NCBI GenBank assembly: GCA_023245355.1
Contig: JAHFKN010000003.1
Coordinates: forward strand, 121,368-185,367
Reading direction: 5' to 3'
Origin: Candidatus Gottesmanbacteria bacterium
GTDB lineage: Bacteria > Patescibacteriota > Microgenomatia > UBA10105 > UBA927
Length of the DNA stretch: 64,000 bases
Made by a program: the position numbers and the translations under genes. This document shows, piece after piece, positions 1 to 64,000 of the stretch (within the stretch, counting starts at the first letter, position 1; each line of letters starts with the position of its first letter). The notes under the pieces are model-generated. The model had not been told where the DNA came from. It made no database searches and saw nothing but the letters and a program-made list of their open reading frames with translations.

Positions 1-612
1 GTAAAAATCCAAGCCGATACTGTTTAGGTTTTGAAATGTATCCTGATGTTTATTGAGAAAACGCGCGGCATTTGCCCAGGGTTTGGCCAGTACTATTGTC
101 GCGGTTACGTCGACGTCAGCCCCGAATACGTCACGGGTGGCGTCAGCCAGCGACGGGATTTCTTTGAGAAGTTTTCCCGGAGTATACATGGGGTTATTGA
201 GTTCGTTGAGGATTTGCACCGTTTTAACCGGCACGCCGAGCCGGTCAAAATGCCGTTTGACGTTTTTGGCGTGATCGGTGTATGCGCGCCGGATTTCCTC
301 CGGCGATTTGTTTTGGTATGCCCATTTAGGCGGGGTTGAGAGGATGACGATAGGTTCCAGTCCGTGTCTTAGGGCGGCTTGCGCAAGAAGTGCGGATTTG
401 CCCAGGTATGTATCGTTGACCTCATTGGGTTTGGGGGATGCTGTTTTCCATCGGACATCAAACCGGTGTTTAGAAAAACCCAGTTTTTTGATTTCGGGAG
501 CTATACGCTCAAATTGCGCGACGGACACATGATCCATATCCGGTACGTGATGGGTGATAAATACCGAGCGTTCCTGCGGGGGATGGGGTATGGGGAGCGG
601 CGTTTCTGTCAT
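1..612 (-). CDS. Partial (runs off window start) TIM-barrel glycoside hydrolase-like protein; N-terminal ~204 aa
   Basis: Hand-translated open minus-strand frame with no stops from the ATG (complement of 610-612) to position 1: MTETPLPIPH...VQILNELNNPMYTP... The NELN motif resembles the catalytic NEP region of GH5/GH39-type hydrolases. Absent from the ORF track because it is truncated by the window edge. Confidence 0.45.
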   Translation of the reverse strand, partial: MTETPLPIPHPPQERSVFITHHVPDMDHVSVAQFERIAPEIKKLGFSKHRFDVRWKTASPKPNEVNDTYLGKSALLAQAALRHGLEPIVILSTPPKWAYQNKSPEEIRRAYTDHAKNVKRHFDRLGVPVKTVQILNELNNPMYTPGKLLKEIPSLADATRDVFGADVDVTATIVLAKPWANAARFLNKHQDTFQNLNSIGLDFY

Positions 613-659
613 ATACATCTAATTGGGAGGACAGTACACACAAGTATACAGGAATACAG

Positions 660-1874
660 TTATTCTTTGTATCTGCGCAGTGCGGGGATAGTTATGCCCG
701 TTACTGCAACGACGATAAGAGTACCGATGCCGCCGATAATAACGGTCATGGGGGCTCCGACAATACCGGCAAGCAGTCCGGCTTCGACCTCTCCTAATCG
801 CGGGCCGCCTGTATAGAAAATCATGTTAATCGCCGTCATCCTGCCGCGGATATGATCGGGTGTGGAGAGTTGGCGGATAATATTGCGGATAACCGAACTC
901 ATTCCGTCTCCTGCGCCGACGATAATAAGCGCGATGACGGAAAGCAGATACTGTGTCGATAGCCCAAACAGTATCGTGCCGAACGCATACATGACGATAC
1001 TGCCTAACAGTATCGGGCCTGTGTGAAGCCTTTTCCCGACAGTGGCGGCAAAAAATCCGATCAGGGACGCTCCGACAAAAGGAGCCGCATATAAAAACCC
1101 GAGCAGCTCCGGACCGACGTGAAGGACATCCGATGCAAAAATGGGCAACAGAATTGTCGCTTCCGCAAACAGCGTGGAAAAAAAGTCGAGTATCATCGTG
1201 GACCAGATGAGCGTGCGGCTCATAACAAATCTCAAACCTTCTTTGACGGCATGCACGCTTGCCGGCTGCACGGCTCCTTCGACTGCTCCGTGTGCGCTCA
1301 TGGCAAAGAGCGCAAACAACAGAATGACAAACGATAATGAATTGAGCGCATAAATAGAGGCGACTCCGGTCGTTGCGATCAGAAATCCGGCGATTGCAGG
1401 ACCCGCTACCGTTGACGTGTTGTACCCGATAATATTTAAACTTACTGCATTGCCATAATGTTCGCGTTTGACAAGACTCGGAAGCAGCGCGCTCCGTGCG
1501 GGAGAATCCAGACAAAATATCGCTACAAGCAGCGCGTTTATTATAAGCAGATTCGTGACGGTTGCCGTGCCGGTCCAGGTAAGGATTGCCATCATAAGCG
1601 CAAGCAACACCTGAGCCGCTTGGGTGACGTACAGAATTTTTTTCCTGTTGTGTGCATCAACAAGTGTGCCTCCGATCAGGGAAAAAATAATAATCGGCAG
1701 AATTCGCGATGCTCCCAGAAGCGCAAGGACGAACGGGGAATGCGTCATTTCATATAGTTGCCAGTTTAATGCCACCGTCTGCATTTGCGTGCCGGCGTTA
1801 CTTATGAATTGGCCGACCAGTTGCAGGACATAGTCGCGTGATGTAAGTGCGGGATACCGGTGTAATACGTTCAT
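660..1874 (-). CDS. MFS transporter (12-TM permease)
   Basis: 404-aa ORF, hydrophobic throughout with multiple predicted TM segments and an MFS-like G-rich loop pattern. Confidence 0.6.
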   Translation of the reverse strand: MNVLHRYPALTSRDYVLQLVGQFISNAGTQMQTVALNWQLYEMTHSPFVLALLGASRILPIIIFSLIGGTLVDAHNRKKILYVTQAAQVLLALMMAILTWTGTATVTNLLIINALLVAIFCLDSPARSALLPSLVKREHYGNAVSLNIIGYNTSTVAGPAIAGFLIATTGVASIYALNSLSFVILLFALFAMSAHGAVEGAVQPASVHAVKEGLRFVMSRTLIWSTMILDFFSTLFAEATILLPIFASDVLHVGPELLGFLYAAPFVGASLIGFFAATVGKRLHTGPILLGSIVMYAFGTILFGLSTQYLLSVIALIIVGAGDGMSSVIRNIIRQLSTPDHIRGRMTAINMIFYTGGPRLGEVEAGLLAGIVGAPMTVIIGGIGTLIVVAVTGITIPALRRYKE

Positions 1875-1937
1875 ACCTAATATAGAGTGCAGGAAAATTC
1901 AATTGTACCACTGTTATTTTGAAAAACTCAGGGTATA

Positions 1938-3569
1938 GTGGAAAGAGTGAAACAAACCCGTGGTATTCATGATCTGATCCGGCGGTACGGCCTGTATGTA
2001 CTTCTTGTAGTCATATTGGGGATCGGAGCATGGTTTCGGTTTTTCCATATTTTCCGGTCCACCTGGATGCTGGAAGGATACGATGAGTCCCGCGACATGT
2101 TAGTTGCGCGCCACATTGTGGAGTACGGGGATTGGCTATGGCGCGGACCATTGGCTTCCGGGAGCATGAATGCGCTGATGAATTCTCCCGTGTACTACTA
2201 TGTGTTGTCCGTCCTTTGGTTTATCGGCAGATCGCCGTTTTCCGTCATGCTGCTGTGGGCGGCATTGCTTATGAGCGTCGTCTATATGGCATACAGGACA
2301 GGCGTTGAGGCCGGGGATAAACAGTTGGGGATTATCATGGCGCTGTTGTTTGCCCTGCAGCCGACGCTTATCAGCAACAGCAGGCATATCTCGCAGCCGT
2401 ACCTGTTGCCGTTATTTTCCATCCTGTTTTTATGGCTGTTCTGGCGGAGAGGAACGATGACGCTTTGGAGGTTTTGTCTGTTGATTGTCGTTCTTCTGTT
2501 TCCCATGCATATCCATTACGGAAGTCTGCTGATGCTTCCTGCCGGCCTCCTTTGGCTCGGGGTTGTATGGGCAGAGCACGCATTCCGGAAACAGGGAGGA
2601 TTGACATGGAAAATCATACCGCCTCTTGTTGTCGAGTATGTTCTGATGACATGGGTGTGGTTTACTTACGGGAAAACTCCGTTTGACCAGCAGTTTTATC
2701 TGGCTGACGAAATGCACCGGACATTACCCACTGTTCTTCTCAAAATGCGGGACGCGTGGATAGTGACGGCAGATAACATCTGGTGGTCCAAAGATCCCGT
2801 CGTTGTTATCGGCATGCTGATGTTTTTTGCGGGATGTGCCGTTTGGTACGAAAAACAGCGGACGCATCAGAAGCACTCGGGGAGCCGGTCATATTGGTGG
2901 ATGATCTGTTTTGCAGTAATTCCTCCTCTTGTTGCCGGGTTCCACGGGGACAGTGTTCATACCTATTATATGCTCGGCACGCTTCCGGTTCTTCTGTTTA
3001 TTATCGCGGCAGGATTGCATGCATTGCTCTCCTGGAACCGGTATGTGGGGATTGTGTGCATCGGCATCGTCCTATGGATATTTATAGAACAGGCGTCAAC
3101 GGTTATTACCGAGGTTCCGAGAAGACCGTATGTTCAGCAATTGCGGGAGGTGTCAAACATGCTGTATGACGATTACCGTTTTCGGGAGCCGGCAGCAGCG
3201 GGAACCCCCTCACCTTCTATCGCGCTTGCTGTGCTGGCCGGAAAGAACCTGCCGTACGACGGGTGGGGCACGGGGGCACTTTGGTATTTTTTGGAAGAGT
3301 ATTTCAAGCAACGGCTCGTGCGCCTGGATAATTACGGCACGAATTTTTTCCCCGTCGTACAACATCCTTCGTATTTTTACGTACTGTGTGATTACCGGGG
3401 GTTCGGGTCGGATGACAGATGCACGCGGGATTTTAGAGCAGCGAGAACGTATCTTCTGGACAAAAAAGAGGAAAAAATATACGCTGCCGGACCGTTCGTA
3501 TTATGGTTGTTTTACGTCAATCCGTCTCTGCCCGTTTCAAACTATAATATCGCGTATCCGGGATTATAA
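1938..3569 (+). CDS. GT-C fold glycosyltransferase, ArnT/PMT-like (paralog 1)
   Basis: 543-aa polytopic membrane protein. First extracytoplasmic loop carries YDESRDMLVARHIVEYGDW, resembling the DE...GDW motif of ArnT (GT83)/PMT (GT39). GTG start. Confidence 0.55.
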   Translation: MERVKQTRGIHDLIRRYGLYVLLVVILGIGAWFRFFHIFRSTWMLEGYDESRDMLVARHIVEYGDWLWRGPLASGSMNALMNSPVYYYVLSVLWFIGRSPFSVMLLWAALLMSVVYMAYRTGVEAGDKQLGIIMALLFALQPTLISNSRHISQPYLLPLFSILFLWLFWRRGTMTLWRFCLLIVVLLFPMHIHYGSLLMLPAGLLWLGVVWAEHAFRKQGGLTWKIIPPLVVEYVLMTWVWFTYGKTPFDQQFYLADEMHRTLPTVLLKMRDAWIVTADNIWWSKDPVVVIGMLMFFAGCAVWYEKQRTHQKHSGSRSYWWMICFAVIPPLVAGFHGDSVHTYYMLGTLPVLLFIIAAGLHALLSWNRYVGIVCIGIVLWIFIEQASTVITEVPRRPYVQQLREVSNMLYDDYRFREPAAAGTPSPSIALAVLAGKNLPYDGWGTGALWYFLEEYFKQRLVRLDNYGTNFFPVVQHPSYFYVLCDYRGFGSDDRCTRDFRAARTYLLDKKEEKIYAAGPFVLWLFYVNPSLPVSNYNIAYPGL

Positions 3570-3627
3570 TACCCCTGCCATATTGTAATGTGTCTCACAT
3601 ATTGTTATCCTGGCGTCAGGAGGATGT

Positions 3628-3990
3628 ATGTTAAATTTTAATTCTATTTTGCTTTCTTCGGACAATCCGAAAGAGATGATTACGTTTTATACCAAGGTGT
3701 TTGACAAAAAACCTGATTGGGCAGAAGCGGATTGGGCGGGATTTCAGGTTGGGAACGGATTTTTCAGTGTCGGACCGCATGATAAAGTGCGCGGCAAGTC
3801 AAAACAGCCGGAGCGGATACTGTTTAATTTTGAAACAAAAGAAGTGTCCCGTGAATTTGACCGGATCAAAAAGTTCGGTGCAACGGTGATTGCCGAACCC
3901 TATGAAATGGAAGGCATGGAAGGGATGTGGATTGCTACGTTTTCCGATCCTGACGGAAACTATTTCCAACTCATGAGTCCGATGAAATAA
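3628..3990 (+). CDS. VOC/glyoxalase-bleomycin resistance family protein
   Basis: 120-aa protein with the small beta-alpha-beta-beta-beta module signature typical of glyoxalase-like proteins (FSDPDGNYFQL C-terminal strand). Confidence 0.5.
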   Translation: MLNFNSILLSSDNPKEMITFYTKVFDKKPDWAEADWAGFQVGNGFFSVGPHDKVRGKSKQPERILFNFETKEVSREFDRIKKFGATVIAEPYEMEGMEGMWIATFSDPDGNYFQLMSPMK

Positions 3991-4061
3991 CGTCACAACG
4001 ATTGACGGTGTTTTATAGTTGATGCTTTTCCGGTCAGTACTATCCCGCGTATGATGGAAAC

Positions 4062-5696
4062 ATGACCTGGTGGAAACGCACATGGCACGATTGGTACAGA
4101 CGTTTTGACGGACTTACTGATCTCCAGCGCGTCATCGTATTATTTTTCTGTATCGTTATCCTGCATGTACCATCACTGCAGCATGTGTATCTTGCCGCAG
4201 TAAATTACGATGACGGGAGAGATATACTGGTGGCGTCGCATATACTCCGAAACGGGGAATTTCCATTACGAGGCCCATTTGCAGCAGGAGGGTTCAATAT
4301 ACTGCGCAATTCTCCGCTTTATTATTATTTGATTGCATTGTTTCATCTGGCAGGCGGGTATAGTTTAGCCGGAACCTACCTGTTGTGGATACTCGTGTCG
4401 GTATGCTCCGTAAGCCTGCTTTATAGCGTTATAGTATATATTTGGCATGATAGGAACATAGCCGTTGTTTCTGCAGTTTTGGCCGGTATACACCCTTTGT
4501 ATTTTGCCGTCAGCGGTACGATCGCTCAGCCGTATTTATTGACGATTCTGACTTCCATAATGCTGGTATTGATATTTAAACCCGAGCACAGGCTCTCCGA
4601 TGTGCTTTGGATGATTGTTGTTCTCTCTGTCGGCATGCACATTCATCTGAGCATGGTGTTATTGGTGCCGGTTATCAGCGTATGGATAGGTATAACCAGT
4701 TACCGGTTGTATATGAGATCACACAGGTCCATCGAAGTACTACTATGGCCCGTTGCGGTAGCATTCGTATCGGCCGTGTATTGGTTTGCCCTTACGTTCC
4801 GGCAAAGCGTGATGGATCAGGCAGACGCGGTCCTTTCAGGAAAATTTATAAGTTTACATGAAATTCAGTCTGCCTTTCCCCGGATTATAGCAACGTGGAT
4901 TGACCTTGTCGTCGGTATTGACCGTCAGAATACACCCGTATTTATAGGTATGGTAAGTATCATTATCGGGGCAATGTTTTTTTCGGGCATACTGTATCCC
5001 GGAAAAACGCGGCGTGAACACCTCTATTGGTTGGCATTATTGTTTATCACGCCGCTATATTATTCGATATTTTATCGGGGAACAGTCGTAAACGGCTATT
5101 TCATAGTGCTGCTTCCTATCATGATGGTTGTCGGCGCGGGGGTTATACACATGATCTCCCGGATACATATCTATGCAGGAGCGGGTACGGTTTTGTTCGT
5201 AGGATATGTTTTTGTACAATCTGCGCTGCCGCAGATATTCCCGTTTGCACAGATACATATCTTTGAATCGATGCAGTCCGTTGTTCATGCCATAGATATT
5301 AATCAGCAGGTGAGAGCAGGGAAGACGGATGAAGCGGCGCGGGATGATTTTTGGATTGCATTTGTATCAAGTGAGCCGGGAGTATTGGTGGACAGCTGGC
5401 AAACCGGTTCTTTCTGGTATCTCCTTGAACGGAGGATCCGCCATGTATATGTAAGGGTGGTGGATGCCGATATAAATTTTACCGTGCGTAACAGGCACCC
5501 GAAGTATCTGTATCTTATATGTGATGTCCGTGTTTTGCGGATGTATTCCGATATCGATGATTGCGGATATTGGGTCGATCAGATGAATCAGATGTATGGG
5601 CTGTCAAGCGAAGAATTGAGAACAATAAATCCGTATGTGCTCTACGGAATTCCGTTGTCTCCGGAGTCTTTAGAGAAGCTCCCTCAAATTTTCTAA
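4062..5696 (+). CDS. GT-C fold glycosyltransferase, ArnT/PMT-like (paralog 2)
   Basis: 544 aa, clearly paralogous to 1938-3569 (YDDGRDILVASHILRNGEFPLRGPFAAGGFNILRNSPLYYY vs YDESRDMLVARHIVEYGDWLWRGPLASGSMNALMNSPVYYY). Confidence 0.55.
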   Translation: MTWWKRTWHDWYRRFDGLTDLQRVIVLFFCIVILHVPSLQHVYLAAVNYDDGRDILVASHILRNGEFPLRGPFAAGGFNILRNSPLYYYLIALFHLAGGYSLAGTYLLWILVSVCSVSLLYSVIVYIWHDRNIAVVSAVLAGIHPLYFAVSGTIAQPYLLTILTSIMLVLIFKPEHRLSDVLWMIVVLSVGMHIHLSMVLLVPVISVWIGITSYRLYMRSHRSIEVLLWPVAVAFVSAVYWFALTFRQSVMDQADAVLSGKFISLHEIQSAFPRIIATWIDLVVGIDRQNTPVFIGMVSIIIGAMFFSGILYPGKTRREHLYWLALLFITPLYYSIFYRGTVVNGYFIVLLPIMMVVGAGVIHMISRIHIYAGAGTVLFVGYVFVQSALPQIFPFAQIHIFESMQSVVHAIDINQQVRAGKTDEAARDDFWIAFVSSEPGVLVDSWQTGSFWYLLERRIRHVYVRVVDADINFTVRNRHPKYLYLICDVRVLRMYSDIDDCGYWVDQMNQMYGLSSEELRTINPYVLYGIPLSPESLEKLPQIF

Positions 5697-5703
5697 AGCA
5701 AAT

Positions 5704-6315
5704 TCAGAATAATCCTATCTGCCGGGTGGAGTCTATGATTTCCTTGGGGTACGAAAAGTCGACAGCGAAGCTCGATACATTGTTCCAATTGTCGATGTAT
5801 TTAAGCTCTTTGTTTACCACGCCGTAGTCATACAGGTCACGGGTGAGCCAAACGTCCGCTTCGCAGTAATCTTTAAGTTTTTTGAGGCTTTCCTCGTCGT
5901 GCTGGTTCCAATATACAACCGCGTTGGTACCGACGTCCGTTTTGTCCCGCCCGAGTGTATATTTGCCCAGCGTCGACAAACTCAGCGCATGGCCGAGTTT
6001 GGCGCGGACGTGAGCCATGATGTCAAAATGCGGAAGCTTGGAAAAGTGTTCCGGTGCGTACGGGATCAGTGCCGGCACATCAAATTTCAGCGTGTTAAAT
6101 CCTATGATGCGTTTGGCCTGCTTCATGATGTCCCACAACTCCGTCAGGTCTTCTTCCCAGAAGCTGCGCATTTCGCCCGAAATTTCGTGCTGGTTTTCGT
6201 CTACCTGCCGGATATATGCGCCCACGATTGATACGCCCAATAAGCTGGGATCGTTTCCCTCAACTTCAGAAAACAGCCGTTTGGTTTCAATGTCGAAGAT
6301 AACTTCAGTGATCAT
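5704..6315 (-). CDS. DEDD-family 3'-5' exonuclease domain protein
   Basis: Exo motifs FDIET (I), GFNTLKFDVP (II) and YCEADV (III). The ORF-track start at 6357 is probably over-extended; the ATG giving MITEVIFDIET is at 6315. Confidence 0.5.
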   Translation of the reverse strand: MITEVIFDIETKRLFSEVEGNDPSLLGVSIVGAYIRQVDENQHEISGEMRSFWEEDLTELWDIMKQAKRIIGFNTLKFDVPALIPYAPEHFSKLPHFDIMAHVRAKLGHALSLSTLGKYTLGRDKTDVGTNAVVYWNQHDEESLKKLKDYCEADVWLTRDLYDYGVVNKELKYIDNWNNVSSFAVDFSYPKEIIDSTRQIGLF

Positions 6316-6461
6316 AGGGTTAGCGATAGTATAATAAATACCGTGGTGTAAGGGCAAGCCGGAGCAATGGAACGGTCTGAGACAGGTAATTTTGGGGTGC
6401 CGTGCATGGCTTTCGTGCTATGGACAGCACGTGCGGTTTTGGTACAATAATTATTCCTCGT

Positions 6462-7634
6462 ATGAAAAAAACTCTGTGGATTATCGCACTTATCGCCGTC
6501 GTCAACGCGCTAGGATACGGGATTATTATCCCGATTTTATATTCGTATTCGAGAAAATTCGGCCTTACCGATTTTGAAAACGGTTTGCTGTTTTCCGTTT
6601 TTTCGGTGTGCCAGTTTATCGCTACTCCGTTAATCGGCAGGCTTTCCGATGCGTACGGCCGCCGGCCGCTCCTTTTGGTGTCGCTGTTGGGCACGGTCGG
6701 ATCGTTTGTCCTGATGGCCGTTGCACCGAATGCATTCTGGCTTTTCGTCGCACGTGCGCTCGACGGAATTACGGCTGGTAATATCCCTGTGGCTCTTGCC
6801 GTCATTTCCGATACCACCGAGCCCAAAGACAGGGCGAAGGGGTTCGGCATTATCGGTGCGTCGTTCGGGTTCGGTTTTACGTTCGGCCCGGCGATTTCAG
6901 CGCTCACGATTCATTGGGGAACGGCGGTGCCGTTTTTGATAGCGGGAAGTATTGCGTTCATCGCGTTTCTTCTCACACTCGTATTACTTCCTGAAACCAA
7001 TACCCACAAGGGAATTCAGGTGACGAGGCATGTGTTTGATTTCCGGCATCTTTTCCATGCGCTGATCGATCCTGCTATCGGGAAAACCCTGCTGGTTTCA
7101 TTCCTCGTGATGCTTGGGTTTTCCATCTTTATCTATGCGTTCCAGCCGATGTCCGTTGAGCTGCTGCACCTTTCCGCCCGTGAAATATCGGTTATCTTTA
7201 CGGCAATCGGTATCGTAGGCCTGATTTCTCAAGGTGCGGTGATTCCGCGGGTGATCCGCCGTTTCGGCGAACGGCCCGTACTCGTCGGGTCTCTTATTTC
7301 TTCCGTCATTACGTTTGCGCTGTTATATATGACGCGTTCCTATCCGCTCTTTGTAACGATCGTGCTTGTTCAGGCGTTTGCAAACGGATTTTCCAACCCG
7401 GTGATTCAGGCGCTGCTCTCCAAAGAAGCAGACGCGAAAAGTCAGGGTGCGATTATGGGAATCAATGCATCGTACCAAAGCATCGGCCAGATTGTGGGTC
7501 CGGTCATAGGCGGCCTGCTGGCAACCATATTTATCCCGTTGCCGTTTCTGGCTGCGTCAGCCTCGATGCTTGTAGCTGCCGTATTGGCAGTCGGGATGCT
7601 TCACAAACATATACGGCAACAGTCGCTTGTCTAG
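6462..7634 (+). CDS. MFS transporter
   Basis: About 390 aa from MKKTLWIIAL, with 12 predicted TM segments and an MFS motif-A-like GRLSDAYGRRP. The upstream GTG at 6402 looks like an over-extension. Confidence 0.65.
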   Translation: MKKTLWIIALIAVVNALGYGIIIPILYSYSRKFGLTDFENGLLFSVFSVCQFIATPLIGRLSDAYGRRPLLLVSLLGTVGSFVLMAVAPNAFWLFVARALDGITAGNIPVALAVISDTTEPKDRAKGFGIIGASFGFGFTFGPAISALTIHWGTAVPFLIAGSIAFIAFLLTLVLLPETNTHKGIQVTRHVFDFRHLFHALIDPAIGKTLLVSFLVMLGFSIFIYAFQPMSVELLHLSAREISVIFTAIGIVGLISQGAVIPRVIRRFGERPVLVGSLISSVITFALLYMTRSYPLFVTIVLVQAFANGFSNPVIQALLSKEADAKSQGAIMGINASYQSIGQIVGPVIGGLLATIFIPLPFLAASASMLVAAVLAVGMLHKHIRQQSLV

Positions 7635-7692
7635 TGTACCCGGTGAACTGGCTTTTTTCGTGAAAAGGCGTATAATTACCCGTTAATATTGT

Positions 7693-8490
7693 ATGAAATC
7701 ACTGCTCGAACGAACTCCGTATAGCCCGAAAGAAGAACTGAGCCGGAATAGCCTCATCATCACGATAGACGGCTCCACGACTGCAGGGAAGCGCCTTGTC
7801 GCAGAACGGCTTGCCGAACGGTACAACCTCACGGTTTTCAATACCGGTACGACGATACGTTCGTTGGCTCTGCTTGCGATAGAAAACAATCTGGTCGGAA
7901 CGGATAATAATAACGTGACCAATATTCCGGTCGATTTTGTGGAGCGCATGGTGGATTTCTATAAGGCAATGCCGGAGAAGCTGGCTGTCGTAAAACCACG
8001 GGAGGGCGAGCACACTGCACGGATCATGGTCGGCGCCCGGGATATGAGGGGTGAACTTCTGGCGTTTCGGAAACAGAAAGCGGTTGACAACCTGGCGGCT
8101 GTTATAGCCTCCAGCCCGCTGGTGCGGGATCAGTTATACCAGCTTTGGCGCGGTGCGGTGAAAGAACTGGGAGGCGCGATCGTGATCGGAAGAAAAACCG
8201 GCTTGGATTTATATCCGGATGCGCCGATAAAATTGTATCTTTTTGCAAGTCCGGAAGCATCGGCCGCGTACCGCGTGACGCATGACCCGACGTCACTTAT
8301 GCATCAGAGCACGGAAGAACTGTATATCCGGGAGCGTGACGGTCAGGACCGTGTCAACGGATTGTTGGACAGACCTGCGGATGCCCTCGCAGTCGATACC
8401 AGTTCGTATATAAGCCGTGACGGGAAGGGAATGTTGGAATTAGAAGAAAAGATTGCTTCTCACATCGACAGCCGCTTTATTATCAAATAA
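7693..8490 (+). CDS. Cytidylate kinase-like (CMP/dCMP kinase family) protein
   Basis: IITIDGSTTAGKRLVAERLAE resembles the Cmk ITIDGPSGAGKGT P-loop region (degenerate). At 265 aa it is longer than typical Cmk. Confidence 0.45.
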   Translation: MKSLLERTPYSPKEELSRNSLIITIDGSTTAGKRLVAERLAERYNLTVFNTGTTIRSLALLAIENNLVGTDNNNVTNIPVDFVERMVDFYKAMPEKLAVVKPREGEHTARIMVGARDMRGELLAFRKQKAVDNLAAVIASSPLVRDQLYQLWRGAVKELGGAIVIGRKTGLDLYPDAPIKLYLFASPEASAAYRVTHDPTSLMHQSTEELYIRERDGQDRVNGLLDRPADALAVDTSSYISRDGKGMLELEEKIASHIDSRFIIK

Positions 8491-9058
8491 TCCGTGCACG
8501 GGTATTTGAGCGGACGATATCCAGCGGGTGCTTCGTGCCTTTTTCCCAAAGTTTAAATCCGTCGTAATTGTATTCCGGGGTTTTGAGTTTTTTGTCGGTG
8601 TGCATCTGTTCGATTTCTGCGGGCGTAAAAAAACCGTAATTTTGTATTTCTTCAGCCTGCATTCTGAACGTTCCGTCGAGTATGGTTCCGCAGAATGCGT
8701 AGCCCACGTGCATTTTCACCTTTCCGTTTCGCGCGCCGTTTTCGCCTGTCGGAGTTTCATGGATCCCGTTTTTCTCATAGTAATGCCATACGCCGAGCAG
8801 CTGATCCAGGCGGATATCCAGGTCCAGTTCTTCTTTGGCTTCCCGTAGTGCTGCAATTTCCGGTTCTTCACCCATCAGATCGTCGACATAGCCGGCAATA
8901 GGCGACCACTTGCCGCCGTGTTCATCCAGATCCTGAACCATCAGGAGGCGTCCGCGTTCGTCGGACAGAAATATGGAAACGGATGCTAAACTGCTGCTGC
9001 GTTCGGCCCAAGCTGGTTTTTCCGGGATCGGGACAGGTGATTGTTCTTTTGTAGCCAT
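8483..9058 (-). CDS. NUDIX hydrolase
   Basis: Nudix box GYVDDLMGEEPEIAALREAKEELDLDI matches Gx5Ex7REUxEExGU. Confidence 0.6.
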   Translation of the reverse strand: MATKEQSPVPIPEKPAWAERSSSLASVSIFLSDERGRLLMVQDLDEHGGKWSPIAGYVDDLMGEEPEIAALREAKEELDLDIRLDQLLGVWHYYEKNGIHETPTGENGARNGKVKMHVGYAFCGTILDGTFRMQAEEIQNYGFFTPAEIEQMHTDKKLKTPEYNYDGFKLWEKGTKHPLDIVRSNTRARII

Positions 9059-9373
9059 AGGAAAAGGGTATTATAACGCAAACGGGGCGTATTTAGAAAT
9101 CGGCAGGTCCTACGTAGAGCGCGGGGTTTTCGAGGATATCCTCGTTCAGGTCGGAAGGATAGAGAGTGCACTCGCGTTTGTCGTGAGAGGGCTCCCGGCG
9201 GGGATGCATATCAGGAGGCGGAGTTTGATCATGTCCGATGTGTGCATCTGCAGTGTCCTGCCAGCCTTCCTTGCCGGGTGTATGCTCCGCTCGGGTCATA
9301 CCAGCCCGTATTATACCCACCCCGGTCAATAAATCAATGGACGGAGATTTTTTTCCGGTGCTATACTTACTTT

Positions 9374-10099
9374 ATGGCTGCCCATCGCCACCGCGTGACT
9401 ATTTACCCGACAAAAATCCATCTTGTGGCGACATTTTTTGTCATGCTGCTTCCGTTTGTGTTTCTTATCGTTTTTGCCGGCATCGCTCATTTGGCCGTAG
9501 GTACGCTGTTTCTTGAGTTAGTCGCGTCAGTAAGCAGGCTCGCTGTCGCGTACGGTATAGCCGTAGTACTTGCCTGGATCGGGGCAATTTCTTTTTATCG
9601 GGGGAAGCTCGCTTCCGTCGCTCTGCCGGTTTTTGACGTGCTGCAGAGTTTTCCCACATTTGCCGCACTCCCCATTGCCACGCATCTTTGGGGCAGATCA
9701 GATACGACAGTTATTTTGTTTCTGATTATTACGGTCATCTGGCCGATATTTTTTTCGATTCTCAGTAACGTGCGGCTTATGAAACACGACTGGGAGGAAT
9801 CAGCGGAAATCGTGGGACTGAAAGGATTTGATTATCTCCGGTTATTCGTGTTGCCGGTTTCGATTCCCGGCCTTATCACCGGGAGCATTATCGGGTTGGG
9901 GGAGGGCTGGGAAGCGTTAGTTGCAACGGAAATTATCGTGCGTACCAATACGGGATTAGGCAATTTTTTCCAGCAGTATGCGCAGAATACACCTATTACG
10001 TCGTTTGGTATTTTGGGCCTGATGGTGCTTATTTTCAGTATCAATAAACTTATCTGGATACCGCTTCTGGATTGGAGCCACAGGCTCCTGGAGGAATAA
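9374..10099 (+). CDS. ABC transporter permease (nitrate/sulfonate/taurine NitT/TauT-type)
   Basis: Six TM helices with an EAA-like loop. Start chosen at ATG 9374 (MAAHRHR...); the ORF-track start at 9242 is hydrophilic junk. Its stop overlaps the next gene's start (TAATG). Confidence 0.55.
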   Translation: MAAHRHRVTIYPTKIHLVATFFVMLLPFVFLIVFAGIAHLAVGTLFLELVASVSRLAVAYGIAVVLAWIGAISFYRGKLASVALPVFDVLQSFPTFAALPIATHLWGRSDTTVILFLIITVIWPIFFSILSNVRLMKHDWEESAEIVGLKGFDYLRLFVLPVSIPGLITGSIIGLGEGWEALVATEIIVRTNTGLGNFFQQYAQNTPITSFGILGLMVLIFSINKLIWIPLLDWSHRLLEE

Positions 10100-10836
10100 T
10101 GGACACAATAATAACACTTGATTCGGTGACCAAAACGTTTCGCGAAGGGCGAAAACTTGTTACGGCTGTAGAAAATATTTCCCTTGAGATTGCACGGGGT
10201 GAGTTCTTCGTATTTCTGGGGCCGTCAGGATCAGGGAAGTCGACGATACTCCGCATTATGAGCGGGCTGGAAAAGTCCTATCACGGAGCGGTCCGTTTAG
10301 CGCCGGAGATAGACCGCAACGACATCAGCTTTGTTTTCCAGCAGTTTGCGCTGTGGCCGTGGCTTACCGTATATGACAATATCGGTATCGGATTGGTGGC
10401 CAGGCATGCGCCGGCTCCGCTTATCCGCGAACGTGTCGGACGCGAACTTGAACGGTTCGGGCTCGCAAAATTTGCCCGGTCGTTTCCCCGTGAACTCTCG
10501 GGCGGTATGCGCCAGCGGGTAGGTATCGCCCGTGCACTCGCAACGGATCCCAAAATTATTTTTATGGACGAAGCATTCAGTGAGTTGGATTCATTTACTG
10601 CCGCGGCACTGCGGCGGGATATTTTAGAAATCTGGAATCAGACCAAACCGACCATCATCATGGTATCTCATCTTATTCCGGAAGCGCTCGAACTTGCCGA
10701 CAGAATAGCGGTGCTTACTGTACACCCCGGCAGATTAGAGAAGATCGTACGTAACACGCTCCCGCGGCCCCGGGCAAAGCGGTCAAAAGAATTTTTTGCG
10801 CTTGAGGACCACCTGTATTCGCTGGTGTCGCCGTAA
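10099..10836 (+). CDS. ABC transporter ATP-binding protein (NitT/TauT family)
   Basis: Walker A GPSGSGKST, signature LSGGMRQR, Walker B IIFMDEAFSELD, H-loop. GGAGGA RBS 4 nt upstream of ATG 10099. Confidence 0.8.
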   Translation: MDTIITLDSVTKTFREGRKLVTAVENISLEIARGEFFVFLGPSGSGKSTILRIMSGLEKSYHGAVRLAPEIDRNDISFVFQQFALWPWLTVYDNIGIGLVARHAPAPLIRERVGRELERFGLAKFARSFPRELSGGMRQRVGIARALATDPKIIFMDEAFSELDSFTAAALRRDILEIWNQTKPTIIMVSHLIPEALELADRIAVLTVHPGRLEKIVRNTLPRPRAKRSKEFFALEDHLYSLVSP

Positions 10837-10895
10837 TACCGTCCGGTACGTTTCATTCTTGACACGGTGCGGTTCTCTTTTGGTATAAATATTGT

Positions 10896-11873
10896 ATGGC
10901 TAAAAAGAAAAAATCCGTACGCACCAGTGCCCGAAAACCGGTAATCCGCACCAAAAAAGACCGGTGGGACATCAAGAGGATTTTTTTGCCGCTCGGGTTT
11001 GCGGCGTTGGCACTGCTGGCTGGTTCGCAGCTTACGTATACTCAGAATTTTCAAAGCAACGTACTGGGCGATGAAGACAGCACATCCGGGCGCCGGGAAA
11101 CGGAAGCCGCCAAACAGCAGGAAGAGCAGCAAAAAGAAGCCGCCAAACAGCAGGAAGAACAAATCAAAGAATCTTCACAAATCTCCGGCAGCAGCGGCAC
11201 GATAACCCAGCGTAATGAAACCGAGACGGAAACAAGAGACGGCGTGAAGGTAAAAACAAAAGTCGAAGATAACGGAGCCGTCAAAGTAGAGGCGGAATCA
11301 GAAGACGTGCATTTTAATTTTCAGGAAGAAAACGGAGAATTGAAGCTTCATGTAGAAACAGAAGACGGGAAAGAGATTACCACACGCGAACATCTCAAGG
11401 AGCGGGATGAACTGGAGCAGGAACTGGAAGATGAGGACATAAACATATCCAGTGAGGCGGGAGAAATGGAAATCGAGCATAACGCAGTACGTGCGAGGTT
11501 CGGATTCCCACTGTCGATCGATCCGGTGACACGCGATCTTATCGTGACAACGCCCGCCGGCGAGCGGACTGTTGCGGTATTGCCGGATGAAGCGATGCGC
11601 AGGCTTTTTGCATCAGGAAAACTTACGCCGGTCGCTTCCGGTTCTGCGTTGCCACAGGACGCAAGTAGCTCGGGAACCCTGGCAAATTCCATTGAGCTTA
11701 CGCTGAAAAACGGCAATCTGGTCTACGAGGTGAACGGCGAAAAACACGAGAAGTTTCTTGGGGTAGTGCCGGTTACGTTTAACCGCAAAGTTACGGTATC
11801 AGCGCTTAGCGGAGAAGTATTGTCGGAGACACAATCCATTCTCGATACCATATTGGCCCTCCTCTCGTTCTGA
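10896..11873 (+). CDS. Secreted/membrane-anchored hypothetical protein with tandem KQQEEQ repeat
   Basis: N-terminal basic stretch plus TM/signal (IFLPLGFAALALLAG), two exact 33-nt tandem repeats (11103-11168) encoding EAAKQQEEQ, an acidic mid-region and a beta-rich C-terminus. Confidence 0.5.
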   Translation: MAKKKKSVRTSARKPVIRTKKDRWDIKRIFLPLGFAALALLAGSQLTYTQNFQSNVLGDEDSTSGRRETEAAKQQEEQQKEAAKQQEEQIKESSQISGSSGTITQRNETETETRDGVKVKTKVEDNGAVKVEAESEDVHFNFQEENGELKLHVETEDGKEITTREHLKERDELEQELEDEDINISSEAGEMEIEHNAVRARFGFPLSIDPVTRDLIVTTPAGERTVAVLPDEAMRRLFASGKLTPVASGSALPQDASSSGTLANSIELTLKNGNLVYEVNGEKHEKFLGVVPVTFNRKVTVSALSGEVLSETQSILDTILALLSF

Positions 11874-11885
11874 TGGAGTACCCTC

Positions 11886-12290
11886 ATGCTGACGGTGTAT
11901 CATGTAGGTATGAATTCTTATGCTGATGTGCTGCGTTCTTTCGGAGGCAAGCTGCATGTTTCCTCACCTCTTAAGCGCTATGTTACCAGGGTAGTGGCGA
12001 AGTTGCCGGAAGAGATACGGACCCATATTACGTCCGATTGTTGGTTCCTGGGAAGCAGGGAAGATGCATGGGCGTATACGTTTACCGGTGATGAACTGGC
12101 AGGGAAGCACCTCATCATTTTAAGTGATGAACTGAGCCGCCAGTCCGATACCGATATCGAGTGGACGATCATGCATGAGATCGGGCATGTCATATTGGGT
12201 CACCGTAACTCCATTTTAGTTACACAGTCGAGGAAAGAAATCGCCCGTCAGGAGAAGGAAGCAGACGCGTTCGCACGCACATACGTATGA
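11886..12290 (+). CDS. ImmA/IrrE-family (COG2856-like) zinc metallopeptidase domain protein
   Basis: HEIGHVILGH (HExxH) followed by QEKEADAFA, matching the ImmA/IrrE HExxH...E..A..FA motif pair. Confidence 0.5.
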   Translation: MLTVYHVGMNSYADVLRSFGGKLHVSSPLKRYVTRVVAKLPEEIRTHITSDCWFLGSREDAWAYTFTGDELAGKHLIILSDELSRQSDTDIEWTIMHEIGHVILGHRNSILVTQSRKEIARQEKEADAFARTYV

Positions 12291-13003
12291 AACGGATTGC
12301 GGTTATAGAGGAGTTGCAAAAACATAAGAATCCCGACAGAGCGGTGCTCTTGTCGCGCTATTTCAAAACGGGCAAAGGAGAGTATGCACAGGGAGATATA
12401 TTTTTGGGGCTGACGGTTCCGTTGCAGCGGCAGATTGCCAAAACGTATCGCAGTCTGGCTCTCTCCGATATAGAAACGCTTCTTACCAGTGCCATTCATG
12501 AATACCGTTTAACCGCGCTTATTATTCTTACTCTGCAGTTTAGTGCGTCCGCACCGGTACGGCAGAAAGAACTTTACGATTTTTACCTTGCGCATACAGA
12601 CTATATAAATAACTGGGATCTCGTCGATCTGTCTGCCCCCAGAATTATCGGCGGGTTTCTGTTGGAGAGAAAACCGAAGCGGCGGGTCCTTTACCGGCTT
12701 GCGAAGTCGGAAGTTCTTTGGGAACGGAGGATTGCGGTCATGGCGACGTTTCCGTTTTTGCGGGCAGGGGATTTTGCCGATACGTTTGCTATTTCAACGA
12801 TACTTATTCATGATTCTCACGATCTTATCCATAAAGCGGTCGGATGGATGCTCCGGGAAGCGGGCAAGGTAAATCAGTCAGCGGAGGAAGTCTTTTTAGA
12901 AAAATACAGCAGCACCATGCCGCGTACCATGCTCCGGTATGCGATTGAGAAGTTTTCCGACGATAAGCGGGCATACTACCTGTCGCGCCGCAGCGCCTTG
13001 TAG
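12287..13003 (+). CDS. DNA alkylation repair enzyme (AlkC/AlkD HEAT-repeat glycosylase family)
   Basis: Matches recalled AlkD landmarks: NNWDLVD, WERRIAVMA, HKAVGWMLREAGK, LRYAIEK. ATGA overlap with the upstream gene. Confidence 0.65.
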   Translation: MKRIAVIEELQKHKNPDRAVLLSRYFKTGKGEYAQGDIFLGLTVPLQRQIAKTYRSLALSDIETLLTSAIHEYRLTALIILTLQFSASAPVRQKELYDFYLAHTDYINNWDLVDLSAPRIIGGFLLERKPKRRVLYRLAKSEVLWERRIAVMATFPFLRAGDFADTFAISTILIHDSHDLIHKAVGWMLREAGKVNQSAEEVFLEKYSSTMPRTMLRYAIEKFSDDKRAYYLSRRSAL

Positions 13004-13117
13004 GGAGTGTTTTTCCCGCCGGAAGCATTCATTGCCGGAAGCGAAATGTCAGCGGGAGGAACGCAGGATTCAGAAATCATTCTTGTTTCATCCTCTGTAA
13101 TTAGCTATACTTCGTGC

Positions 13118-13687
13118 ATGATTTTGTCTGACCGGGATATCACCAATGCGCTCCGCACAGGGAGAATTACCATAAGTCCCAAGATTGATAGTAAGACGCA
13201 GCTTGGTTCATGTTCCGTTGATTTGCGGTTAGGTAAACAGTTTCGTATTTTTAACCACAGCAAGTTTGCCTATATTGACCCCAATAACCCGAAGTTATCA
13301 ACCGACATGATGGCGGAAGTCAAAATCAAAGACGGCGAGCCGTTTATCCTGCAGCCCGGTGATTTTGTCCTCGCGACAACCATGGAAACCGTAACGCTTC
13401 CCAATGACTTAGTAGGCAGACTCGAGGGCCGTTCCAGTCTCGGGAGATTGGGAATCGTCGTGCATTCGACCGCGTCAATTTTTGACCCCGGATGGCAGGG
13501 AATGGTCGTTATGGAACTGGGAAACATGGGTCGTATGCCGGTAGCCTTATACCCGGGCATGCGGATTTGCAGCATGACGTTTGAAGAATTATCATCTCCT
13601 GCCCAGGTGCCGTATTCCAAAAAAAGGGCGGCAAAATATATCGGGCAAAACACTCCGTTAGCCAGTAAAATTACTCAGGACAAATAA
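13118..13687 (+). CDS. dcd: dCTP deaminase
   Basis: MILSDRDITNALRTGRITISP...SVDLRLG...GWQG...LYPG is typical of Dcd/dUTPase-fold dCTP deaminase. 189 aa from ATG 13118; the ORF-track start at 13007 is over-extended. Confidence 0.75.
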   Translation: MILSDRDITNALRTGRITISPKIDSKTQLGSCSVDLRLGKQFRIFNHSKFAYIDPNNPKLSTDMMAEVKIKDGEPFILQPGDFVLATTMETVTLPNDLVGRLEGRSSLGRLGIVVHSTASIFDPGWQGMVVMELGNMGRMPVALYPGMRICSMTFEELSSPAQVPYSKKRAAKYIGQNTPLASKITQDK

Positions 13688-15216
13688 TGGATTGGCCAAT
13701 TCTGTATAAGCAGGTATTGCATGTCAAAGACCCCGCAAATCCCGTCGGGGTTGCCATCATGTGGACGGAACGTCAGGTGGTCGCCGACATGCTCAAAGAC
13801 GAGAACTACTGCGCTATCGGCAACCTGTATTCGTCTGCCGGAATATCCGCCATGATCCGCAATGTGTATGCCAATCCGCATGTGCGGAAAATCATACTGT
13901 GGGGCGCGGATCTTTCCCGAAGCGGCCAGGCTCTTATGGCACTTATGGCAAACGGAGTCGATGAAAACTTTTTTATCATCGGAGATGAAAAGGGCGGCCA
14001 GATAGAAAAAGAAATCGGCCGCGAAGCGATTGATCTGTTCCGCTCTTCCGTCGAGGTGATTAACCTGCGCGGCAAGTCGCCGGATGAACTCCGGAAAACG
14101 GTGGCAAAATACAGCGGTGAAACGCCGGTGCCGTTTACGGAGTCCAAAAAATTCCCGACCAGCAGGCCCAAGCCGTTTACCTTTCCCTCAGAACAAATCG
14201 GATTCCGTATTCACGGTAACACGGCGGCCCAGACCTGGCTTAAGATTCTTCACAATATTATCCGGTACGGCCGTAATAAAACGACGCGATATACGCAGGA
14301 AAACGAACTGAAGGAGTTGTTGAACGTGATGGCGGTCGTGTACGAAGAAGATCCGGAAAAGCCCTACCTTCCGAAGTTTTTTCCGTTTTCCGAAAAGGAT
14401 CTTGCCTCCTATTACCCGCAGGTGCTCTCTGCCAAACAAATTCCCGGCATAGCGTATACGTACGGGCAGCGGCTCCGTGATCATGACGGCATAGATCAGA
14501 TTCAGAATATTATCGACTTAATCAAAAACCGGCCGTTCAGTAAAAAAATGGTCGCGTTTACGGCAAAAATCAAAGAGGATTGGTCGGTGGTCAATAAAGG
14601 CGACACGCCGTGTCTTACACAAATTCTCTGCAGCATTCAGGACGGAAAACTGTTTATGACGACGCATTTCCGGAGCCAGGATATGGTGCACGGCTGGCCG
14701 CGCAACGTATTCAGTCTGCGCAAACTCCAGAAACTTATCTGTGACGAATCCGGGGTTCCCATGGGTGCATTCGTCATGATTACGCATAGTGCGCACATAT
14801 ACAGTGATGATTATGAGCTGGTAGAAAAAATCCTCAAGGAAAATTATGAAAAAGAATTAGGCTACACCAGCCGCCAGATGTTCGAAGATGATCCGCGTGG
14901 CAATATCACGATTGAGATAGAAGAAATAGGGACGAAACCGGTCGGACGGCCGACGAAGTATGCGGTGAAACCGACAGATAAAGAGTATGAAATCGTGCTG
15001 AAAATGTATGCGCCCAACGGCGGATTGTTGCTCAAAGAATGGCGCGGTAAAACGGCAATGGATATATATATTGATCTTATCAATATCGGCGACTATCTCG
15101 TATTACCGAGCCACGCTATATACATAGGCAGCGAGTTGCAGCGAGCGGAATACTATATCAAGCTCGGTATTGCGGAACTATTCAACCAGGATCCTGCGGC
15201 CAACAAGGCCCTGTAA
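13687..15216 (+). CDS. thyA: Thymidylate synthase (ThyA-type) with N-terminal MtrA-like domain (fusion)
   Basis: The C-terminal half has the ThyA core (DTPCLTQILCSIQDGKLFMTTHFRSQDMVHGWPRNVFSLRKLQ, cf. PCH...FQF...LSCQLYQRS.D..LG.PFNIAS). The N-terminal ~130 aa resemble tetrahydromethanopterin S-methyltransferase subunit A (WPIL...V.DP.NPVGVA...NP.VRKIILWGAD.S.SGQAL). TAATG overlap with dcd. Confidence 0.6.
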   Translation: MDWPILYKQVLHVKDPANPVGVAIMWTERQVVADMLKDENYCAIGNLYSSAGISAMIRNVYANPHVRKIILWGADLSRSGQALMALMANGVDENFFIIGDEKGGQIEKEIGREAIDLFRSSVEVINLRGKSPDELRKTVAKYSGETPVPFTESKKFPTSRPKPFTFPSEQIGFRIHGNTAAQTWLKILHNIIRYGRNKTTRYTQENELKELLNVMAVVYEEDPEKPYLPKFFPFSEKDLASYYPQVLSAKQIPGIAYTYGQRLRDHDGIDQIQNIIDLIKNRPFSKKMVAFTAKIKEDWSVVNKGDTPCLTQILCSIQDGKLFMTTHFRSQDMVHGWPRNVFSLRKLQKLICDESGVPMGAFVMITHSAHIYSDDYELVEKILKENYEKELGYTSRQMFEDDPRGNITIEIEEIGTKPVGRPTKYAVKPTDKEYEIVLKMYAPNGGLLLKEWRGKTAMDIYIDLINIGDYLVLPSHAIYIGSELQRAEYYIKLGIAELFNQDPAANKAL

Positions 15217-15259
15217 TTTTGTTGACTTTCTTTTGTCCGGTACCCCATACTGGACTTTG

Positions 15260-16036
15260 ATGTTTGATTACCTTCTGGGATTGATATTGTTAGGATTTGG
15301 AATCCGCAGTCACCCTGCTGTATTGGGAGAGACGGATGTTACCGTTGAATCGAGCGCGTCCGCCGATGCAAGTACGAGTGCCCGCCGGAAAACGGCTGGT
15401 GCTCTGCGGGTTATGCGTCCTAAATTTACTGCGGAAGAACAGGAAGCGTTTCAGAAAGAGCGCGCGAAGCGTGAAGAGAACTTAGAGCGCATAGGAAAGC
15501 TGCGTATAGAGTCGCTTCATGCGGATTTTGCGGCAAAGCAAAAGGCCAGAAGTGAGAAAGATAAAACGACCAAATCCGCACTGGAAGCAAAAGTGAAAGC
15601 ATTTACGGACCAGAAGAAGAAAGAAAAACTGCTGGCACTTTCCGGAAAATATCAGACATCGGTAGTCGCTCGGCTTGCCGTAATGCAGCAGAAACTGGAG
15701 TCTATGACGGTATTACTGGACAGGATTACCGCGGCAGCTGGCGCGCTCAAAGTTCAGGGGAAGGATGTGTCCGTCATCGAATCCCACGTAAGCAGCGCTC
15801 AGGCAAAAGTTGCGAGCGCCATAACTGCAGTTACTGATCTTGCGTCCGCTACGCCGACGTCATTTTCGATAGCGACGGAAGCCAGCGCGAAAGGAGACGT
15901 GATGAAAGCGATAGAAACCCTCAAGTCCCAGCTTGAGCCGGCAAACACGGCATTTGCTCAGGCGCATGAAGCGGTCAAACTGGCGCTTGAGGGTATAGAG
16001 GAATATACCGACGCTACAGAGGAGGCAGCGAAATGA
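15260..16036 (+). CDS. Hypothetical membrane-anchored coiled-coil protein
   Basis: N-terminal TM (LLGLILLGFGI) followed by a long K/E/A-rich helical region. Start moved to ATG 15260 to avoid overlap with thyA. Confidence 0.4.
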   Translation: MFDYLLGLILLGFGIRSHPAVLGETDVTVESSASADASTSARRKTAGALRVMRPKFTAEEQEAFQKERAKREENLERIGKLRIESLHADFAAKQKARSEKDKTTKSALEAKVKAFTDQKKKEKLLALSGKYQTSVVARLAVMQQKLESMTVLLDRITAAAGALKVQGKDVSVIESHVSSAQAKVASAITAVTDLASATPTSFSIATEASAKGDVMKAIETLKSQLEPANTAFAQAHEAVKLALEGIEEYTDATEEAAK

Positions 16037-16323
16037 AATCATCGCCGTTTGTCATCATTATTCCGGTCGTTGTAGCACTCCTTGTTGTTTTGGGAGTCGT
16101 CGGATTTGCCTATATATCCGCACCTGCAAAACAAACCACTGTTGTCGGTGTACTTCCTACACCGGCTATCCCGAAACTCCGGGAAGCAGGGAAGCCGCAG
16201 GTGGGTTTTGACACGATTCAGTCGACGCAGCCGGTATCGGATTTACGGAAAGCGCTTGAGAGCGCCGGTGACACGGGATTTTCGGATCTGGAAAGCCTGG
16301 CGGCAGATGCAGCCGCATTATGA
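16033..16323 (+). CDS. Small membrane protein (hypothetical)
   Basis: 96 aa with an N-terminal TM (FVIIIPVVVALLVVLGVVGFAYI). ATGA overlap with the upstream ORF indicates coupling. Confidence 0.4.
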   Translation: MKSSPFVIIIPVVVALLVVLGVVGFAYISAPAKQTTVVGVLPTPAIPKLREAGKPQVGFDTIQSTQPVSDLRKALESAGDTGFSDLESLAADAAAL

Positions 16324-17553
16324 CGCAGCAGCCGTGTACACCTTGCTGACGCGTTCTGCAATCGTATCCCAGTCAAACATGCGTATCGCTTCCGTCGTTG
16401 CCGGAACATGAGGCGCTCCATCGAGGACATGCTTGATTTGCTCCGCGAGAGCCAGCGGGTTATTCGCGCTTACGATATGTCCCTGGGGAAGCTCTTTGAG
16501 TATCGGGGAGATTCCCGTAACGTCGGTTGCAATCACCTGTGTGCCGCAGGCAATCGCTTCAAGTGCTACCATACCGAACGATTCATAATGGCTAGGCATA
16601 ACCAGCACATCCGCGGCGCTGTAATAATACGGCAGTTCTTCCTGAGGTTGCGGGCCTACGAATTTTACCGTCGCAGAAAGGCGCAGTGTTTTCCGCAGGT
16701 GGTCAAGTTTCTTAAGCTCGCGGGACCACTCATTTTGGTTTTGTCCCACATCTCCGCCGACAATCCACAGACAGAGACGGTCCGAGTAACCGGGATATTT
16801 ACGAAGCAGCATCTTGAGTGATACCAGCAGAACATCAAATCCTTTGACCGGATCAATCCGACCGACAGCGAGGATGATTTTATGATGTGTGTCCGCATTG
16901 ATGTGTTTTTTGGCAAGAGAAACCGGTATCGGGCGGAATAAATTCGTGTCTACTCCCGGAGGGATAGTGATGATGTTGTTTTCCGGGGCATCATAGAGTG
17001 CAGCAAGATATTCCTTTCCCGCATCGGAGGAGGTGATGAGAGTATCAGCGTACGTGACAAGGTCCCGCTCCAGCAGGATGCGCTCCGGCGGGTCATCGGT
17101 GTCTTTTGAACGGGCCACCAGCTGTTTCATGAGGCCCAGGGTATGAAATGTCATGATAAGCGGCGTTTCTGTTTGTTGTATTTCATTGAGTAACTTGCCT
17201 ACGATGCCGGAAAGGTAGTAATGCCCGTGCAGCACGTTGTAGGTGAGAGTATGTTGCCGGATATACGCTGCGACGTTTCGGGTAAACTCCGGGAGAGTTG
17301 TAAGGATTTCTTTTTTGGAAAGGGGAGTATGTGCGCCGCTTTCGATATGAATCACGCGGAAATTGTCATTGACGACAACTACCCGCGGATTTATGTCATC
17401 CTGTACGCGCGTATAGGCATCGACCTGCCAGCCCAGCCGGGATAGGGCTTTGGAAAGCTCGAACGTATAGACGTTGATGCCGCCGCGCTCCTTTCCCTCA
17501 CTGCTTGCCAGGGGACATTCATGCACCGTGATGATTGCCACGCGTTTATTCAT
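16318..17553 (-). CDS. Glycosyltransferase family 4 (GT-B, group 1)
   Basis: C-terminal ESFGMVALEAIACGTQVIATDVTGI is the E-x7-E GT4 donor-binding motif. 411 aa. Confidence 0.7.
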   Translation of the reverse strand: MNKRVAIITVHECPLASSEGKERGGINVYTFELSKALSRLGWQVDAYTRVQDDINPRVVVVNDNFRVIHIESGAHTPLSKKEILTTLPEFTRNVAAYIRQHTLTYNVLHGHYYLSGIVGKLLNEIQQTETPLIMTFHTLGLMKQLVARSKDTDDPPERILLERDLVTYADTLITSSDAGKEYLAALYDAPENNIITIPPGVDTNLFRPIPVSLAKKHINADTHHKIILAVGRIDPVKGFDVLLVSLKMLLRKYPGYSDRLCLWIVGGDVGQNQNEWSRELKKLDHLRKTLRLSATVKFVGPQPQEELPYYYSAADVLVMPSHYESFGMVALEAIACGTQVIATDVTGISPILKELPQGHIVSANNPLALAEQIKHVLDGAPHVPATTEAIRMFDWDTIAERVSKVYTAAAS

Positions 17554-17631
17554 ATCTCGGAATACAGTATATTGTACCGCATTTATGAAAAACGATGTTT
17601 TGAAAAACCAAGAGCGGAAGCCCCCGGAGTT

Positions 17632-19440
17632 TCATTTTACGGTGACGCTTTTAGCAAGGTTCCTGGGCATATCCGGATCAAACCCCCGTTCGATCGTAAG
17701 GTAATATGCCAGGAGCTGCGCGACGATCACATTCGGGATAATGGTCGCTTCGCCGACATCCGAAACAGGGATATATTCGTCAAACACCTCGTCCGGTTTA
17801 TGCGATACCCCGATGATGTATCCTCCCCGCGCTTTCATTTCCATGGCATTGGCCAGTGTCGATTGGTAATGCATGTCATTTGCCGCATAAACGATACAGG
17901 GAACGCCTTTGGTCACCAGTGCCAACGGGCCATGTTTCAATTCTCCTGCCGCGACTCCCTCCGCATGGATATAGGAAATTTCCTTTATTTTCAATGCGCT
18001 CTCGAGAGCCGTTGAATAGGAAAGTCCTTTTCCGATCACAAAAATATGTTCGACCGCTTTGAGTTCGTGCGCGATGCGCTTGAGTTGGTCAATCCGTTCA
18101 GGTTTCAAGGCCTCCTTTGCGGCCTTGGCGGCAGATGCGACTAACCGTTGTCCTGTTTTGACATCATTTTTCATGGCATGTGCCATCAGAATGAGCTGTG
18201 CGACCACCGCGGTGAACGCTTTGGTAGATGCAACTCCTTTTTCCGGACCTGCCCCGATCGGGAGTGTCAGGTCTGCCATGCGCCAGAGAGATGACCCCAC
18301 GACATTGACAAGCGACATGACTTTGGTGCCGTTATTTTTTGCGCGTTTGACAACCTCCATAAGGTCCATGGTTTCTCCTGATTGGGAAAGAGCCACGATG
18401 ATACTGCCCGGCGGAAGCAGATCGATATGATGATGCATTTCCGTCGGACTGCTCCAGTTGGTAAGTTTTTGGGCGACAGTGGCAAACAGATATGATGCTG
18501 ATCTGGCTGCATACCCGCTGGTTCCGCTTCCGACGATATATATTCTCGGCGCCGTATTGAGCTCATGAGCCAGTAGCATCGCCTGTTGTGTAGATTCAGC
18601 GGCAATTTCTGACAGCATGCCCGGCTGATCAAAAATTTCCTTAAGCATAAAATACGGAAATGTTCCTTTTTCCGCTTCTTTCGCAGTCCAGGTAAGCTGT
18701 TGTTTGCGCGGGCGGATTCTTCTGCCTGTTTTCGCATCAAATATGTGAATGCCGCCTCTGGAGACGACCGCCATCTCGTTATCTTCCAGATAATGGACTT
18801 GTTTGGTATGCGGCAAAAGGGCTGCCGGATCGCTTGCCAGAAAATTTTCTCCGTTTCCGAAGCCGACTACCAGCGGGGAGCCGTTTCGGGCTGCTACCAT
18901 CTCATCCGCTTGGGTATTAATGAGGATTATGGCGTTTAATCCATCCAGATCATTAAATGCCGCCTGTACCGCTTTTGAAAACGCGGGAGCCGCGTCCCGC
19001 GCGGATACGGTAAACCGCTTGAGATACTCTTCTACCAGATGGGCGATCACCTCACTGTCTGTCTCCGAAACGAAACGGTGCCCCTTTTTTATCAGTCCTG
19101 CCTTGAGGGTTTCGTAATTTTCTACGATACCGTTATGAATCACGGCAATAGTGCCCGTACAATCCAGATGGGGATGGGCGTTTATATCCGTAACTCCGCC
19201 GTGCGTTGCCCAACGCGTGTGACCGAATGCAAGCGTGCCGCTAGGCAACTCTGTAACCGTTGCATTGCCGATTTTTCCTGCTTTCTTTTTTACGACAATG
19301 GTTTGTTTGCCGCTCTGTTGTACGGGAACCACAGCAACACCCCAGCTGTCATAGCCGCGGTATTCGAGCGCCTTAAGTCCGTCGAGAACAATTGTCGGAG
19401 CTGTTTTTTGCTTGCCGATATATCCGAAAATGCCGCACAT
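17632..19440 (-). CDS. glmS: Glutamine--fructose-6-phosphate aminotransferase
   Basis: N-terminal MCGIFGYIG (Ntn amidotransferase Cys2), two SIS domains, 602 aa. Confidence 0.9.
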   Translation of the reverse strand: MCGIFGYIGKQKTAPTIVLDGLKALEYRGYDSWGVAVVPVQQSGKQTIVVKKKAGKIGNATVTELPSGTLAFGHTRWATHGGVTDINAHPHLDCTGTIAVIHNGIVENYETLKAGLIKKGHRFVSETDSEVIAHLVEEYLKRFTVSARDAAPAFSKAVQAAFNDLDGLNAIILINTQADEMVAARNGSPLVVGFGNGENFLASDPAALLPHTKQVHYLEDNEMAVVSRGGIHIFDAKTGRRIRPRKQQLTWTAKEAEKGTFPYFMLKEIFDQPGMLSEIAAESTQQAMLLAHELNTAPRIYIVGSGTSGYAARSASYLFATVAQKLTNWSSPTEMHHHIDLLPPGSIIVALSQSGETMDLMEVVKRAKNNGTKVMSLVNVVGSSLWRMADLTLPIGAGPEKGVASTKAFTAVVAQLILMAHAMKNDVKTGQRLVASAAKAAKEALKPERIDQLKRIAHELKAVEHIFVIGKGLSYSTALESALKIKEISYIHAEGVAAGELKHGPLALVTKGVPCIVYAANDMHYQSTLANAMEMKARGGYIIGVSHKPDEVFDEYIPVSDVGEATIIPNVIVAQLLAYYLTIERGFDPDMPRNLAKSVTVK

Positions 19441-19479
19441 AGTGCCTCCTTACAGAGCATGGGTACCACGCTCACGTGT

Positions 19480-19727
19480 TATAGAAAAATTTGAGTTTGT
19501 TGTATCAGAAGAGATGCGGGCTCCGTTTCAGTTGCGTTCTATGTCCCGGTTTACACCAGGATTTTTCGCAAGAATTGCGGTGGGGAGTGCCACCGAGGGG
19601 TTTCCGCAGATACTTTAATAATCGCTCAATTTGATGCCAATCATTAAGTCCGATTGTCCCGATCCTATCGGGACACCCCTTCCTCGTATCCCAGCTCTTC
19701 GTGAAGGGCTGGGCCACACGCTATTAA
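19480..19727 (-). ncRNA. Candidate glmS ribozyme in glmS 5' leader
   Basis: The minus-strand leader reads AUAGCG-UGUGG-[CCCAGC...GCUGGG hairpin]-AUACGAGGAAGGGGUG-[GUCCCGAU...AUCGGGAC hairpin]...CCCCUCGG. This parallels the B. subtilis core AUA/GCGCC-[P1 hairpin]-UGACGAGGAUGGAGGU-[P2 hairpin]...CCUCCC. It sits directly upstream of glmS. Confidence 0.45.
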
Positions 19728-19868
19728 TTTCTCTGGCAAAGCCAGATCCCGCTTCGCGGGACAATTTCCGCTCTCTGTGTAAATGTGCTCCTTCCTAGTG
19801 CCAATGCTACTCTTGTCAGATTCTTATTGTCAAGAAAGGCCACGTGTGGTAGAACCCATAGATGCAAT

Positions 19869-20513
19869 ATGAAAGAACAACATGAATACATAGCGGTGAT
19901 GGGGACGATGGGGAGCGGTAAAACGACTGCAGCAAACCTGCTTGCCAAAGAGCTGAATTTCACCCTTATAGAAGAAAATGTAAAGGAAAATGCATTTTTG
20001 CCGAGGTTTTATAAAGACATGAGCAGATGGGCATTTCATTCGCAGGTATTTTTCCTGATGGAAAAAATACGGCAGATGATAGAGGCAAAGACACTCTTGG
20101 GAAAAACCTCAGTCGTACAGGATACGCCCATTACGCAGGACGTCTATTCGTATGCCCAAGCACAGCACAAGTTGGGCAATATGGATGACGCCGAGTGGGC
20201 GCTGTACCAGAAAATTTATCATGAATTTACGCCCCATTTTCCTGCTCCTGACCTTATTGTTTTTTTGGATACGTCCATTCCGGTTATAGAGCAGCGGATT
20301 GCATCCCGCGGACGGGGATTCGAGCAGACAATTCCTACGGATTACCTCACGTTACTGGACAGACTGAACCGCAAATGGCTGGAACAAAACACAAACATTC
20401 CGGTTGTTGTCGTGCATACGGACACCCTTGATATCACAAGAAACAGGGATGCACAGGAACAATTTACCTCGATCGTGCGGCACGCACTGCATAGCAAAGG
20501 TAGTGTACACTAA
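19869..20513 (+). CDS. Deoxynucleoside kinase (dAK/dGK/dCK family)
   Basis: IAVMGTMGSGKTTAANLLAKELNFTLIEE and downstream motifs of the dNK family. Start at ATG 19869 (MKEQHEY); the ORF-track start at 19785 is over-extended. Confidence 0.6.
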   Translation: MKEQHEYIAVMGTMGSGKTTAANLLAKELNFTLIEENVKENAFLPRFYKDMSRWAFHSQVFFLMEKIRQMIEAKTLLGKTSVVQDTPITQDVYSYAQAQHKLGNMDDAEWALYQKIYHEFTPHFPAPDLIVFLDTSIPVIEQRIASRGRGFEQTIPTDYLTLLDRLNRKWLEQNTNIPVVVVHTDTLDITRNRDAQEQFTSIVRHALHSKGSVH

Positions 20514-20519
20514 TTAAAT

Positions 20520-21179
20520 ATGATTCATATTCCCGGCATCGCCGTCTGTATATGGGATTTTGACGGCACATTGTACCGGCCGACTCCGGCACTTACGCAG
20601 GCGATTGTCGAGGCAGATTATGAGTTGATTATGCGTCATACCGGCTGGGATAAAGCAAAGACTATCGAAGAATTTCATAAAATATTTAAGATAAAGACCC
20701 CCAGTAGCACCGAAACAGCGGCGATACTGGCCGGTATTTCCGTGCAGGAAGCAGCGATTGAGTGTGAACTCTATAAAGACCGCCGGCCGTTTTTGTCCCG
20801 TGATCAACGACTTATCGATATGTTTAATGCATTAAATGGCTATACCCATTATTTTTTGGTAAATGGTATCCAGGAAAAAGTGCGTGAGTCACTTGCTGTT
20901 TTAGGAGTACCGCCGGACATATTCCGTGAAATAGTGACTGCAGAGCTAGTGGGGGTTAATAAACCACAGCTAGACGGTTTTCGATATATTCTCAAGAAAA
21001 CCGGATTGCCGCCGGAAGCCCATCTGATGATCGGAGACCGTGAGGCGGTGGATTTGGTGCCGGCCAAGTCGGCAGGTATGCGCACATGTCTGGTAAGTTG
21101 GGGCACGACAAAACCGCAGACAGACAGTGTTGACAGCGTTATCGAAGACATATACACTGTACCGGAATTACTTGTATGA
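20520..21179 (+). CDS. HAD-superfamily hydrolase (possible nucleotidase/phosphatase)
   Basis: Motif I WDFDGTLY, motif IV GDREAVD. 219 aa. Confidence 0.55.
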   Translation: MIHIPGIAVCIWDFDGTLYRPTPALTQAIVEADYELIMRHTGWDKAKTIEEFHKIFKIKTPSSTETAAILAGISVQEAAIECELYKDRRPFLSRDQRLIDMFNALNGYTHYFLVNGIQEKVRESLAVLGVPPDIFREIVTAELVGVNKPQLDGFRYILKKTGLPPEAHLMIGDREAVDLVPAKSAGMRTCLVSWGTTKPQTDSVDSVIEDIYTVPELLV

Positions 21180-21388
21180 GCGCCGCAAAATCATCTACTA
21201 CCAAAAAAGAAACGCGTCCTGTCATTACCGGTACAGATAATCCGCATTATCTTGAGATCCGGGCAATTTTAGAAGCAGGCGGATCACTGCCAAAATCACT
21301 GTACAACGAAGACTGTGTCGGTCCGCGCGGCGCCCGCCCGCCCAGGGTAAACAGAGCGAGCTTTTCCGTATATCAGAAACCGCAATAG
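21176..21388 (+). CDS. Possible small protein (70 aa), translationally coupled
   Basis: ATGA overlap with the HAD gene stop. No recognisable domain. Low confidence that it is real. Confidence 0.25.
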   Translation: MSAAKSSTTKKETRPVITGTDNPHYLEIRAILEAGGSLPKSLYNEDCVGPRGARPPRVNRASFSVYQKPQ

Positions 21389-21465
21389 CTTTAACACCGC
21401 TTCCCGGGAACCCTTTTTCCACGATTTGGCTTTGACATTTCACGGTGAATGTCTACTATAGACAT

Positions 21466-22575
21466 ATGAAGATATACTTTACTGCGGCAACGACCAATAA
21501 CGGCGATTATCTTTCCCAGGAAACGGCAATTATTAACGAACTGAAGCGTTTGGGCCACAGTCTCACATCAGGTGAACAGATACTGGATCACAAGGAGCTC
21601 GCTAAAGATGCTGCCAAATCCGCAGAGGAAATTTTTTACCGTGAAAAACAGGCAATTGAAGAAGCCGACTGTGTCGTGGCTGAAGTGACGAAACCCAGTA
21701 GCGGCGTCGGCGGCGAATTGGTATACGCGCTCACGCACCATAAACCGGTGTTAGCGCTTTTTTATAAGGATGCGCCCAACGAACTGTCTGCCATGATTTC
21801 CGGCAACCCCTCCGACCATTTATTCCTGGAACATTATGATGAAGACAGCATGCCGATACTGCTCAAGCATTTTCTGGAGCAGGTAGATGTGGAAAAAAAT
21901 CGCCGGGGGAAACTTATTGTGATAGACGGCGGCGACGGAAGCGGCAAAACAACGCAGGCAGAACTGCTCATGGAATATTTCAAGAAACATAATGTGGCGG
22001 TAAAAGGATTCGATTTTCCCAGATACTACAGTTCATTCCACGGGAAAATGGCGGGAAGATTCCTGGCAGGCGAGTTCGGCAGCGACGTGTCCCCGTATCT
22101 AGCTTCGCTTGCGTACGCGCTGGACCGCGCATCTGCAAAAGAAGAAATGGATGCGTGGCTCTCTCATGGCGGCGTCATCGTGAGTAACCGGTATGCAACA
22201 AGCAACATGGCACACCAGGGGGCGAGACTCCCGGAGGACATGCGCCCGGAATTTCTGGAATGGATTGACGAACTGGAATACAAGGTCCATAAAATTCCGC
22301 GTGAAGATATCGTGGTGTATCTTCACGTTCCGTGGGAAATCGGGATGGAACTTACCAAAAAGAAAGGCGAGCGCGCGTATTTGGGCAGCGGAAAAGATAT
22401 TCTTGAGGCGGACGAAAAGCACCGCAGGGAATCAGAGATGATGTATCTGTCGCTTGCTAAGCAGCGGAAAAATTGGGTGGCGGTCGAGTGTACGGAAAAC
22501 GGCGTGATTCTTTCCAAAGACGCAATCCATGAGAAAATTCTGGCTGTTCTCCGGGAGAAAAAACTCATTCCATGA
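21466..22575 (+). CDS. tmk: Fusion: nucleoside 2-deoxyribosyltransferase-like domain + thymidylate (dTMP) kinase
   Basis: The N-terminal ~150 aa (MKIYFTAA...ADCVVAEVTKPSSGVGGELVYAL) resemble the NDT/PF05014 fold. The C-terminus has IVIDGGDGSGKTTQAELL (Tmk P-loop, cf. IVIEGIDGAGKTT). ATG at 21466 is preceded by TTGACA-16-TACTAT. Confidence 0.6.
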   Translation: MKIYFTAATTNNGDYLSQETAIINELKRLGHSLTSGEQILDHKELAKDAAKSAEEIFYREKQAIEEADCVVAEVTKPSSGVGGELVYALTHHKPVLALFYKDAPNELSAMISGNPSDHLFLEHYDEDSMPILLKHFLEQVDVEKNRRGKLIVIDGGDGSGKTTQAELLMEYFKKHNVAVKGFDFPRYYSSFHGKMAGRFLAGEFGSDVSPYLASLAYALDRASAKEEMDAWLSHGGVIVSNRYATSNMAHQGARLPEDMRPEFLEWIDELEYKVHKIPREDIVVYLHVPWEIGMELTKKKGERAYLGSGKDILEADEKHRRESEMMYLSLAKQRKNWVAVECTENGVILSKDAIHEKILAVLREKKLIP

Positions 22576-23156
22576 CGACGCTTTACCTGGTCCGGCACGG
22601 GGAATACGAGAACCCCGAATATGTCTTTCCGACAAGCACGAGCGGCTTCCCCTTATCGGAGAAAGGGCGGAACCAGGTTGAGGCGCTGATACCGTATTTT
22701 ACGGACAAAGCCGTCGTTTCCGTCTATTCCAGTCCAGTCCTCCGTGCCCGGCAAACGGCAGACGTTTTAGCAAACGCGCTGAAGCTTAAGGTTGTGCTCG
22801 ATGACCGTCTCATGGAGGTAAAAACCACCCTGGAGGGCGTGTCGATGAAGCTGTTCGACGATACAAAGGGCGAATTGTCCTATTTGCCGCAATATACGGC
22901 AAAAGGCGCGGAAACCATGGAAGCTCTTTCGGACAGGGTCTGGAGTGCTCTGGAGGACTTCCGCGCACGCCATGAAGGGAAAGAAGTCATCGTGGTTAGC
23001 CATGGCGATCCGATCCGGTTTAGCCTCATGAAGTACCTCGGGATGCCCATGGATTTTGCGATGAGCCGTAAGATCCAAACCCCGCTTGCAGGAGGCTACA
23101 GGCTGGTTTTTGGAGAGGGAAGTACGCCTGAAGTATATCCTATAGTTGCTTCTTGA
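22572..23156 (+). CDS. Histidine phosphatase (phosphoglycerate mutase-like) family protein
   Basis: LYLVRHGE RHG motif, conserved R and H later (SHG). ATGA overlap with the upstream gene. Confidence 0.6.
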   Translation: MTTLYLVRHGEYENPEYVFPTSTSGFPLSEKGRNQVEALIPYFTDKAVVSVYSSPVLRARQTADVLANALKLKVVLDDRLMEVKTTLEGVSMKLFDDTKGELSYLPQYTAKGAETMEALSDRVWSALEDFRARHEGKEVIVVSHGDPIRFSLMKYLGMPMDFAMSRKIQTPLAGGYRLVFGEGSTPEVYPIVAS

Positions 23157-23187
23157 CAAGGAGGTTCCCGGGTGATATAAATAGTAA

Positions 23188-23217
23188 AAGCGCTCGAAAG
23201 CTTTTTGAGCGTTTTTT
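23188..23217 (+). terminator. Rho-independent terminator candidate
   Basis: GCGCUCGAAAGCUUUUUGAGCG hairpin followed by UUUUUU, downstream of 22572-23156. Confidence 0.4.
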
Positions 23218-23358
23218 AGTTTAACATAGGTTTTTTCTCAAGTAACGAAGCCCGTCCGGCGAAGCCGGATTAGCTAGATCCGATAGTAAAAATCGGTGTC
23301 AGGGGTTCACCAAACGAAAAAACAGGTTGCCGGTATTTATAGTTTTTTCTATTTGGTA

Positions 23359-23390
23359 AGACCCTCTGACAAGGGTCTTTTTTGTTTTTT
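23359..23390 (+). terminator. Rho-independent terminator (strong)
   Basis: AGACCCUC-UGAC-AAGGGUCU perfect 8-bp stem followed by UUUUUUGUUUUUU. Confidence 0.6.
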
Positions 23391-23396
23391 ATAACT

Positions 23397-24188
23397 ATGA
23401 ATACCGAACGTCCGACTATTACCGTTGTCACCAAAAACGGCGGATATCAGAAAGACCGCATCTACAAAGCCGCTCTCCCGGAGTGGGATATAGACCGGAA
23501 AGATCCGGAATTCAGCGAATGGAGAATCAAACAGAACGCCCCGCATACCGAGGAACGTCCCGTGTATATCGCAGAGGGAAAAGCACGTGAAGATGCAGCC
23601 TGGGTCAGCGCAGTTTGCGGACTTTCCGAAGCGATGATTGATCAGGCTCAAAAGATTAAATCAGAACGCGGACATATGTATCTGTATACCGATTCCGTGC
23701 AGTTTGTGCACCAGCCTGACGGATCGCTGACTATTCATGAAAAACCGCAGGGTGACCCGGTGGTATGGGCAACCACTGCCCCCGAAGCGATTGACCAGTC
23801 AGGAAAAACCATAGAAATCGTGAGTGCCATTACAGCCGTCCGGTGCGATAAACACGGTGTATCAGAGCCGCAGACGGTACTGGTACGTGCCAAAGCAACG
23901 ATGCGTCCGTTTACGCGAGCGGAGCTTATCGAATACGCCAAAGGAAGCGGCAACAAAACGATTCCCGATACCGGAGGCGGTATATCGCTGGCAAACGGCG
24001 GCCGTCAGTTTTTTGACACCAGTAAGCCCCTTACCATATCCGTCCAGGACGGATTGGATAAGGAACCGCAGGAAATGCTGCGCTATGAAACATGGGCACA
24101 TATTCCTGACGTAGCGCTCCGTCCGTTTATCTGCGGTGCATTTGAGCCTGCGGTTATGCGGTTAGCGGAAAAGACGAAGACGCACTAA
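23397..24188 (+). CDS. Hypothetical protein
   Basis: 263 aa from ATG 23397 (MNTERPT...). The ORF-track TTG start at 23382 lies inside the terminator T-tract. No recognised domain. Confidence 0.45.
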   Translation: MNTERPTITVVTKNGGYQKDRIYKAALPEWDIDRKDPEFSEWRIKQNAPHTEERPVYIAEGKAREDAAWVSAVCGLSEAMIDQAQKIKSERGHMYLYTDSVQFVHQPDGSLTIHEKPQGDPVVWATTAPEAIDQSGKTIEIVSAITAVRCDKHGVSEPQTVLVRAKATMRPFTRAELIEYAKGSGNKTIPDTGGGISLANGGRQFFDTSKPLTISVQDGLDKEPQEMLRYETWAHIPDVALRPFICGAFEPAVMRLAEKTKTH

Positions 24189-24204
24189 GTGATATAATTC
24201 CCCT

Positions 24205-25509
24205 ATGGACCACGAAATTTCCCGGCTTATCGCGTCTGAAGCCAAGCGTCAGCAGGATGTACTGGAAATGATCCCGTCAGAAAACTACGCGTCTTTGGCC
24301 GTACGCGAAGCATTGGGGTCAGTATTAACCAACAAATATTCCGAGGGGTATCCGCATAAGCGGTATTATCAGGGCAACCGTTTCGTTGATGAAATAGAAG
24401 ATATCGCCATAAACCGCGCCAAAAAATTGTTTATGGTCCCTCATGTGAACGTACAGCCGTATTCGGGATCTCCGGCAAATGCTGCCGTATTTTTTGCGCT
24501 GCTTCAACCCAAAGATGCCATTATGGGCCTGAAGCTTTCGGCAGGAGGACACCTCACCCACGGACATCCGGATATCACGTTTTCGGGTAAATATTTTGCA
24601 TCGAGCCAGTATGATGTGGAAGAAGACGGGATGATTAACCTTGAAAAAGTAGCGGTAATGGCAAGAACGGTGAAGCCGCGTATGATCGTCGTCGGGACGA
24701 CAGCGTATCCCAGGGTTTATGACTGGAGGGCATGGCGGCAGATCGCTGATGACGTAGGTGCGTACCTGCTTGCGGATATTTCACATATTGCAGGGCTCGT
24801 CGTCGGGGGCGTTCATCCGTCTCCGGTGCCGTTTGCTGATGTCGTGATGACGACCACTCACAAGTCCCTCCGGGGGCCGCGGGGCGCTATGCTTATGGTT
24901 ACCGATACCGGGTTAACAAAAGACCCCGGAATGGCCGAAAAAATCGATAAGGCCGTGTTTCCGGGTCTCCAGGGAGGCCCGCATGACAATGTAACTGCCG
25001 CGATAGCAGTGGCGCTTGAAGAGGCAAGTCAGCCCTCGTTTACCACATACGCGCATCAGGTAGTAAAAAACGCATCCGTGCTTGCCGAAACGCTGTTAAA
25101 CAAGGGAATCGCCCTTACGACCGGGGGAACGGATAACCACCTTATGGTAATCGATCTCCGTCCGCAGAAAGTGATCGGCAATATCGTCGCCGAAGCACTG
25201 GAAGTTGCCGGCATTGTCGTAAACAAAAATAGCGTGCCCCACGATTCGAATCCGCCGTTTTATCCTTCCGGCGTGCGCCTGGGGACACCCGCCATTACGA
25301 CCCGGGGAATGAAAGAAGAGGAGATGAAAAAGATCGGGAGCTGGATAGCAACCGTCATTTCTGAAGTAAGTCATTATCGTTTACCGGACACAAAAGAAGG
25401 AAGACTGGGATTTCTTTCCGGCGTAAAGAAAGAATTGCAGGTAAATAACACATTGCTGAATATAAAAGATGAGGTAGGTGTGCTGTGCAAAAATTTTCTG
25501 GTACCATAA
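24205..25509 (+). CDS. glyA: Serine hydroxymethyltransferase
   Basis: Full-length SHMT, 434 aa, with VTTTTHKSLRGPRGA (PLP-Lys region) and the typical N-terminus. Confidence 0.9.
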   Translation: MDHEISRLIASEAKRQQDVLEMIPSENYASLAVREALGSVLTNKYSEGYPHKRYYQGNRFVDEIEDIAINRAKKLFMVPHVNVQPYSGSPANAAVFFALLQPKDAIMGLKLSAGGHLTHGHPDITFSGKYFASSQYDVEEDGMINLEKVAVMARTVKPRMIVVGTTAYPRVYDWRAWRQIADDVGAYLLADISHIAGLVVGGVHPSPVPFADVVMTTTHKSLRGPRGAMLMVTDTGLTKDPGMAEKIDKAVFPGLQGGPHDNVTAAIAVALEEASQPSFTTYAHQVVKNASVLAETLLNKGIALTTGGTDNHLMVIDLRPQKVIGNIVAEALEVAGIVVNKNSVPHDSNPPFYPSGVRLGTPAITTRGMKEEEMKKIGSWIATVISEVSHYRLPDTKEGRLGFLSGVKKELQVNNTLLNIKDEVGVLCKNFLVP

Positions 25510-25513
25510 ATAT

Positions 25514-25885
25514 ATGAATGAATTTGAAGGCCCGCAGCCATTTAAAACAATGGTGAGTTTAAAAGGTCTTATCAGGACATTTATTGAACGGAGCGGAAAT
25601 CGTGTAACCGTCTTAGTGCCTGAAGATCCTGAGTTTCCTGATGCAAGCCGAAAAGCTGTCGTAGAAGGTGAGGTAGATGAGGGAAGATTTATTATTCACA
25701 GTCTCCGTACGAAATCGATGCAGGAAAACCACGGGTATGCCCGCGCTTTACTCGAAGCGATAAAAGGGGGAATGGATGTAGATGAAGTTGTCGCATTGAG
25801 TCCATCTCCTGAATCAGAAGAAAAAGGTATTTATGACAAAGCCGGATTCAAAAGAGAAGGAAGAAACCGGGTTTGGAGGCGCTAG
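25514..25885 (+). CDS. Hypothetical small protein
   Basis: 123 aa from ATG 25514 (MNEFEGPQPF...), followed by a terminator hairpin at 25999-26023. Confidence 0.35.
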   Translation: MNEFEGPQPFKTMVSLKGLIRTFIERSGNRVTVLVPEDPEFPDASRKAVVEGEVDEGRFIIHSLRTKSMQENHGYARALLEAIKGGMDVDEVVALSPSPESEEKGIYDKAGFKREGRNRVWRR

Positions 25886-25998
25886 AGGGGGTTGTATAAG
25901 TTTGGGGTTTATTGTATACTATCTTTATCACGCACATCCGAAGATGTATCTCTCCCTTTAAGGGCATCGGATGGAAGGTCAAGAGATACGCGATGTAA

Positions 25999-26024
25999 AC
26001 ACGCGCGTATCGCGTGTTTTTTTA
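25999..26024 (+). terminator. Rho-independent terminator
   Basis: ACACGCG-CGUAU-CGCGUGU hairpin plus UUUUUUU. Confidence 0.5.
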
Positions 26025-26033
26025 TAAACTATT

Positions 26034-26864
26034 ATGCAAGACATAACACTGGAGCAATTATTGGAGGCGGGGTGTCATTTCGGTCACAAAGCGGAGCGTT
26101 GGCATCCGAAAGCTGCAGAATTCATCTGGCAGGAAAAAGACGGTATTCATATCATTGATTTGGCCAAAACTAAAGCAGGATTAGATGCCGCATTGGCATT
26201 CATTTCCGAGCTTGCAGGCAACGGCAGCACCGTGCTGTTTGTCGGTACCAAGCGTCAGGCACGCGGAGTCGTCCGTGAAGCAGCGATAAAAGCAGGGGCT
26301 TCGTATCTTACCCAGCGCTGGATCGGCGGATTCATGACAAATTGGGAAGGTGTGCACAAAAATATCCAGAAAATAAACAAAATGATGGTTGATCAGGCCA
26401 GCGGAGCATGGAAAAAGTTTCCTAAACATGAACAGACCAAAATGGGCCGTTACTTAAGCCGTCTGAACGTGGATTACGAGGGAGTATTGATGCTTAACGA
26501 GTTGCCGAAAGCAATCGTTGTCGTCGACGTCCGGAAAGAACAGTCAGCAGTCCGGGAAGCGCAGCGCCTGAATATTCCCGTCATCGGTATCGTTGACACT
26601 AACGCAAATCCTTCGGATATCACATACGTGATTCCGGCAAATGACGACGCAGTAGGATCAGTCCAGCTGATCATTTCAGCAATTGCCGAAGCGTACCGCG
26701 AGGGTCATGAAAAGTTGGAAAAAGAAACCGCGAAAGCCGCCAAAGCGGAAGAAGCGAAAAAAGCCGCGCAGGAGAAAAAGGAACCGGCCAAAGAAGAACA
26801 GAAACCGGAAGTTGCAGCACAAGAAAAACCGGTAAAAAAGGAAGCTGCAAAGAAGACGGAGTAA
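26034..26864 (+). CDS. rpsB: 30S ribosomal protein S2
   Basis: Canonical S2 (GCHFGHK, VLFVGTKRQA), with a K/E/A-rich C-terminal tail. Confidence 0.9.
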   Translation: MQDITLEQLLEAGCHFGHKAERWHPKAAEFIWQEKDGIHIIDLAKTKAGLDAALAFISELAGNGSTVLFVGTKRQARGVVREAAIKAGASYLTQRWIGGFMTNWEGVHKNIQKINKMMVDQASGAWKKFPKHEQTKMGRYLSRLNVDYEGVLMLNELPKAIVVVDVRKEQSAVREAQRLNIPVIGIVDTNANPSDITYVIPANDDAVGSVQLIISAIAEAYREGHEKLEKETAKAAKAEEAKKAAQEKKEPAKEEQKPEVAAQEKPVKKEAAKKTE

Positions 26865-26869
26865 CATAC

Positions 26870-27328
26870 ATGAAAATTTCTATCGACGATCTCAAAAAGC
26901 TTCGGGAAGAAACGTCCGCCGGTGTGGCTGATTGCCGCCAGGCATTGGAAGACGCGGCCGGAAACTACGACAAGGCAAAAAAGTTACTGACCGAACGCGG
27001 ACTTGAGAAAGCAGCCAAAAAAGAAGGCAAAGAAACATCTCAGGGAGTTGTTGCCTCCTACGTGCACGCGACCGGCAGGGTCGGCGTATTAGTCGAGCTC
27101 CGTTGTGAAACGGATTTTGTCGCGCGGACCGATGAGTTCAAACATCTTGCTCACGAATTGACGCTGCAGATTGCAGCAATGAATCCTAAAGATGTGAAAG
27201 CGTTACTTGCCAGCGCCTATATCCGGGATGCAAGTCAAAGCATGGAGCAGCTGGTGAAAATTACGATTGCCAAAGTCGGCGAAAATATTACCGTTGCCAG
27301 ATTCACGCGCATGCAGTTGGGAGAGTAA
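26870..27328 (+). CDS. tsf: Elongation factor Ts (short form, 152 aa)
   Basis: N-terminal UBA-like IDDLKKLREETSAGVADCRQALE and core TDFVAR motif. It ends after a single core subdomain. Confidence 0.75.
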   Translation: MKISIDDLKKLREETSAGVADCRQALEDAAGNYDKAKKLLTERGLEKAAKKEGKETSQGVVASYVHATGRVGVLVELRCETDFVARTDEFKHLAHELTLQIAAMNPKDVKALLASAYIRDASQSMEQLVKITIAKVGENITVARFTRMQLGE

Positions 27329-27354
27329 CGCACCCGGCATGCCATTTGATTGTC

Positions 27355-27384
27355 TTGACGAAACGCGTTTGCTTCACGTAATAT
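27355..27384 (+). promoter_or_regulatory. Sigma70-like promoter candidate for frr
   Basis: TTGACG (27355-27360), 18-nt spacer, TAATAT (27379-27384); ATG at 27395. Confidence 0.35.
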
Positions 27385-27394
27385 ACATAGTCAG

Positions 27395-27958
27395 ATGATA
27401 GATGCACTTCTCAATTCCACCCGTGACCGCATGAGAAAAGCGATAGAGGTCACACGCACGGATATTTCATCAATCCGTTCAGGCAGAGCAACCCCCGCAT
27501 TGGTCGAGAACATCGTCGTTTCGGTATACGGAGGCACCCAGCATCTGAAAGTAATGGAGCTAGCAACCATATCGACGCTCGACAGCAAAACGTTGGTTAT
27601 CGGTCCGTACGACCCGTCCATCATTGCAGAAATCGAACGGGGAATTGCCGCGGCTAACGTAGGGCTCAACCCCATCGTAGACGGGGAGATCCTGCGTATC
27701 AGTATCCCGCCGCTTTCCGAAGAACGCCGGCAGGAATACATCAAGCTCGTGAAAGTGAAGCTGGAAGCCGGGAAAGTTATGGTGCGGCAGGTGCGCCATG
27801 ACGCCATGAAAGAATTGAGCAATGCGTTAAATAGTAAAGATGTCGGCGAAGACGAACAGAAAGCAGGAGAGAAAAAAGTCCAGGAACTGACGGATGAAAT
27901 GATTGCGGAAATAGAAACGATGGGAGAGAAGAAAGAGGCCGAGCTCTTGCAGGTATAA
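27395..27958 (+). CDS. frr: Ribosome recycling factor
   Basis: 187 aa with RRF hallmarks (IRxGRAxPxLLE region, PPLSEERRQ). Confidence 0.85.
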   Translation: MIDALLNSTRDRMRKAIEVTRTDISSIRSGRATPALVENIVVSVYGGTQHLKVMELATISTLDSKTLVIGPYDPSIIAEIERGIAAANVGLNPIVDGEILRISIPPLSEERRQEYIKLVKVKLEAGKVMVRQVRHDAMKELSNALNSKDVGEDEQKAGEKKVQELTDEMIAEIETMGEKKEAELLQV

Positions 27959-27963
27959 CACTC

Positions 27964-29049
27964 ATGATCCTCACTGCCATAACCTTTCTTGTCATACTCA
28001 CTATCCTTGTCCTGATTCACGAATTGGGACATTTTCTCGTGGCGCGGTGGGTCGGCGTTCACGTAGAGGAATTCGGTCTCGGATTGCCGCCACGGATCTG
28101 GGGCAAACAGATAGGGCGGACGCTGTATTCACTCAATTGGCTTCCGATCGGAGGATTCGTCCGGCTGGCGGGAGAAGATGCCGAGGCAGAGGCACAGGAT
28201 ACCGTAAAAGGGCATACGCGTAAAGAATATTTCTGGGCCCGCAGCAAAAAAGAACGGTCAGCAATTCTTATCGCCGGTGTGTTTATGAATTTCGCGCTTG
28301 CGGTAGCCATCACCGCAGGACTTCTGGTTTCCGGGGTTAAAGAACCGTCGGGTAATGTGCGCATCGAGCGTATTGTTGCAGGTTCTCCCGCGGAGAAAGC
28401 CGGCTTTGCGGTAAATGATGTCGTGCGCGGAGTTGCGGTCGGCCGGGAACCGCGTACGGACGTACGGGTGCCGGGTGATCTGATCGGATTTGTCGGAGCG
28501 AATAAAGGACGCGAAATTGTGATTTTTGTCGAGCGGGACGGACAGGAGACGACTGTCACAGCAGTGCCCCGTACGGAAGTTCCTCCGGGAGAAGGGCCGC
28601 TGGGCGTTGCCGTTTCCGATTTGGAACTTAAAAAATATCCGTTAACGGAAGCCCCCGGTAAAGCACTTGCGATAAATATTTCCCGTGCCCGCGATATGCT
28701 CGTTTCTCTGGGAACTACCGTCTGGAGATTGGTAACCCTCCGTCCGCCGCAGGCGGATGTCGCAGGACCCATCGGTATCGCTCAGGTGACCGGCCAGGCA
28801 GTAAAGTTCGGTCTTCAGGCAGTGCTGGAATTTGCCAGCATCCTGTCGTTAAATCTTGCCGTGTTGAACGTGCTTCCTATACCGGCTTTGGACGGGGGGC
28901 GTCTGGCATTTGTATTCCTGGAAAAACTGCTCGGGAAAAAAGTGCGTCCCGCGTTTGAGAAATCCACCCATCAGGTGGGCATGATTATCCTGCTGGCCCT
29001 CGTGCTTCTTGTGTCTATAAATGACATTCTCCGCCTTGTCCGTGGCTAA
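27964..29049 (+). CDS. rseP: Site-2 protease, M50 family (RseP-like) with PDZ domain
   Basis: HELGHFLVAR (HExxH in TM1), PDZ-like GSPAEKAGFAVNDVV, and C-terminal LNLAVLNVLPIPALDGG (LDG motif). Confidence 0.75.
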   Translation: MILTAITFLVILTILVLIHELGHFLVARWVGVHVEEFGLGLPPRIWGKQIGRTLYSLNWLPIGGFVRLAGEDAEAEAQDTVKGHTRKEYFWARSKKERSAILIAGVFMNFALAVAITAGLLVSGVKEPSGNVRIERIVAGSPAEKAGFAVNDVVRGVAVGREPRTDVRVPGDLIGFVGANKGREIVIFVERDGQETTVTAVPRTEVPPGEGPLGVAVSDLELKKYPLTEAPGKALAINISRARDMLVSLGTTVWRLVTLRPPQADVAGPIGIAQVTGQAVKFGLQAVLEFASILSLNLAVLNVLPIPALDGGRLAFVFLEKLLGKKVRPAFEKSTHQVGMIILLALVLLVSINDILRLVRG

Positions 29050-29108
29050 TGTGTGACATATTACGATGCTATTGACAGCATCACTTGTGTTCCCGTACTG
29101 TAATAGTA

Positions 29109-30041
29109 ATGAATAAAATCGTGGATTACCTGACATGGGGGTTTATCGCGCTTTTTGCCGCTCCTACCGTGCTTATTATGGCTTCATGGAGCAGTTTGCC
29201 GGGTACCCCGATGTTCGGAGTAAAGCGTACGTTTGAGCAGGGCCTTTTGCTGGCCGTGCGGCCGTCGTATGAGACGGAGGCTTCTCTGAATGCGCAGTTT
29301 ACAAAACGCCGGATGGAGGAAGCGAAAGTGCTGCTTGCGAAAAATCAGTCAGCAGAAGGTTTGTCATATCTTTCAGCGCAGATTAAAGCGACCAGGACCA
29401 TGATCCAACGTGCGCCTACGCAGGAAAAAAAGCGGGAAGCCGCTAAAAATTACATCACGACGCTCCAGGGTGTGTCAAAAGAGCTGAAGGCGCAGCAGAC
29501 TAAATCCAGCCGTGTCGCGGTAAAAACAGCACCGAGAGCGGGCAGGACAGCGGGAACGAGCCAGCAACAGCTGCAGCAGCAGCTGGCGCAGCAGTTAGCG
29601 GAGGTGGAACAAATGCAGGCTCAACTCCGGTCGCAGCTGCAGCAGCCCCAAACGCAGCAACTGATTGCCCAGCTGGCGCAGCAGCAACAGCAGCTTCAAC
29701 AATTGCAGTCGCAGCTGCAGCAGCCGCAGCAGCAACAGCAGGTGGCAGCAGCACTGGAGCAACAGATTCAGCAGAGTGAAACGATTCAGGCGCAGGTGGA
29801 CCAGGTTGCGCCTCCGGTAGATGATGCCGTAAATACTATGCAGGAAGAAATTGATAACACTATCACTGATTTGGAAACGCTGTCGGATACACCTCCGGAA
29901 AGTATCACACCGACAGAAACACCGGTCCCGACGGTTGAACCGACAGCTGAGCCGACGGAAGCTCCGACTAGTACTCCCGTTGATAATTCCCATAATAACA
30001 ACGGGAATGGCAACGGGAACGGGGATGACGATAAAAAATAA
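29109..30041 (+). CDS. Membrane-anchored hypothetical protein with Q-rich coiled coil and NGNG tail
   Basis: N-terminal TM, CAG/CAA-rich tract (29560-29760) encoding QQQLQQQLAQQ..., and C-terminal NGNGNGNGDDDKK. Start set to ATG 29109. Confidence 0.45.
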   Translation: MNKIVDYLTWGFIALFAAPTVLIMASWSSLPGTPMFGVKRTFEQGLLLAVRPSYETEASLNAQFTKRRMEEAKVLLAKNQSAEGLSYLSAQIKATRTMIQRAPTQEKKREAAKNYITTLQGVSKELKAQQTKSSRVAVKTAPRAGRTAGTSQQQLQQQLAQQLAEVEQMQAQLRSQLQQPQTQQLIAQLAQQQQQLQQLQSQLQQPQQQQQVAAALEQQIQQSETIQAQVDQVAPPVDDAVNTMQEEIDNTITDLETLSDTPPESITPTETPVPTVEPTAEPTEAPTSTPVDNSHNNNGNGNGNGDDDKK

Positions 30042-30065
30042 ATAGGGAGTGGGTTGTATGGTTCA

Positions 30066-30250
30066 TTGACCGCTTAACAACCCCGTGTTACTATAGGTAT
30101 AGAAACGCGTTCCGAGATCCGACCGGAACAAAGCGGCTCCGCTAAGAACGGGGACGAAAAAAGCACGTAACGCTCATAATTAAGAAGTAAGTAAGGTGGT
30201 ACCGTCCCGATCATATCGGGGCCCTTACACGGGAACGGTACCTTTTTTTG
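30066..30250 (+). promoter_or_regulatory. T-box riboswitch leader candidate, with promoter, upstream of csaA-proS
   Basis: TTGACC-17-TACTAT promoter (30066-30094). Stem-loop GUUCCG-AGAUCCGAC-CGGAAC with a candidate Pro specifier CCG. AAGUAAGGUGGUACCG (30187-30205) matches the T-box consensus AAUUAGGGUGGUACCG. The terminator GGUACCGUCCCG...CGGGAACGGUACC plus U7 (30197-30249) lies immediately before the csaA RBS. Confidence 0.5.
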
Positions 30251-30271
30251 TGGCATTCGAAAGGAGATTTT

Positions 30272-30607
30272 ATGGCGATATATGATAATTTCGCGGCATT
30301 GGATATACGCGTAGGCGTTATCACTGCAGTTGATGATTTTCCGGAGGCCCGTAAACCCGCCTATAAACTTACGATCGATTTCGGCAGCGAAATAGGTGAA
30401 AAGAAATCCAGCGCACAACTGGTGAAATATTATAAAAAAACCGAGCTGGTCGGAAAAAAAGTGCTGGGTGTGGTAAATTTTCCGGTACGGCAGATCGGGC
30501 CATTTATGTCTGAGGTGCTCACGCTTGGTGTTCCGGACGCGGATCACGAGTGCGTCTTGATTGTTCCTGATAAAGGTGATGCAATAGTCGGAGGAAAGCT
30601 TTTTTAA
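30272..30607 (+). CDS. csaA: tRNA-binding protein (CsaA/Trbp111 OB-fold domain)
   Basis: 111 aa, IYDNFAALDIRVGVI...KLTIDFG...KVLGVVNF is typical of the CsaA/EMAP tRNA-binding domain. AAGGAG RBS. The ORF-track start at 30248 is over-extended. Confidence 0.6.
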   Translation: MAIYDNFAALDIRVGVITAVDDFPEARKPAYKLTIDFGSEIGEKKSSAQLVKYYKKTELVGKKVLGVVNFPVRQIGPFMSEVLTLGVPDADHECVLIVPDKGDAIVGGKLF

Positions 30608-30613
30608 TAACCT

Positions 30614-32062
30614 ATGAATAAACAATTCGAAAAAAAAGAACTGAAGAAAAAAAGTGAAAATTTGTCTGATTGGTATACCGATGTGGTGCTCAAAGCCGCA
30701 ATTGCGGATTACGCGCCGGTAAAAGGCTGTATGGTTATCCGTCCGTACGGATATGCACTTTGGGAAGCAGTGCAGGACGCCTTAAACCGTATGATGCGCT
30801 CGGCCGGGATTGAGAATGCATACTTTCCGCTGTTTATCCCGCATTCGCTGCTGGAAAAAGAAAAGCAGCATGTTGCCGGATTTTCTCCGGAATTGGCAAT
30901 TGTCACAATCGGCGGAGGAGAGAAGCTCAAAGATCCTCTGGTTGTCCGTCCGACAAGCGAGACCATCATGTACGATATGTATTCCAAATGGGTGCATAGC
31001 TGGCGCGATCTTCCCGTGCTTATCAATCAGTGGAACAACGTCGTCCGGTGGGAAAAGCGGACGTATTTGTTTCTGCGTACGACGGAGTTTCTGTGGCAGG
31101 AGGGGCATACTGCGCATGAAACAGAGGAAGAAGCGATGGAAATGGTTATGAAAGCCCTCAACTGGTACCGCCAGATTTACGAGGATTATTTTGCCGTACC
31201 CGTCGTTATGGGGAAAAAGAGCGAATCCGAAAAGTTTGCAGGTGCCAAAACAACGTTTACCGTGGAAGCGCTCATGCCGGACGGGAAAGCACTGCAGGGA
31301 GGCACGAGTCATAATTTGGGCCAGAATTTTTCCAAATCGTTTGACATATCGTTTCAGACGCGCGACGGGAAATCTGAATTCGTCTGGCAGACGTCGTTCG
31401 GATTTTCTACCCGCAGTTTGGGCGGTTTGTTTCTGACCCACGGAGATGACAGCGGGCTCGTGCTGCCTCCGAAGATTGCGTCTATCCAGGTGGTGATCAT
31501 ACCTATTTTCAGAGGCGATGACGGGCAGGAAGCGCTGCTGGAGTATTGCGGCGAGGTCCGTGATGCATTGGTAGGACAAGGGATCCGCGCGCGGCTGGAC
31601 AACCGGGACAGTCAGTCAGTCGGCAGGAAGTTTAATGAATGGGAAGTCAAGGGAGTGCCGGTCCGCCTGGAAGTCGGGCGCAAAGAAATGGAAGACCGCG
31701 CCGTTACCATGGCGCGTCGGGACACAGGAGAAAAAGTGCTGGTCGAGCGCAAGGAAATGCTCCCGAAGATAGAAAAGTTGTTAGAGGATATTCAGACATC
31801 GCTGTATGAAACGGCGTTAAAGCACATGAACGATAATACGCGGGATGTGAGTACGTTTGCCGAATTTGAGGATATCATGAAAACTACCCGCGGATTTATC
31901 CGTGCGTTCTGGTGTGAAGAAGCATCCTGTGAGGCTAGGATAAAAGAAGCGACAAAAGCTGCCACCCGGTGTCTTCCGCTCGGGGCGGCAGAGGAGAATG
32001 GTGTGTGTGTCCATTGCGGTAAACCGGCTACCCACAGGTGGTTATTCGGTCAATCATATTAA
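30614..32062 (+). CDS. proS: Prolyl-tRNA synthetase, archaeal/eukaryotic-type
   Basis: Class II motifs, no INS editing domain, C-terminal Zn-binding extension ending ...ATHRWLFGQSY (terminal Tyr), 482 aa. Confidence 0.8.
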   Translation: MNKQFEKKELKKKSENLSDWYTDVVLKAAIADYAPVKGCMVIRPYGYALWEAVQDALNRMMRSAGIENAYFPLFIPHSLLEKEKQHVAGFSPELAIVTIGGGEKLKDPLVVRPTSETIMYDMYSKWVHSWRDLPVLINQWNNVVRWEKRTYLFLRTTEFLWQEGHTAHETEEEAMEMVMKALNWYRQIYEDYFAVPVVMGKKSESEKFAGAKTTFTVEALMPDGKALQGGTSHNLGQNFSKSFDISFQTRDGKSEFVWQTSFGFSTRSLGGLFLTHGDDSGLVLPPKIASIQVVIIPIFRGDDGQEALLEYCGEVRDALVGQGIRARLDNRDSQSVGRKFNEWEVKGVPVRLEVGRKEMEDRAVTMARRDTGEKVLVERKEMLPKIEKLLEDIQTSLYETALKHMNDNTRDVSTFAEFEDIMKTTRGFIRAFWCEEASCEARIKEATKAATRCLPLGAAEENGVCVHCGKPATHRWLFGQSY

Positions 32063-32067
32063 TTACC

Positions 32068-32553
32068 ATGTCTGAACTGGGAGAATTCAAAAAGCAGACA
32101 TTGGGAGAACGGTTCCGTGCACGGATGGAATATACGTTTCACCCGACAGGTCCGATTTCCAAAGAAGTAACCCGGCAGATTACGAAAATTCAGTCGGTTA
32201 TCCCATACGGCAGTGCGTGGGAAGCGTTCGAAAAGGCCAAAAGCGAAGCGCCCCAAAAGCTGCAGGCTACTGATGAGGCGTTCCGCAAGGAATCGTATTG
32301 GCATAATCTCACTAAATTGGTGAAACTCTTTTTCTACGCTCCTATTGTCGTGCTGATGGACGGAGGAAGTCCCGCCTCGAAAGAGCGGAAAAAAATCAGG
32401 AAAGCTGCAAAGGAATGGAAAAACTATTTTTCTCATTCTCCGGAGGGGAAGCGGGCTATCGCCTCATTCAACGGGAAAACAGATACCCACAAACGTATTG
32501 ACGGCATCGTAGCGCGCATAGCTTCGGGGCAGCTGCCTGAAGGCACCCGGTAA
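32068..32553 (+). CDS. Hypothetical protein
   Basis: 161 aa from ATG 32068 (MSELGEFKKQ...). No recognised domain. Confidence 0.4.
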   Translation: MSELGEFKKQTLGERFRARMEYTFHPTGPISKEVTRQITKIQSVIPYGSAWEAFEKAKSEAPQKLQATDEAFRKESYWHNLTKLVKLFFYAPIVVLMDGGSPASKERKKIRKAAKEWKNYFSHSPEGKRAIASFNGKTDTHKRIDGIVARIASGQLPEGTR

Positions 32554-32973
32554 GACGTTATCCCCGGCTGACCGTGAGAATTCCGTATGTCCGTATATAC
32601 GCCGGCAACGGAATATGCGTGTGCCGTGTGTCATCGGGTGTGCGCACTTTTTTCCCCAGCGGGTAAATTTCAACCTCCGTTGTCGGTCCGAATACCCCTC
32701 CGTTTGCACGGATTCTCATGGGAGTGTCCGGCTGAAATCGTGTCCCGATGCTCATCCAAGGGGTGGTATCCGGAGGCTGAGCACTCCGCCTGCTTAAACG
32801 GGGAGAAATAGGCTGACCTTCGAGTCTGTAGCCGAACAACTGACCCAGGATACTTACCCGTGCCTCTATAGGAACAGTGTGTGACATACGAGGGGTACTA
32901 TAATCCTATAGTTAGTTCCTGTCAATGAATATATGCCTTCAGAACGGAGCATATAATCTGGTATACTAGATGC

Positions 32974-33804
32974 ATGAAAACCATTGTCGCGCATATTGGT
33001 CCGGATCTCGATGCAATTACCAGTGTATGGCTTATCAAAACGTTTTGGCCGGGGTGGGAGGAAGCAAGTCTGGCGTTTGTGCCGGCAGGAACGACACTAC
33101 ATAAGATGGTGCCTGACAGTGACCCGGAAATTATCCACGTCGATACGGGATTCGGGAAATATGACCATCACCAGACGGATGCGGATATCTGCGCAGCCAT
33201 GCTGGTCTATGCGGAAGTGAAAAAACTTCATGGGTCAGATCCTGCACTGGAACGCATGATGGCCGTGATTAACGATGTTGATCATTTCCGCGAAGTATAT
33301 TACCCCAATGCATCGGCTGATTACTGGGAATTCTGGATGGTCGCGATGATAGACGGATGGCGGTTGATTCATGCGGATAATCCCATGAAGATCATGGAAC
33401 TCGGATTCCAGTCTCTCGACGGTATTTATAAAGTGATGCTGAACAAAATCTGGGCGGAAAAAGAACTTGATCATGCCGTGGAATTTACAACCCGGTGGGG
33501 AAAAGGCATCGGATTTGAGACGGTAAACGATGAAGTGATTCATCAGGCGCAAAAACGCGGATTTGCCCTGGTTATCCGTAAGGATGCGAAAAAAGGGTAC
33601 GTCCGTATCAAATCGTTGCCCGACGAAACTATCGATCTTACCCCGCTGTATGAGCGTCTGAAACGCGATGAGCCGGACGCGACATGGTTTTTGCATGCTT
33701 CACGCCATATGGTGTTAAACGGAAGCGCCAAAAATCCCGATATGAAGCCCTCTAAGCGGACACTCATCCAGTTAATCGACGTTATGAAAGAGGTGTGCGC
33801 ATGA
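32974..33804 (+). CDS. DHH-family phosphoesterase (NrnA-like nanoRNase/pAp phosphatase candidate)
   Basis: Motif I AHIGPDLDAITS (H..PD.DA..S), motif III KYDHHQ (DHH). Confidence 0.55.
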   Translation: MKTIVAHIGPDLDAITSVWLIKTFWPGWEEASLAFVPAGTTLHKMVPDSDPEIIHVDTGFGKYDHHQTDADICAAMLVYAEVKKLHGSDPALERMMAVINDVDHFREVYYPNASADYWEFWMVAMIDGWRLIHADNPMKIMELGFQSLDGIYKVMLNKIWAEKELDHAVEFTTRWGKGIGFETVNDEVIHQAQKRGFALVIRKDAKKGYVRIKSLPDETIDLTPLYERLKRDEPDATWFLHASRHMVLNGSAKNPDMKPSKRTLIQLIDVMKEVCA

Positions 33805-34217
33805 ACGGGTGCCTGTTTTGTAAACTGGTAGCAAACGAAATTCCTTCGTTTACGGTATACGAAGACGAACATGTCCGGGCGTTTCTGGATATTTACGGGG
33901 CGACGGACGGACATACTATGGTGATCCTTAAGAAGCACGGGGACACGATATTATCCTATACATCTTCCGAACTCGGGGTATTGTGGGCAGGCGTGCAGAA
34001 AGTAGCGTCCGCGATAGAAAAAGCATTTGACACCCAAATTCTATCCATCGGTATTAACCACGGAGAGCCGCAGGGAGTGCGGCATCTCCATGTTCATATT
34101 ATGCCTCGCTTTGACGGGGACGGAGGTGGTATAATGCAGTCACTTCCCGGTAAAAAACTGTCGAATAAAGATTTCACAGAAGTGGCAAGGAAGATACAAT
34201 CACACATTGGAAAGTGA
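33795..34217 (+). CDS. HIT-family (histidine triad) nucleotide hydrolase/transferase
   Basis: HLHVHIMPR histidine triad. 140 aa. Confidence 0.7.
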   Translation: MRMNGCLFCKLVANEIPSFTVYEDEHVRAFLDIYGATDGHTMVILKKHGDTILSYTSSELGVLWAGVQKVASAIEKAFDTQILSIGINHGEPQGVRHLHVHIMPRFDGDGGGIMQSLPGKKLSNKDFTEVARKIQSHIGK

Positions 34218-34232
34218 GGTGTTTTTATTTAT

Positions 34233-34430
34233 ATGGTATTTGTCAAAGCACAACCAGGCGATACATCAGATGCATTGATCCGTAAATTTATGCGCAAAGT
34301 CTTAAATGAAGGGATTTTGCAGGATCTTAAAAAGCGTGAACATTACATCAAACCGGCGGAAAAGCGCAAAGAACAGAAAAAGGAACTTGCGCGCCGCATG
34401 AAGAGAAACCGCAAATTGGCGATGCGGTAA
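34233..34430 (+). CDS. rpsU: 30S ribosomal protein S21
   Basis: 65 aa, basic, with EHYIKPAEKRK...RRMKRNRK matching the S21 consensus. Confidence 0.8.
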   Translation: MVFVKAQPGDTSDALIRKFMRKVLNEGILQDLKKREHYIKPAEKRKEQKKELARRMKRNRKLAMR

Positions 34431-34439
34431 TATACGGGT

Positions 34440-34886
34440 ATGTTACTTGATGATTTACACGCGCAGCTTACTGCTGCCATGAAAGCCCATGATACCGTTA
34501 CGGTGGATACCGTACGGTTTTTGTTGGCTGCCGTAAACTATGTTGCTATAGCCAAATACGGCGCTCAGGGTGACGCCAAAGTGACCGATGAGGACGTGTT
34601 GGATGTGGTCAAGAAGCAGGTGAAAACGCACCGTGAATCCATTGATGCGTTTACCAAAGCGGGACGCACGGAATTGGCGCAAAACGAACGCGCACAACTG
34701 GAGGTTCTGGAAAAGTATCTTCCCAGTCAGATAAGCGATGAGGAACTTTCGAAACTGCTGGAACCGGTAGCTGCTGCCGGCGGAGATTTCGGGCCATTGA
34801 TGGGCCGCGCTATGGCAGCGGCCAAGGGGCAAGCTGACGGCGGACGCGTATCTATCATGCTCAAGCAACTGCTGTCTTCCAAATAA
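34440..34886 (+). CDS. yqeY: GatB/YqeY domain protein
   Basis: LEKYLPSQISDEEL and MGRAMAAAKGQADGGRVSIMLKQLL match the YqeY family. Conserved rpsU-yqeY linkage. Confidence 0.7.
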   Translation: MLLDDLHAQLTAAMKAHDTVTVDTVRFLLAAVNYVAIAKYGAQGDAKVTDEDVLDVVKKQVKTHRESIDAFTKAGRTELAQNERAQLEVLEKYLPSQISDEELSKLLEPVAAAGGDFGPLMGRAMAAAKGQADGGRVSIMLKQLLSSK

Positions 34887-34915
34887 TACCGGATTGGTAT
34901 ATTGTACACACAGAA

Positions 34916-35311
34916 ATGATATCCGTTCTTTTTCAGACTGAGTCCCATTTTCCGGTCAAAAAATCCGTAGTTACAGAAGCGATCATACAGGCGCTTCTCG
35001 GCAGGGTAACGAGTGCCGCCGAAGTGAGCGTGACCGTTGTCGGAGACAGACGCATGCGCGAGCTCAATGCCGGTTACCGCAAGAAAGACTACACGACGGA
35101 CGTACTCTCATTCCCGCAGCATGACGCGAGTCAGCCCATGCAGCCGTTCGTTGATGCTCCCGACGGTGTTATGCGGTTAGGCGACATTGTCGTTTCCTAT
35201 CCCGAAGCCGTCCGCGAAGCGACGGAAGAAAATAAATTAGTTGATGAGAAGATAGTAGAATTGGTGCTTCACGGATTGGAACACCTTTTGGGTAACCATC
35301 ACGAAGAGTAG
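34916..35311 (+). CDS. ybeY: rRNA maturation endoribonuclease YbeY
   Basis: HGLEHLLGNHHE (H3xH5xH zinc motif). 131 aa. Confidence 0.7.
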   Translation: MISVLFQTESHFPVKKSVVTEAIIQALLGRVTSAAEVSVTVVGDRRMRELNAGYRKKDYTTDVLSFPQHDASQPMQPFVDAPDGVMRLGDIVVSYPEAVREATEENKLVDEKIVELVLHGLEHLLGNHHEE

Positions 35312-35329
35312 TGTCATATAGATTTATAT

Positions 35330-36796
35330 ATGTCTTTTTACCGCACATACCGCCCGCAGGTCATCGACGAAATCGATAACGCAAAAGTCAGGGAACAGTT
35401 GCTGGCGCTGCTTTCTAAAGACCGCAAAGAATTGCCGCACGCGTATTTTTTTACCGGGCCTAAAGGTACGGGGAAAACGACGGCCGCCCGGGTGATTGCT
35501 AAATTGTTTAACTGCGTAAAATTGACCAAATCCGGTCCGTGCGGCACATGCGAACAGTGCATGTCCATCTCAAACGGCACGAGCATGGATGTCGTGGAAA
35601 TGGATGCAGCCAGCAACCGCGGCATAGATGAGATCCGGCTGCTGCGGGAGCGCATCGGATTGTCTCCGGTTTCTTCAACATACACGATTTACATTATTGA
35701 CGAGGTGCACATGCTGACAACCGAAGCATTCAATGCACTGCTTAAAACGTTGGAAGAGCCGCCCGCCCATGCAGTATTTGTGCTGGCGACGACGGACGCG
35801 CATAAGGTTCCGGCGACGATTACATCCCGCTGTATGATCCTGCGGTTTGCCAAAGCGAGTAAAACGGAATTGCTTCATGCGTTAACCCGGGTAGTTACGG
35901 CGGAAAAAATCTCCATATCCGATGAGGCGCTTGAGAGGATAGCAGAACTTTCCGACGGTGCATTCCGGGACGCGGTGAAATTTCTGGAACAGGCAAGCTT
36001 TCACAAGGGGAAAATTGAACTGGAGCATATCGATGCGGCACTCTCATTATCGACCGGCCAGTTTGTTGCCGGATTCATATCGTATCTTGACGGGAAAGAC
36101 GCGTCGCAAACATCAGCCCTTGCACAGATAAAAGCCGCGGCAGAGGAAGGGATGGATATGCGCACGCTGGTGACCGACGTATTGTTGTATCTTCGGGCAA
36201 ATCTCATCGGACAGATAAACGGAACCGTGAGTGCGCCGGTAGTGTTTGCTGACAGGGAAAAACTGCAGCGGGCAATGTTTCTGTTTACGAAAGCGTACGG
36301 GGAATTGCGGTATACGCCGATCCCAGAGCTGCCGCTCGAACTTGCCGTGATTGAACTGTTTGCTCTGCCGGTCGCCCCTATGCATGAGAAGCAGGGACCG
36401 AAAGCCCCGCCAACCGGGCAAACGATGCCCGCCAAACCGGTTGAGCCTTCCGCAGCACCATCGGCAGAAACACCGGTTAAGACCGCTGCAGCACCGGCCC
36501 AGCAGCAACGGGAGGAGCCGGCGCATGTGTCTTTGGGTCTTCTGACACTTGATAAGCTTGTGGAACATTGGCCGGATTTTATCGCGGCAACCAAGCCCGA
36601 AAATCATTCCATTGCGGGGGTGCTGCGTTCCTCTAGACCGAAGAGTGTCGAAGATGGTATAGTGACGATTGAGGCCTTTTATAAATTTCATCAGGAAAAA
36701 TTGGCCGATATACGCACAAAACAGGTTCTGGCCGATGTGCTGAAGAAATTATTCGGCGAGAAGGTTAAAATAGAAATAGTACTTGGAAAAAAATAA
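35330..36796 (+). CDS. dnaX: DNA polymerase III subunit gamma/tau
   Basis: Walker A GPKGTGKTT, Zn module CGTCEQC, sensor motifs, and a P/A-rich linker. Confidence 0.85.
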   Translation: MSFYRTYRPQVIDEIDNAKVREQLLALLSKDRKELPHAYFFTGPKGTGKTTAARVIAKLFNCVKLTKSGPCGTCEQCMSISNGTSMDVVEMDAASNRGIDEIRLLRERIGLSPVSSTYTIYIIDEVHMLTTEAFNALLKTLEEPPAHAVFVLATTDAHKVPATITSRCMILRFAKASKTELLHALTRVVTAEKISISDEALERIAELSDGAFRDAVKFLEQASFHKGKIELEHIDAALSLSTGQFVAGFISYLDGKDASQTSALAQIKAAAEEGMDMRTLVTDVLLYLRANLIGQINGTVSAPVVFADREKLQRAMFLFTKAYGELRYTPIPELPLELAVIELFALPVAPMHEKQGPKAPPTGQTMPAKPVEPSAAPSAETPVKTAAAPAQQQREEPAHVSLGLLTLDKLVEHWPDFIAATKPENHSIAGVLRSSRPKSVEDGIVTIEAFYKFHQEKLADIRTKQVLADVLKKLFGEKVKIEIVLGKK

Positions 36797-36811
36797 ACTA
36801 AAGGAGGGTAT

Positions 36812-37078
36812 ATGTTTAATCCATTCAAAGCATTAGGTGACGTGAACGCGATGCGCAAACAGGCACTGCAGATCCAGCAGGCGCTGGAGCAGGAGGAATT
36901 CGAAGTGACACACGGCAATGTCCGTATTCTTATATCCGGCAACCAGAATGTCAAAGTTGTCGAGATTGACGGCGTGGCAAACCAGGATGTACAGAGCGCA
37001 TTAAATGAGGCTATCAAAAAAAGCCAGCAGGCAGCAGCGATGAAGCTTGCCGAAATCTCCAAAAATTTCCAACAATAA
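36812..37078 (+). CDS. ybaB: Nucleoid-associated protein YbaB/EbfC
   Basis: 88 aa, with conserved dnaX-ybaB-recR neighbourhood and typical composition. Confidence 0.7.
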   Translation: MFNPFKALGDVNAMRKQALQIQQALEQEEFEVTHGNVRILISGNQNVKVVEIDGVANQDVQSALNEAIKKSQQAAAMKLAEISKNFQQ

Positions 37079-38019
37079 TGAAGGAAATAGTCACGGGCTC
37101 GTTAGGGTACGACTATATTATGAATTTTTCCGGCCGGTTTGCCGACCGGATCATGCCGGATAAACTTCATCAGATCTCCTTAAGTTTCTTGGCAGATAAG
37201 CTTTCCAAAAACCTGGGAGGCACCGCGGGCAATCTTGCTTATACCTTAAAGCTTCTGGGGGAGGACCCCTATATCGTATCGACGGCAGGCAATGACTTTT
37301 CAGACTACCGTAAATTTCTCGAACAACACGGTATAGAGAGCGGAGGGATTAACGTGGTAACAAATGAACCCTGCGGAAGCTATCATGTCATCACCGACTC
37401 CAGCGATAACCAGATCGGTGCGTTTTATACGGGCGCTACGAAATACAACAAAGACCTTTCAGTGGTGACACCCGACAAACAGAGTTTTGTCGTGATCGGT
37501 CCTAATGATCCTGATGCGATGAAAAAGTTTGTTGCCGAGTGCCGCACGCAGGGATTGCGGTACCTCTATGATCCTGCGTTTCAGATAGGCAATTTTTCCG
37601 CAGATGATCTGAAGACCGCCATAGAGGGTGCGGAGCTTCTTATCGGTAACGACTATGAAATTGCCCTCATGGAACAAAAATTGGCGATTACCCACGAGGA
37701 ACTTATCCTGATGGGACCCAAAGCAGTTATCACCACATTAGGGGCGAAAGGGGCCGTCATTGAGACGAGGCATGAAGCAGTGCACATCAAGCCTGCCAAA
37801 CCCAAAAACGTCTCTGATCCTACCGGGGCGGGCGACGCGTTCAGAGGGGGATTTCTGGCCGGTTATCTCAAAGGATTTGATCTTGCGGTAGCAGGACAGA
37901 TGGGAGCAGTAGCCGCGGTGTACACTGTCGAAAAATACGGAACCATCACGCATCATTATACGAAAGACGAATTCGTCAGGCGGTATAAAGAAAACTATAA
38001 CCAACCGCTTCCGCTCTGA
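37078..38019 (+). CDS. PfkB-family carbohydrate/nucleoside kinase (possible adenosine kinase)
   Basis: DPTGAGDAFRGGFLAGYL is the PfkB signature 2. Adjacent to ahcY. Confidence 0.6.
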   Translation: MKEIVTGSLGYDYIMNFSGRFADRIMPDKLHQISLSFLADKLSKNLGGTAGNLAYTLKLLGEDPYIVSTAGNDFSDYRKFLEQHGIESGGINVVTNEPCGSYHVITDSSDNQIGAFYTGATKYNKDLSVVTPDKQSFVVIGPNDPDAMKKFVAECRTQGLRYLYDPAFQIGNFSADDLKTAIEGAELLIGNDYEIALMEQKLAITHEELILMGPKAVITTLGAKGAVIETRHEAVHIKPAKPKNVSDPTGAGDAFRGGFLAGYLKGFDLAVAGQMGAVAAVYTVEKYGTITHHYTKDEFVRRYKENYNQPLPL

Positions 38020-38027
38020 TTGTTTCC

Positions 38028-38576
38028 ATGAACAAGCAGCTTACATCGTTCCGCAGTAAAAAAGGCAATGACGTCGTGTTCCGGTATCCCCAAAAAACCG
38101 ATTTTGCAGACATGTATTCATTCGCGTGTGATATCGGTTCTGAGGATACATTTGTAGCTCTTGATGCGCCGCCGACGGAAAGCGAAGAGCGCGATTTTTT
38201 CGGCCGTATGATGCAGGATGTGGAACAGAAAGAATCCGTATATATCATGGCATATGTCGGGGGCACCTTTGCCGGTAACGGCCGGGTGAACCGCGGCAAA
38301 GGAAGGCACCGCCATATGGGAAGTATGGGGATATCGCTCCGGGTTGCTTTCCGGAATGAGGGAATCGGAACGGAGCTGATGAAATCCCTTATTGACGAGG
38401 CAAAAGCGCTTGGATTACGATTGCTCACGTTATCCTGCTTCGAGAATAACGTGCCCGCACTGCGGGTATACGAAAAACTTGGGTTTCAGAAAGCAGGAAC
38501 GATACCGGGAGCGATTGCATATAAAGGGAGTTATATAAACGAAGTGCATCTGTTTCTGCCCCTCGTAACCGAATAG
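38028..38576 (+). CDS. GNAT-family N-acetyltransferase
   Basis: Motif A RNEGIGTELM..., typical GNAT length of 182 aa. Confidence 0.6.
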   Translation: MNKQLTSFRSKKGNDVVFRYPQKTDFADMYSFACDIGSEDTFVALDAPPTESEERDFFGRMMQDVEQKESVYIMAYVGGTFAGNGRVNRGKGRHRHMGSMGISLRVAFRNEGIGTELMKSLIDEAKALGLRLLTLSCFENNVPALRVYEKLGFQKAGTIPGAIAYKGSYINEVHLFLPLVTE

Positions 38577-38588
38577 TTTACCTTTTGA

Positions 38589-39899
<1,311 letters not shown>

Positions 39900-39912
39900 T
39901 CCCGGATTACTG

Positions 39913-40452
39913 TTATGTAGGGGTTCCGCGGACATACAGGTGTCCCGTGTGAGTCCGCCGGCCTTTCATCTGGCTGAACGTCCATTGATGCCCGTCATGG
40001 TATCGCTGGCCGTCACCTAACCGCGTGGATATGCCGCTTGTGATATCTGCAATCAATATGTTCCGGTTGCGCCTGCCCCAGGGAAATACAATGGGGTAAA
40101 CGGTCGTCCGGAATCCGAACATTTCCCTCGAGACGTCAAACGCTTTCATTTGCGTATGCAGATTATCACAGAGCGCATCGAATGCTTCCATTGTCGTTCT
40201 GGCGTCCGATGGTTCCCATTGCCGGCGGTACGGAAAATACAGCTCATGCGGTATTCTGATGTCGACGTGGTCGAGCATGTCCTCAAAAATTCCCTCTGCG
40301 GCGTCGCGCACATCCCGGCGCGGGGAGTCTCTGGTAATAAGGGGGATATCAAACGATGCGCGGGGAATTGGCACCGCCCCGTTTCTAAGAAGAAACCTCA
40401 CGTCGCGTGTCAGCTTCTCTTTCTGCATGACAATACGCTCTCCGTCAAACAT
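39913..40452 (-). CDS. Hypothetical protein
   Basis: 179-aa ORF with no recognised domain. Confidence 0.3.
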   Translation of the reverse strand: MFDGERIVMQKEKLTRDVRFLLRNGAVPIPRASFDIPLITRDSPRRDVRDAAEGIFEDMLDHVDIRIPHELYFPYRRQWEPSDARTTMEAFDALCDNLHTQMKAFDVSREMFGFRTTVYPIVFPWGRRNRNILIADITSGISTRLGDGQRYHDGHQWTFSQMKGRRTHTGHLYVRGTPT

Positions 40453-40542
40453 AGTGTGCGGTATTATACCCGTAAGGGTTGCGGTCGTCTATCAGAAATT
40501 GATATTGCGCTCATTATTACCATGCAGTTACAATAATTACAG

Positions 40543-40962
40543 ATGGGCGTATTAGAGGCAGCAGCGGGTAAAGTGCGTCGCGCACTGAAAGAGATAACTA
40601 TCAGAACCCGATATGATCGGCAGGCTGTCCGATTGCTTCAGCCGTTTGTTGATGGTCGTTCTGTCGACTCCTCATGGTCTACCACATTCGATATGTATTT
40701 ATTAAACGGCGGCAGGGCCGATTTTGTTTCTGCCGCATCCGGACTGCTGCCGCCGGACAAAAGAGCCAGGTTGCTCGTTATCCTCGCCACTGAGATGAAA
40801 CAACAGACATTTCATCCGCGGTCCGACGCAAGCGACGGCGACATTATTCACGAGATATGGGCACGAAGCGGAGACAAAGATAAGCTCCGGGATGCTGTCC
40901 GATCGATGAAAATTCCCCGCGAGAAACGAGTAAGGGTGAGCGAAGCATTCGGTAATTGGTGA
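40543..40962 (+). CDS. Hypothetical protein
   Basis: 139 aa with no recognised domain. Confidence 0.3.
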   Translation: MGVLEAAAGKVRRALKEITIRTRYDRQAVRLLQPFVDGRSVDSSWSTTFDMYLLNGGRADFVSAASGLLPPDKRARLLVILATEMKQQTFHPRSDASDGDIIHEIWARSGDKDKLRDAVRSMKIPREKRVRVSEAFGNW

Positions 40963-41012
40963 GTACTGCTTCTTCTCTGGATTTTTGCATGTTTCCCGAC
41001 TACAATAACCAC

Positions 41013-42227
41013 ATGAGTTCATCTGCTAGGATATCACGCCGTCTTACTCAGGTTCCCGCAAGTCCCATCCGTAAACTCGTGCCATTTGCCGTTGCCGCCA
41101 AAAAAGAAGGCGTGCATGTGTATCACCTTAACATCGGTGACCCGGATATTAAAACCCCCGACGTCATGCTGAATGTGCTCAGGGATTGGGATAAAAATCC
41201 GATAGGCTACGACCAGTCACAGGGAAATCCTGAATTCCTGGAAGCGATGAGGACGTATTACCACGGGTTGGGATTCACGTTTATCGGTACAAAAAACATT
41301 CAGGTGACAAACGGAGGATCGGAAGCTATTTCTATGGCGTTGTTTGCCGTATGTAATCCCGGTGATGAGGTACTTACTTTTGAGCCTTTATATACCAATT
41401 ACAATTCATATGCCGTAGTAAACGGGGTGACGTTAAAAGGCATACTTACGTCGTCGGATACCGGATTTCATCTGCCAACGCGCGATGTGATAGAGAAAGC
41501 TGTAACAGACAAAACCCGGGCAATTCTCATATGTAATCCCAATAACCCGACGGGTACCGTGTATACCGCCGAAGAGATACGGATGCTTGTGGATATTGCA
41601 AAAGAGAAAGGATTATTCCTTCTGTCCGATGAGGTCTATCGTGAATACACCTACGACGGCAGAACGCATGTATCGCTTTTCACATTCATGCAGGAAATAC
41701 CGGACAAAGCGATCGTGCTTGACAGTATGTCCAAACGCTATAGTCTTTGCGGGGTGCGTTTGGGGACGCTGGTAACGTTAAATGAAGAGGTACTCTCCGG
41801 CATTCTTGCTATCGCGCAGGGACGGCTTTCATCCGGATTGGTCGACCAGGCAATCGCAGCAAAACTTACGGATGTTCCGGATTCGTATATGAGGGAAGTC
41901 CATGAGGAATATACCCGCCGCCGTGACGTGTTATACGATGGCCTGAGATCAATTCCCGGCGTCGTGATCCCCAAACCCGAAGGCGCATTCTATACCATTG
42001 TCGGTCTTCCGGTTGCCGATGCGGATGATTTCTGTAAATGGCTGCTTACGGATTTTCGGGATAACAATGAAACGGTGATGATAGCTCCCGCCGCGGGATT
42101 TTACGCGACCGCCGGGCGCGGGAAGAATGAAGTGCGGATTGCATATGTCCTCAACACGGCCGCGATTACGCGGTGTGTCGCACTTCTTAAGACCGCTCTG
42201 ACCGAATACGGAAAACGGAAGGCCTGA
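41013..42227 (+). CDS. Class I/II PLP-dependent aminotransferase (aspartate aminotransferase-like)
   Basis: SKRYSLCGVRLG (PLP Lys region SK...G.R.G), N-terminal SPIRKL. Start at ATG 41013. Confidence 0.7.
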   Translation: MSSSARISRRLTQVPASPIRKLVPFAVAAKKEGVHVYHLNIGDPDIKTPDVMLNVLRDWDKNPIGYDQSQGNPEFLEAMRTYYHGLGFTFIGTKNIQVTNGGSEAISMALFAVCNPGDEVLTFEPLYTNYNSYAVVNGVTLKGILTSSDTGFHLPTRDVIEKAVTDKTRAILICNPNNPTGTVYTAEEIRMLVDIAKEKGLFLLSDEVYREYTYDGRTHVSLFTFMQEIPDKAIVLDSMSKRYSLCGVRLGTLVTLNEEVLSGILAIAQGRLSSGLVDQAIAAKLTDVPDSYMREVHEEYTRRRDVLYDGLRSIPGVVIPKPEGAFYTIVGLPVADADDFCKWLLTDFRDNNETVMIAPAAGFYATAGRGKNEVRIAYVLNTAAITRCVALLKTALTEYGKRKA

Positions 42228-42236
42228 TTTTATCCC

Positions 42237-43004
42237 ATGAAAACAATCGGCAAAAAACCAAACGGCAAAAAACTCGTTCTTTTCGATATTGACGGCACAC
42301 TGGTTCAGACGGACCGGCAAAGTATCGATCAGTGGCGTATCCGTGTAGTGGAGGTATTTAAGGAAGTGTATTGCAAAGACTTGCCGGTGGATTTTGATCT
42401 TGCCCGTGTAAACGGGAAAGTGGAGCGGAGGTATTTTCGGGAAATTGCTGAAATGCTGGGCGTGACCAAAGATGAATTTGAAAAAAAGTTTCCGGCCGCC
42501 GCGGAAGCGTTCCACGTATTGCTTAAGCATCATATAGCGGAAAAAAATATAAACTTCACGAAGATTCCTGAAGCTGCCGATTTAGTAGGTATACTGGAGA
42601 AATCAGAATATATCCATATCGGTTTGGTGACGGGAAATATAGAAAAAAACGCCTGGCTTAAGCTGCAAAGCGCGGATTTTGCTGCCCCGTTTTCAGTGGG
42701 AGGATTCGGGGATACCGTTGAAGACCGCGGAGATCTGGTGTTGGAAGCTATCAGCAAGTCGGAGCGTCATTTTGGTGTTCGTTTCCGGAAGTCTGATATC
42801 ATCGTTGTCGGCGACACCATTCACGATATTGCATCGGCAAAGAAAGCCGGCGTCGTGTCGGTCGGTGTCGCTACGGGAATGACGGAGAGTTATGAGCAGT
42901 TGGCAGCCGCAGGGGGAGACCTTGTAGTGAATACCCTGATCGACGAGCCGATGTTTGCGCTTCTTGATATACCGAAATGGCCGCATGGGGAAAGCAGAAA
43001 GTGA
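42237..43004 (+). CDS. HAD-superfamily hydrolase (paralog A)
   Basis: LVLFDIDGTL motif I. 255 aa. Confidence 0.55.
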   Translation: MKTIGKKPNGKKLVLFDIDGTLVQTDRQSIDQWRIRVVEVFKEVYCKDLPVDFDLARVNGKVERRYFREIAEMLGVTKDEFEKKFPAAAEAFHVLLKHHIAEKNINFTKIPEAADLVGILEKSEYIHIGLVTGNIEKNAWLKLQSADFAAPFSVGGFGDTVEDRGDLVLEAISKSERHFGVRFRKSDIIVVGDTIHDIASAKKAGVVSVGVATGMTESYEQLAAAGGDLVVNTLIDEPMFALLDIPKWPHGESRK

Positions 43005-43009
43005 CAGCT

Positions 43010-43732
43010 ATGAATCAGGGAAAAAAGCTGGTGTTGTTTGATATAGACGGCACGCTTATCCGTGCACAAAGAATGGAAGACAATCTCCAGCGGTTTCCGT
43101 ATGCCATAAAAAAAGTGTTCGGTGTGGATATCGGCGTTTTTACGATGGCACGGTGGAAGTCAAAAAATTTTAACGGTATGGGCGACCGGTACATTCTCCG
43201 GGAGTTTACAAAAGAGTATGGCATCACAACGGATGCGCTCCTGGACAGGATTGGTGATATCGGTGATGCGTTTGCCGAGTATCTGGATAGCATAAAAAAC
43301 GGCGGGCCTTCATATGCAGTAATTCCCGACGCGAAAACGCTGGTTAATAAAGTCATCGCAGCAGAACACCTGTCTGAGGGCGTGCTTACCGGGAATCTGG
43401 GACCCGCAGCAAGCTGGAAGCTCCGGTCTGCGGGACTACCGGATATCGCATTCGGCGTCTATGGTCACGAAGCGGATGAACGGAATGACTTGGCCAGGCT
43501 TATTCCGCCGAAAGCAAAGGCGTATTTCGGACGGGAGTTTGCGCCCCGTGACATAATTATCATCGGTGATACGGTGCGTGATGCGGAATGTGCGCGTGTT
43601 ATCGGAGCGACGGTGATTATCGTGTCGACGGGGTGGGAGGTTACGAAAGAAGATTTTGCAGAGTTTCCTCCTGATCTTCACGTCGACTCACTCATGGACG
43701 AAAAGGTGCTTACCTTGTTAGGATTACAGTAA
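43010..43732 (+). CDS. HAD-superfamily hydrolase (paralog B)
   Basis: LVLFDIDGTL motif I and GDT.RD motif IV. Start at ATG 43010. Confidence 0.55.
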   Translation: MNQGKKLVLFDIDGTLIRAQRMEDNLQRFPYAIKKVFGVDIGVFTMARWKSKNFNGMGDRYILREFTKEYGITTDALLDRIGDIGDAFAEYLDSIKNGGPSYAVIPDAKTLVNKVIAAEHLSEGVLTGNLGPAASWKLRSAGLPDIAFGVYGHEADERNDLARLIPPKAKAYFGREFAPRDIIIIGDTVRDAECARVIGATVIIVSTGWEVTKEDFAEFPPDLHVDSLMDEKVLTLLGLQ

Positions 43733-44646
43733 TGAAACTATTTTCGGGAACATCAAATCAGCCCCTTGCAGCTGCAGTCGCAGATGCGCTTCATATTCCG
43801 CTGGGGGACGCGGAAATTACCCGTTTTATAGATAACGAATGCCGCGTTTTTGTGCGCGAGAGCGTTTCCGGTCACGAAGTGTTCGTTCTGCAGTCGCTGT
43901 CGGAAGTGGCAGATCAGAATCTTGTGGAGGTATGTCTTTTGGGTTCCGCCCTCAAAGATCTCGGAGCTAAAAAAGTGACTGCCGTCATCCCATGGATGGG
44001 CTACAGCAAGCAGGACAAGGCGTTCCGCAAAGGGGAAGCCATATCAGCCCAGTTAGTAGCCAAATTTATAGAGGCTGCCGGCTTTGATGCGGTGATTACG
44101 GCAGAGCTGCATTCGGAAAACGTCGTACCGTATTTCCGTATTCCGGTAACTGAGCTGTCGACACATACCATATTGGGTGCCGGGTTATTTTCTGCCCACC
44201 CGGATATGTCCAAGTCCGATGTTATCGTTGTTTCCCCGGACAAAGGCGGAAAATCCCGCTCGGAACGGTTTGCAGAGGAAATAGGCGTATCGGTCGTGTA
44301 CCTTGCCAAAACCCGCGATTTGGCAACCGGTACGGTGCAGGTGAGGGGAACGGACGGTGATGTGTCAGGGAAAACAGTTATCATGTTTGACGATATCATC
44401 AACACCGGTTCAACTGCTCTTAAAACAAGTGAGTTTGTAAAACAAAACGGAGCTACGTCCGTATATTTTCTGGCGACGCACGCGGTGCTGGCCGGTTCGG
44501 CACCGCAGGATTTAGAGCGGAGCGTGATAGATCAGGTCGTTGTGACGGACACAATCGCAATCCCCAAACATAAGCGGTTTCCCAAGCTTATTGTGGCATC
44601 GGTTTCCTCGCTTCTTGCTGATGCAATCAAAGGGCAAACCAAGTAA
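43732..44646 (+). CDS. prs: Ribose-phosphate pyrophosphokinase
   Basis: PRPP synthetase hallmarks (DDIINTGST PRPP-binding loop). 304 aa. Confidence 0.8.
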   Translation: MKLFSGTSNQPLAAAVADALHIPLGDAEITRFIDNECRVFVRESVSGHEVFVLQSLSEVADQNLVEVCLLGSALKDLGAKKVTAVIPWMGYSKQDKAFRKGEAISAQLVAKFIEAAGFDAVITAELHSENVVPYFRIPVTELSTHTILGAGLFSAHPDMSKSDVIVVSPDKGGKSRSERFAEEIGVSVVYLAKTRDLATGTVQVRGTDGDVSGKTVIMFDDIINTGSTALKTSEFVKQNGATSVYFLATHAVLAGSAPQDLERSVIDQVVVTDTIAIPKHKRFPKLIVASVSSLLADAIKGQTK

Positions 44647-44661
44647 AATGATCGGTACAAT

Positions 44662-45285
44662 ATGGCATTGCTTCCTAAATCCTTATCGCGGGTTATAGAA
44701 TCGTTCGAGCGGCTTCCCGGCGTAGGCCCCAAGAGCGCGCAGCGTCTGGCGTTTTATCTTTTGCATGTGCCGCAGGAAGACCTCGATCAGTTTGCTAGTA
44801 GTTTGGAAAACCTCAAGCGCAATACCGTACTGTGCTCTATATGTAAAAATGTGACGGAACGTGACCCTTGTGTCGTCTGCGGCAATCCTAACCGGGACAC
44901 GCGTACCGTGTGTGTCGTGGAACAGCCTACGGATGTACTGTCGATTGAAAAAACCGGGAAATTCCACGGGGTATATCATGTGCTGCACGGCAGCATTGAT
45001 CCCCTGAATAATATCGGTCCGGACGAAATCTATATCGCGGATTTGCTCAAACGCATAAAAGATGCGCACTATCCGGTAGAAGAAGTTATCGTCGCAACCA
45101 ATCCGAATATGGAAGGGGAAGCGACGGCCATGTATATACAGAAACAAATCGACCGTTTAGCAGAGCAAAACGGCAGTGTTATAAAAGTAACCCGTTTAGC
45201 GCACGGTCTTCCGGTCGGAGCCGACATAGAATATGCTGATGAAGTGACATTGTCTCGCGCTCTGGAAGGCAGGACAGCATACTGA
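44662..45285 (+). CDS. recR: Recombination protein RecR
   Basis: HhH LPGVGPKSAQRLAFYLL, C4 zinc finger CSICKN...CVVC, Toprim region. Confidence 0.8.
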   Translation: MALLPKSLSRVIESFERLPGVGPKSAQRLAFYLLHVPQEDLDQFASSLENLKRNTVLCSICKNVTERDPCVVCGNPNRDTRTVCVVEQPTDVLSIEKTGKFHGVYHVLHGSIDPLNNIGPDEIYIADLLKRIKDAHYPVEEVIVATNPNMEGEATAMYIQKQIDRLAEQNGSVIKVTRLAHGLPVGADIEYADEVTLSRALEGRTAY

Positions 45286-45286
45286 T

Positions 45287-45592
45287 ATGGTGACCAAAAA
45301 ACAGGTTGAAGACGTGTTGAAATCCATTCCCGATCCCGAAATCGGCGTCTCACTGTGGGATCTCGGTTTGATTTACGGCGTTTCCATAGACAAAAAAACA
45401 GGAAACGTATGCGTTCAGATGACATTAACGACTATCGGGTGCCCGCTGTTTTCCCTTATTTCAGAACCGATCAAAAGCGAAGTGGGGAAGCTTTCCGGGG
45501 TCAAAGGGGTAGATGTCGATCTTACGTTTGATCCGCCGTGGAGTCCTGAACGGATGAGTAAATCAGCCAAACAGCAGCTGGGCTTTGTGTAA
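45287..45592 (+). CDS. DUF59/MIP18-family Fe-S cluster assembly protein (SufT-like)
   Basis: VLKSIPDPEIGVSLWDLGLIYGV...TLTTIGCPL matches the DUF59 pattern. Confidence 0.55.
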   Translation: MVTKKQVEDVLKSIPDPEIGVSLWDLGLIYGVSIDKKTGNVCVQMTLTTIGCPLFSLISEPIKSEVGKLSGVKGVDVDLTFDPPWSPERMSKSAKQQLGFV

Positions 45593-45593
45593 T

Positions 45594-46070
45594 ATGGCAA
45601 ATACAGGAAGTATCTTACAGCAGATCGGTGAGTCGTTTGAAACGATAGCAAAAGATGTGGCCCGCGAAACAGTGCAGGCTCCGAAAGATATCGTCGGTAC
45701 GGCGCTGGAGAGTTTGGGGGCTTCCTCCGGGCAAAAAAAGCCGAAACAGCAGTCTGCTGCTTCCGCAGGATCCCCGTCTCAGGAAAGTACAGGGGGAGAA
45801 GTGCAGACCGGTCCGAGTGATGAGGTGAAACGGGCAATTGCCCGGGCAGCGCTGGAAGAGTTGTCGGGTAAATCCCGTCAGAAAGAAATGAGTGTATGGG
45901 AAAAGCTTCAGAAAGAAGAAGAGCAAAAGAAAGAAATGGAGAAGAAGCAGCAAGCTGAAGCAGCCAAAAAATCGCTGCCGCAGTCTTCCAGCAAACGCCC
46001 GCGCGGCGACTTGTACGGCAAAAAAGCCAAACAAACAAATATAGAAAACAAAGGAAAACGACAGGACTGA
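45594..46070 (+). CDS. Hypothetical low-complexity K/E/Q-rich protein
   Basis: 158 aa from ATG 45594 (MANTGS...), disordered and charged. TAATATG junction with the upstream gene. Confidence 0.35.
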   Translation: MANTGSILQQIGESFETIAKDVARETVQAPKDIVGTALESLGASSGQKKPKQQSAASAGSPSQESTGGEVQTGPSDEVKRAIARAALEELSGKSRQKEMSVWEKLQKEEEQKKEMEKKQQAEAAKKSLPQSSSKRPRGDLYGKKAKQTNIENKGKRQD

Positions 46071-46083
46071 TATACTATAGTAC

Positions 46084-47508
46084 ATGAAACTATTTAATTC
46101 TCTGACCCGTAAGACGGAAGAATTCGTACCTCTGGCACCTCCGCACGTCGGCATGTATACCTGCGGCATGACGGTGTATGATTTTGCCCATATCGGTCAT
46201 GGCAGGAAATATGTGGGTGATGACATCTTACGGCGCGTGCTGACCCGGTTCGGATATGAGGTGATGCACGTGCAGAATGTGACGGACGTCGGTCATTTGT
46301 CTTCCGATGCGGATGAGGGCGAAGACAAAATGGAGAAAGGCGCGAAAAAATACGGCAAAACAGTATGGGAAGTGGCTCAGTTTTACACGGATCATTTTTA
46401 TTCCTCGATGGATGCCCTCAATGTTCTGCGGCCGCATGTCATCTGCAAAGCCACCGCGCATATTCCTGAGCAGATTTCTCTTATCGAAACATTATTCTCG
46501 AAAGGTTTTGCCTATGATACACCGGAAGCCGTGTATTTTGACGTAACAAAATTTGAAGGATATGCGACATTGTTCGGCCGGCAGAAACTGGAGGAAAAAA
46601 AGGCAGCAGCACGCCAGTCCGTGCAGGAGGGGGAGTACAAGAAGCATCCTGCCGATTTCGCGCTTTGGTTTAAGCGTACCGGCCGGTTTGCGGACCACGC
46701 CATGCATTGGCTCAGCCCCTGGGGAGACGGATTCCCGGGATGGCATATAGAATGTTCTGCTATGAGCATGAAGTATCTCGGTTCCTCATTCGACATTCAT
46801 ACGGGAGGGATTGATCATATTCCGGTTCATCATCCGAATGAAATCGCCCAAAGCGAGGGTGCTACCGGCAAACCGTTTGTCCGGTATTGGGTTCATTATA
46901 ATTTTTTGCGGGTCGACGGCAAAAAAATGAGCAAAAGCCTCGGCAATTTTTTCACCATAGAAGACGTTATAAAAAAAGGTGTTGATCCGTTAGCGCTCCG
47001 GTATTTTTACCTCACGAGCCAGTACCGGAATGAACTGAACTTTACGTGGGAAGCGCTTTCGGCAGCCGCCGCAGCGCTTGCGGAGCTCCGGAAATACGTC
47101 ATCAATCTGAAAAGTCAGGCTTCTGCCCGGCAGACTTTAAGCGATGAGAAACTAAAGAAAGTGGATGAATTCCGCGCGAAGTTTGATGATGCGCTTTCCA
47201 ATGATCTGAATACTCCTCAGGCACTGGCCGTAGTATGGGAAGTGATTAAATCCAATATACCCAGCCAGGATAAATACGAACTTGTCATGGAGTTTGATGA
47301 CGTGATGGGACTCGGGCTTTCGGAAACGGAATCTCTGCCGGTAGAAAAGCCGGTGCCGGATGCTGTGCGCGTGTTAGCGGACAAACGCGAAGCCCTGCGT
47401 AAAGCAAAAAAATTCGCCGAGTCCGACGCAGTGCGTGATGAGATACTTAGCTTAGGGTACGAAATAGAAGATACCCCGGAAGGCTCCGTGATACGTCCCC
47501 GCTCATAA
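46084..47508 (+). CDS. cysS: Cysteinyl-tRNA synthetase
   Basis: HIGH (AHIGHGR) and KMSKS motifs. 474 aa. Confidence 0.85.
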   Translation: MKLFNSLTRKTEEFVPLAPPHVGMYTCGMTVYDFAHIGHGRKYVGDDILRRVLTRFGYEVMHVQNVTDVGHLSSDADEGEDKMEKGAKKYGKTVWEVAQFYTDHFYSSMDALNVLRPHVICKATAHIPEQISLIETLFSKGFAYDTPEAVYFDVTKFEGYATLFGRQKLEEKKAAARQSVQEGEYKKHPADFALWFKRTGRFADHAMHWLSPWGDGFPGWHIECSAMSMKYLGSSFDIHTGGIDHIPVHHPNEIAQSEGATGKPFVRYWVHYNFLRVDGKKMSKSLGNFFTIEDVIKKGVDPLALRYFYLTSQYRNELNFTWEALSAAAAALAELRKYVINLKSQASARQTLSDEKLKKVDEFRAKFDDALSNDLNTPQALAVVWEVIKSNIPSQDKYELVMEFDDVMGLGLSETESLPVEKPVPDAVRVLADKREALRKAKKFAESDAVRDEILSLGYEIEDTPEGSVIRPRS

Positions 47509-47518
47509 CTTGCGGAAT

Positions 47519-47932
47519 TTATTTCTGGAGGATGGTAACGTTTGCCGCAATCACCTGTTTGGACACAACGTCGAAAGAATCGGAATTTACGGTGAATGAA
47601 ATTTTTGCTCCCGGCACGGCGGTCATAAGACTGAATGTTCTCGGTGGAGTTACGGTCCATGTTCCGTAATTTACCGGCTTACCGCTTCTGCTTTCTGAAG
47701 AAAACTGTACGTCCAAAACGGAAATGGTACCGGCTGTTTCATCCACGCTGTCAACGGTGCCGGTAAGCTTGAGGGTGTTTACGACTCCTGCTTTCGCGCG
47801 GATGTCCGTAGGTGCGCTCTGATTGTTTTTTACGACGTTAATAATCGCAGTCGTCACAACGCCGATTATGATAAGCCCTCCCAGGGCTACGGCATATACC
47901 ATTGCGTCCGGTCTTTTCGTCATTAACATCAT
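47519..47932 (-). CDS. Small membrane-anchored hypothetical protein
   Basis: N-terminal TM (VYAVALGGLIIIGVVTTAI) followed by a beta-rich domain. Confidence 0.35.
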   Translation of the reverse strand: MMLMTKRPDAMVYAVALGGLIIIGVVTTAIINVVKNNQSAPTDIRAKAGVVNTLKLTGTVDSVDETAGTISVLDVQFSSESRSGKPVNYGTWTVTPPRTFSLMTAVPGAKISFTVNSDSFDVVSKQVIAANVTILQK

Positions 47933-47956
47933 TTTCCTATGTTCGTTCGTCCGGTG

Positions 47957-48322
47957 TCAAGTAATTTTGAGCATTTCCTTGATTTTCTGGACGACCGCTT
48001 CCAGTGGAGTATTGGTTTTGACCAGATACTCTGCTTTCACTGCGAGAGCGGATTCCCGTTCCGAATCCAGGTTTGTGAGGATAAGAATCGGGATTCCTGC
48101 AGTCTTAGGATGCAGTCTGATTTCCCGTGCCACGTCGAATCCGTTGATTCCTCCCGGAAGCATAATGTCTAAAATGGCCATGTCAGGCGGATTCGTTATG
48201 GCAAGCGAGACACCTTCCTTCCCTGTGGTCACCGCAGTAAGTTCAATACCGTGAGGCGAAAGCGCTTCTTTATACAGATCGTGAAGTGTCACGTCGTCCT
48301 CGACAAGCAGTATTTTTTTCAT
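47957..48322 (-). CDS. Response regulator, stand-alone receiver (CheY-like)
   Basis: KILLVEDD...DMAILDIMLPG is a REC domain. 121 aa. Confidence 0.75.
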   Translation of the reverse strand: MKKILLVEDDVTLHDLYKEALSPHGIELTAVTTGKEGVSLAITNPPDMAILDIMLPGGINGFDVAREIRLHPKTAGIPILILTNLDSERESALAVKAEYLVKTNTPLEAVVQKIKEMLKIT

Positions 48323-48323
48323 A

Positions 48324-50318
48324 CTAACCCTCCTTTTTTAACGGTATTGTTATTGATACGGTCGTCCCGTGATTATCGGCAACCGGACTTTTGAGGGTAA
48401 CGGTTCCGCCCCAGCCTTCTACATATGACTTTACTATAAATAACCCCAGTCCTGCACCCTGTGCGTCGGTAAGCCTTCCGGTTGTGGTGCGGTAAAACTT
48501 GGTAAACAGTTTATTCTGTTCTCCGACGGGTATCCCTATACCCGTATCGGTCACGGCGATCTCGACGGCGTTGGGGTGGCGGAGTATATCGACGGTAACG
48601 GAGCCCCCCGGAGTATTGTATTTGACGGCGTTGGACAGAATATTTTCAATTGCCCCGTTTAAGTGTTTCGGGTCGACGGTTGCATGGACGGAAGTCAGTT
48701 TGCTGTTTAGATGTATTTGTATTTTCTGGCGTCTGGCAAAGTCCGCGTTTTCCGAAATCCTAGCCGATATAACCGCTACGACATCTGTTTTTTCCGGATA
48801 GTTCGGCAGTTTTCCCTGAATAATGTGCGCGATGTCCAGAAGTTCGTTTACCGATTTTACCATCAGACGGTTGCTTTCAAATATGCGCATGAGTTTTTCC
48901 CTGATGGCCGGCGGGAGTTTTATGTTCGGATCAATAATCGATTCCAGGTTCCAGCGTATAGCCGTAAGCGGGGAGCGGAGCTGGTGAGCCGCGGTCATAA
49001 GAAATTCATCTTTGGCCCGTTCGAGTTCCTTGCGTTCCGTTATATCCCGGAAATTTATTACGATGGCCTGTACGGACGGATCAAACAGCAAGCTTCTGCC
49101 GATGGTTTCTATCCATATCCACCTGCCGTCCTTATGTTTCATGCGGTACTGTCCGAAAATTGACTCTTTCGGATTCATGACTACGTCTGATAAATCCTTT
49201 TTGGCTTTTTCTACATCTTCCGAATGGATGAATGAAAATCCGCTCCGTCCCAGTACTTCTTCCGGTTTATACCCTAGGACCGTATACGTCGACGGACTGG
49301 CATACGTTATGACGGAGCCCGGGTCTGTCAGAACGACCGCATCGGTATTTTTTTCGATAAGCGCCTGGAACCTCCGTTCACGGGTGTATAACGTCTGATC
49401 GGTATGCTTCCGGTCTTCGACTGCGGCGGCTACCGTAAGTTTGGTTACCCCGATGATCACCATAAATATCTGAAGCTGCTGTAGGGCTTCATTCGTCGTT
49501 GATGCATGTGACATAAACGGACCGGATCCGTGCATGGTCGCATAGGTTGTAACCATCATAATAATCGTAAGCAGGGTTGCTGTTTCCCGGAGCTCAAAAC
49601 GGAATGCCGACCAGATAAGCGGAAGGATAAACAGATACGGATGTGGAAATCTCAGCGGGATAATGATGTAGAAAATTCCGAGCAGAGCAAAACACAACAG
49701 GACAAACTCCGCAGCTTTCAGCGGTTGTATGCTGACTCTTGGGCGTGCATACCACAGAAGCAGTACGGGGGTGAAAACGACAGCGCCGCCCATGTCTCCT
49801 AACCACCAGGTAAGCCAGACCTGATGGGCGAGTGAGGGATCCAACAGTCTTGTACTGATGAGCATGCCGATACCGATTGCAGCGCTGATGGCAGTGGCAA
49901 GCCCGGCAACAAACGCAAACCTGACGACATCCATCGGCCGTTCAAAAACCTTTGTGCCGCTGGCAAACCTGTTTATACACCACGTGGCAATGATAGCTTC
50001 CAATGAGTTGCCGACGGCAATACCCAGGGACGAAAAAAGCATGCCGGATGTCGTCAGATTTACAAAAAATGAACCGATCAGTATGAGCGGCCACATACGT
50101 ATGCCGAAGATAAGCAGTGCCGCAATTGCAAATCCCGTGGGAGGCCAGATAGCCGAAACGTTTGGGTTGATGCTGGCAAATTCCAACCCTATTTTTCCGA
50201 GGATAAAATAGATGACGGCCAGTCCTGCTAAAAGGAAAAGCGATCCTGGATTCGGGACGGCAGTTTTTTTCACGGTCTTATTTAGTTGTACCCCGTTTGT
50301 TTGTGAAATACAACACAA
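48324..50318 (-). CDS. Sensor histidine kinase (MASE1-like membrane sensor + PAS + HisKA + HATPase_c)
   Basis: N-terminal polytopic MASE1-like region, PAS (FQALIEKNTDAVVLTD), H-box AAHQLRSPLTAI, and G1/G2 boxes (DTGIGIP, GAGLGL). Confidence 0.8.
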   Translation of the reverse strand: MCCISQTNGVQLNKTVKKTAVPNPGSLFLLAGLAVIYFILGKIGLEFASINPNVSAIWPPTGFAIAALLIFGIRMWPLILIGSFFVNLTTSGMLFSSLGIAVGNSLEAIIATWCINRFASGTKVFERPMDVVRFAFVAGLATAISAAIGIGMLISTRLLDPSLAHQVWLTWWLGDMGGAVVFTPVLLLWYARPRVSIQPLKAAEFVLLCFALLGIFYIIIPLRFPHPYLFILPLIWSAFRFELRETATLLTIIMMVTTYATMHGSGPFMSHASTTNEALQQLQIFMVIIGVTKLTVAAAVEDRKHTDQTLYTRERRFQALIEKNTDAVVLTDPGSVITYASPSTYTVLGYKPEEVLGRSGFSFIHSEDVEKAKKDLSDVVMNPKESIFGQYRMKHKDGRWIWIETIGRSLLFDPSVQAIVINFRDITERKELERAKDEFLMTAAHQLRSPLTAIRWNLESIIDPNIKLPPAIREKLMRIFESNRLMVKSVNELLDIAHIIQGKLPNYPEKTDVVAVISARISENADFARRQKIQIHLNSKLTSVHATVDPKHLNGAIENILSNAVKYNTPGGSVTVDILRHPNAVEIAVTDTGIGIPVGEQNKLFTKFYRTTTGRLTDAQGAGLGLFIVKSYVEGWGGTVTLKSPVADNHGTTVSITIPLKKEG

Positions 50319-50321
50319 GGG

Positions 50322-51464
50322 TCAGGGAGAGAGGGGAATGGTATCAAGCGCACGCTTGCTTTGTGTATGCCAGTCAAGATAGCCTGAAAAGTCGTGCGCT
50401 TCATCGGAAAGATTGTTGCGTATTTTTTCTTCATCGAGCACGGTTGTGATCATGCGGGTAAATTGAGCAGTGTTAAACGGTACGACATGGAGTACTCCGC
50501 GGGGGTAATCAAGTTTAGGGAGATCATATACGATTCCCGGCGTGCCGCAGGCGAGCGCTTCGTCCAGCGCAAGATTCCCCGTGTCGTGGTGGGAGGCCGA
50601 AATAAACAGGCGTGATGCGGCCAACAGATCGAATTTTTTCTCCCCGTCTATCTGGGGAAGCAATGTTACGTTGTGCTGCAGATTCCCGGAGCGGATTTTG
50701 GTTTCCAATGTGTGCTTAAGAAATCCTGCCCCTGCAATAACCAGCGTGGCATCGTGTTTATGTAACACGACGAGTTTCCAGATGTCGATCAGTTCATCAA
50801 TATTCTTTTGCGGATGAAATCTGCCGATATAGACGGCGTCGTACCGTTTTTTCTTTACACGCGTTACCGCGGCTCGGGCAGCCTGTATATCCGCTCCTCC
50901 CCTGATAGCGGCTGCCTGTTTATGCCAGTGCGTTTGTATAAACAAGGCGTCAGCCGGGCTTGCCGTCCAAATGACTGCAGCATGCAGGCGGGTAAGCGTG
51001 ATGCCGATAACATATTCCGACCAGAAGACCAGCCTGTTTATCCAATTGGATCCGTACGTTCCGCTCCAGGGGGGAGCCAATAACAGATAACAGCCCACGA
51101 CAAGCTGCGCGCGCGGAGTTTTATATTTATCGATAAGCGCAGGCAACAGATCCTGCAGACTCCAGGATCCTGCAAATATGATGTCGGCACCGGGTTTCCG
51201 GGTTATCAGTGCGTCGGCAACTGCATTGATAATATGCGCAATACTTCCGATGAGTACGCTCCGGTGCCCTGTGCGGATGCGGGTAGCTATGTGCAGGGAA
51301 TGTTCGGGCACAGAACGTGTGCGGAAAAATGCCGCAGCTTCCGGGTGAGTAGAAAGCAAAACGGAATGCCCCTGGAGCTCCCAGTATTTGGTAAATTCCG
51401 CGGCAATGACGTCGCCTCCGCTTATGACTTCGTGATAACTATGATCGTATATGCGGATATTCAT
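50322..51464 (-). CDS. Glycosyltransferase family 4
   Basis: GT-B fold, C-terminal half (RFHPQKNIDELIDIW...). 380 aa. Confidence 0.55.
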   Translation of the reverse strand: MNIRIYDHSYHEVISGGDVIAAEFTKYWELQGHSVLLSTHPEAAAFFRTRSVPEHSLHIATRIRTGHRSVLIGSIAHIINAVADALITRKPGADIIFAGSWSLQDLLPALIDKYKTPRAQLVVGCYLLLAPPWSGTYGSNWINRLVFWSEYVIGITLTRLHAAVIWTASPADALFIQTHWHKQAAAIRGGADIQAARAAVTRVKKKRYDAVYIGRFHPQKNIDELIDIWKLVVLHKHDATLVIAGAGFLKHTLETKIRSGNLQHNVTLLPQIDGEKKFDLLAASRLFISASHHDTGNLALDEALACGTPGIVYDLPKLDYPRGVLHVVPFNTAQFTRMITTVLDEEKIRNNLSDEAHDFSGYLDWHTQSKRALDTIPLSP

Positions 51465-52474
51465 GGGGTAAACACATCATGACGATCGCTGAATTCATCA
51501 CTGAACATCCGCGTATTTCCTCCGAGAATATGTATATGTGAATTGACAGCTACCGAGGATGCAGCGTAGCGTGCCTCTTGTAAATCAGTGTGCCGTATCC
51601 AGCGTTTTGTCCGGGTATTGTACTCGAACACGTATCGTGAGACGGCCCAGCCTTGCTCGCCCCCGAAGATATATATGCTCTCACCTAAACCGACAGAAGC
51701 AAATCCGCATAGTCTCATCGGTAAGGGAGGCGCACTTTCCCAGCGGCGGGTTTTGGGGTCGTATACTTCATGTGTCGTAAGCGCGCCGAACCGGTCGGTA
51801 TTGTAGCCGCCCAATACATGCAGTTTGCCGGCTATTGCTGCAGCCGCCAAATGCTCTCTGGGGGTGGGCATATCAGGTAATCGGGACCAGGAAGACGTGT
51901 TGGTGTCATAGGCTTCCAGTGTCGCATATTTTTTGCCGTAATCAGCTCCTCCGACTGCGTAGAGTATGTGGTCGATACACACGAGTCCGAGTGCGCCCCT
52001 GCGGGTCGGCATGTCGGCTAAACGCTTCCATACACGGGTTTTGGGGGTATACTGCCAGGCGAAAGAAAGCGGGGTGATCCGTATACCGCATCCGCCTACG
52101 ACATAGATATGATTGGGCCCTGCGGCCACACCCGGGTGATGGGCTACATGCGGAACGTCGGGTAACGTCTCCCAGGAATTGTCCTTCACATTGTATGCTT
52201 CAAACGCAGCGGTAGGGAGCCATACGGACGGCTGGAATATTCCTCCTGCCACATAGATGGTATTATCCAAAGCCGCAGCATTGAACTCATACCGGTGGGA
52301 AGGCAAATCAGCCGCGCGGGTCATGGTACTTTTGTCATTTACAGGCATACCGGAAGGAGGACCTTCGATTGTCTTACGGTCAGGGCGGTACCAAAGGTCG
52401 CGGAGGACATACAAAACACCGAGTCCGAATTTCGTCAGAAGAAATAATGGTTGCAGGAGGGGCTGGTGTTCCAT
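51461..52474 (-). CDS. Kelch-repeat beta-propeller protein (secreted/membrane-anchored)
   Basis: Repeated IYVAGG, IYVVGG, LYAVGG, LHVLGG, IYIFGG and IHILGG blades with preceding W residues. N-terminal hydrophobic segment. Confidence 0.7.
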   Translation of the reverse strand: MEHQPLLQPLFLLTKFGLGVLYVLRDLWYRPDRKTIEGPPSGMPVNDKSTMTRAADLPSHRYEFNAAALDNTIYVAGGIFQPSVWLPTAAFEAYNVKDNSWETLPDVPHVAHHPGVAAGPNHIYVVGGCGIRITPLSFAWQYTPKTRVWKRLADMPTRRGALGLVCIDHILYAVGGADYGKKYATLEAYDTNTSSWSRLPDMPTPREHLAAAAIAGKLHVLGGYNTDRFGALTTHEVYDPKTRRWESAPPLPMRLCGFASVGLGESIYIFGGEQGWAVSRYVFEYNTRTKRWIRHTDLQEARYAASSVAVNSHIHILGGNTRMFSDEFSDRHDVFTP

Positions 52475-52551
52475 GGTACGATTACGTGTATACGCATTAT
52501 ACCGGATTCTAGTGAGTAAGGGAAAAAAGGTGTAAGATATCCTACAGAAGC

Positions 52552-54363
52552 ATGAAAAATATCGTCAACATATTCCGGTTTACCAAAAGCTTCCGCGGCT
52601 GGTATGCCGCGATGAGTCTGTTTATCATCGTTTCCTCGCTTCTGAATTTTGTGACACCGTTTGTGTTGAAGCGGATTGTCGATGTGATCACGGACCAAAT
52701 TACCGGAAAAACAGGTGAACTGACGGTTATTTATTGGGCATTAGGAATTCTGTTGTTTTCCGATATTATCGGCACCGTTCTGACGGCCTACAGCATGTGG
52801 ATTGGTGACCTGCTTGCCGTCAAACTTCAGACGTTTCTGTCTTCTAAGTTTTATAAGCACGTGCTTTCCCTGGATGTCGGATATTTCGACAACATGGCAA
52901 TAGGAAATCTCACCAATAAGCTCTATCGGGGCATTGCAAGTATTACGAATTTTATCCAGAGTGCGACAAACAACTTTCTGCCGTTTTTTCTCACCGCCTT
53001 TATCACGATCGGGATACTTATGATGTATTCTCCCGTTGTCGGCATATTGCTGGCTGCATTGTTCCCGCTCTATACGGTGATCACACATCGTTCCTCCATG
53101 GCGTGGGGGAAACATGAGGGCAAAAAAAACGAAATAGGGGACATATCGCAGGGCAGGGCGCTTGAGAGTTTGTCGGGCATACGGGTGGTGAAAGCGTTTG
53201 TCGGCGAGTTGTTTGAATTCAAAACATTTGTGGCCGCCCGGGAAAAAATAGAAGCCATTACCCGCCAGCAAACCAAAGAATGGCATCTGTTTGATTTCTA
53301 CCGCAGGATTGTTCTTAATATCGTGTTGTTTATCATTATTTCGTATATTCTCTACCAGACATACCACGGTATCTACACGCTGGGAGAGATGACGCTTCTT
53401 TTGCAGTTGGTCAATCAGGCACGGTTCCCGTTGTTTGCCATGTCATTTATCATCGGACAAATTCAGCAGGCAGACGCCGGAAGCAAGGATTTTTTTGAAG
53501 TATTGAATACTCCGCAGGTCATCACGGACGCACCGCATGCCAAAACATTGGTCTGGCCCAAAGCCGCAAAAGGAACGGTGCTAGCTCTTGACCGGGTTTC
53601 TTTTGCCTACGGCGCTGACCGCGAAGACGTGCTCCGGGATATTTCGTTTTCGCTAGGCCACGGTGAAAAATTGGCGCTGGTCGGAGAAAGCGGGCAGGGG
53701 AAATCGACGCTCGTGAATCTTATCCTGCGGTACTATGTCCCGCGAAAGGGGACGATAACAATGGCCGGTAAGGATATTTCCGGTATTACGAGTGATTCGC
53801 TCCGCAAATATATTTCGATCGTATTTCAGGATGCACTGCTGTTTTCCGGCACTATTGCCGAGAATATCTGTTACGGAAGCCCGGGTGCTACGGATGCCAA
53901 GATGCGTGAAGCGGCTAAATTGGCCAATGCCACGGAATTTATCGACTCGCTGGAGCAAGGGTTTGATACGACAATCGGGGAGCGCGGTATAAAGCTTTCC
54001 GGAGGGCAGAAACAACGTATAGCGATAGCCCGGGCCATTCTTCATGATGCGCCGTTTATTATCTTAGACGAGGCCACAAGTTCGCTCGACAGCAAATCAG
54101 AATTGTTGGTGCAGCAGGGGCTTACGCATCTTACCCGCGGAAAGACGACTATCATTATCGCGCACAGACTTTCCACATTATCGGGAGTCGACAAAATTTT
54201 GGTGCTGCAGGGCGGGAAAATCGGACAGTTCGGTTCTCCGCAGGAACTGCTCCGTGACAAGAACGGGTTGTATGCACGCATGATCGAGCTTCAGAAAACG
54301 CTGCTCGGTGCGACCGAGGAAGAACGTACCCGCGCACTCGAGAAATACGATCTGGTAGGCTAA
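52552..54363 (+). CDS. ABC transporter, fused permease/ATP-binding (MsbA-like exporter)
   Basis: 6-TM domain plus NBD with Walker A GESGQGKST, LSGGQKQR, Walker B IILDEATSSLD. Confidence 0.8.
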   Translation: MKNIVNIFRFTKSFRGWYAAMSLFIIVSSLLNFVTPFVLKRIVDVITDQITGKTGELTVIYWALGILLFSDIIGTVLTAYSMWIGDLLAVKLQTFLSSKFYKHVLSLDVGYFDNMAIGNLTNKLYRGIASITNFIQSATNNFLPFFLTAFITIGILMMYSPVVGILLAALFPLYTVITHRSSMAWGKHEGKKNEIGDISQGRALESLSGIRVVKAFVGELFEFKTFVAAREKIEAITRQQTKEWHLFDFYRRIVLNIVLFIIISYILYQTYHGIYTLGEMTLLLQLVNQARFPLFAMSFIIGQIQQADAGSKDFFEVLNTPQVITDAPHAKTLVWPKAAKGTVLALDRVSFAYGADREDVLRDISFSLGHGEKLALVGESGQGKSTLVNLILRYYVPRKGTITMAGKDISGITSDSLRKYISIVFQDALLFSGTIAENICYGSPGATDAKMREAAKLANATEFIDSLEQGFDTTIGERGIKLSGGQKQRIAIARAILHDAPFIILDEATSSLDSKSELLVQQGLTHLTRGKTTIIIAHRLSTLSGVDKILVLQGGKIGQFGSPQELLRDKNGLYARMIELQKTLLGATEEERTRALEKYDLVG

Positions 54364-54368
54364 CTTCT

Positions 54369-55037
54369 TTACACTGCCTCTTTGTTCGTACTGTGTGTCA
54401 GAAATTGCGACAGCGCGTTGATTGCGCGTTGTGTATCCAGACTATGTACGACAAATGACAACTCTGCGGGAGTCGATACGGTTTCAATGATGTTGACTCT
54501 GCCGGTAGCAAGCGCTGAGATGAGGGGAAAAATGATGTTGGGCGCTTTTGCATGTTCCGGATCCGCAAACCGTATTGTGATGGCGGCAAGTCCGGTATAC
54601 AGCGTTTTCGGCTGATTTGGAAACTGTGTGACGATTTGTTCCAGGTGCGCGCTGTCGCATATGACGGCAAGTTCACTTTGTCCCTGAGTAATCGCAAAAA
54701 ACGCCGCGGGGTCTATAAGCAGGGTATTGAGTTTGGCAGCTGAAATAACTGCCTCTTTTGTCTTTTCATAGCTGATTTCGCTTATATTCGTGCGTAATGA
54801 CAGCGCGTCAATGCGGATAACAGGCTTGTAGTCGATTTGATGAGCCAGTTTCTTCCGTATCCGGGACAGGAAAACCACGATGGAGGCGACAGGCATAGGT
54901 TTATTGAGGCGCGATACGATTTTGGGGTGCACTTTTTGGGCATACGCGCTCATGTTGAGGTAACCGGCACGCAGTGCTTCACGGGCGACAGCATCACCCA
55001 GGAGGATTTCTTCCAGCAAACCGGAGATGGTAGCCAT
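54369..55037 (-). CDS. ACT-domain-containing hypothetical protein
   Basis: The C-terminal ...NIIETVSTPAELSFVV... resembles an aspartokinase-type ACT domain. Confidence 0.3.
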   Translation of the reverse strand: MATISGLLEEILLGDAVAREALRAGYLNMSAYAQKVHPKIVSRLNKPMPVASIVVFLSRIRKKLAHQIDYKPVIRIDALSLRTNISEISYEKTKEAVISAAKLNTLLIDPAAFFAITQGQSELAVICDSAHLEQIVTQFPNQPKTLYTGLAAITIRFADPEHAKAPNIIFPLISALATGRVNIIETVSTPAELSFVVHSLDTQRAINALSQFLTHSTNKEAV

Positions 55038-55083
55038 TATGTTATAAATGTAACATTAGTAGTCAAATATAACAAATGGTGCA

Positions 55084-55707
55084 TTATGCCTTGCGGTTCT
55101 TTACGGTAGCAAAGCCCATAATCATAAACCAGCAAAGAACGGGGACGGCAATGATTTTCTGGAATATGCCGCGGTACGGGAGTCCTACACCCAGGACAAA
55201 AAACAGAAACCACACGATACTCAGGACAAATGTGCCGTAGCCGATGAATGTGGTGACGCTGCTATATGACTTGTACCGTGGTTCAGCCTTAAAGATTGTT
55301 GCAAGCCTATGGACGCCGATCGGGGAGACAGCCAGGAACAAAATTACGGAGCCTGCGTGTACGAGTCCTATCGGCGTATAGAGCGAAAGCCTTAGCGGGA
55401 TATTTTCGATAGGATCCGTGGGCGCAAGCGCTGCTACGGTAAGAAATACGGCCGAGAGGATAAACAGGGTGCGTACCGCTGCCCTGGAGGCCGATTGCTT
55501 CATGTCCGATGAAAGCCGGTTTCCCAGTACCAAGAGGCTAAGCGCCAGCTGCAGGAAATTGAGCGATTGGATCCACCCGTATTTTTCTATCGCGAGCCTG
55601 CTGATTGTGTAATTGATATGGTTATATCCCGGAGTTACAAATCCCAGTACGATGACCACAATGGTAAAAATTATCGGGCTTATGACCGGAAAAAATCGGA
55701 CAAACAT
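55084..55707 (-). CDS. Integral membrane protein (hypothetical)
   Basis: 207 aa with 5-6 predicted TM helices. Confidence 0.4.
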   Translation of the reverse strand: MFVRFFPVISPIIFTIVVIVLGFVTPGYNHINYTISRLAIEKYGWIQSLNFLQLALSLLVLGNRLSSDMKQSASRAAVRTLFILSAVFLTVAALAPTDPIENIPLRLSLYTPIGLVHAGSVILFLAVSPIGVHRLATIFKAEPRYKSYSSVTTFIGYGTFVLSIVWFLFFVLGVGLPYRGIFQKIIAVPVLCWFMIMGFATVKNRKA

Positions 55708-55728
55708 ATACGAAATACCGCGTTGCGT

Positions 55729-56913
55729 TCAGATGAGATGTTTTGTCCGCAGCTGGCGATAGAGTGCGTGTTTCTCAAAGAGAATAGCGCCTGTGCCGAT
55801 CAGGACAAAGACGGCGCGGGCAAGCCAGCCCAAGACCGGGATAAGCGTAAATACTCCCAGGACGATGAGTCCCAAGAGCAGGTGCCATGCCCGGTGTACG
55901 TCAGCTTTTAGCCCCGTAAATATGCCGTTTCCGATGAACACCGCAGCATAGAGGTGTCCTGCTACGCACAGCAGTCCGAGCGCCATAAAGAGAAACATAC
56001 CGATCGGTATGCCGACAATCGTCGACATGGAGGCTATTGCCAACACCGGAAGCAGTATGACCGTGACAATCCCTAACCCGAATGATCCCCACATGTTTTT
56101 CTGCATTCCCTGAACCGTTTTATCGGTAAATACCGGAAACATCGCAAATAGGATGAGTCCCAGGACAAACAGTGCGGCAGTACCTACGACCGCCATGGTA
56201 ATGGCAAATCCCGCGATGATACCTGCAAATGCCTTCATGTCTCCTTTGGCGATTTTGGCCTGCTTTGCTTCATTTTTCGGCATCTGGTGAAATACCAGTT
56301 CTCCTGATAACGCGACATTGTCGGCTATGGTCGCTTCGCGTTCGCCCCAGTAGGTGACGTTTCCGGCAACTTTGGTTTTGGACTGCAGGATAAGTTCATC
56401 GACCGCCAGCAGCATATCGCCGCCGACTGAGTTATTGACCGTAAGTGTACCGGCACCCGCCGTAACCCCCCGTCCTGTGGGGGCGTAAATCCCTATGTTA
56501 CCCGCGCCCGCAAGGATACTGCCGGTGATTTTGGCATCCGGACTTATGATGACCGTGCCTCCGCCGAGCGTGACATTGCCTCCGACGGTACTTCCCAGGG
56601 TAAGCGAGCCGCCTGCGGCCCGGATATCATTTTTGACCGGTCCGCTGACCTGGATCGTGCCTCCGAGGGCAAACAGGTCGCCGTTTATCGTGCCGTCGAT
56701 TACGATTGATCCGCCTGCCAAATACACGTCTCCGTTGACGGTGCCCGATACCCGGACGGAATCACCGGCTGCGAAATAGTCTTTGTTGACGACCTCTTTG
56801 CGTTCCAGCACGGAAACGGTTTGTGGTCTGGAATCAGAAGTAGCATACGCGGAGCGGGCAAAAAACGTAACGGAAAGTAATACGAGGACAAAAAATTTTG
56901 CAAATAATTTCAT
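55729..56913 (-). CDS. Bactofilin-like (polymer-forming cytoskeletal repeat) domain protein with signal peptide and C-terminal TM bundle
   Basis: Signal peptide MKLFAKFFVLVLLSVTFFARSAYA, then repeated G-rich beta-helix strands (GDVYLAGGSIVIDGTINGDLFALGGTIQVSGPVKNDIRAAGGSLTLG...) typical of bactofilin/DUF583, then 4-5 TM helices. The ORF-track start at 57144 is over-extended. Confidence 0.5.
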   Translation of the reverse strand: MKLFAKFFVLVLLSVTFFARSAYATSDSRPQTVSVLERKEVVNKDYFAAGDSVRVSGTVNGDVYLAGGSIVIDGTINGDLFALGGTIQVSGPVKNDIRAAGGSLTLGSTVGGNVTLGGGTVIISPDAKITGSILAGAGNIGIYAPTGRGVTAGAGTLTVNNSVGGDMLLAVDELILQSKTKVAGNVTYWGEREATIADNVALSGELVFHQMPKNEAKQAKIAKGDMKAFAGIIAGFAITMAVVGTAALFVLGLILFAMFPVFTDKTVQGMQKNMWGSFGLGIVTVILLPVLAIASMSTIVGIPIGMFLFMALGLLCVAGHLYAAVFIGNGIFTGLKADVHRAWHLLLGLIVLGVFTLIPVLGWLARAVFVLIGTGAILFEKHALYRQLRTKHLI

Positions 56914-57250
56914 TGATGTACCCCTCTCTAAACCCACGATACACAATGTGAAAACTAATGTAAATAGTGTGAAACTTACGGGATATATCCGCAGGGGGTA
57001 ACAGGCGGAGTGCTTGCAGGGTTGCCGTGGCGTACCCATGAGCCGTTTACACACCGCCACGTATCTTCCGGTCCTCCAAGGAGAAATCGGGCAATAAACA
57101 TAAGGAGTGCGGCTATCGCGGTAATACCCGCGACTTTTATCCATGTCGTCTGCATATCACCTATTATATACCCTCCCGCTAAACAGGCTGATGCTAGGTT
57201 TGGTACAATAATGCTTCATGATCTGGCAATCACTTCCGCGTCCGTTTCTC

Positions 57251-58204
57251 ATGCTTGCCCCTCTGGAGGGGGTAGCTGATACCGTGTTCCGGCAGATAGT
57301 CGCATCTACCGCCAAACCTGATCTTTTTGTGACGGAATTTACCTCCGCTGACGGATATTGTTCTCCGGGGCGTAAGATCGTGGAAGAAAACTTCGTCTTT
57401 ACTCCTGTAGAACAGCCGCTGATTGCACAAATTTGGGGCAAAAATCCCGGCACGGTGTTTGAAACCGCCAAAGCTATCGCCGGTATGGGATTTGCCGGCA
57501 TCGACATAAATATGGGATGCCCTGACAAAACGGTAATGACGCACGGGGGAGGGGCAGCGATGATCGAAACGCCGGAGATTGCGGCCCAGGTGATCCGGGC
57601 TGCCAAAGACGGCATCAACGCCTCCGGCACAGATATACCGCTGAGTGTAAAAACCCGTATCGGTATCAAACGTATCAACGAATCATGGATTCCATTTCTT
57701 CTGGAACAGGGGATAGACGCGCTTACCGTTCACGGCAGAACGGCCGCGGAGTTGTCCAAGGTACCGGCACACTGGGACGAGATAGGCAAAGCAGTAGAAA
57801 TCCGCAACCGCATGAAGGTGTCTACTATGATTGTCGGCAACGGCGACGTAAAAGATGCCAAAGACGCAATGGAAAAACACCGGCAGTATGGTGTGGACGG
57901 CGTCATGATCGGCCGCGGAATATTTGCCAATTTGTGGGCGTTTGACAGGTCGCCTACGCCGCACGTGGCTGCCCCCAAAGAATTGTTGGCAGTTATGGAG
58001 CGGCATATCAGGCTGTTCTCCCAAACCTGGGCGCACAAGAAAAATTACGCGATTTTAAAGAAGTTCTACAAAATTTACGTGAACGGATTTCATAGCGCCA
58101 CGGAGTGGCGCGTGCGCTGCATGGCGACCAACAGTCCGGAAGAGATTCTGGCAATTTTGGATGAACTCAACCGCGCAATTGGAACGGAACCGATGATACA
58201 ATAA
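57251..58204 (+). CDS. dus: tRNA-dihydrouridine synthase
   Basis: MLAPLEGVAD..., DINMGCP (FMN/active site), TVHGRT. Start at ATG 57251. Confidence 0.7.
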   Translation: MLAPLEGVADTVFRQIVASTAKPDLFVTEFTSADGYCSPGRKIVEENFVFTPVEQPLIAQIWGKNPGTVFETAKAIAGMGFAGIDINMGCPDKTVMTHGGGAAMIETPEIAAQVIRAAKDGINASGTDIPLSVKTRIGIKRINESWIPFLLEQGIDALTVHGRTAAELSKVPAHWDEIGKAVEIRNRMKVSTMIVGNGDVKDAKDAMEKHRQYGVDGVMIGRGIFANLWAFDRSPTPHVAAPKELLAVMERHIRLFSQTWAHKKNYAILKKFYKIYVNGFHSATEWRVRCMATNSPEEILAILDELNRAIGTEPMIQ

Positions 58205-58211
58205 TTCTATC

Positions 58212-58919
58212 GTGAGTAAAGAATCCCTGTTCCAATACACCTGTGCTGCCGTATTTGCCGCGGGTGTTATATTTGGGCTGTATCGGGTAGACGTATTGGC
58301 TTCGGGAGAACCGGGATTATCAGCACTCAGTGTGGCCACGGCCTCGGGCACACTGTTTCTTTTGGGGTTCGTGCTTCTTATGGGTCCTTTATGCCGGATG
58401 TTTGCCATATTTGACCGGGTGCTTAAATTCCGTAAAGAACTCGGGATCATGACGTTTGTTACTTCACTTACCCATGTGTATCTTGTGATGTTTCCGTTGG
58501 CGCGAAGCGGTCCGTGGGGACTCTTCCGGTCGCGGCCGTTTTCCGCGTATCCCGGACTAGAAGCGCTCATCGTACTGTTTGTCCTGCTTATTTTTTCCTG
58601 GAACTGGTCCATGAAGCTGTTGGGGACCAAACTGTGGTGGGAGCTGCAGTATTGGGGCGCCAGACTTGCATTCGTGTTAATCGGCGTTCACATGGTCGTG
58701 CTCAAATACAAAACGATTGTTTCGTGGGCGATGCCCGGTAATCTGCCGGAAGCGGGCAGTCACATCCCTCCGCTTATTGTCTGGGAAGCACAGTTTCTCC
58801 TGTTGGTGCTTGTAATCCGGCTTTCGGAATTGTTTGGGGTCAAGATTGCGAGAATAATCACTCAGGTATCCACGGCATTAGTGCTTGTCGTGCTGCTATG
58901 GACCACGTTTGCCGGGTGA
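58212..58919 (+). CDS. Integral membrane protein (hypothetical)
   Basis: 235 aa with 6 predicted TM helices. Confidence 0.4.
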   Translation: MSKESLFQYTCAAVFAAGVIFGLYRVDVLASGEPGLSALSVATASGTLFLLGFVLLMGPLCRMFAIFDRVLKFRKELGIMTFVTSLTHVYLVMFPLARSGPWGLFRSRPFSAYPGLEALIVLFVLLIFSWNWSMKLLGTKLWWELQYWGARLAFVLIGVHMVVLKYKTIVSWAMPGNLPEAGSHIPPLIVWEAQFLLLVLVIRLSELFGVKIARIITQVSTALVLVVLLWTTFAG

Positions 58920-58928
58920 GCGCTTGCA

Positions 58929-59234
58929 TTGTATACGGGCACGTGCCATGATGAATATATGTCACTGGGACATCTTCTAAAGCATCATAAACTGTTTTTC
59001 GTTTACCTCATTCTTTTCTTCGTCGTCGGGGCAGTCGATATGTTTAATCTCGACCGGCTGATTTATAAAGCAGTCTGCGATATGGTAGCCCCCGTTTCCG
59101 GCAGCCCGTGTCCGCCGTACTATGATATTCCGATCTGGAGCGTGTATCTTTCGCTTGCGGTGTTAGCAGGGCTGTATCACGTCCACGACGAGATCAGAAC
59201 GTCTAACAAGCACTTATCCGCCCACAAACACTGA
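58929..59234 (+). CDS. Small membrane protein (hypothetical)
   Basis: 101 aa with 2 TM segments. Confidence 0.3.
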   Translation: MYTGTCHDEYMSLGHLLKHHKLFFVYLILFFVVGAVDMFNLDRLIYKAVCDMVAPVSGSPCPPYYDIPIWSVYLSLAVLAGLYHVHDEIRTSNKHLSAHKH

Positions 59235-59242
59235 TTCGAGGT

Positions 59243-59467
59243 TCATTTCCCGGTGATTTCAAACAGTTTTTGCTTGGATTTGTGGCCGGAAAGAAGAATC
59301 ACCGCACTCTTTTTCACCCCGAAATGTTTTGCCAGTGCTTCCATCGCTGCCTGATTGGCTTTGCCCTCCAGCGGGGGAGCGTTTACGTACACGTGCAGCA
59401 TGCCAGTCAGGTCTTCTTCTACCCTTGGCCGCTTCGCGTTGGGGTGGGTGATAACGGATATCCGCAT
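59243..59467 (-). CDS. DUF167 (YggU/UPF0235) family protein
   Basis: MRISVITHPNAKRPRVEE...GMLHVYVNAPPLEGKANQA matches DUF167. The ORF-track start at 59596 adds 43 implausible residues. Confidence 0.55.
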   Translation of the reverse strand: MRISVITHPNAKRPRVEEDLTGMLHVYVNAPPLEGKANQAAMEALAKHFGVKKSAVILLSGHKSKQKLFEITGK

Positions 59468-59620
59468 AGAGAGATTATACCGCAACGAGTGCGTCGCTGT
59501 TATCTGGTTTTTCCGAGGAGATTTAGCATGCTCGCGCGAGTGGAGTGGAAGAATGAGAGTGGGTAAATAGGGCGTCAGGTTGAGATAATATGACAATAAT
59601 GTTTTAAATTACTGTTTTAG

Positions 59621-59629
59621 TGATATAAT
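59621..59629 (+). promoter_or_regulatory. Extended -10 promoter (TGATATAAT) for island operon
   Basis: Perfect extended -10 element 12 nt upstream of ATG 59641 with no SD sequence, implying a near-leaderless transcript. Confidence 0.4.
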
Positions 59630-59640
59630 TTTTATCGCCT

Positions 59641-60789
59641 ATGATAAAAAGCATCACTATCAATAATTTTAAAAGCATAATTAATTCTTCAATAAAATTT
59701 CCAGCTTTCGTAACAATAGCGGGCGAGAATGCTGTGGGCAAAACTAATCTTATTCAGTCTATTAAATTCTTAAAAAGTATTATTTTGGGAGCCTCAACGA
59801 ATGAGGCTCAAAAAAAGATTAGCTTAATTCCAAATGAACTATTTAATTTTACAGATAAGAACACAGAATTTTCTATACAAATTGTTGTAGAAACTAAAGA
59901 AGAGATTGAATATGAGTTTTATATAAAAGTTTCCTTAAAGAATGGATCTCCTGTTCCGCCCTTGCTACTAGTAAAACAAGAAAAGTTAATTCGCTACAGT
60001 AAAGAGCTGGGGAACCAAATTGTATACCTTCGTGAAGGCGGTGACTTTAAAGAAAAAGGAACTACACCATTCCCTTTAGCAGTTGAGCCAAATAAATTAG
60101 CATTATCAATCTATAAGAATCAGGACACAGATAATATTAAATATTTTTTTTCAAATCTAGTAATACCTGATTTTGAGGACATTAATAATCTCAACTCTAT
60201 TGGCATTGGGAAACAGGGCTCAACGAGTAGTGATTTAGCGGATATTCTTATTAACTTAAGTCATGGCAAGCCAGAAGTATATCAAGATTTCTTAAAGATA
60301 ACTAGAAAATTTATGCCCTATTTTTCTTCTTTCAACGAGATTCCGATGTCAAACACGAGTGACGAAAGCACAAAAGGAAATTTTTTGCTGGTTTTAGCTG
60401 AAAATAACCTAAAAGAAAGTCTTTCAATGCAATCCATATCAGCTGGAGACATAAGAACCTTATACTTAATAGCTAGTGCGTTGACGGTCGAAAATAATTC
60501 AAGTTTGATAATTGAGGAAATTGAAAATGGAATTCATCCGAAAAGAATTTTGGACTTGGTTGATCAGTTGGAAACCATAGCTAGGGTTAAAGATTTACAG
60601 ATCATTTTTACCACTCATAGTTCAATGCTAATTAACAAAATGCCAGTCACTAAAATTATTTTTGTACAAAAGAAAACTGATACTGGGACGCAGTTTCATT
60701 TACTAACCGACTCCGATCAAATAACTAAGATTCGAGATTATTTAGAGAATGGCGGAGACATAACGGATTATTTAAATAATCTTCGATAG
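59641..60789 (+). CDS. OLD/ABC-type AAA ATPase (AAA_15/AAA_21-like) of a candidate two-gene defence module
   Basis: N-terminal ITINNFKSI...VTIAGENAVGKTNLIQSI (Walker A), central coiled/insert region, ISAGDIRTL (signature-like), LIIEEIENGIHP (Walker B and D-loop), FTTHS (H-loop). AT-rich codon usage. Confidence 0.7.
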   Translation: MIKSITINNFKSIINSSIKFPAFVTIAGENAVGKTNLIQSIKFLKSIILGASTNEAQKKISLIPNELFNFTDKNTEFSIQIVVETKEEIEYEFYIKVSLKNGSPVPPLLLVKQEKLIRYSKELGNQIVYLREGGDFKEKGTTPFPLAVEPNKLALSIYKNQDTDNIKYFFSNLVIPDFEDINNLNSIGIGKQGSTSSDLADILINLSHGKPEVYQDFLKITRKFMPYFSSFNEIPMSNTSDESTKGNFLLVLAENNLKESLSMQSISAGDIRTLYLIASALTVENNSSLIIEEIENGIHPKRILDLVDQLETIARVKDLQIIFTTHSSMLINKMPVTKIIFVQKKTDTGTQFHLLTDSDQITKIRDYLENGGDITDYLNNLR

Positions 60790-60792
60790 CCT

Positions 60793-61377
60793 ATGAAAAT
60801 TGGCGTCCTTTATGAGGGAAAATTTGATGATAGAGCTATCAAAAGGATAATTATTAAGATTATTTTACAGAAGTATCCTCGTGTAGACCCTGCAGATATA
60901 GTATTTGTTACCAAATCGGGTGGAGGTAATATAGAAGGGCATATATATCCAGCAACGTCATTATTTTTTGTAGCGAATAATTGTGATTGTGCTATATACA
61001 TTTCTGATACTGATAATGGAGCAACGTCGGTGAGGAAAAAAATGCAAAGAGTCGCCGCAAAAGTAAAAAAAGCTGTGGAGGACTTAGCAAGAGGAGCACG
61101 AGTGGTAGTAGCTTGTCCAAAACCAGAACTGGAGCAGTGGTTTTTTGGAGATGAATTGACAATTAAGAGAGTATTGGAATTGCCAGAAACCGAACCGCTA
61201 AAATATCCTGAGATGGCGCCTAAGGATAGGTTGACTAAATTAATATTTGATTATAATAGTTATTTATTAACGCCAGTAGAGATTTACGAGAAAATAGCTA
61301 GTCATCTGGATTTAGCTAAATTAGATGATCACCGTAGTTTTAGAAAATTTCGCCTTGAGTTGTTGAGTAATATTTAA
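60793..61377 (+). CDS. Small TOPRIM-like protein (DUF4276/RloB-like) partner of the ATPase
   Basis: 194 aa. VLYEGKFDD (TOPRIM Glu), AIYISDTDNG (DxD), a later acidic ELEQW. Coupled to the ATPase with a 3-nt gap. AT-rich. Confidence 0.5.
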   Translation: MKIGVLYEGKFDDRAIKRIIIKIILQKYPRVDPADIVFVTKSGGGNIEGHIYPATSLFFVANNCDCAIYISDTDNGATSVRKKMQRVAAKVKKAVEDLARGARVVVACPKPELEQWFFGDELTIKRVLELPETEPLKYPEMAPKDRLTKLIFDYNSYLLTPVEIYEKIASHLDLAKLDDHRSFRKFRLELLSNI

Positions 61378-61476
61378 TCCCCTAACTTACCTAATTCCAC
61401 AAGAGGTTATGAATGTGATTGATTACGACTAAACAAGCGATTTTGTTAATACTTGAATTCACTTAGTAGTTTGGGT

Positions 61477-62715
61477 TTATTGCCACTTTTCCAGTGCCCG
61501 CTGAAGTTCAGGACTGTCTTTAGCTTCCGAGAGGGGAATACCGGCAAGAGTAGCTTTGAGCGACTGGACGATGGCGCGTGCTCCCGCGGGTGTACCGTCC
61601 GGGTGCCCGTGAATGCCGCCGCCGAAGTTCATCAGCAAATCCTTGCCGAGGATAGAAACCAGATCAGGAATGTGTCCCGGATGTAGTCCGCCCGATGCGG
61701 TAGGGAGTGTGGTTTTTAAGCCATACCATTCACTGCGCAGGAAATTATTAATCGTCACCACTTCTTCTTTGCCGCCTTCCATTTTCCCGACCACCGTACC
61801 TGTGTGGAATGAGTCGATACCGGCGAGTCTCGCCAGTTTAGCGATAACCAGCATGGAGATGCCATACTGCCGAGAGCGGGTAAATGCCGCGTGCATCGCG
61901 CGGTGCCCGTGGATCATGAGCCCGTAATTCCGGTTCCGTATCCCTTGGGTTGCCGCAAATCCTGCGGTGAGCACGTCAATCATCAGGCAGTTAGCGCCCG
62001 AGTCCCGCACGTAGTTAGCCCGTTTCATCATCTCTTCGTAGCTTGCTGTGATGTTAAACGCGTGGACTTTTGCCTTTCCGATCTCCAGATATCCTTTTTC
62101 TTTCATGCGGCTGGTGACTTCGTCTACCCGGGTGTAGAAACTATCAAACGTCATGTTGGCGAGGTTCTCGTCGTCTTTTACTAAGTTTACGCCGTTGTCC
62201 CATACTTCCATACATGCTTCTGCGTGACGCACGCTCGTAAGTCCCAGTTTGGGTTTGATGATGGAGCCGGTGAGCGGACCGTCTTTGACTCCGGTGAGAT
62301 TACGTATGCCGTCTATGCCGAGAGCCGGTCCCGGAAACGCCTTTACAAATACTTCAGGAAATTCCAAATCTTCGAGCCGGAGCCCCACGATTTCTTTGAG
62401 TCCGAATACGTTTCCCGTGATGGAGGAGAGAAGCTGGGGGACACTTCCTGCCTCAAACAGGTCCAAAGGATATGCGACAGTGATGCGTCCCGAATTTTCG
62501 TCCATGGCAATCACTTTGGCATGGAGTTTGTCCCAGATGTCTTTTTCTTCCAGTCCTGAGTCGGTCCACGTGCCGACGGAGGATTCTGCAGCGACGCCTC
62601 CTGCTGTTTTATCGAACGGTTCTCCCTCTACTTTGAGGGTAAAGGTGGCTACGATGTGTTTGGTTTTATCGACCGTTTCGTTTAATGCCAGATAGTTTTT
62701 ATACTGATTTGCCAT
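61477..62715 (-). CDS. rbcL: Ribulose-1,5-bisphosphate carboxylase large-subunit homolog, form III / II-III type
   Basis: Catalytic loop GSIIKPKLGL, KDDENL, and the C-terminal GGG..HGHP loop-6 region. 412 aa from ATG 62715 (MANQYKNYL); the ORF-track start is over-extended. Confidence 0.8.
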   Translation of the reverse strand: MANQYKNYLALNETVDKTKHIVATFTLKVEGEPFDKTAGGVAAESSVGTWTDSGLEEKDIWDKLHAKVIAMDENSGRITVAYPLDLFEAGSVPQLLSSITGNVFGLKEIVGLRLEDLEFPEVFVKAFPGPALGIDGIRNLTGVKDGPLTGSIIKPKLGLTSVRHAEACMEVWDNGVNLVKDDENLANMTFDSFYTRVDEVTSRMKEKGYLEIGKAKVHAFNITASYEEMMKRANYVRDSGANCLMIDVLTAGFAATQGIRNRNYGLMIHGHRAMHAAFTRSRQYGISMLVIAKLARLAGIDSFHTGTVVGKMEGGKEEVVTINNFLRSEWYGLKTTLPTASGGLHPGHIPDLVSILGKDLLMNFGGGIHGHPDGTPAGARAIVQSLKATLAGIPLSEAKDSPELQRALEKWQ

Positions 62716-63721
62716 AGTAGAGATGTTTGTCGTGTCCTTTGTCAAAAATAAACGGATAGCGCTTTTTGGTAGCCGCCAGCACCTGTTTGCCGGCAATCAC
62801 GCCGTCTTCACAGATTACTTTTATATTACTAAGATACGGCACATAATCAAAGGCCGGCGCGTAGAATTTGAGATTTGTAGGAGCATCGGCCCATATTTCG
62901 TCCGTGCTCCGCATTTCTATCATGGCCGGGGAAAAAGGTTTCGGGTCATACTTGAGAAGTGTTGTGAGCACATAGACGGGAATGTGTTTGCGTTTGGCGG
63001 CGGCAGAAACAGCCAGTGAGCCGATTTTGTTTACGAACCCCTTGTCATTGATAAGATCCGCTCCGATAAACACCGCGTCGATTTTGCCGATACGTCCCTC
63101 GATGAGCGCGACTGCGACATCGTCTACGACCATCGTCACATCGCTAAAACCCGCGGCGAGCAGTTCTTTGGCAGTCGTCCTGCCTTGGAACCGCGGCCGG
63201 GTTTCCGCGACATACACCGAGAAATATGCGCCCTTGCTGCGGGCCTCCGTAAACATGTTCACAGTCGTAGATGAATGACAAAGTGTAAGGTACACGCCGC
63301 CGTCCACAAGGAGCGGGGCCCCCAGAGCAGGAATAGTCTTTTTGCCGGCAGAAACATATTCCCTGTATTCTTCTATCCTATTTAGCGCTTCCGACGTACA
63401 CCCTAAGCTTACGAAGCGCACGGCGTTTTGTGCCAGCGGTTCGGTTGGGCGGGCGTATGCTAACCGCTCGCCTAATTTAGTCAGTTCATAGCAGGAGATG
63501 TCCGGATTGTTGTGCATGACGCCGGAGAGTGTATCGAGCACCTTGAGTGCGACGTTTGTCGCTCCCTGGACTTTGAGGGACTTGATGTCAGATTCTGCCG
63601 TATCTATAAAATCCGTCACTATTTTAGTGTAGGACAAATACGTGCCGGGGGCAATCCGATTCCGTGAGGTTTCTTTTGGGTTTTCCGGAAATGGCCGGAG
63701 CCGTGATACAATTCCAGTCAT
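62699..63721 (-). CDS. Ribose-1,5-bisphosphate isomerase (eIF-2B alpha/beta/delta / e2b2 family)
   Basis: eIF-2B-like fold motifs ([24 protein letters not shown]). 340 aa from ATG 63721. Stop overlaps the RuBisCO start by 17 nt. Confidence 0.6.
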
Positions 63722-64000
63722 GAACCTGAAGATCGGTATCGTCGGACTGCCAAATGCAGGCAAAAGCACGCTGTTTAACGCGCTGCTCAAAAAGCAGGTG
63801 GCATTTGCCGCCAACTATCCGTTTGCAACCATAGAGCCCAATATCGGCGTGGTTCCGGTGCCGGACGAACGGCTTGGGAAACTCGCGGAAACGACCAAAG
63901 CAGAAGACCATCTGGAAAAATTGCCGCCGCTTAGGCCCGCTACCGTCGAGTTTGTGGATATCGCGGGCCTCGTAAAGGGAGCAAGCGAGGGAGAGGGATT
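63720..64000 (+). CDS. ychF: Ribosome-binding ATPase YchF (Obg-family GTPase), N-terminal fragment running off window end
   Basis: Hand translation [52 protein letters not shown]... is diagnostic of YchF. Absent from the ORF track because there is no stop within the window. Confidence 0.7.

Follow-up and report, generated by a model that had tools for sequence, protein, structure and literature searches.

A three-domain thymidylate synthase with a short methanogen-type core between MtrA-like and PterinBD-DUF4346 domains in a Patescibacteria genome

Organisation of the dcd-thymidylate synthase locus

We analysed a 64-kb stretch of a Candidatus Gottesmanbacteria contig (JAHFKN010000003.1), hereafter called the window, and focused on a fusion gene lying immediately behind dcd (Table 1). 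The initial annotation had described a 509-aa open reading frame that starts on the TAATG of dcd, and this was borne out. Specifically, the TAA of dcd (13685-13687) and the ATG of the fusion gene have one A in common, no terminator-like site was found between the two genes in a consensus scan, and the overlap together with the AGGA in front of it suggests that they are translationally coupled. The hairpin behind the fusion gene is likely the end of the operon, as judged from the sequence. As listed, dcd begins at GTG 13007, which is over-extended; the true start lies at about 13118, and the dcd homologues in 48 of 80 related loci match exactly the 189 aa from ATG 13118. The deaminase, which may be mono- or bifunctional, lies no closer to the 2qxx/2qlp enzymes than to 1xs1. 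The fusion gene had also been said to follow a DNA-alkylation glycosylase gene: an AlkD-like gene does lie upstream, but dcd stands in between. In addition, glyA (SHMT) is present within the window, and no thymidylate synthase other than the fusion gene was found there.

Table 1 Features of the dcd-fusion gene locus, in window coordinates.
Feature	Position	Strand	Basis
AlkD-like gene (PF08713), upstream of dcd	12287-13003		
dcd, dCTP deaminase, 189 aa, start ATG 13118	13118-13687	+	PF22769, E 1.5e-47; TIGR02274, E 4.7e-63
Shine-Dalgarno-like AGGA (13677-13680) and TAATG stop/start overlap	13677-13689	+	Sequence reading
Whole fusion gene, three-domain thymidylate synthase, 509 aa	13687-15216	+	ORF list; three Pfam domains above gathering cutoffs
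MtrA-like Rossmann-type domain, aa 1-143, without cobalt-ligand His and relay Glu	13687-14115	+	PF04208, 5laa, AF2 model
Linker, aa 144-174, motif P..F(P)...P(S/A)E..GF	14116-14208	+	Conservation, AF2 pLDDT 91-93
Short methanogen-type ThyA core, aa 175-400	14209-14886	+	TIGR03283, hhalign, conservation, Foldseek
Key core residues Cys309; Arg329/Ser330/Asp332; Asn340; His370/Tyr372	14611-14613; 14671-14682; 14704-14706;	+	Codons checked
PterinBD-DUF4346 domain (PF14251), aa 401-509; Pfam match aa 425-495	14887-15213	+	PF14251, NCBIfam models, conservation
Terminator-like hairpin (15235-15255) and T-rich tail, 19 nt past the stop	15235-15265	+	Consensus scan only

We modelled the three-domain protein with AF2 from an input of 131 diverse sequences, and the model reached a pLDDT of 93 and a pTM of 0.90. 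It superseded a model built from 50 close homologues, in which the ThyA core was poorly modelled (pLDDT 59.8). The pTM implies that the three domains would adopt one defined compact arrangement, as far as the model tells. Residue conservation was counted over 131 diverse relatives of 28-49% identity.

The core is a short ThyA of the methanogen type

The core shares the short form of the methanogen-type ThyA family TIGR03283 (thy_syn_methano) and aligned with it end to end, with aa 175-377 matching model positions 3-199 of 201 (E 4e-42). At 144 bits the match stays under the equivalog cutoff of 174.55, and two relatives, P0125 and P0263, likewise fell short of it with 164-167 bits. Bacterial ThyA models fitted the core far less well (E about 1e-15), and PF00303 matched at E 4.3e-19 (69.1 bits, cutoff 24.3) but only over profile positions 92-227 of 266. 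Unlike the TIGR03283 proteins, the fusion core sits between an MtrA-like and a DUF4346 domain. The C-terminal ~260 aa had initially been read as ThyA-like; the ThyA part is real but occupies aa ~175-400, and the last ~100 aa belong to PF14251.

The proposed ThyA identity with its catalytic cysteine holds, with Cys309 as the nucleophile in the loop GDTPCLTQ. By hhalign, E. coli ThyA aligned with the core at a probability of 98.7%, and the two share the fold and the catalytic set: Y94=Y259, C146=C309, R166=R329, S167=S330, D169=D332, N177=N340, H207=H370 and Y209=Y372. Among the 131 relatives, the Cys is kept in 130, the Arg, Asn and Tyr in 129 each, and the Asp and Ser in 125 each, so that the nucleophile, phosphate and uracil residues are ~95-99% conserved. 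At the position of N177, Asn is uracil-specific and Asp cytosine-specific in ThyA and dCMP hydroxymethylases. The uracil-type N340 is found in 129 of the 131 relatives and in each of the 20 viral copies inspected. The chemistry of the core is almost certainly classical.

The folate side of the site looks different. E. coli residues 1-88, which include R21, E58, W80 and W83, found no aligned counterpart in the core, and a candidate position for R21, a dUMP-phosphate residue, is uncertain and variable among relatives; the catalytic machinery is therefore not fully canonical. The classical folate-tail contacts are not conserved. A check of folate-binding residues, suggested with the initial annotation, thus gave a largely negative answer: E58, W80 and W83 cannot be aligned, the mappable pABA-pocket residues L172 and F176 have variable equivalents (H335 and R339 here), and the canonical C-terminal lid of E. 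coli ThyA is exchanged for the DUF4346 domain. The TIGR03283 model itself stops right past the His-x-Tyr strand. Further differences from E. coli ThyA are Leu for His147 and Phe for Gln165. The Arg126/127 pair of the E. coli enzyme, which reaches the dUMP phosphate from the partner subunit, is found in most fusion relatives (R in 92 and K in 22 of the 131 at the first position, R in 73 and G in 22 at the second), whereas this subfamily has K286/K287, in which it also departs from TIGR03283.

A Foldseek search of the PDB returned ThyA, the CMP hydroxymethylase MilA and AfhB. The top match by target coverage was 9iqu (AfhB; TMt 0.80), a flavin-dependent dCMP hydroxylase of phage origin that has a short ThyA fold, and this means that the chemistry is not fixed by the fold alone.

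The N-terminal domain is MtrA-like and lacks the cobalt ligand

The resemblance of the N-terminal region to MtrA, noticed in the initial annotation, is significant: PF04208 matched aa 2-129 at E 3.8e-10 (40.1 bits, cutoff 25), and the MtrA structure 5laa was matched at E 5e-11 over about 150 residues. The TIGR01111 model of MtrA gave 45 bits, far under its equivalog cutoff of 249. In the AF2 model, strands and helices alternate in the Rossmann-type order that is also seen in MtrA (5laa, 5l8x, 8q3v).

In MtrA, His84 is the lower axial cobalt ligand and Glu54 is the hydrogen-bond relay (PMC4915002). In the 5laa alignment, the His84 position falls in a 2-residue deletion of the fusion protein and the Glu54 position is Ser49. 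The losses are family-wide: the His84 loop is shorter in 108 of the 131 relatives, some His occurs in only 12 and at varying positions, and the Glu54 position is Ser or Thr in 112. Most cobalamin contacts are also gone, with Thr53 deleted, Asn55 variable and the DMB-sandwich residue Tyr18 unconserved. Two tail-pocket contacts are retained, Gly57 as G52 (128/131) and Asn64 as N59 (115/131). The domain also differs from MtrA in that it leads into the ThyA core with no transmembrane helix there, instead of ending in a C-terminal membrane helix, and in that no mtr genes, MtrH included, were found in the window. Because His84 and Glu54 are missing across 131 diverse relatives, corrinoid binding is not supported, and we rejected the corrinoid-binding MtrA module that had been proposed initially. 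The sequence speaks against a His-on mode of cobalamin binding.

The domain has its own set of invariant residues, W26 (100% of the 131 relatives), Y48 (94%), G52, R58 and N59. Its conserved residues lie in or just after the loops behind strands 1-3, the sheet edge at which MtrA holds its ligand. No GxGxxG or flavodoxin-type phosphate-loop motif was found after strand 1, where the sequence reads TLWT with the invariant Trp instead. In the linker that follows, P167 is conserved in 85% of the 131 sequences, and the motif also occurs in Nanoarchaeota and L144 homologues. One locus (L144/L145) resembled a natural split into an MtrA-like gene and a ThyA-DUF4346 gene, but proved to be one frame with a single TAG, the linker homology continuing downstream.

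The C-terminal domain belongs to PterinBD-DUF4346

PF14251 matched the C-terminal domain at E 9.9e-9 (36.3 bits, cutoff 29.6), and its hallmark motifs DPRG and HA.Y.G.EL are present. D402, G405, H476, G481 and Q501 are conserved at 93-99% among the 131 relatives (D402 99%, H476 96%), and in the alignment an insertion of some 20 aa, specific to the subfamily, is seen at aa ~417-436. The domain is a putative pterin binder, to which the Pfam name alone points. We found no sequence relative of it in the PDB and, in a literature search, no paper giving an experimental basis for PF14251 pterin binding.

Other architectures with DUF4346 were taken from NCBIfam model coordinates. In NF002128 ('PRK00964.1-6', 390-aa proteins named MtrA), an MtrA-like region (116-271) is followed directly by a DUF4346-like one (284-370), so that this family has both flanking domains of the fusion protein but no ThyA core between them. 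TIGR00284, a dihydropteroate synthase-like (DHPS-like) family, shares the C-terminal DUF4346, which lies at its end (positions 415-497). The C-terminal domain of the fusion protein corresponds to positions 295-370 of NF002128 and 446-494 of TIGR00284. Both families are either joined to a pterin-dependent enzyme or take their name from one, and we found no demonstrated function for either.

Distribution and gene neighbourhood of the three-domain form

More than 120 close homologues (76-94% identity) have the same architecture. Clustering at 50% identity yields at least ~300 clusters of the three-domain form, and virtually all of the top 150 representatives have it. Its carriers include many Patescibacteria, Chloroflexota and Nanoarchaeota as well as 58 viral contigs. 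It is old and common. The initial annotation had seen it as a feature of a reduced genome, which does not fit its presence in Chloroflexota, in larger free-living-type genomes and on phage contigs. The invariant residues of both flanking domains persist in viral copies at ~30% identity. In one relative, P0196, a single MtrA-like domain is combined with two core+DUF4346 units, the core and DUF4346 having been duplicated together. Sources annotate the homologues as thymidylate synthase and in places as 'MtrA' or 'DUF4346 protein', and our literature search did not find the MtrA-like/ThyA/DUF4346 architecture described.

Where dcd is present (48 of 80 related loci), it is nearly always immediately upstream of the fusion gene. 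Other genes near the fusion gene in these 80 loci encode dNK (24), a tmk fusion (31) and HAD (34). In 13 distant loci the gene immediately upstream is ribonucleotide-reductase-like and was assigned to class II by eye, phage copies adjoin class I RNR genes, and a Nanoarchaeota member carries an extra dCMP deaminase domain. We also searched for folA and thyX with small home-made profiles in the flanking DNA. No DHFR- or ThyX-like ORF was found in the window, in about 1 Mb of sequence surrounding the 80 related loci, in the 10 kb next to the gene in two free-living-type genomes or in the ~5 kb flank of the viral contig L090. Other CPR orders carry folA plus canonical thyA.

Discussion

We consider it fairly probable that the fusion protein truly converts dUMP to dTMP and that its flanking domains, as a pterin-handling module, complete the cofactor site. 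Its ThyA identity is supported by the PF00303 and TIGR03283 matches and the conserved active-site residues, and by a context of dNTP-metabolism neighbours (dcd, dNK, tmk, RNR). In the proposed mechanism, the ThyA-type thymidylate synthase of the cell would be one compact three-domain polypeptide. The translationally coupled dCTP deaminase would supply dUMP, methylene-tetrahydrofolate made by the nearby SHMT would donate the methylene group and the hydride to give dTMP and dihydropterin, and the dTMP would be passed on to the nearby tmk fusion. We infer that the MtrA-fold and PterinBD-DUF4346 domains form one pterin-handling module around the core, which would bind or clamp the folate cofactor; both domains would contact the site and supply its missing part, with no role for the N-terminal domain as a cobalamin methyl carrier. 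Evidence for such a module comes from the adjacency of the two domains in NF002128, the DUF4346 end of TIGR00284 and the joint duplication of core and DUF4346 in P0196, and also from the invariant residues that both domains keep even in viral copies, the position of the N-terminal ones at the sheet edge where MtrA holds its ligand, and the compact arrangement implied by the pTM. The initial idea of an alternative carrier or cofactor-binding module for ThyA thus remains plausible as a pterin or cofactor module, strengthened by the PF14251 domain and these two NCBIfam families, and is not supported in its corrinoid form.

A bolder version, in which the MtrA-fold and PterinBD domains act as a built-in, non-DHFR dihydropterin reductase or hold a redox cofactor and return tetrahydrofolate, seems unlikely to us. 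Such an enzyme would be functionally analogous to the DHFR-TS of protozoa or to the ThyX net reaction. The lack of DHFR- or ThyX-like ORFs in the window and the flanks examined speaks for it, as does the joining of DUF4346 to two types of enzyme that produce 7,8-dihydropterin, ThyA and the DHPS-like family, and the complete three-domain unit held by phages suggests self-sufficiency. There is precedent as well: DmrB/DmrX are FMN-dependent, and the N-terminal segment of H. pylori DHPS reportedly has flavin-dependent reductase activity, a finding attributed to Levin et al. in 2004. The DHFR-TS of protozoa and plants is a precedent for a thymidylate synthase fused to a folate-cycle partner and has a similar layout, with an N-terminal alpha/beta domain, a linker and then thymidylate synthase in one chain. 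However, the N-terminal domain here has no sequence or credible structural similarity to DHFR, and in the Foldseek alignments to DHFR-TS the TS part alone superposed (rmsd about 21 A). The TLWT stretch with its invariant Trp in place of a GxGxxG or flavodoxin-type phosphate loop also counts against a reductase, nothing direct supports a bound redox cofactor, the absence of folA applies to flanks and not to whole genomes, and folA with canonical thyA in other CPR orders means that FolA folate reduction exists in the radiation. Also unlikely, and slightly more so, is that the flanking domains are non-catalytic and serve as a structural scaffold or a regulatory module in oligomerisation, allosteric sensing or docking to dNTP-synthesis enzymes, with the core binding folate alone, presumably as in stand-alone methanogen ThyA. 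The 201-position TIGR03283 model ends past His-x-Tyr, which implies, at the level of sequence models, that stand-alone members would work without flanks; the known ligand contacts are gone from the MtrA-like domain, and P0196 has only one such domain for two core+DUF4346 units. Against this, the ligand-site-like loops hold polar and aromatic residues whose conservation is very strong and persists in phage copies at 30% identity, a pattern seen more often in binding or catalytic sites than in scaffolds, and the near-universal three-domain form among the top cluster representatives points the same way.

The ThyA fold also serves other chemistries, and phages often make modified bases with ThyA homologues. 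AfhB (9iqu/9iqc) as the closest structure by target coverage, MilA among the top matches, the unalignable E58, W80 and W83 and the many phage-borne copies would all suit a pyrimidine hydroxymethylase, hydroxylase or other base-modifying enzyme, which we nevertheless regard as improbable. AfhB, dCMP hydroxymethylase and MilA share the short ThyA fold (TMt up to 0.80) but act on cytosine nucleotides, whereas the fusion family has the uracil-type Asn, viral copies included, and not the cytosine-type Asp. Moreover, cellular genomes place it in a dCTP to dUMP to dTMP to dTDP gene context that supplies dUMP, the window showed no second thymidylate synthase, and sources name the homologues thymidylate synthase. 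Least credible, with very little chance of being right, is a corrinoid-binding N-terminal domain that, like MtrA, holds the cofactor and passes a C1 unit on to the ThyA site. The significant MtrA homology and the retained G52 and N59 would be in its favour, and the RNR adjoining some relatives, which by eye looks like the B12-dependent class II type, may indicate cobalamin in those cells. On the other side stand the family-wide loss of the axial ligand, the relay and the DMB-sandwich residue described above, the absence of MtrH or any other mtr gene nearby, and ThyA chemistry itself, which requires a methylene donor and a hydride and is unsuited to a methyl-cobalamin donor.

Few enzymes have been studied as thoroughly as thymidylate synthase, which is also a drug target. 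To our knowledge, ThyA and ThyX are the only kinds recognised. The proteins described here do not form a new category of system, but they represent a third common architecture, in which a short archaeal-type ThyA core is permanently placed between two highly conserved extra domains, and large parts of the Patescibacteria appear to use this three-domain enzyme as their thymidylate synthase. The 'MtrA' label that some three-domain proteins carry can mislead surveys of methane metabolism. The function of the flanking module bears on how short archaeal-type ThyA, biochemically poorly known, binds its C1 carrier, on the roles of DUF4346 and bacterial 'MtrA-like' proteins, and on folate recycling in organisms and phages where no folA is found beside thyA. 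There is also a small chance that the MtrA-fold and PterinBD domains are a new pterin-handling module for self-contained dTMP synthesis, either by re-reducing the dihydropterin in place, so that a ThyA scaffold could achieve the net reaction of ThyX without DHFR, or by retaining folate, once scavenged, in the manner of a quasi-prosthetic group. Were this true, it would explain dTMP synthesis in some thyA-type, folA-less organisms and in the phages that carry the enzyme, and would give DUF4346, and non-methanogen 'MtrA' homologues generally, a function.

Domain architecture and gene setting

The initial annotation had described a thymidylate synthase with an MtrA-like N-terminus, encoded in a dcd-thyA operon, and Pfam profile searches bore out both domains, with PF04208 (MtrA) matching residues 2–129 (E 3.8e-10, above the gathering cutoff) and PF00303 (ThyA) matching at E 4.3e-19. 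The methanogen-type TIGR03283 was by far the best ThyA model (E 4e-42; residues 175–377, model positions 3–199 of 201). A ThyA domain does lie in the C-terminal part, as had been proposed, but not over the full ~260 residues, since the last ~100 belong to PF14251 (PterinBD-DUF4346; match at residues 425–495, E 9.9e-9, above the gathering cutoff). The structure model (pLDDT 93, pTM 0.90) points to a compact three-domain protein, its packing being judged from the pTM.

The annotated reading frame is real, and its ATG shares one base with the dcd stop codon TAA (13685–13687), giving the reported TAATG. An AGGA stands 6 nt 5' of this ATG, and a consensus scan found no terminator-like site between the two genes and a hairpin behind the fusion gene. 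As judged from this junction, the fusion gene would be translationally coupled to dcd.

Features of the window, with positions and strand
Feature	Positions	Strand	Remarks
ORF	1938–3569		543 aa
ORF	4062–5696		544 aa
NUDIX protein	8483–9058		
AlkD-like gene	12287–13003		PF08713 profile match; precedes dcd
dcd (dCTP deaminase)	13118–13687	+	189 aa; ATG 13118, start set from homologues
Three-domain thymidylate synthase gene	13687–15216	+	509 aa; ORF list
Terminator-like hairpin	15235–15255		3' of fusion-gene stop
dNK	19785–20513		
HAD phosphatase	20520–21179		
tmk fusion	21445–22575	+	376 aa; PF05014 (nucleoside 2-deoxyribosyltransferase-like) + PF02223 (thymidylate kinase)
glyA (SHMT)	24205–25509		
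AdoHcy hydrolase	38619–39899		
PRPP synthetase	43732–44646		
MASE1-PAS histidine kinase	48324–50318		
Kelch-repeat protein	51461–52474		
ORF	55729–57144		471 aa
AAA_21/AAA_15 ATPase, then DUF4276 protein	59641–61377	+	382 aa and 194 aa
RuBisCO large-subunit homologue	61477–62796	-	439 aa; PF00016 + PF02788

Across 80 related loci, dcd was found in 48, mostly just upstream of the fusion gene, an HAD phosphatase in 34, a nucleoside-deoxyribosyltransferase-like and thymidylate kinase fusion in 31, and a deoxynucleoside kinase in 24. Besides dNK and the tmk fusion, the window includes cmk, glyA and a NUDIX gene; dNK, HAD phosphatase and tmk fusion form a recurring deoxynucleotide neighbourhood. 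Immediately 5' of the fusion gene in 13 distant Patescibacteria loci, including locus L043 (5096–7303), lies a gene for a ~735-aa RNR-like protein, by eye of the class II, B12-dependent type; topA and dprA are recurrent neighbours at these loci. The dUTP to dUMP step could possibly be carried out by a bifunctional Dcd, the NUDIX protein or the HAD phosphatase. The dcd product is about equally similar to PDB 2qxx/2qlp, the bifunctional enzyme of M. tuberculosis, and to 1xs1, the monofunctional dCTP deaminase of E. coli. Searches of the 64-kb window turned up neither folA, folD nor thyX, and no dut either; ~1 Mb of flanks, searched with small profiles and DHFR and ThyX probes, yielded no DHFR- or ThyX-like ORF. 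Other CPR orders carry canonical thyA with folA, or thyX (PMC11974145), so the type of thymidylate synthase varies within the radiation.

Elsewhere in the window, the RuBisCO homologue may be of the form II/III-like type, which occurs in CPR and DPANN nucleotide-salvage pathways. The ATPase/DUF4276 pair occupies the only marked GC dip (0.40 vs ~0.50) and may be a defence-type pair on a small acquired island. The Kelch-repeat protein and the MASE1-PAS histidine kinase seem unusual for a small CPR-type genome, and the three ORFs listed without a name had no Pfam match at E≤1e-5.

The ThyA core

We aligned a profile of 131 diverse relatives with E. coli ThyA by hhalign (probability 98.7%), a match that also validates the E. 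coli sequence for this use. The catalytic cysteine is present, and by this alignment the fusion protein has the nucleophile and the uracil site of ThyA type and, in R329 and S330, at least part of the phosphate site.

Active-site positions of E. coli ThyA and their hhalign equivalents
E. coli ThyA	Fusion protein	Kept in relatives
Y94	Y259	129/131
R126/R127	K286/K287	
C146	C309	130/131
R166	R329	129/131
S167	S330	125/131
D169	D332	125/131
N177	N340	129/131
H207	H370	116/131
Y209	Y372	122/131

In ThyA, the Arg-Arg pair reaches over from the partner subunit to bind the phosphate of dUMP; its first position is Arg or Lys and its second mostly Arg among the 131 relatives. The Gottesmanbacteria-type subfamily has Lys-Lys (14542–14547) in place of the pair. 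Asn177 of ThyA selects uracil, Asp standing there in cytosine-specific homologues, and its equivalent here, like the genomic setting, speaks for dUMP being the substrate.

The hhalign comparison gave no counterpart in the fusion family for E. coli residues 1–88, which include R21, E58, W80 and W83. In the pABA pocket, the positions of L172 and F176 vary among the 131 relatives, and H147 and Q165 are replaced by Leu and Phe in the fusion protein. The His-x-Tyr strand is the last element covered by TIGR03283, which leaves the canonical C-terminal lid outside that model. Residues 219–235, which link the second core strand to the helix after it, have no regular secondary structure in the structure model and may mark the place of the classical E58-bearing helix. 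Foldseek matched the model to ThyA, MilA and the short-fold phage dCMP hydroxylase AfhB, the last of these with the best coverage of its target (TMt 0.80).

The flanking domains

The N-terminal domain has the strand and helix order of a Rossmann-type fold in the model and aligned with MtrA (PDB 5laa) at E 5e-11. In MtrA, His84 ligates the cobalt within a His84-Glu54-Ile111 relay, cobalamin is contacted by Asn55, residue 82, Thr53, Lys52-N, Gly57 and Asn64, and its base is sandwiched by Tyr18 and Val61 (Wagner et al. 2016, PMC4915002); we checked the numbering via His35. In the 5laa alignment, His84 with its following residue and Thr53 are deleted in the fusion protein, Glu54, Asn55 and Tyr18 are replaced by Ser49, Ser50 and Val10, and the only contacts kept are Gly57 (G52) and Asn64 (N59). 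The loss is family-wide, the His84 loop being two residues shorter than that of MtrA in 108 of the 131 relatives, with a His inside it in only 12, at varying positions, and the Glu54 position being Ser or Thr in 112. Corrinoid ligation in the manner of MtrA thus appears lost, and the corrinoid-mediated C1 transfer of the initial annotation becomes very improbable. W26 (100%), G45, Y48, G52, R58, N59 and G73 are nearly invariant, in or just after the loops behind strands 1–3, at the sheet edge that carries the ligand in MtrA; another ligand, or else an interface, may thus occupy the equivalent site of the fold.

No sequence relative of known structure was found for the C-terminal region, whose hallmarks D402, G405, H476, G481, A487 and Q501 are 93–99% conserved in the 131 relatives. 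Canonical ThyA models and hhalign reach weakly into its first strand. When the flanks were scanned separately against NCBIfam, NF002128 (390 aa, named 'MtrA') matched the N-terminal domain at positions 127–265 and the C-terminal one at 295–370; the two are directly adjacent there, so the ThyA core is inserted between them in the fusion family. TIGR00284 (DHPS-like) ends in DUF4346 (positions 415–497), and DUF4346 is, by such profile matches, a companion of pterin-dependent enzymes. The relative P0196 (837 aa; clustered with P0279–P0282) has one MtrA-like domain followed by tandem units of linker, ThyA core and DUF4346 (36% identity, E 1e-66), a duplication indicating that core and DUF4346 belong together. 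Its second unit has Ser for the nucleophile Cys and has lost the YTYG motif, and the protein resembles a covalently linked pseudo-dimer that has a single active site.

Several variants were also seen. The Gottesmanbacteria-type subfamily carries a ~20-residue insertion (…EIGTKPVGRPTKYAVKPTDKEY…; residues ~417–436, 14935–14994) between DUF4346 strands 1 and 2. A 733-aa protein from a DPANN archaeon, a Nanoarchaeota MAG (P0160/P0278), bears an extra C-terminal dCMP/cytidine deaminase domain, four domains in all, and another relative (P0255, 862 aa) a second MtrA-like domain, degenerate and N-terminal. At L144 (7359–8951; also L145), gene calling splits a close relative of the Nanoarchaeota protein into an MtrA gene (179 aa) and a ThyA+DUF4346 gene (316 aa), which form a single frame with one TAG (7896–7898) past which the conserved linker continues. 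This arrangement, present in two independent samples, could reflect amber read-through or recoding, polymorphism or early decay.

Distribution and proposed function

More than 120 proteins of 76–94% identity from Gottesmanbacteria, Microgenomates and other Patescibacteria carry all three Pfam domains under the names 'thymidylate synthase' or 'hypothetical'. Of 1.84 billion cluster representatives searched exhaustively, 301 matched at E≤1e-30, the best 150 nearly all 450–530 aa long and aligned end to end at 30–52% identity. When one genome was scanned for each species, relatives turned up in 280 species genomes, and the best 80 include members from Gottesman-, Woese-, Roizman-, Chisholm-, Beckwith- and Cerribacteria, Paceibacterota, Saccharimonadales and Chloroflexota MAGs; titles such as 'uncultured Gammaproteobacteria' or 'Pseudomonadales' are probably MAG placeholders and were not used for taxonomy. 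Further members occur in Parcubacteria and Nanoarchaeota, and others in larger genomes that also encode kinases and response regulators, the fusion gene being solitary there. Given these numbers, the fusion is neither chance nor a one-off.

Full-length three-domain relatives of ~30% identity were also found, unexpectedly, on 58 IMG/VR viral contigs (L082–L139), some of 60–154 kb; BFVD structures of named viruses matched the ThyA core only. On the 88-kb contig L090, the gene (4950–6494) lies beside a RusA-like resolvase and the large and small subunits of a class I RNR. A conserved 132-aa ORF (6495–6893), also present in L112, abuts its stop and had no family match. In the 20 viral copies examined, every residue that is invariant in any of the three domains is kept, strong evidence at such identity that each domain is functional.

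The fusion protein is predicted to act like ThyA: dUMP and methylene-tetrahydropterin would give dTMP with release of the dihydro form, the C1 donor being most simply methylene-THF from SHMT. We favour, as the probable role of the flanking module, that it supplies the cofactor-site elements absent from the short core, a reading in line with the pterin company of DUF4346. The same company, beside the lack of DHFR-like ORFs in the region searched, would suit a built-in dihydropterin reductase or a cofactor-retention device, which we consider unlikely. Slightly less probable still is a purely structural or regulatory module, a reading to be set against the invariant residues of both flanks. Non-methylating chemistry on the ThyA fold, as the MilA and AfhB matches might suggest, is improbable beside the nearly invariant Asn177 equivalent.

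Compared with ThyA, the fusion protein matches the Pfam family and has the catalytic residues but lacks the classical folate-site elements, and it falls below the TIGR03283 equivalog cutoff for the methanogen enzyme. It matches the MtrA domain model but has no cobalt ligand, relay, membrane anchor or operon and, judged on these features, is not a functional MtrA. The architecture is already visible in databases as Pfam domain strings and under the names 'thymidylate synthase' and 'DUF4346 domain-containing protein', and we found no publication describing or testing it. Being conserved, widespread and phage-borne, it is not ordinary; it is not categorically new either, since its central chemistry is most likely classical.

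Follow-up and report, generated by a model that had tools for sequence, protein, structure and literature searches.

The glmS locus and its leader RNA

The window, as we call the whole 64-kb stretch of DNA analysed here, carries glmS on the minus strand and the ATG of dNK at position 19869 on the plus strand, so that the intergenic region between the two genes measures 428 nt, as the earlier note had it. The gene and the 3' part of its leader comprise:

17632..19440, minus strand: glmS coding sequence (glutamine-fructose-6-phosphate aminotransferase, 602 aa; Pfam SIS, GATase_6 and GATase_7)
19445..19473, minus strand: hairpin GAGCGUGG-UAC-CCAUGCUC (19473-19455, in the MFE structure), then the Shine-Dalgarno sequence AAGGAGG (19451-19445)

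In the related loci L003, L004, L005, L008, L009 and L010, too, glmS is preceded by a hairpin and then (U)GCUC(C/U)UAAGGAGG. The earlier note had proposed a glmS ribozyme in this leader, to be checked against Rfam RF00234, and cmscan of the 64-kb window bears the proposal out with a match at 19733-19520 (minus strand) of 58.0 bits against a gathering threshold of 37 (E 8.9e-11). The match spans model positions 1-167 of 167 and thus the full model, is the sole Rfam match above gathering in the whole window, and lies on the glmS-sense strand in the 5' leader, where it ends 80 nt before the GlmS ATG. The sequence strings quoted earlier were all found at their places on the minus strand; the proposed limits had to be moved. 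The ribozyme does not reach to 19480 but ends near 19520, or at 19510 if the closing helix P0 is counted, and a 5' limit of 19727 is too short, as functional 5' parts extend to 19776. The score is well under those of the canonical comparison set of 23 metagenomic glmS ribozymes (61-141 bits, 143-179 nt). Among 40 pattern-matched metagenome loci scanned with Rfam, the 16 without an RF00234 match were left out; at that database size chance probably accounts for them.

The nearest named GlmS relatives belong to Candidatus Gottesmanbacteria / Microgenomates (CPR), which confirms the earlier suspicion of a host outside the usual lineages. The class is known as a feature of many Gram-positive bacteria (PMC5473149). 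Our literature search yielded no report that links the glmS ribozyme to CPR/Patescibacteria; similar insertions might be listed by McCown et al. (2011), who catalogued the consensus and its variants. The window element genuinely belongs to a known family, and its lineage is one in which our search met no earlier report of it. The ribozyme precedes glmS in all 12 nearest GlmS relatives and in 21 of 80 GlmS-relative loci overall. Fifteen of these 21 score at or above gathering and 2 just below, and 4 were recognised by motif and architecture. The Rfam model misses or under-scores members with long insertions, and with 6 of 21 related loci below gathering or undetected, CPR genomes are probably under-annotated for this ribozyme. 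A loose regex scan of the whole loci, which gave many chance matches, found no further ribozymes next to glmS.

Catalytic core, pseudoknots and peripheral domain

Helices P1, P2, P2.1, P2.2, P3, P3.1, P4 and P4.1 can all form in the window. Their parts, in the order of the transcript, are:

19721..19722, minus strand: predicted self-cleavage site A-1 (19722) / G1 (19721), aligned to A/GCG of the RF00234 consensus
19715..19720, minus strand: P2.2 5' strand C2 G3 U4 G5 (19720-19717), bulged U6 (19716) and G7 (19715)
19690..19713, minus strand: P1 hairpin CCCAGC...GCUGGG (RF00234 alignment and MFE structure)
19681..19687, minus strand: core strand ACGAGGA (A37-A43, B. subtilis numbering), invariant in 22 of 22 clade sequences
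19676..19680, minus strand: P2 5' strand AGGGG, pairing with CCCCU 19600-19596
19648..19655, minus strand: conserved AAUCGGAC, kept in the clade, with C54 (19652) and G55 (19651) as P2.1 3' strand
19603..19609, minus strand: P2.2 3' strand C62 U63 G64 C65 G66, then G67 A68 of the active site/cofactor pocket
19596..19600, minus strand: P2 3' strand CCCCU (pairing counts)
19578..19595, minus strand: P3 hairpin CGGUGG-CACUCC-CCACCG, whose loop CUCC (19587-19584) is the P3.1 5' strand (RF00234 alignment)
19527..19574, minus strand: P4/P4.1 domain with P4 (19574-19567 with 19536-19527), a purine-rich internal loop and P4.1 (19561-19544)
19521..19524, minus strand: P3.1 3' strand GGAG, pseudoknotted to the loop of P3 (pairing counts)

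Pairs were counted on trimmed sequences. Across the 21 related ribozymes 85.7% of cells pair, compared with 37-50% when the partners are slid, two-sided changes are seen at 27 of 39 pairs, and none of 500 shuffles reached the observed pairing on any measure. MAFFT on full-length leaders misaligned the variable hairpins and the P3/P4 region of distant members, so the counts for P4 (62%) and P0 (77%) are underestimates.

The cleavage site lies in the context AUA/GCG at 19724-19719, within the string AUA/GCGUGUGG of the earlier note. Twenty-one of the 22 clade members share A/GCG, L019 alone has G/GCG, and GCG after the site is invariant. P1 folds in every foldable member (15-105 nt; the 199-nt P1 of L012, which contains Ns, was left out of folding) and is 86% paired over the 21 sequences, with 4 of 6 base pairs covarying. 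It is followed by the stretch AUACGAGGAAGGGGUG (19689-19674, minus strand). Within the core strand C38 (19686) and G39 (19685) form the P2.1 5' strand and G42 (19682) matches the catalytic guanine, the residue roles being those given in PMC11602151. For P2, whose 3' strand opens the string CCCCUCGG (19600-19593, minus strand), pairing reaches 95% of cells, with covariation in 4 of 5 pairs.

The earlier note had left the two core pseudoknots as a point to be checked, and both can form, with complementary residues in place. P2.2, with its pairing scheme and bulged residue 6 as defined in PMC7125110, consists of C2-G66, G3-C65, U4-G64, G5-U63, the bulged U6 and G7-C62 (19609). Counted over the four pairs of C2-G5, the 21 sequences are paired in 97.6% of cells, with weak covariation support since the variation is one-sided only; G7-C62 was read from the sequence. 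P2.1, defined as C38-G55 and G39-C54 with A37 (PMC11602151), is complementary in the window (19686/19651 and 19685/19652) and invariant in the clade, so that covariation speaks neither for nor against it. Its 3' strand lies in AAUCGGAC, which aligns with AAUCGAAA of the insertion-free L003 and with UAUCGAA of the consensus.

Residues of the active site and cofactor pocket are found at 19687-19681 (ACGAGGA), 19652-19651 (CG) and 19605-19603 (GGA). G1, C2, A37-G42, C54, G55, C62 and G64-G67 are invariant in the clade, as is C-GCGG of the P2.2 3' strand, and A68 is present in the window; these positions are active-site, cofactor-pocket or P2.1/P2.2 residues (PMC11602151, PMC7125110). Bulged residue 6 is kept as well. 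The clade departs from the conserved consensus at C4C5 (UG), G63 (U), G36 (U) and A8-U35 (G.A), of which G5-U63 falls at the 5-53 pair, described as poorly conserved (PMC7125110).

In the peripheral domain P3 is 87% paired with 4 covarying pairs in the 21 sequences. P3.1 has 78% of cells paired and 3 of 4 pairs covarying, with variants such as UUGAG/CUCAA in L016 and UGAUUG/CAAUUA in L046. P4.1 is capped by a GUAA (GNRA) tetraloop and is 88% paired with all 7 pairs covarying, and the internal loop reads AAAAA / ACAUAGAA; the roles of IL4 and L4 are described in PMC11602151. For P4 the MAFFT alignment, which misplaces its bulge, gives only 62% pairing.

Inserted hairpins, closing helix and candidate promoter

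Further elements lie in the pseudoknot loops and upstream of the cleavage site:

19804..19833, minus strand: candidate sigma-70-type promoter, -35 TTGACA (19833-19828), 18-nt spacer, -10 TAGCAT (19809-19804)
19788..19795, minus strand: purine-rich Shine-Dalgarno-like (SD-like) element GGAAGGAG, a few nt downstream of the predicted start of transcription
19768..19776, minus strand: P0 5' strand AGAGAGCGG, pairing with 19519-19516 and 19514-19510 by complementarity
19732..19761, minus strand: two optional leader hairpins 3' of P0 and 5' of the cleavage site, UCCCGCGAAGCGGGA (19761-19747) and UCUGGCUUUGCCAGA (19746-19732), in the MFE structure
19656..19674, minus strand: hairpin A GUCCCGAU-AGG-AUCGGGAC, inserted specifically in this clade between the P2 5' and P2.1 3' strands
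19610..19650, minus strand: clade-specific hairpin B, by which the small loop between P2.1 and P2.2 is lengthened; flanks G-AC...GU-AU conserved
19510..19519, minus strand: P0 3' strand CCGC-A-UCUCU with A19515 bulged, starting one nt after P3.1

The single 56-nt insertion reported by Infernal consists of two hairpins, which flank the P2.1 3' strand on either side. The GUCCCGAU hairpin had been taken for the canonical P2 hairpin; this was wrong, as it is the inserted hairpin A, and the real P2.1 partner is AAUCGG (19655-19650) after it. Hairpin A is present in 19 of 22 clade ribozymes as well-formed stems of unrelated sequence (z -2.9 to -9.1) and absent from L003, L007 and L013, and none of the 23 canonical ribozymes (143-179 nt) is long enough to hold it. 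The 8-bp hairpin nearly repeats the P2.1 partner exactly, GAUCGGGAC resembling AAUCGGAC, and GAUCGGGAC could serve as a competing P2.1 register. Hairpin B occurs in 20 of 22 members with 23-79 nt, again with stems of unrelated sequence, and is branched in L006, L008 and L011. The canonical connecting loop at this site has 4 nt, and its residue 50 touches the base of the P1 helix in crystal structures (PMC7125110). Since L003 and L007 do without both hairpins, these are dispensable and lie outside the minimal fold. The two may behave as exchangeable cassettes between strains.

P0 joins the leader 5' of the cleavage site to the tail after P3.1. Every one of the 22 clade members has this helix, built from differing sequences, while it is clear in only 3 of the 23 canonical examples. 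Tested with short windows and composition-preserving shuffles, the 14 helix variants gave Fisher p = 1.2e-7, and when the alignment was made from sequence alone 76.7% of cells pair, compared with 37-59% for slid partners. As the leaders are all purine-rich and the tails all pyrimidine-rich, a ranking of cognate against non-cognate leader/tail duplexes says nothing on P0.

The candidate promoter has 10 of 12 consensus matches in a consensus scan, and TTGACA-17/18-TAG(C/G)AT is kept at the same place in all 10 aligned close relatives. A promoter-like site at 19640-19612 within hairpin B was rejected because the sequence of this hairpin is not conserved. The SD-like element is kept in relatives as GAAGGAG or GAAAGG(C/A)AC, and in L011, L021, L046 and L063 its pairing partner is the pyrimidine tract that adjoins P0 on the 3' side. 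A small leader ORF after this element was set aside, as neither AUG nor GUG follows it directly, with only a UUG about 20 nt downstream, and as the leader carries indels between close relatives. L004 and L006 have both optional leader hairpins, L009 and L014 have a single hairpin of another kind, and L003, L005, L007, L008, L010 and L011 have neither.

Proposed mechanism, alternatives and known systems

We consider it very likely that the glmS leader encodes a functional glmS ribozyme-riboswitch. Cleavage dependent on GlcN6P, which we infer from the sequence, would then proceed as follows. Transcription would probably start about 75 nt upstream of the cleavage site, from the conserved TTGACA/TAGCAT promoter, and the RNA would adopt the canonical fold, in which P1, P2, P2.1 and P2.2 make up a core with two pseudoknots and the P3/P3.1/P4/P4.1 domain braces it. 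Accumulated glucosamine-6-phosphate, the product of GlmS, would bind the preformed pocket and act as cofactor for cleavage between A19722 and G19721, removing the 5' leader and leaving a 5'-OH on the glmS message. The cleaved message would be degraded, most likely by RNase J, and less GlmS would be made, amounting to feedback repression. In B. subtilis RNase J1 is the 5'-OH-tolerant 5' exonuclease that decays the mRNA downstream of glmS cleavage. At least 90% of CPR genomes are reported to retain RNase J (rnj; PMC12641178), which suits the known decay mechanism; none of the 10 proteins scanned in the window (nine of its largest ORFs and dNK) is an RNase J. Hairpin A, hairpin B and P0 we take to be peripheral elements that would aid folding or stability.

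Nothing except the moderate bit score favours a chance resemblance or a decaying, functionless relic. This reading has a negligible probability and is effectively refuted by the Rfam match, the conservation among relatives and the pairing counts: the E value of 8.9e-11 comes with coverage of the full-length model, the element is kept with compensatory changes where the relatives' GlmS proteins are only 46-80% identical, and invariant core residues stand inside otherwise fast-evolving leaders. The same score, 58 bits beside the canonical 61-141, could also indicate that the glmS fold was kept and its activity changed, to constitutive cleavage, to another amino-sugar or to a non-cleaving structured leader, the cause being the core changes U4 G5, G8.A35 and U36 together with the insertions in the pseudoknot loops. 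The departures are indeed systematic and at well-conserved consensus positions, and the loop replaced by hairpin B is one whose contact with residue 8 matters for catalysis (PMC7125110). However, there is no variation at any residue for which a contact to the scissile phosphate or the cofactor is described, the element is always found before glmS, and the 5-53 pair is known to vary (PMC7125110). L003 and L007 moreover show the same core changes with canonical-length loops, so that these changes are independent of the insertions, and we give an altered activity a slim chance.

Unlikely, yet deserving more weight than a changed activity, is a real ribozyme under control of a non-Bacillus kind, in which cleavage would act via P0 and the 5' purine-rich element and not simply via the 5'-OH and RNase J. 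The uncleaved 5' end might be locked and protected in P0 and its extension, and cleavage might then detach or destabilise this cap, or else free the pyrimidine tract to act against the ribosome-binding site. The compensatory changes of P0 throughout the 22 members are consistent with such control, as are the GAAGGAG/GAAAGG tracts near the predicted 5' end of most members, the helices that extend P0 into the 5' purine region (L011, L021, L046, L063) and the pyrimidine stretch CUCC/CUCU directly upstream of the Shine-Dalgarno sequence (SD) in many members. In the window, however, the pairing of the P0 3' strand with the SD amounts to only 5 bp including a wobble and is absent from the MFE fold, and an anti-SD role is not general, since L016, L019, L046 and L063 have P0 and no recognisable SD. 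The post-ribozyme CUCUUC was rejected as a general anti-SD for its weak pairing in the window and because several members bearing the motif have no SD. A P0 of 9 bp would, besides, tend to hold the cleaved leader on, and a stabilising or folding role beside P3.1 is a simpler account of the same data.

If the leader does encode a functional ribozyme-riboswitch, feedback control of the synthesis of amino sugars, which are cell-envelope precursors, would be retained in CPR. To our knowledge the glmS ribozyme is the only cofactor-dependent natural ribozyme, and we know of very little RNA-based regulation documented for CPR/Patescibacteria, a huge, uncultured and genome-reduced radiation into which the range of this ribozyme is now extended. 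The clade also offers natural experiments in RNA structure, with large hairpins in both loops of the double pseudoknot, sister sequences free of insertions and a leader-to-tail helix.

Compared with known systems, the element is closest in kind to the glmS ribozyme of Bacillota (RF00234; B. subtilis, B. anthracis, Thermoanaerobacter tengcongensis). Both share the position in the glmS 5' UTR, the cleavage site between A and G, all eight helices, the ACGAGGA core, C54-G55, C62, GCGG-A, bulged residue 6, the GNRA L4 loop and the purine-rich IL4. In contrast to the Bacillota examples, the window's host belongs to a CPR/Patescibacteria lineage, its ribozyme adds hairpin A, hairpin B (in place of a 4-nt loop) and the closing helix P0, and the junction at the P1 base is changed (G8.A35, U36). 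The insertion-free L003 and L007 share with the window the core GCGUGUGG, AUACGAGGA, UCUGCGG, P0, the promoter and the leader motifs, and differ from it in lacking hairpins A and B and in having the canonical-length AUUAAUCGAAAUUCUGCGG. For the SD-like tract GGAAGGAG (19795-19788) near the predicted transcript 5' end, the 5'-proximal SD-like mRNA stabilisers of the STAB-SD type in Bacillus may be a lead, with no claim of membership; the fate of the glmS transcript would depend on a 5'-end-dependent RNase, whereas the tract in several relatives resembles a strand of the P0 extension, which would be a different protection of the 5' end. Self-cleavage may, by way of P0 and the 5' purine tract, entail that a protected 5' end is lost; if true, this would be a variation in ribozyme control of mRNA fate. 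With somewhat less than even confidence, we tentatively propose that CPR of the Microgenomates type carry a distinct, undescribed subclass of the glmS ribozyme, marked off from the Bacillota form by two loop-grown helices, an obligatory P0 and a remodelled contact between the P1 base and the connecting loop.

The glmS ribozyme and its core

The 428-nt intergenic region between glmS and a divergent deoxynucleoside kinase gene (dNK) had been proposed, from sequence alone, to hold a glmS ribozyme. All the elements listed in the earlier note are present on the minus strand between 19200 and 20000 (AUA/GCGUGUGG, CCCAGC...GCUGGG, AUACGAGGAAGGGGUG, GUCCCGAU-AGG-AUCGGGAC and CCCCUCGG), and the proposal is borne out by Infernal, in which the glmS ribozyme model RF00234 reached 58.0 bits against a gathering threshold of 37 (E 8.9e-11, Rfam 15 cmscan). 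The model is covered fully and is the sole match above gathering in the whole window. Because every testable feature of the family was found, the leader element is counted in RF00234 and is not a new kind of element.

Features of the window (residue numbers of B. subtilis)
17632-19440, minus: glmS ORF; product with SIS and class-II glutamine amidotransferase domains
from 19869, plus: dNK start
19733-19520, minus: RF00234 match
19686-19651 and 19685-19652: P2.1 (C38-G55, G39-C54)
19720-19715 with 19609-19605: P2.2 (C2-G66, G3-C65, U4-G64, G5-U63, G7-C62; U6 bulged)
19680-19676 with 19600-19596: P2 (AGGGG/CCCCU)
G19682: catalytic guanine (B. subtilis G42, T. tengcongensis G40)
19604, 19603: active-site neighbours G67 and A68
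19776-19768 with 19519-19510, minus: P0, a likely leader-tail closing helix, at the same positions in relatives L003-L063
48324-50318, minus: MASE1-PAS histidine kinase

Infernal reported one 56-nt insertion, placed in the P2a loop as drawn by the Rfam model. Comparison of 22 clade sequences (residue numbers and roles from PMC11602151 and PMC7125110), led us to reject a single insertion in favor of two hairpins, A and B, separated by the conserved AAUCGGAC. The order in the clade is A/GCGUGUGG, P1, AU-ACGAGGA-AGGGG, hairpin A, AAUCGGAC, hairpin B, (A)GUAUCUGCGGAAA-CCCCU-CGG, P3, P4/P4.1 and the P3.1 tail. Since two relatives without either hairpin (L003, L007) read AUUAAUCGAAAUUCUGCGG at canonical length, and L013 carries hairpin B alone, the AAUCG conserved between the hairpins is, judged from these sequences, the counterpart of the consensus UAUCG.

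Covariation was counted over the eight canonical helices, including three pseudoknots, in an alignment of 21 sequences from which the variable interiors of P1 and hairpins A and B were excised; the retained bases are all real, and the cut points were set by anchor motifs in our own trimming. Paired cells amount to 85.7%, compared with 37-50% after a shift of the partners by 1-3 columns, two-sided changes occur in 27 of the 39 pairs, and none of 500 shuffles equalled the observed value in any of five measures.

Pairing in the canonical helices (21 sequences)
P1 base: 86% of cells paired
P2: 95%; 4/5 pairs covary
P2.1: 98%; effectively invariant, hence uninformative
P2.2: 98%; changes one-sided only
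P3: 87%
P3.1: 78%
P4: 62%; bulge misplaced by MAFFT
P4.1: 88%; 7/7 pairs covary

Added helices and the leader

Hairpin A is located in the strand connecting P2 with P2.1, and hairpin B lengthens the loop of four nucleotides between P2.1 and P2.2. Folded in isolation, hairpin A forms in 19 and hairpin B in 20 of the 22 sequences, and P1 folds alone in every foldable member (that of L012 contains Ns). The stem sequences are unrelated between members, the pattern that results from selection for structure. The flanks of hairpin B, GGAC ... AGUAU, are conserved (window 19650-19648 and 19613-19610) and the enclosed hairpin is not; AGUA/GA at these flanks may resemble a bulged-G (loop E/sarcin-ricin) motif. 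In L002 (200-620, compared with window 19850-19438) GlmS is identical and the leader otherwise ~99% identical, but hairpins A and B are wholly different; they are like those of L004 (GlmS 79% identity), while those of the window are like L009's (71%). By sequence, both hairpins seem to be swapped as cassettes, independent of gene phylogeny.

An alignment of ten close relatives over the 150 nt before the cleavage site shows a conserved motif, CAGAGAGCGGAAA, which can pair with the likewise conserved CCGC-A-UCUCU starting one nt past P3.1. This helix, P0, was found in all 22 clade ribozymes, with compensatory changes.

P0 variants (leader / tail)
L006, L010: AGAGAACGG / CCGU..CUCU
L013: GGGAGUAA / UUACUCCC
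L018: GGAGCGGU / AUCGCUCC
L030: GAAGCAA / UUGCUUC
L035: GGAGGCA / UGCUUCC
L016: GUGGUU / AACCAC
L046, L063: second extension, 8-9 bp

The 14 distinct variants give a combined p of 1.2e-7 in short windows against composition-preserving shuffles. The signal is weaker in a fixed-register, sequence-only alignment (76.7% paired, 37-59% when slid), where 3 of 500 shuffles matched the observed pairing percentage, and P0 is likely, not certain, to be a real helix.

A candidate TTGACA-17/18-TAGCAT promoter is conserved in ten close relatives (window 19833-19804, minus strand, spacer 18); in the window just 36 nt separate its -35 box from the start codon of dNK on the opposite strand. Just past the predicted transcription start, the Shine-Dalgarno (SD)-like purine tract GGAAGGAG (19795-19788, minus strand) is conserved in the 10 closest relatives, and such a tract is also present in most other clade leaders. 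Close before the glmS start (19473-19445, minus strand) comes a hairpin and, after it, (U)GCUC(C/U)-UAA-GGAGG, an arrangement shared by L003, L004, L005, L008, L009, L012 and L013; with the GGAG directly 3' of it, CUCC could make a very small stem that sequesters the SD.

Distribution among relatives

Scanning the GlmS protein against one genome per GTDB species yielded 80 loci. Identical GlmS proteins occur only on metagenome contigs; the top named relatives are Candidatus Gottesmanbacteria (70-76% identity), followed by Woesebacteria, Roizmanbacteria, Levybacteria and other Microgenomates/Patescibacteria. A Gottesmanbacteria-like member of the CPR is the best description of the window's source. 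Immediately 5' of glmS, RF00234 reaches the gathering score or more in L030, L046 and 13 of the 19 nearest loci, and falls slightly short of it in L006 (36.6 bits) and L012 (31.8 bits). L008, L027, L035 and L063 have no Rfam report, even at E <= 0.01, yet contain every core motif in correct order and are clearly of the clade type; the misses are probably caused by long P1 or hairpin insertions. CPR genomes are therefore probably under-annotated for this family. The other 56 loci gave zero RF00234 matches. Overall the ribozyme is present in 21 of the 80 loci, and none of the 12 nearest (GlmS identity 59-80%) is without it. Beyond the nearest loci its presence is patchy, with several other Gottesmanbacteria lacking it. 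TPA MAGs titled 'uncultured Gammaproteobacteria bacterium' (L003, L004, L011-L014 and others) carry CPR-type GlmS and the ribozyme, and interleave with Gottesmanbacteria among the GlmS loci; because they sit among CPR genomes with the same ribozyme type, these organism titles look wrong.

Elsewhere in the window, a 509-aa ORF (13687-15216, plus strand, read from an identical contig) unites the Pfam families MtrA, thymidylate synthase and pterin-binding DUF4346 in one protein, an unusual fusion. Three ORFs of 471-544 aa (1938-3569 and 4062-5696, plus; 55729-57144, minus) match no Pfam family at E <= 1e-5.

Mechanism and comparison with canonical ribozymes

The established glmS ribozyme mechanism is the best-supported reading: GlcN6P would act as cofactor for cleavage between A19722 and G19721, and the 5'-OH product would be degraded. 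In B. subtilis, RNase J degrades the cleaved glmS mRNA. RNase J is reportedly kept by 90% or more of CPR genomes (PMC12641178); it was not found among ten proteins of the window that were scanned, nine of the largest ORFs and dNK. The simplest role for hairpins A, B and P0 would be as peripheral stabilisers, with P0 stacked on P3.1. As an alternative we considered that, before cleavage, P0 and the 5' purine tract may shield the 5' end. An anti-SD role of the pyrimidine tract was rejected as a general explanation, as it fails to hold across the clade.

Reviews assign the class to many Gram-positive bacteria, and full-text searches, which did not extend to the main variant catalogue (McCown et al. 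2011) or the Rfam full-match taxonomy, gave no paper that connects CPR, Patescibacteria or its sub-phyla to a glmS ribozyme or riboswitch. The family itself is known; what is new is its lineage here and the extra helices.

For comparison we collected 23 canonical ribozymes from metagenomes by matching AGCGCC.GAAC...TTGACGAGGA; their scores are 61-141 bits and, at 143-179 nt, they are too short for hairpin A or B. In two other pattern-matched loci RF00234 itself has no match; a RAGATH-18 RNA lies ~1 kb from the pattern matches (L113:1558-1630, 74 bits; L171:1972-2044, 70 bits). A clear leader-tail helix is present in three of the 23 (L173, L083, L154; p 0.002-0.014) and absent from most; a P0-type helix is thus not unique to the clade. 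The conserved flanks G-AC...GU-AU around hairpin B distinguish the clade from these 23. The clade has U4 G5 where canonical ribozymes have C4 C5, and U63 for G63; this 5-53 pair shows little natural conservation (PMC7125110). At residue 36 it carries U instead of G, and at the P1 base G8.A35 replaces the canonical A8-U35 pair. Since residue 50 of the P2.1-P2.2 loop touches residue 8 (PMC7125110), the change at that residue may be linked with those in the loop.

Follow-up and report, generated by a model that had tools for sequence, protein, structure and literature searches.

DNPH1 is an intensely studied drug target that competes with thymidylate kinase for 5-hydroxymethyl-dUMP (hmdUMP) in human cells, and to our knowledge its prokaryotic relatives are almost uncharacterised. 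The human enzyme removes hmdUMP and so prevents a phosphorylation cascade in which the thymidylate kinase DTYMK is involved (PMC10603095). Within its active site Tyr24 puts the nucleophile in place and biases the enzyme towards 2'-deoxy substrates (PMC10483697, PMC10603095), and the exchange of tyrosine for phenylalanine at the equivalent site of rat DNPH1 was shown to lower kcat/KM 280-fold (PMC10483697). His56 contacts O2 of the base and serves hmdUMP recognition (PMC10603095), and the 'helical extension' with the S-A-M-I motif enters the active site of the partner subunit, where it binds phosphate and base (PMC10603095, PMC10483697). Phage Wayne has a protein in which a DNPH1-like domain, DmtZ, is joined to a dUTPase-like enzyme (PMC12884076).

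A protein in which a DNPH1-like domain is followed by a dTMP kinase (Tmk) is encoded in the window, that is, in the whole 64,000-nucleotide stretch of a Candidatus Gottesmanbacteria contig that was analysed. The fusion gene occupies 21466..22575 of the + strand (369 aa plus stop). It is the single ORF at this locus (21445(GTG)..22575, + strand, in the ORF listing), and the ATG at 21466, from which the protein begins MKIYFTAA, is the start common to all homologues; the coordinates given by the initial annotation, 21466-22575, proved exact. A promoter-like TTGACA-16-TACTAT of the leaderless type (21432..21459, +) ends 6 nt 5' of this ATG and is a consensus match only, the regional count of TTGACA/TACTAT-type sites being not above the shuffled expectation. 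The same two-domain protein is full-length in 120/120 of the best database matches and in 80/80 retained species-representative loci (194 species genomes matched), which rules out an assembly or frameshift artefact. Its carriers are Gottesman-, Roizman- and Woesebacteria (Microgenomates), where public records name it 'dTMP kinase', 'nucleoside 2-deoxyribosyltransferase' or 'hypothetical'. A literature search found no publication on a DNPH1/NDT-Tmk fusion, and the DNPH1-Tmk protein has apparently never been studied before.

The N-terminal domain comprises aa 1-147 (21466..21906, +). It matches PF05014 (Nuc_deoxyrib_tr) over aa 3-103 with 34.8 bits (E 2e-8, gathering 28.8), and with 35.9 bits when the N-half is searched alone; the assignment of the first ~150 aa to the PF05014/NDT superfamily, made earlier from the letters, thus agrees with Pfam, in which both halves score above their gathering thresholds. 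In phmmer searches of PDB the N-half found rat and human DNPH1 at E 5e-13 to 3e-11, and matches below E 0.1 were solely DNPH1/Rcl, with no match to classical NDT/PDT chains at E <= 10; MilB/BlsM did not match in the PDB sequence search. The AF2 model (monomer, pLDDT 89.7) shows a Rossmann-like fold of five strands, whose last helix (aa 129-146) enters the kinase directly, with no linker. All of the best 50 PDB matches listed by Foldseek are DNPH1/Rcl (best E 3e-9, TM 0.7-0.8, 28-32% identity). The same matches, together with the lack of any LOG/TIR Pfam match at E <= 1, rule out the LOG/TIR-like fold that had been named as an alternative; a TIR-named giant-virus protein in the viral fold library reached E 5e-6 at best. 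By sequence and predicted structure, the domain is therefore placed with the 2'-deoxynucleoside 5'-monophosphate N-glycosidases that make up the DNPH1/Rcl branch, and not among classical NDTs. A domain of this type implies 5'-phosphorylated nucleotides as substrates, and the expected chemistry would be the conversion of dNMP to base and deoxyribose 5-phosphate or, less likely, deoxyribose 5-phosphate (dR5P) transfer between bases. Two other ideas were rejected: a phage origin, for which PHROGs gave a marginal NDT match only (E 1e-3), and an anti-phage defence role, for which PADLOC returned weak P-loop noise only.

The active site of DNPH1 can be mapped onto the domain residue by residue, Y24/D80/E104 falling on Y4/E60/E84, S98 on S78 and S128-A129-M130-I131 on S108-A109-M110-I111. 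Glu84 (21715..21717, +), in the motif G-V-G-G-E, corresponds to the covalent nucleophile and aligns with rat E93 and human E104, in a G-x-G-x-E at the N-terminus of helix 3. It is present in 119/120 close homologues and 78/80 genomes, which answers the check for an NDT catalytic Glu that the initial annotation had proposed; the string quoted there, AEVTKPSSGVGGELVYAL, is found at its place and includes this catalytic-type residue. Tyr4 (21475..21477, +), the counterpart of Tyr24, is Y in 95 and F in 25 of 120 homologues (Y 72 / F 7 in the 80 genomes). Tyr and Glu of the catalytic triad are present, and the site of the general acid/base Asp80 is taken by Glu60 (21643..21645, +), which is E in 114/120 homologues, with E 57 / Q 20 in 80 genomes. 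Ser78 (21697..21699, +), retained in 114/120 homologues and 78/80 genomes, aligns with Ser98, a ligand of the 5'-phosphate (PMC10603095). The S-A-M-I of aa 108-111 (21787..21798, +) is identical to that of DNPH1, with S108 in 115/120 and 79/80 and M110 conserved. The phosphate loop G-S-I-R-G-G of DNPH1 reads A-A-T-T-N-N-G, and the base contact of His56 is absent, as Gly36 aligns there, within the clade-specific T-S-G-E-Q-I (21565..21582, +) at the short helix that bears His56 in DNPH1. S35, G36 and Q38 are almost invariant in the homologue alignments. Owing to the replacement of His56 by Gly, the hmdUMP specificity of DNPH1 is not transferable to this domain.

The kinase half covers aa 148-369 (21907..22572, +) and is of the M. 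tuberculosis TMPK type. PF02223 (Thymidylate_kin) matches aa 153-344 with 66.6 bits (E 3e-18, gathering 27), and the PDB sequence search aligned 185 residues with M. tuberculosis TMPK 1g3u at E 9e-20; the NCBIfam equivalog cut-offs were not reached (NF005923, 128.9 bits vs 193; TIGR00041, 63.7 vs 83.25). The mycobacterial enzyme (Mt) binds dTMP through Phe36/Tyr39, Phe70, Arg74, Arg95 and Asn100 and has a basic LID. With these residues and the LID align F184/Y187, Y217, R221, R242, N247 and K300/R303 of the fusion. The P-loop GGDGSGKTT (21928..21954, +) supplies D157, equivalent to Mt Asp9 (73/80, Asn in 7), and K161, equivalent to Mt Lys13 (80/80), and is followed by F-P-R-Y (22015..22026, +), aligned with Mt Phe36..Tyr39 of the dTMP phosphate site, and by the LID KKKGER (22357..22374, +), with K300 and R303 conserved. 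Equivalents of Asp9, Lys13, F-P-R-Y, Arg74, Arg95, Asn100 and the LID are therefore all kept, and the fusion to a complete Tmk, recognised at first sight from P-loop and LID, is borne out. The usual D-R-Y is replaced by N-R-Y (22186..22194, +), with Asn241 in 80/80 genomes of the clade; this Asn appears to be tolerated, since the sister clade shows both residues at the same position (D 70 / N 49).

Within the clade of the window, 72-79/80 species preserve the nucleophile, the Tyr, the acid/base position and the two serines for the phosphate. The dN of the N-domain is 0.04-0.15, not above that of the kinase half; saturation of dS in almost all pairs leaves, as usable measures, dN and the omega values of two or three pairs (0.02-0.07). 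On this comparison the active-site residues of the N-domain are under selection. In a large sister clade of Woesebacteria-type Tmk fusions, Leu takes the nucleophile position (119/120) and Pro that of S108. Its invariant Glu lies two residues past the canonical site, and given this residue the sister domain may not necessarily be catalytically dead. The clade to which the N-domain belongs is repeatedly found joined to further nucleotide-pool enzymes, the partners being the DUF84 ITPase/XTPase family, a domain of the cytidine/dCMP-deaminase family, adenylate kinase and Tmk+TK1. The canonical Glu is absent from the Tmk+TK1 triple fusion, and the nucleophile position is Phe in the kinase-fused relatives P0132 and P0137, Gln in P0124 and Val in P0207, a DNPH1-like domain with adenylate kinase. 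It follows that the domain can persist without the canonical nucleophile.

The neighbouring genes, all on the + strand, indicate by their families that the neighbourhood is one of thymidylate salvage and clean-up. Upstream lies a deoxynucleoside kinase (dNK; 19869..20513, PF01712, E 9e-47), whose upstream position is conserved in the Gottesmanbacteria clade; 20/80 loci have a dNK no more than 6 kb from the fusion, 19 of them in one all-Gottesman-type cluster (25 such loci). It is followed by a HAD-IA phosphatase (20520..21179), conserved in 17-18 loci, with weak YjjG/pyrimidine 5'-nucleotidase likeness, below cut-offs. Downstream, a branch 1 histidine phosphatase (22572..23156; 16-17 loci) is probably co-translated with the fusion, because its ATG overlaps the fusion stop (ATGA). 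A terminator-like hairpin (23358-23379) comes next, and then a lineage-restricted, divergent Maf-fold protein (23397..24188, 263 aa), a putative house-cleaning NTP pyrophosphatase. The Pfam Maf match of the latter is at E 0.016, and two of its 17 homologue clusters are named Maf/HAM1 by JGI; the PDB profile search gave nothing, and the fold came from the predicted structure only (AF2 pLDDT 81; Foldseek YhdE, YceF and Bs Maf at 2e-8 to 2e-7). Serine hydroxymethyltransferase (SHMT, 24205..25509) provides thymidylate synthase with its C1 unit. A dCTP deaminase (13046..13687) and a methanogen-type thymidylate synthase (13687..15216), flanked by MtrA-like and PterinBD-DUF4346 domains, complete the set, and these last three enzymes are encoded at most 8 kb from the fusion. 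With them dTMP could be made from dCTP, and de novo dTMP synthesis is thus present; the suggestion of an organism lacking de novo nucleotide synthesis finds no local support. Next to the fusion, neither clade showed a deoxyribose-phosphate aldolase or any other gene that uses dR5P. Roizmanbacteria-type genomes have the fusion behind a Clp-type ATPase and ahead of rpsB/tsf/frr, a housekeeping position that is consistent with its being the Tmk of the cell.

These observations are brought together in a proposal that we hold tentatively, at slightly under an even chance: the protein would be a bifunctional enzyme, a housekeeping thymidylate kinase with a built-in dNMP hydrolase as gatekeeper. Deoxynucleosides would be imported and phosphorylated by the adjacent dNK, a step that would also yield non-canonical pyrimidine dNMPs, for instance hmdUMP, other 5-substituted dUMPs, or dUMP. 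The hydrolase domain would destroy such dNMPs before Tmk commits them to the dNTP pool, and the C-half would convert dTMP and ATP to dTDP. If the mechanism follows that of DNPH1, Glu84, kept in place by Tyr4, would attack C1' of the dNMP to give a 5-phospho-deoxyribosyl-enzyme intermediate, with Glu60 as acid/base; the 5'-phosphate would be held by Ser78 and by Ser108' from the partner subunit of a putative dimer, the base would leave, and water would free deoxyribose 5-phosphate. The parallel would be human DNPH1 against DTYMK, here within one polypeptide. This human precedent counts in favour of gating, and so do the recurrent fusions of DNPH1-like domains to nucleotide-pool enzymes, that of phage Wayne included. 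The initial annotation had seen in the fusion a coupling of base exchange or nucleoside salvage to dTMP phosphorylation. This is not upheld, as the domain is predicted to act on nucleotides and the products of hydrolysis are not substrates of Tmk; for the latter reason, competition at a branch point is a likelier relation between the two halves than a succession of steps. Several points count against gating. The base-contacting His56 is Gly, Asp80 is replaced by Glu (Gln in 20/80), Tyr4 is Phe in ~20% of close homologues, and the sister clade and other kinase fusions lack the canonical nucleophile. Moreover, gating gives no reason for physical fusion over co-expression when the products of the hydrolase are not substrates of the kinase.

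The last point is where a transfer reaction would do better. If the N-domain were a deoxyribose-5-phosphate transferase, dNMP and free thymine would give dTMP, which Tmk would phosphorylate at once; these consecutive steps would account for the fusion, including the Tmk+TK1 triple fusion, better than competition does. Such an activity would be the nucleotide-level form of the 'salvage shortcut' proposed earlier, and the covalent Glu mechanism of the superfamily permits transfer. A precedent is DmtZ, described as the first natural dR5P transferase, which takes dR5P from dAMP and passes it to 2-aminoadenine (PMC12884076). Characterised DNPH1-type enzymes are, however, mainly hydrolases, and DmtZ itself transfers ~20%, to the Z base only. 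The dTMP is already supplied locally, via dCTP deaminase, ThyA and SHMT and by dNK, and the 'water-excluding' Pro that transferases are said to conserve was not seen at the place given by DmtZ residue spacing, an alignment that is uncertain as it was made without the DmtZ sequence. We regard a transferase as unlikely.

The lack of the nucleophile in relatives invites the view that catalysis is dispensable, the DNPH1-like domain binding a nucleotide or dimerising so as to give the kinase an allosteric sensor or a scaffold. P0132 and P0137, P0124, P0207 and the sister clade, with its Leu and its Pro at S108, have all retained the domain, and the linker-free junction of the AF2 model suggests a rigid structural unit. 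Against a non-catalytic module stand the active-site residues that persist in 72-79/80 species of the clade of the window and a dN as low as that of the kinase; the sister clade might be active as well, given the invariant Glu that it has two residues downstream. To this reading, too, we assign a low probability.

It could also be asked whether the N-domain simply degrades ordinary dNMPs to bases and deoxyribose 5-phosphate, in general catabolism or pool balancing, with the fusion to Tmk serving co-regulation only. CPR bacteria live on scavenged nucleic acids, which fits such a role. The purpose would be carbon and energy or the capping of dNMP levels, and the two flanking phosphatases suggest substrate cycling; rat Rcl/DNPH1 and human DNPH1 were shown to accept canonical dNMPs, although slowly (PMC10483697). 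General catabolism is made improbable by the lack of a deoxyribose-phosphate aldolase or dR5P-using gene beside the fusion in either clade, and by the retention of the fusion in 80/80 loci (194 matching genomes), which is hard to ascribe to co-regulation alone.

In NDTs a neighbouring subunit contributes its C-terminal carboxylate to complete the active site. A classical nucleoside 2-deoxyribosyltransferase exchanging bases between deoxynucleosides, as first proposed, is favoured by the name of PF05014 and by the catalytic Glu, yet it is very improbable, since the C-terminus of the domain is not free and runs on into Tmk, no NDT chain was matched at E <= 10, and the positions of the 5'-OH-binding Asp/Asn are occupied by Ser78 and Ser108, as in nucleotide hydrolases (PMC12884076), so that nucleoside base exchange is unlikely.

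The widest form of the proposal, which we consider possible but doubtful, is a lineage-wide Microgenomates Tmk with an active in-line DNPH1-type glycosidase that either proofreads salvaged pyrimidine dNMPs (hmdUMP, modified dUMPs), destroying them ahead of phosphorylation, or, more radically, makes dTMP from thymine and any dNMP and passes it straight to the kinase. In either form, the physical coupling of a kinase to a nucleotide N-glycosidase would have its first cellular example, and the DNPH1-DTYMK antagonism of human cancer biology would be ancient. Both antagonists in one lineage-wide bacterial protein would provide natural evidence that the activities belong together, and the fusion would offer a compact, easily expressed system in which sanitiser and kinase draw on one substrate pool. 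In CPR biology, quality control of the deoxynucleotides that these salvage-dependent organisms scavenge would emerge as a trait under selection. The annotation itself is corrected, from the public names to DNPH1-like + Tmk.

Among known systems, classical NDT/PDT (Lactobacillus etc.) share PF05014 and covalent Glu chemistry with the N-domain and differ in acting on nucleosides, with Asp/Asn for the 5'-OH where the N-domain has Ser, and in giving no pairwise match. MilB/BlsM, the Streptomyces CMP/hydroxymethyl-CMP N-glycosidases, belong to the same superfamily, hydrolyse nucleotides and keep the Ser98 equivalent (PMC10603095), whereas their specificity is for ribonucleotides, the Tyr position is Phe, an Arg takes the phosphate and a serine-bearing helical extension is absent. 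M. tuberculosis TMPK (1g3u) resembles the C-half in the P-loop Asp, F-P-R-Y and the equivalents of Arg74, Arg95 and Asn100; the fusion departs from it by N-R-Y for D-R-Y, His250 for Tyr103 and the extra 147-aa N-terminal domain. The best viral fold match to the N-domain (E 3.6e-9) is the 602-aa 'adenylate kinase' A0A6N1NX88 of Tupanvirus soda lake, an independent fusion of a DNPH1-like domain and an NMP kinase whose length and architecture are matched by P0207; here the partner is adenylate kinase, the host of the gene is a giant virus, and P0207 has Val at the nucleophile position. Phage DmtZ and DmtZ-DutZ (Gordonia phage Ghobes, Arthrobacter phage Wayne; PMC12884076) likewise place a DNPH1-like domain N-terminal to a nucleotide-pool enzyme. 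Their structural likeness to the N-domain is weak (Ghobes entry, rank 39 in the viral fold search, E 4e-3), DmtZ has Asn at the acid/base position, acts on dAMP and serves Z-genome biosynthesis, and its partner is a dUTPase-like dATP/dGTP pyrophosphatase that catalyses consecutive steps with it (dATP to dAMP to adenine). DNPH1/Rcl of mammals, 2'-deoxynucleoside 5'-phosphate N-hydrolase 1 or 5-hydroxymethyl-dUMP N-hydrolase, differs from the N-domain, which is kinase-fused and prokaryotic (CPR), with Asp80 replaced by Glu, His56 by Gly and an altered phosphate loop; it shares with it the fold, the nucleophile Glu, the Tyr, the phosphate serines and the S-A-M-I extension, and its physiological antagonist is a thymidylate kinase, DTYMK (PMC10603095).

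The gene at 21466-22575 (+) encodes a protein of 369 aa in which two intact domains, an N-terminal one (aa 1-147) with DNPH1-type residues under purifying selection and a dTMP kinase (Tmk, aa 148-369), are joined throughout the lineage and in a salvage and clean-up context. In the ORF listing it is a single plus-strand frame running from a GTG at 21445 to 22575, and the initial annotation had delimited it exactly, as ATG 21466 is the start common to every homologue (M-K/R-I/V-Y/F-F). A promoter-like site, TTGACA-16-TACTAT (21432-21459, +), ends 6 nt 5' of this ATG; it is a consensus match only, of a kind not enriched in the region, and no Shine-Dalgarno-like sequence was noticed between it and the ATG, an arrangement that suggests a leaderless or near-leaderless transcript. 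Both halves score above the Pfam gathering thresholds, PF05014 (Nuc_deoxyrib_tr) over aa 3-103 (34.8 bits vs. 28.8) and PF02223 (Thymidylate_kin) over aa 153-344 (66.6 bits vs. 27), and the motifs first quoted for them lie where they had been placed. An assembly artefact is ruled out, since the full-length fusion is present at 60-100% identity in each of the best 120 of 960 database matches and both halves share one frame in 80/80 retained loci; these come from a scan in which each species was represented by a single genome and which found relatives in 194 genomes. These 80 genomes belong to Gottesman-, Roizman-, Woesebacteria and other Microgenomates. Many TPA MAG records named "uncultured Gammaproteobacteria bacterium" (loci L004, L005, L008, L014-L016 and others) carry the Microgenomates-specific fusion within a Gottesmanbacteria neighbourhood, and their organism labels look wrong.

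The N-domain had been described as nucleoside 2-deoxyribosyltransferase (NDT)-like; the family assignment to PF05014 holds, while the subfamily does not, the domain being a member of the DNPH1/Rcl branch, named after the mammalian 2'-deoxynucleoside 5'-monophosphate N-glycosidase. Compared by sequence with every chain in the PDB, the domain matched only DNPH1/Rcl at E < 0.1 (rat 5e-13, human about 1e-12), and no Lactobacillus-type NDT, PDT or MilB chain matched at E ≤ 10. The AlphaFold2 model of aa 1-148 (pLDDT 89.7, pTM 0.87) gave the same picture, as the 50 PDB structures that Foldseek ranked highest for it are without exception DNPH1/Rcl (E about 3e-9, TM 0.7-0.8). DNPH1 has the catalytic triad Y24/D80/E104, binds phosphate through S98 and S128', the latter supplied by the helical extension (residues 128-133) of the partner subunit, contacts the base O2 with H56 and sandwiches the base between I29 and I76 (PMC10603095; PMC10483697). 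In the ungapped alignment, where human numbering equals that of the query plus 20, the triad corresponds to Y4, E60 and E84, the phosphate serines to S78 and S108, and the base contacts H56, I29 and I76 to G36, T9 and I56. Thus the nucleophile Glu, the Tyr, both phosphate serines and the helical extension (S-A-M-I) are shared, and the general acid is conservatively changed from Asp to Glu. The base-contacting His, however, is lost in favor of a clade-specific T-S-G-E-Q-I motif, and the invariant G-N-P-S (113-116) and E-H-Y (122-124) of the query clade are without counterpart in DNPH1. Since the base-recognition element differs, the substrate is not readable from the sequence.

The N-domain is under selection, which is strong in the window's clade. 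The catalytic Glu, whose check the initial annotation had proposed, was found as E84 in 119/120 close homologues and 78/80 species genomes; S78 is kept in 114/120 and 78/80, and S108 in 115/120 (Thr in the other 5) and 79/80, respectively. Position 60 is Glu in 114/120 close homologues (E 57, Q 20 over the 80 genomes) and position 4 is Tyr or Phe (Y 95, F 25 over the 120; Y 72, F 7 over the 80). Compared with the window, the N-domain has a dN of 0.04-0.15, which does not exceed the value for the kinase half; dS is saturated, and the omega values that could be measured are 0.02-0.07.

Not all relatives have kept this site. The nucleophile position holds Phe in the kinase-fused cluster representatives P0132 and P0137, Gln in P0124 and Val in P0207. 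A sister clade of DNPH1-like-Tmk fusions (query P0147; 1187 matches, named Woesebacteria/Patescibacteria), in 120 of the matches, has Leu at the canonical Glu position (119/120) and Pro for S108 (113/120); its G-N motif reads G-H, the Y4 and E60 equivalents are retained, and an invariant P-S-W-G-T-A-[F/L]-L-[M/I]-E motif supplies a Glu two positions further on in all 120. Either the nucleophile may have been relocated there or the function may have changed. In view of such relatives, a non-catalytic role, in binding or as a scaffold, is still a possible reading for the family of fusions at large; for the fusion considered here it is improbable, as the window's own clade, unlike the sister clade, retains the canonical site.

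The kinase half is apparently a competent and, as had been claimed, complete Tmk. Its nearest solved relative is Mycobacterium tuberculosis TMPK (E 9e-20 over 185 residues, PDB sequence search), whose Asp9, Lys13, Phe36-Tyr39 (F-P-R-Y), Phe70, Arg74, Arg95 and Asn100 have conserved equivalents, together with a basic LID. The D-R-Y motif reads N-R-Y (22186-22194, +) in 80/80 genomes of the window's clade, a change that is seemingly tolerated, because both Asp (70) and Asn (49) occur among 120 sister-clade sequences. The fusion protein scores under the NCBIfam equivalog cut-offs for dTMP kinase. Genomes of the Roizmanbacteria type have the gene directly 3' of a Clp-type AAA+ ATPase gene and 5' of rpsB, tsf and frr, a housekeeping position that suits a putative role as the cell's only Tmk.

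In the Gottesmanbacteria clade the conserved order is glmS (-), dNK, HAD phosphatase, fusion, histidine phosphatase, a 263-aa protein, SHMT and rpsB. The glmS gene (17632-19440, -) is preceded by its ribozyme/riboswitch (19520-19733, -; RF00234, 58 bits), a known element in the expected place. NCBIfam specific matches of the HAD protein, all below cut-offs, include YjjG noncanonical-pyrimidine nucleotidase and pyrimidine 5'-nucleotidases. A 70-aa ORF (21176-21388, +), annotated as a gene in public assemblies, separates the HAD gene from the fusion. It has no Pfam match and is detectable in only 2/80 loci; it may not be a real gene, and 21180-21465 would then be an intergenic or promoter region. 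The histidine phosphatase start overlaps the fusion stop (ATGA, 22572-22575, +) and a terminator-like hairpin follows this gene (23358-23379, +); the two genes are apparently transcribed and translated as one unit. A dNMP or dR5P would be candidate substrates of the phosphatase. The 263-aa protein (23397-24188, +) is lineage-restricted (17 homologue clusters only, 2 of them with a JGI name of Maf/HAM1-type house-cleaning pyrophosphatases) and matches nothing significantly in Pfam or NCBIfam, Pfam Maf being sub-threshold (E 0.016). As predicted (pLDDT 81), its structure resembles those of the Maf proteins YhdE, YceF and Bacillus subtilis Maf (E 2e-8 to 2e-7). It has some 70 additional residues, and two insertions (aa 75-85 and 185-191) are of low confidence.

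Some 6-8 kb upstream of the fusion lie genes for a DNA-alkylation repair protein, dCTP deaminase and a methanogen-type thymidylate synthase. The first (12287-13003, +; PF08713, E 5e-60), immediately 5' of the deaminase, is one more DNA/nucleotide hygiene gene of the same stretch. The synthase (509 aa; 13687-15216, +), directly 3' of the deaminase with a stop/start overlap, has an MtrA-like domain at its N-terminus, PterinBD-DUF4346 at its C-terminus and, between them, a methanogen-type core that stays under the TIGR03283 cut-off (144 bits vs. 174.55). The CPR bacterium here has an archaeal-style ThyA that brings its own pterin-binding modules. This layout may indicate an unusual C1 carrier; even a dUMP hydroxymethylase is conceivable, a function that would fit well with the DNPH1-like domain. 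The neighbourhood joins dTMP synthesis, deoxynucleoside salvage and several house-cleaning-type enzymes; the premise of an organism devoid of de novo synthesis finds no support here, as dTMP formation from dCTP is locally encoded.

It is tentatively, at not quite an even chance, that we propose the N-domain as a dNMP hydrolase removing non-canonical pyrimidine dNMPs before the attached Tmk. The domain would dimerise and hydrolyse 2'-deoxynucleoside 5'-monophosphates via a Glu84-linked 5-phospho-deoxyribosyl intermediate; dNK-dependent salvage would yield the non-canonical pyrimidine dNMPs, which would be cleared ahead of phosphorylation. A deoxyribose-5-phosphate transferase producing dTMP for the kinase is unlikely. 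The phage enzyme DmtZ, a DNPH1-like dAMP hydrolase, also transfers deoxyribose 5-phosphate to 2-aminoadenine (PMC12884076). A role in general dNMP catabolism or pool balancing has a similarly low probability. The nucleoside transferase of the initial annotation is very improbable, since Ser in place of the 5'-OH-binding Asp/Asn of such enzymes is the accepted mark of nucleotide substrates (PMC12884076).

Neither domain is of a new kind, and public databases already list the protein, under the automatic names "dTMP kinase", "nucleoside 2-deoxyribosyltransferase" or "hypothetical". No paper on a Tmk fusion of a DNPH1-like domain was found in the searchable literature, to which the conserved fusion and its implied logic are new; it is of interest to specialists in nucleotide metabolism and DNPH1 and is not a new principle. 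An exhaustive N-domain search of 1.8 billion cluster representatives returned 897 clusters at E ≤ 1e-3. The majority are stand-alone proteins with a length of about 140 aa, and among the stand-alone matches listed the complete DNPH1 signature (Y...D...S-G-E...S-M-G-N) is present in most; prokaryotes therefore have a large and essentially unstudied family of DNPH1-like proteins. Other clusters join the domain to Tmk (several), to Tmk and thymidine kinase TK1 in a triple fusion (P0132, 576 aa), to a DUF84 ITPase/XTPase-family NTPase placed before it (P0136, P0149), to a cytidine/dCMP-deaminase-family domain (P0200), to adenylate kinase (P0207, 602 aa) or to DUF4269 (P0263), or carry it as a duplicated tandem pair (P0135). 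The top viral fold match, the Tupanvirus soda lake "adenylate kinase" A0A6N1NX88 (602 aa), has the length and architecture of P0207. Together with these architectures, the DmtZ of phage Wayne, which forms one protein with a dUTPase-like enzyme (PMC12884076), shows that this fold is recurrently joined to enzymes of the nucleotide pool. As for the proposed dNMP hydrolase, the removal of its substrates before Tmk would mirror human DNPH1, whose removal of hmdUMP prevents a phosphorylation cascade involving the thymidylate kinase DTYMK (PMC10603095).
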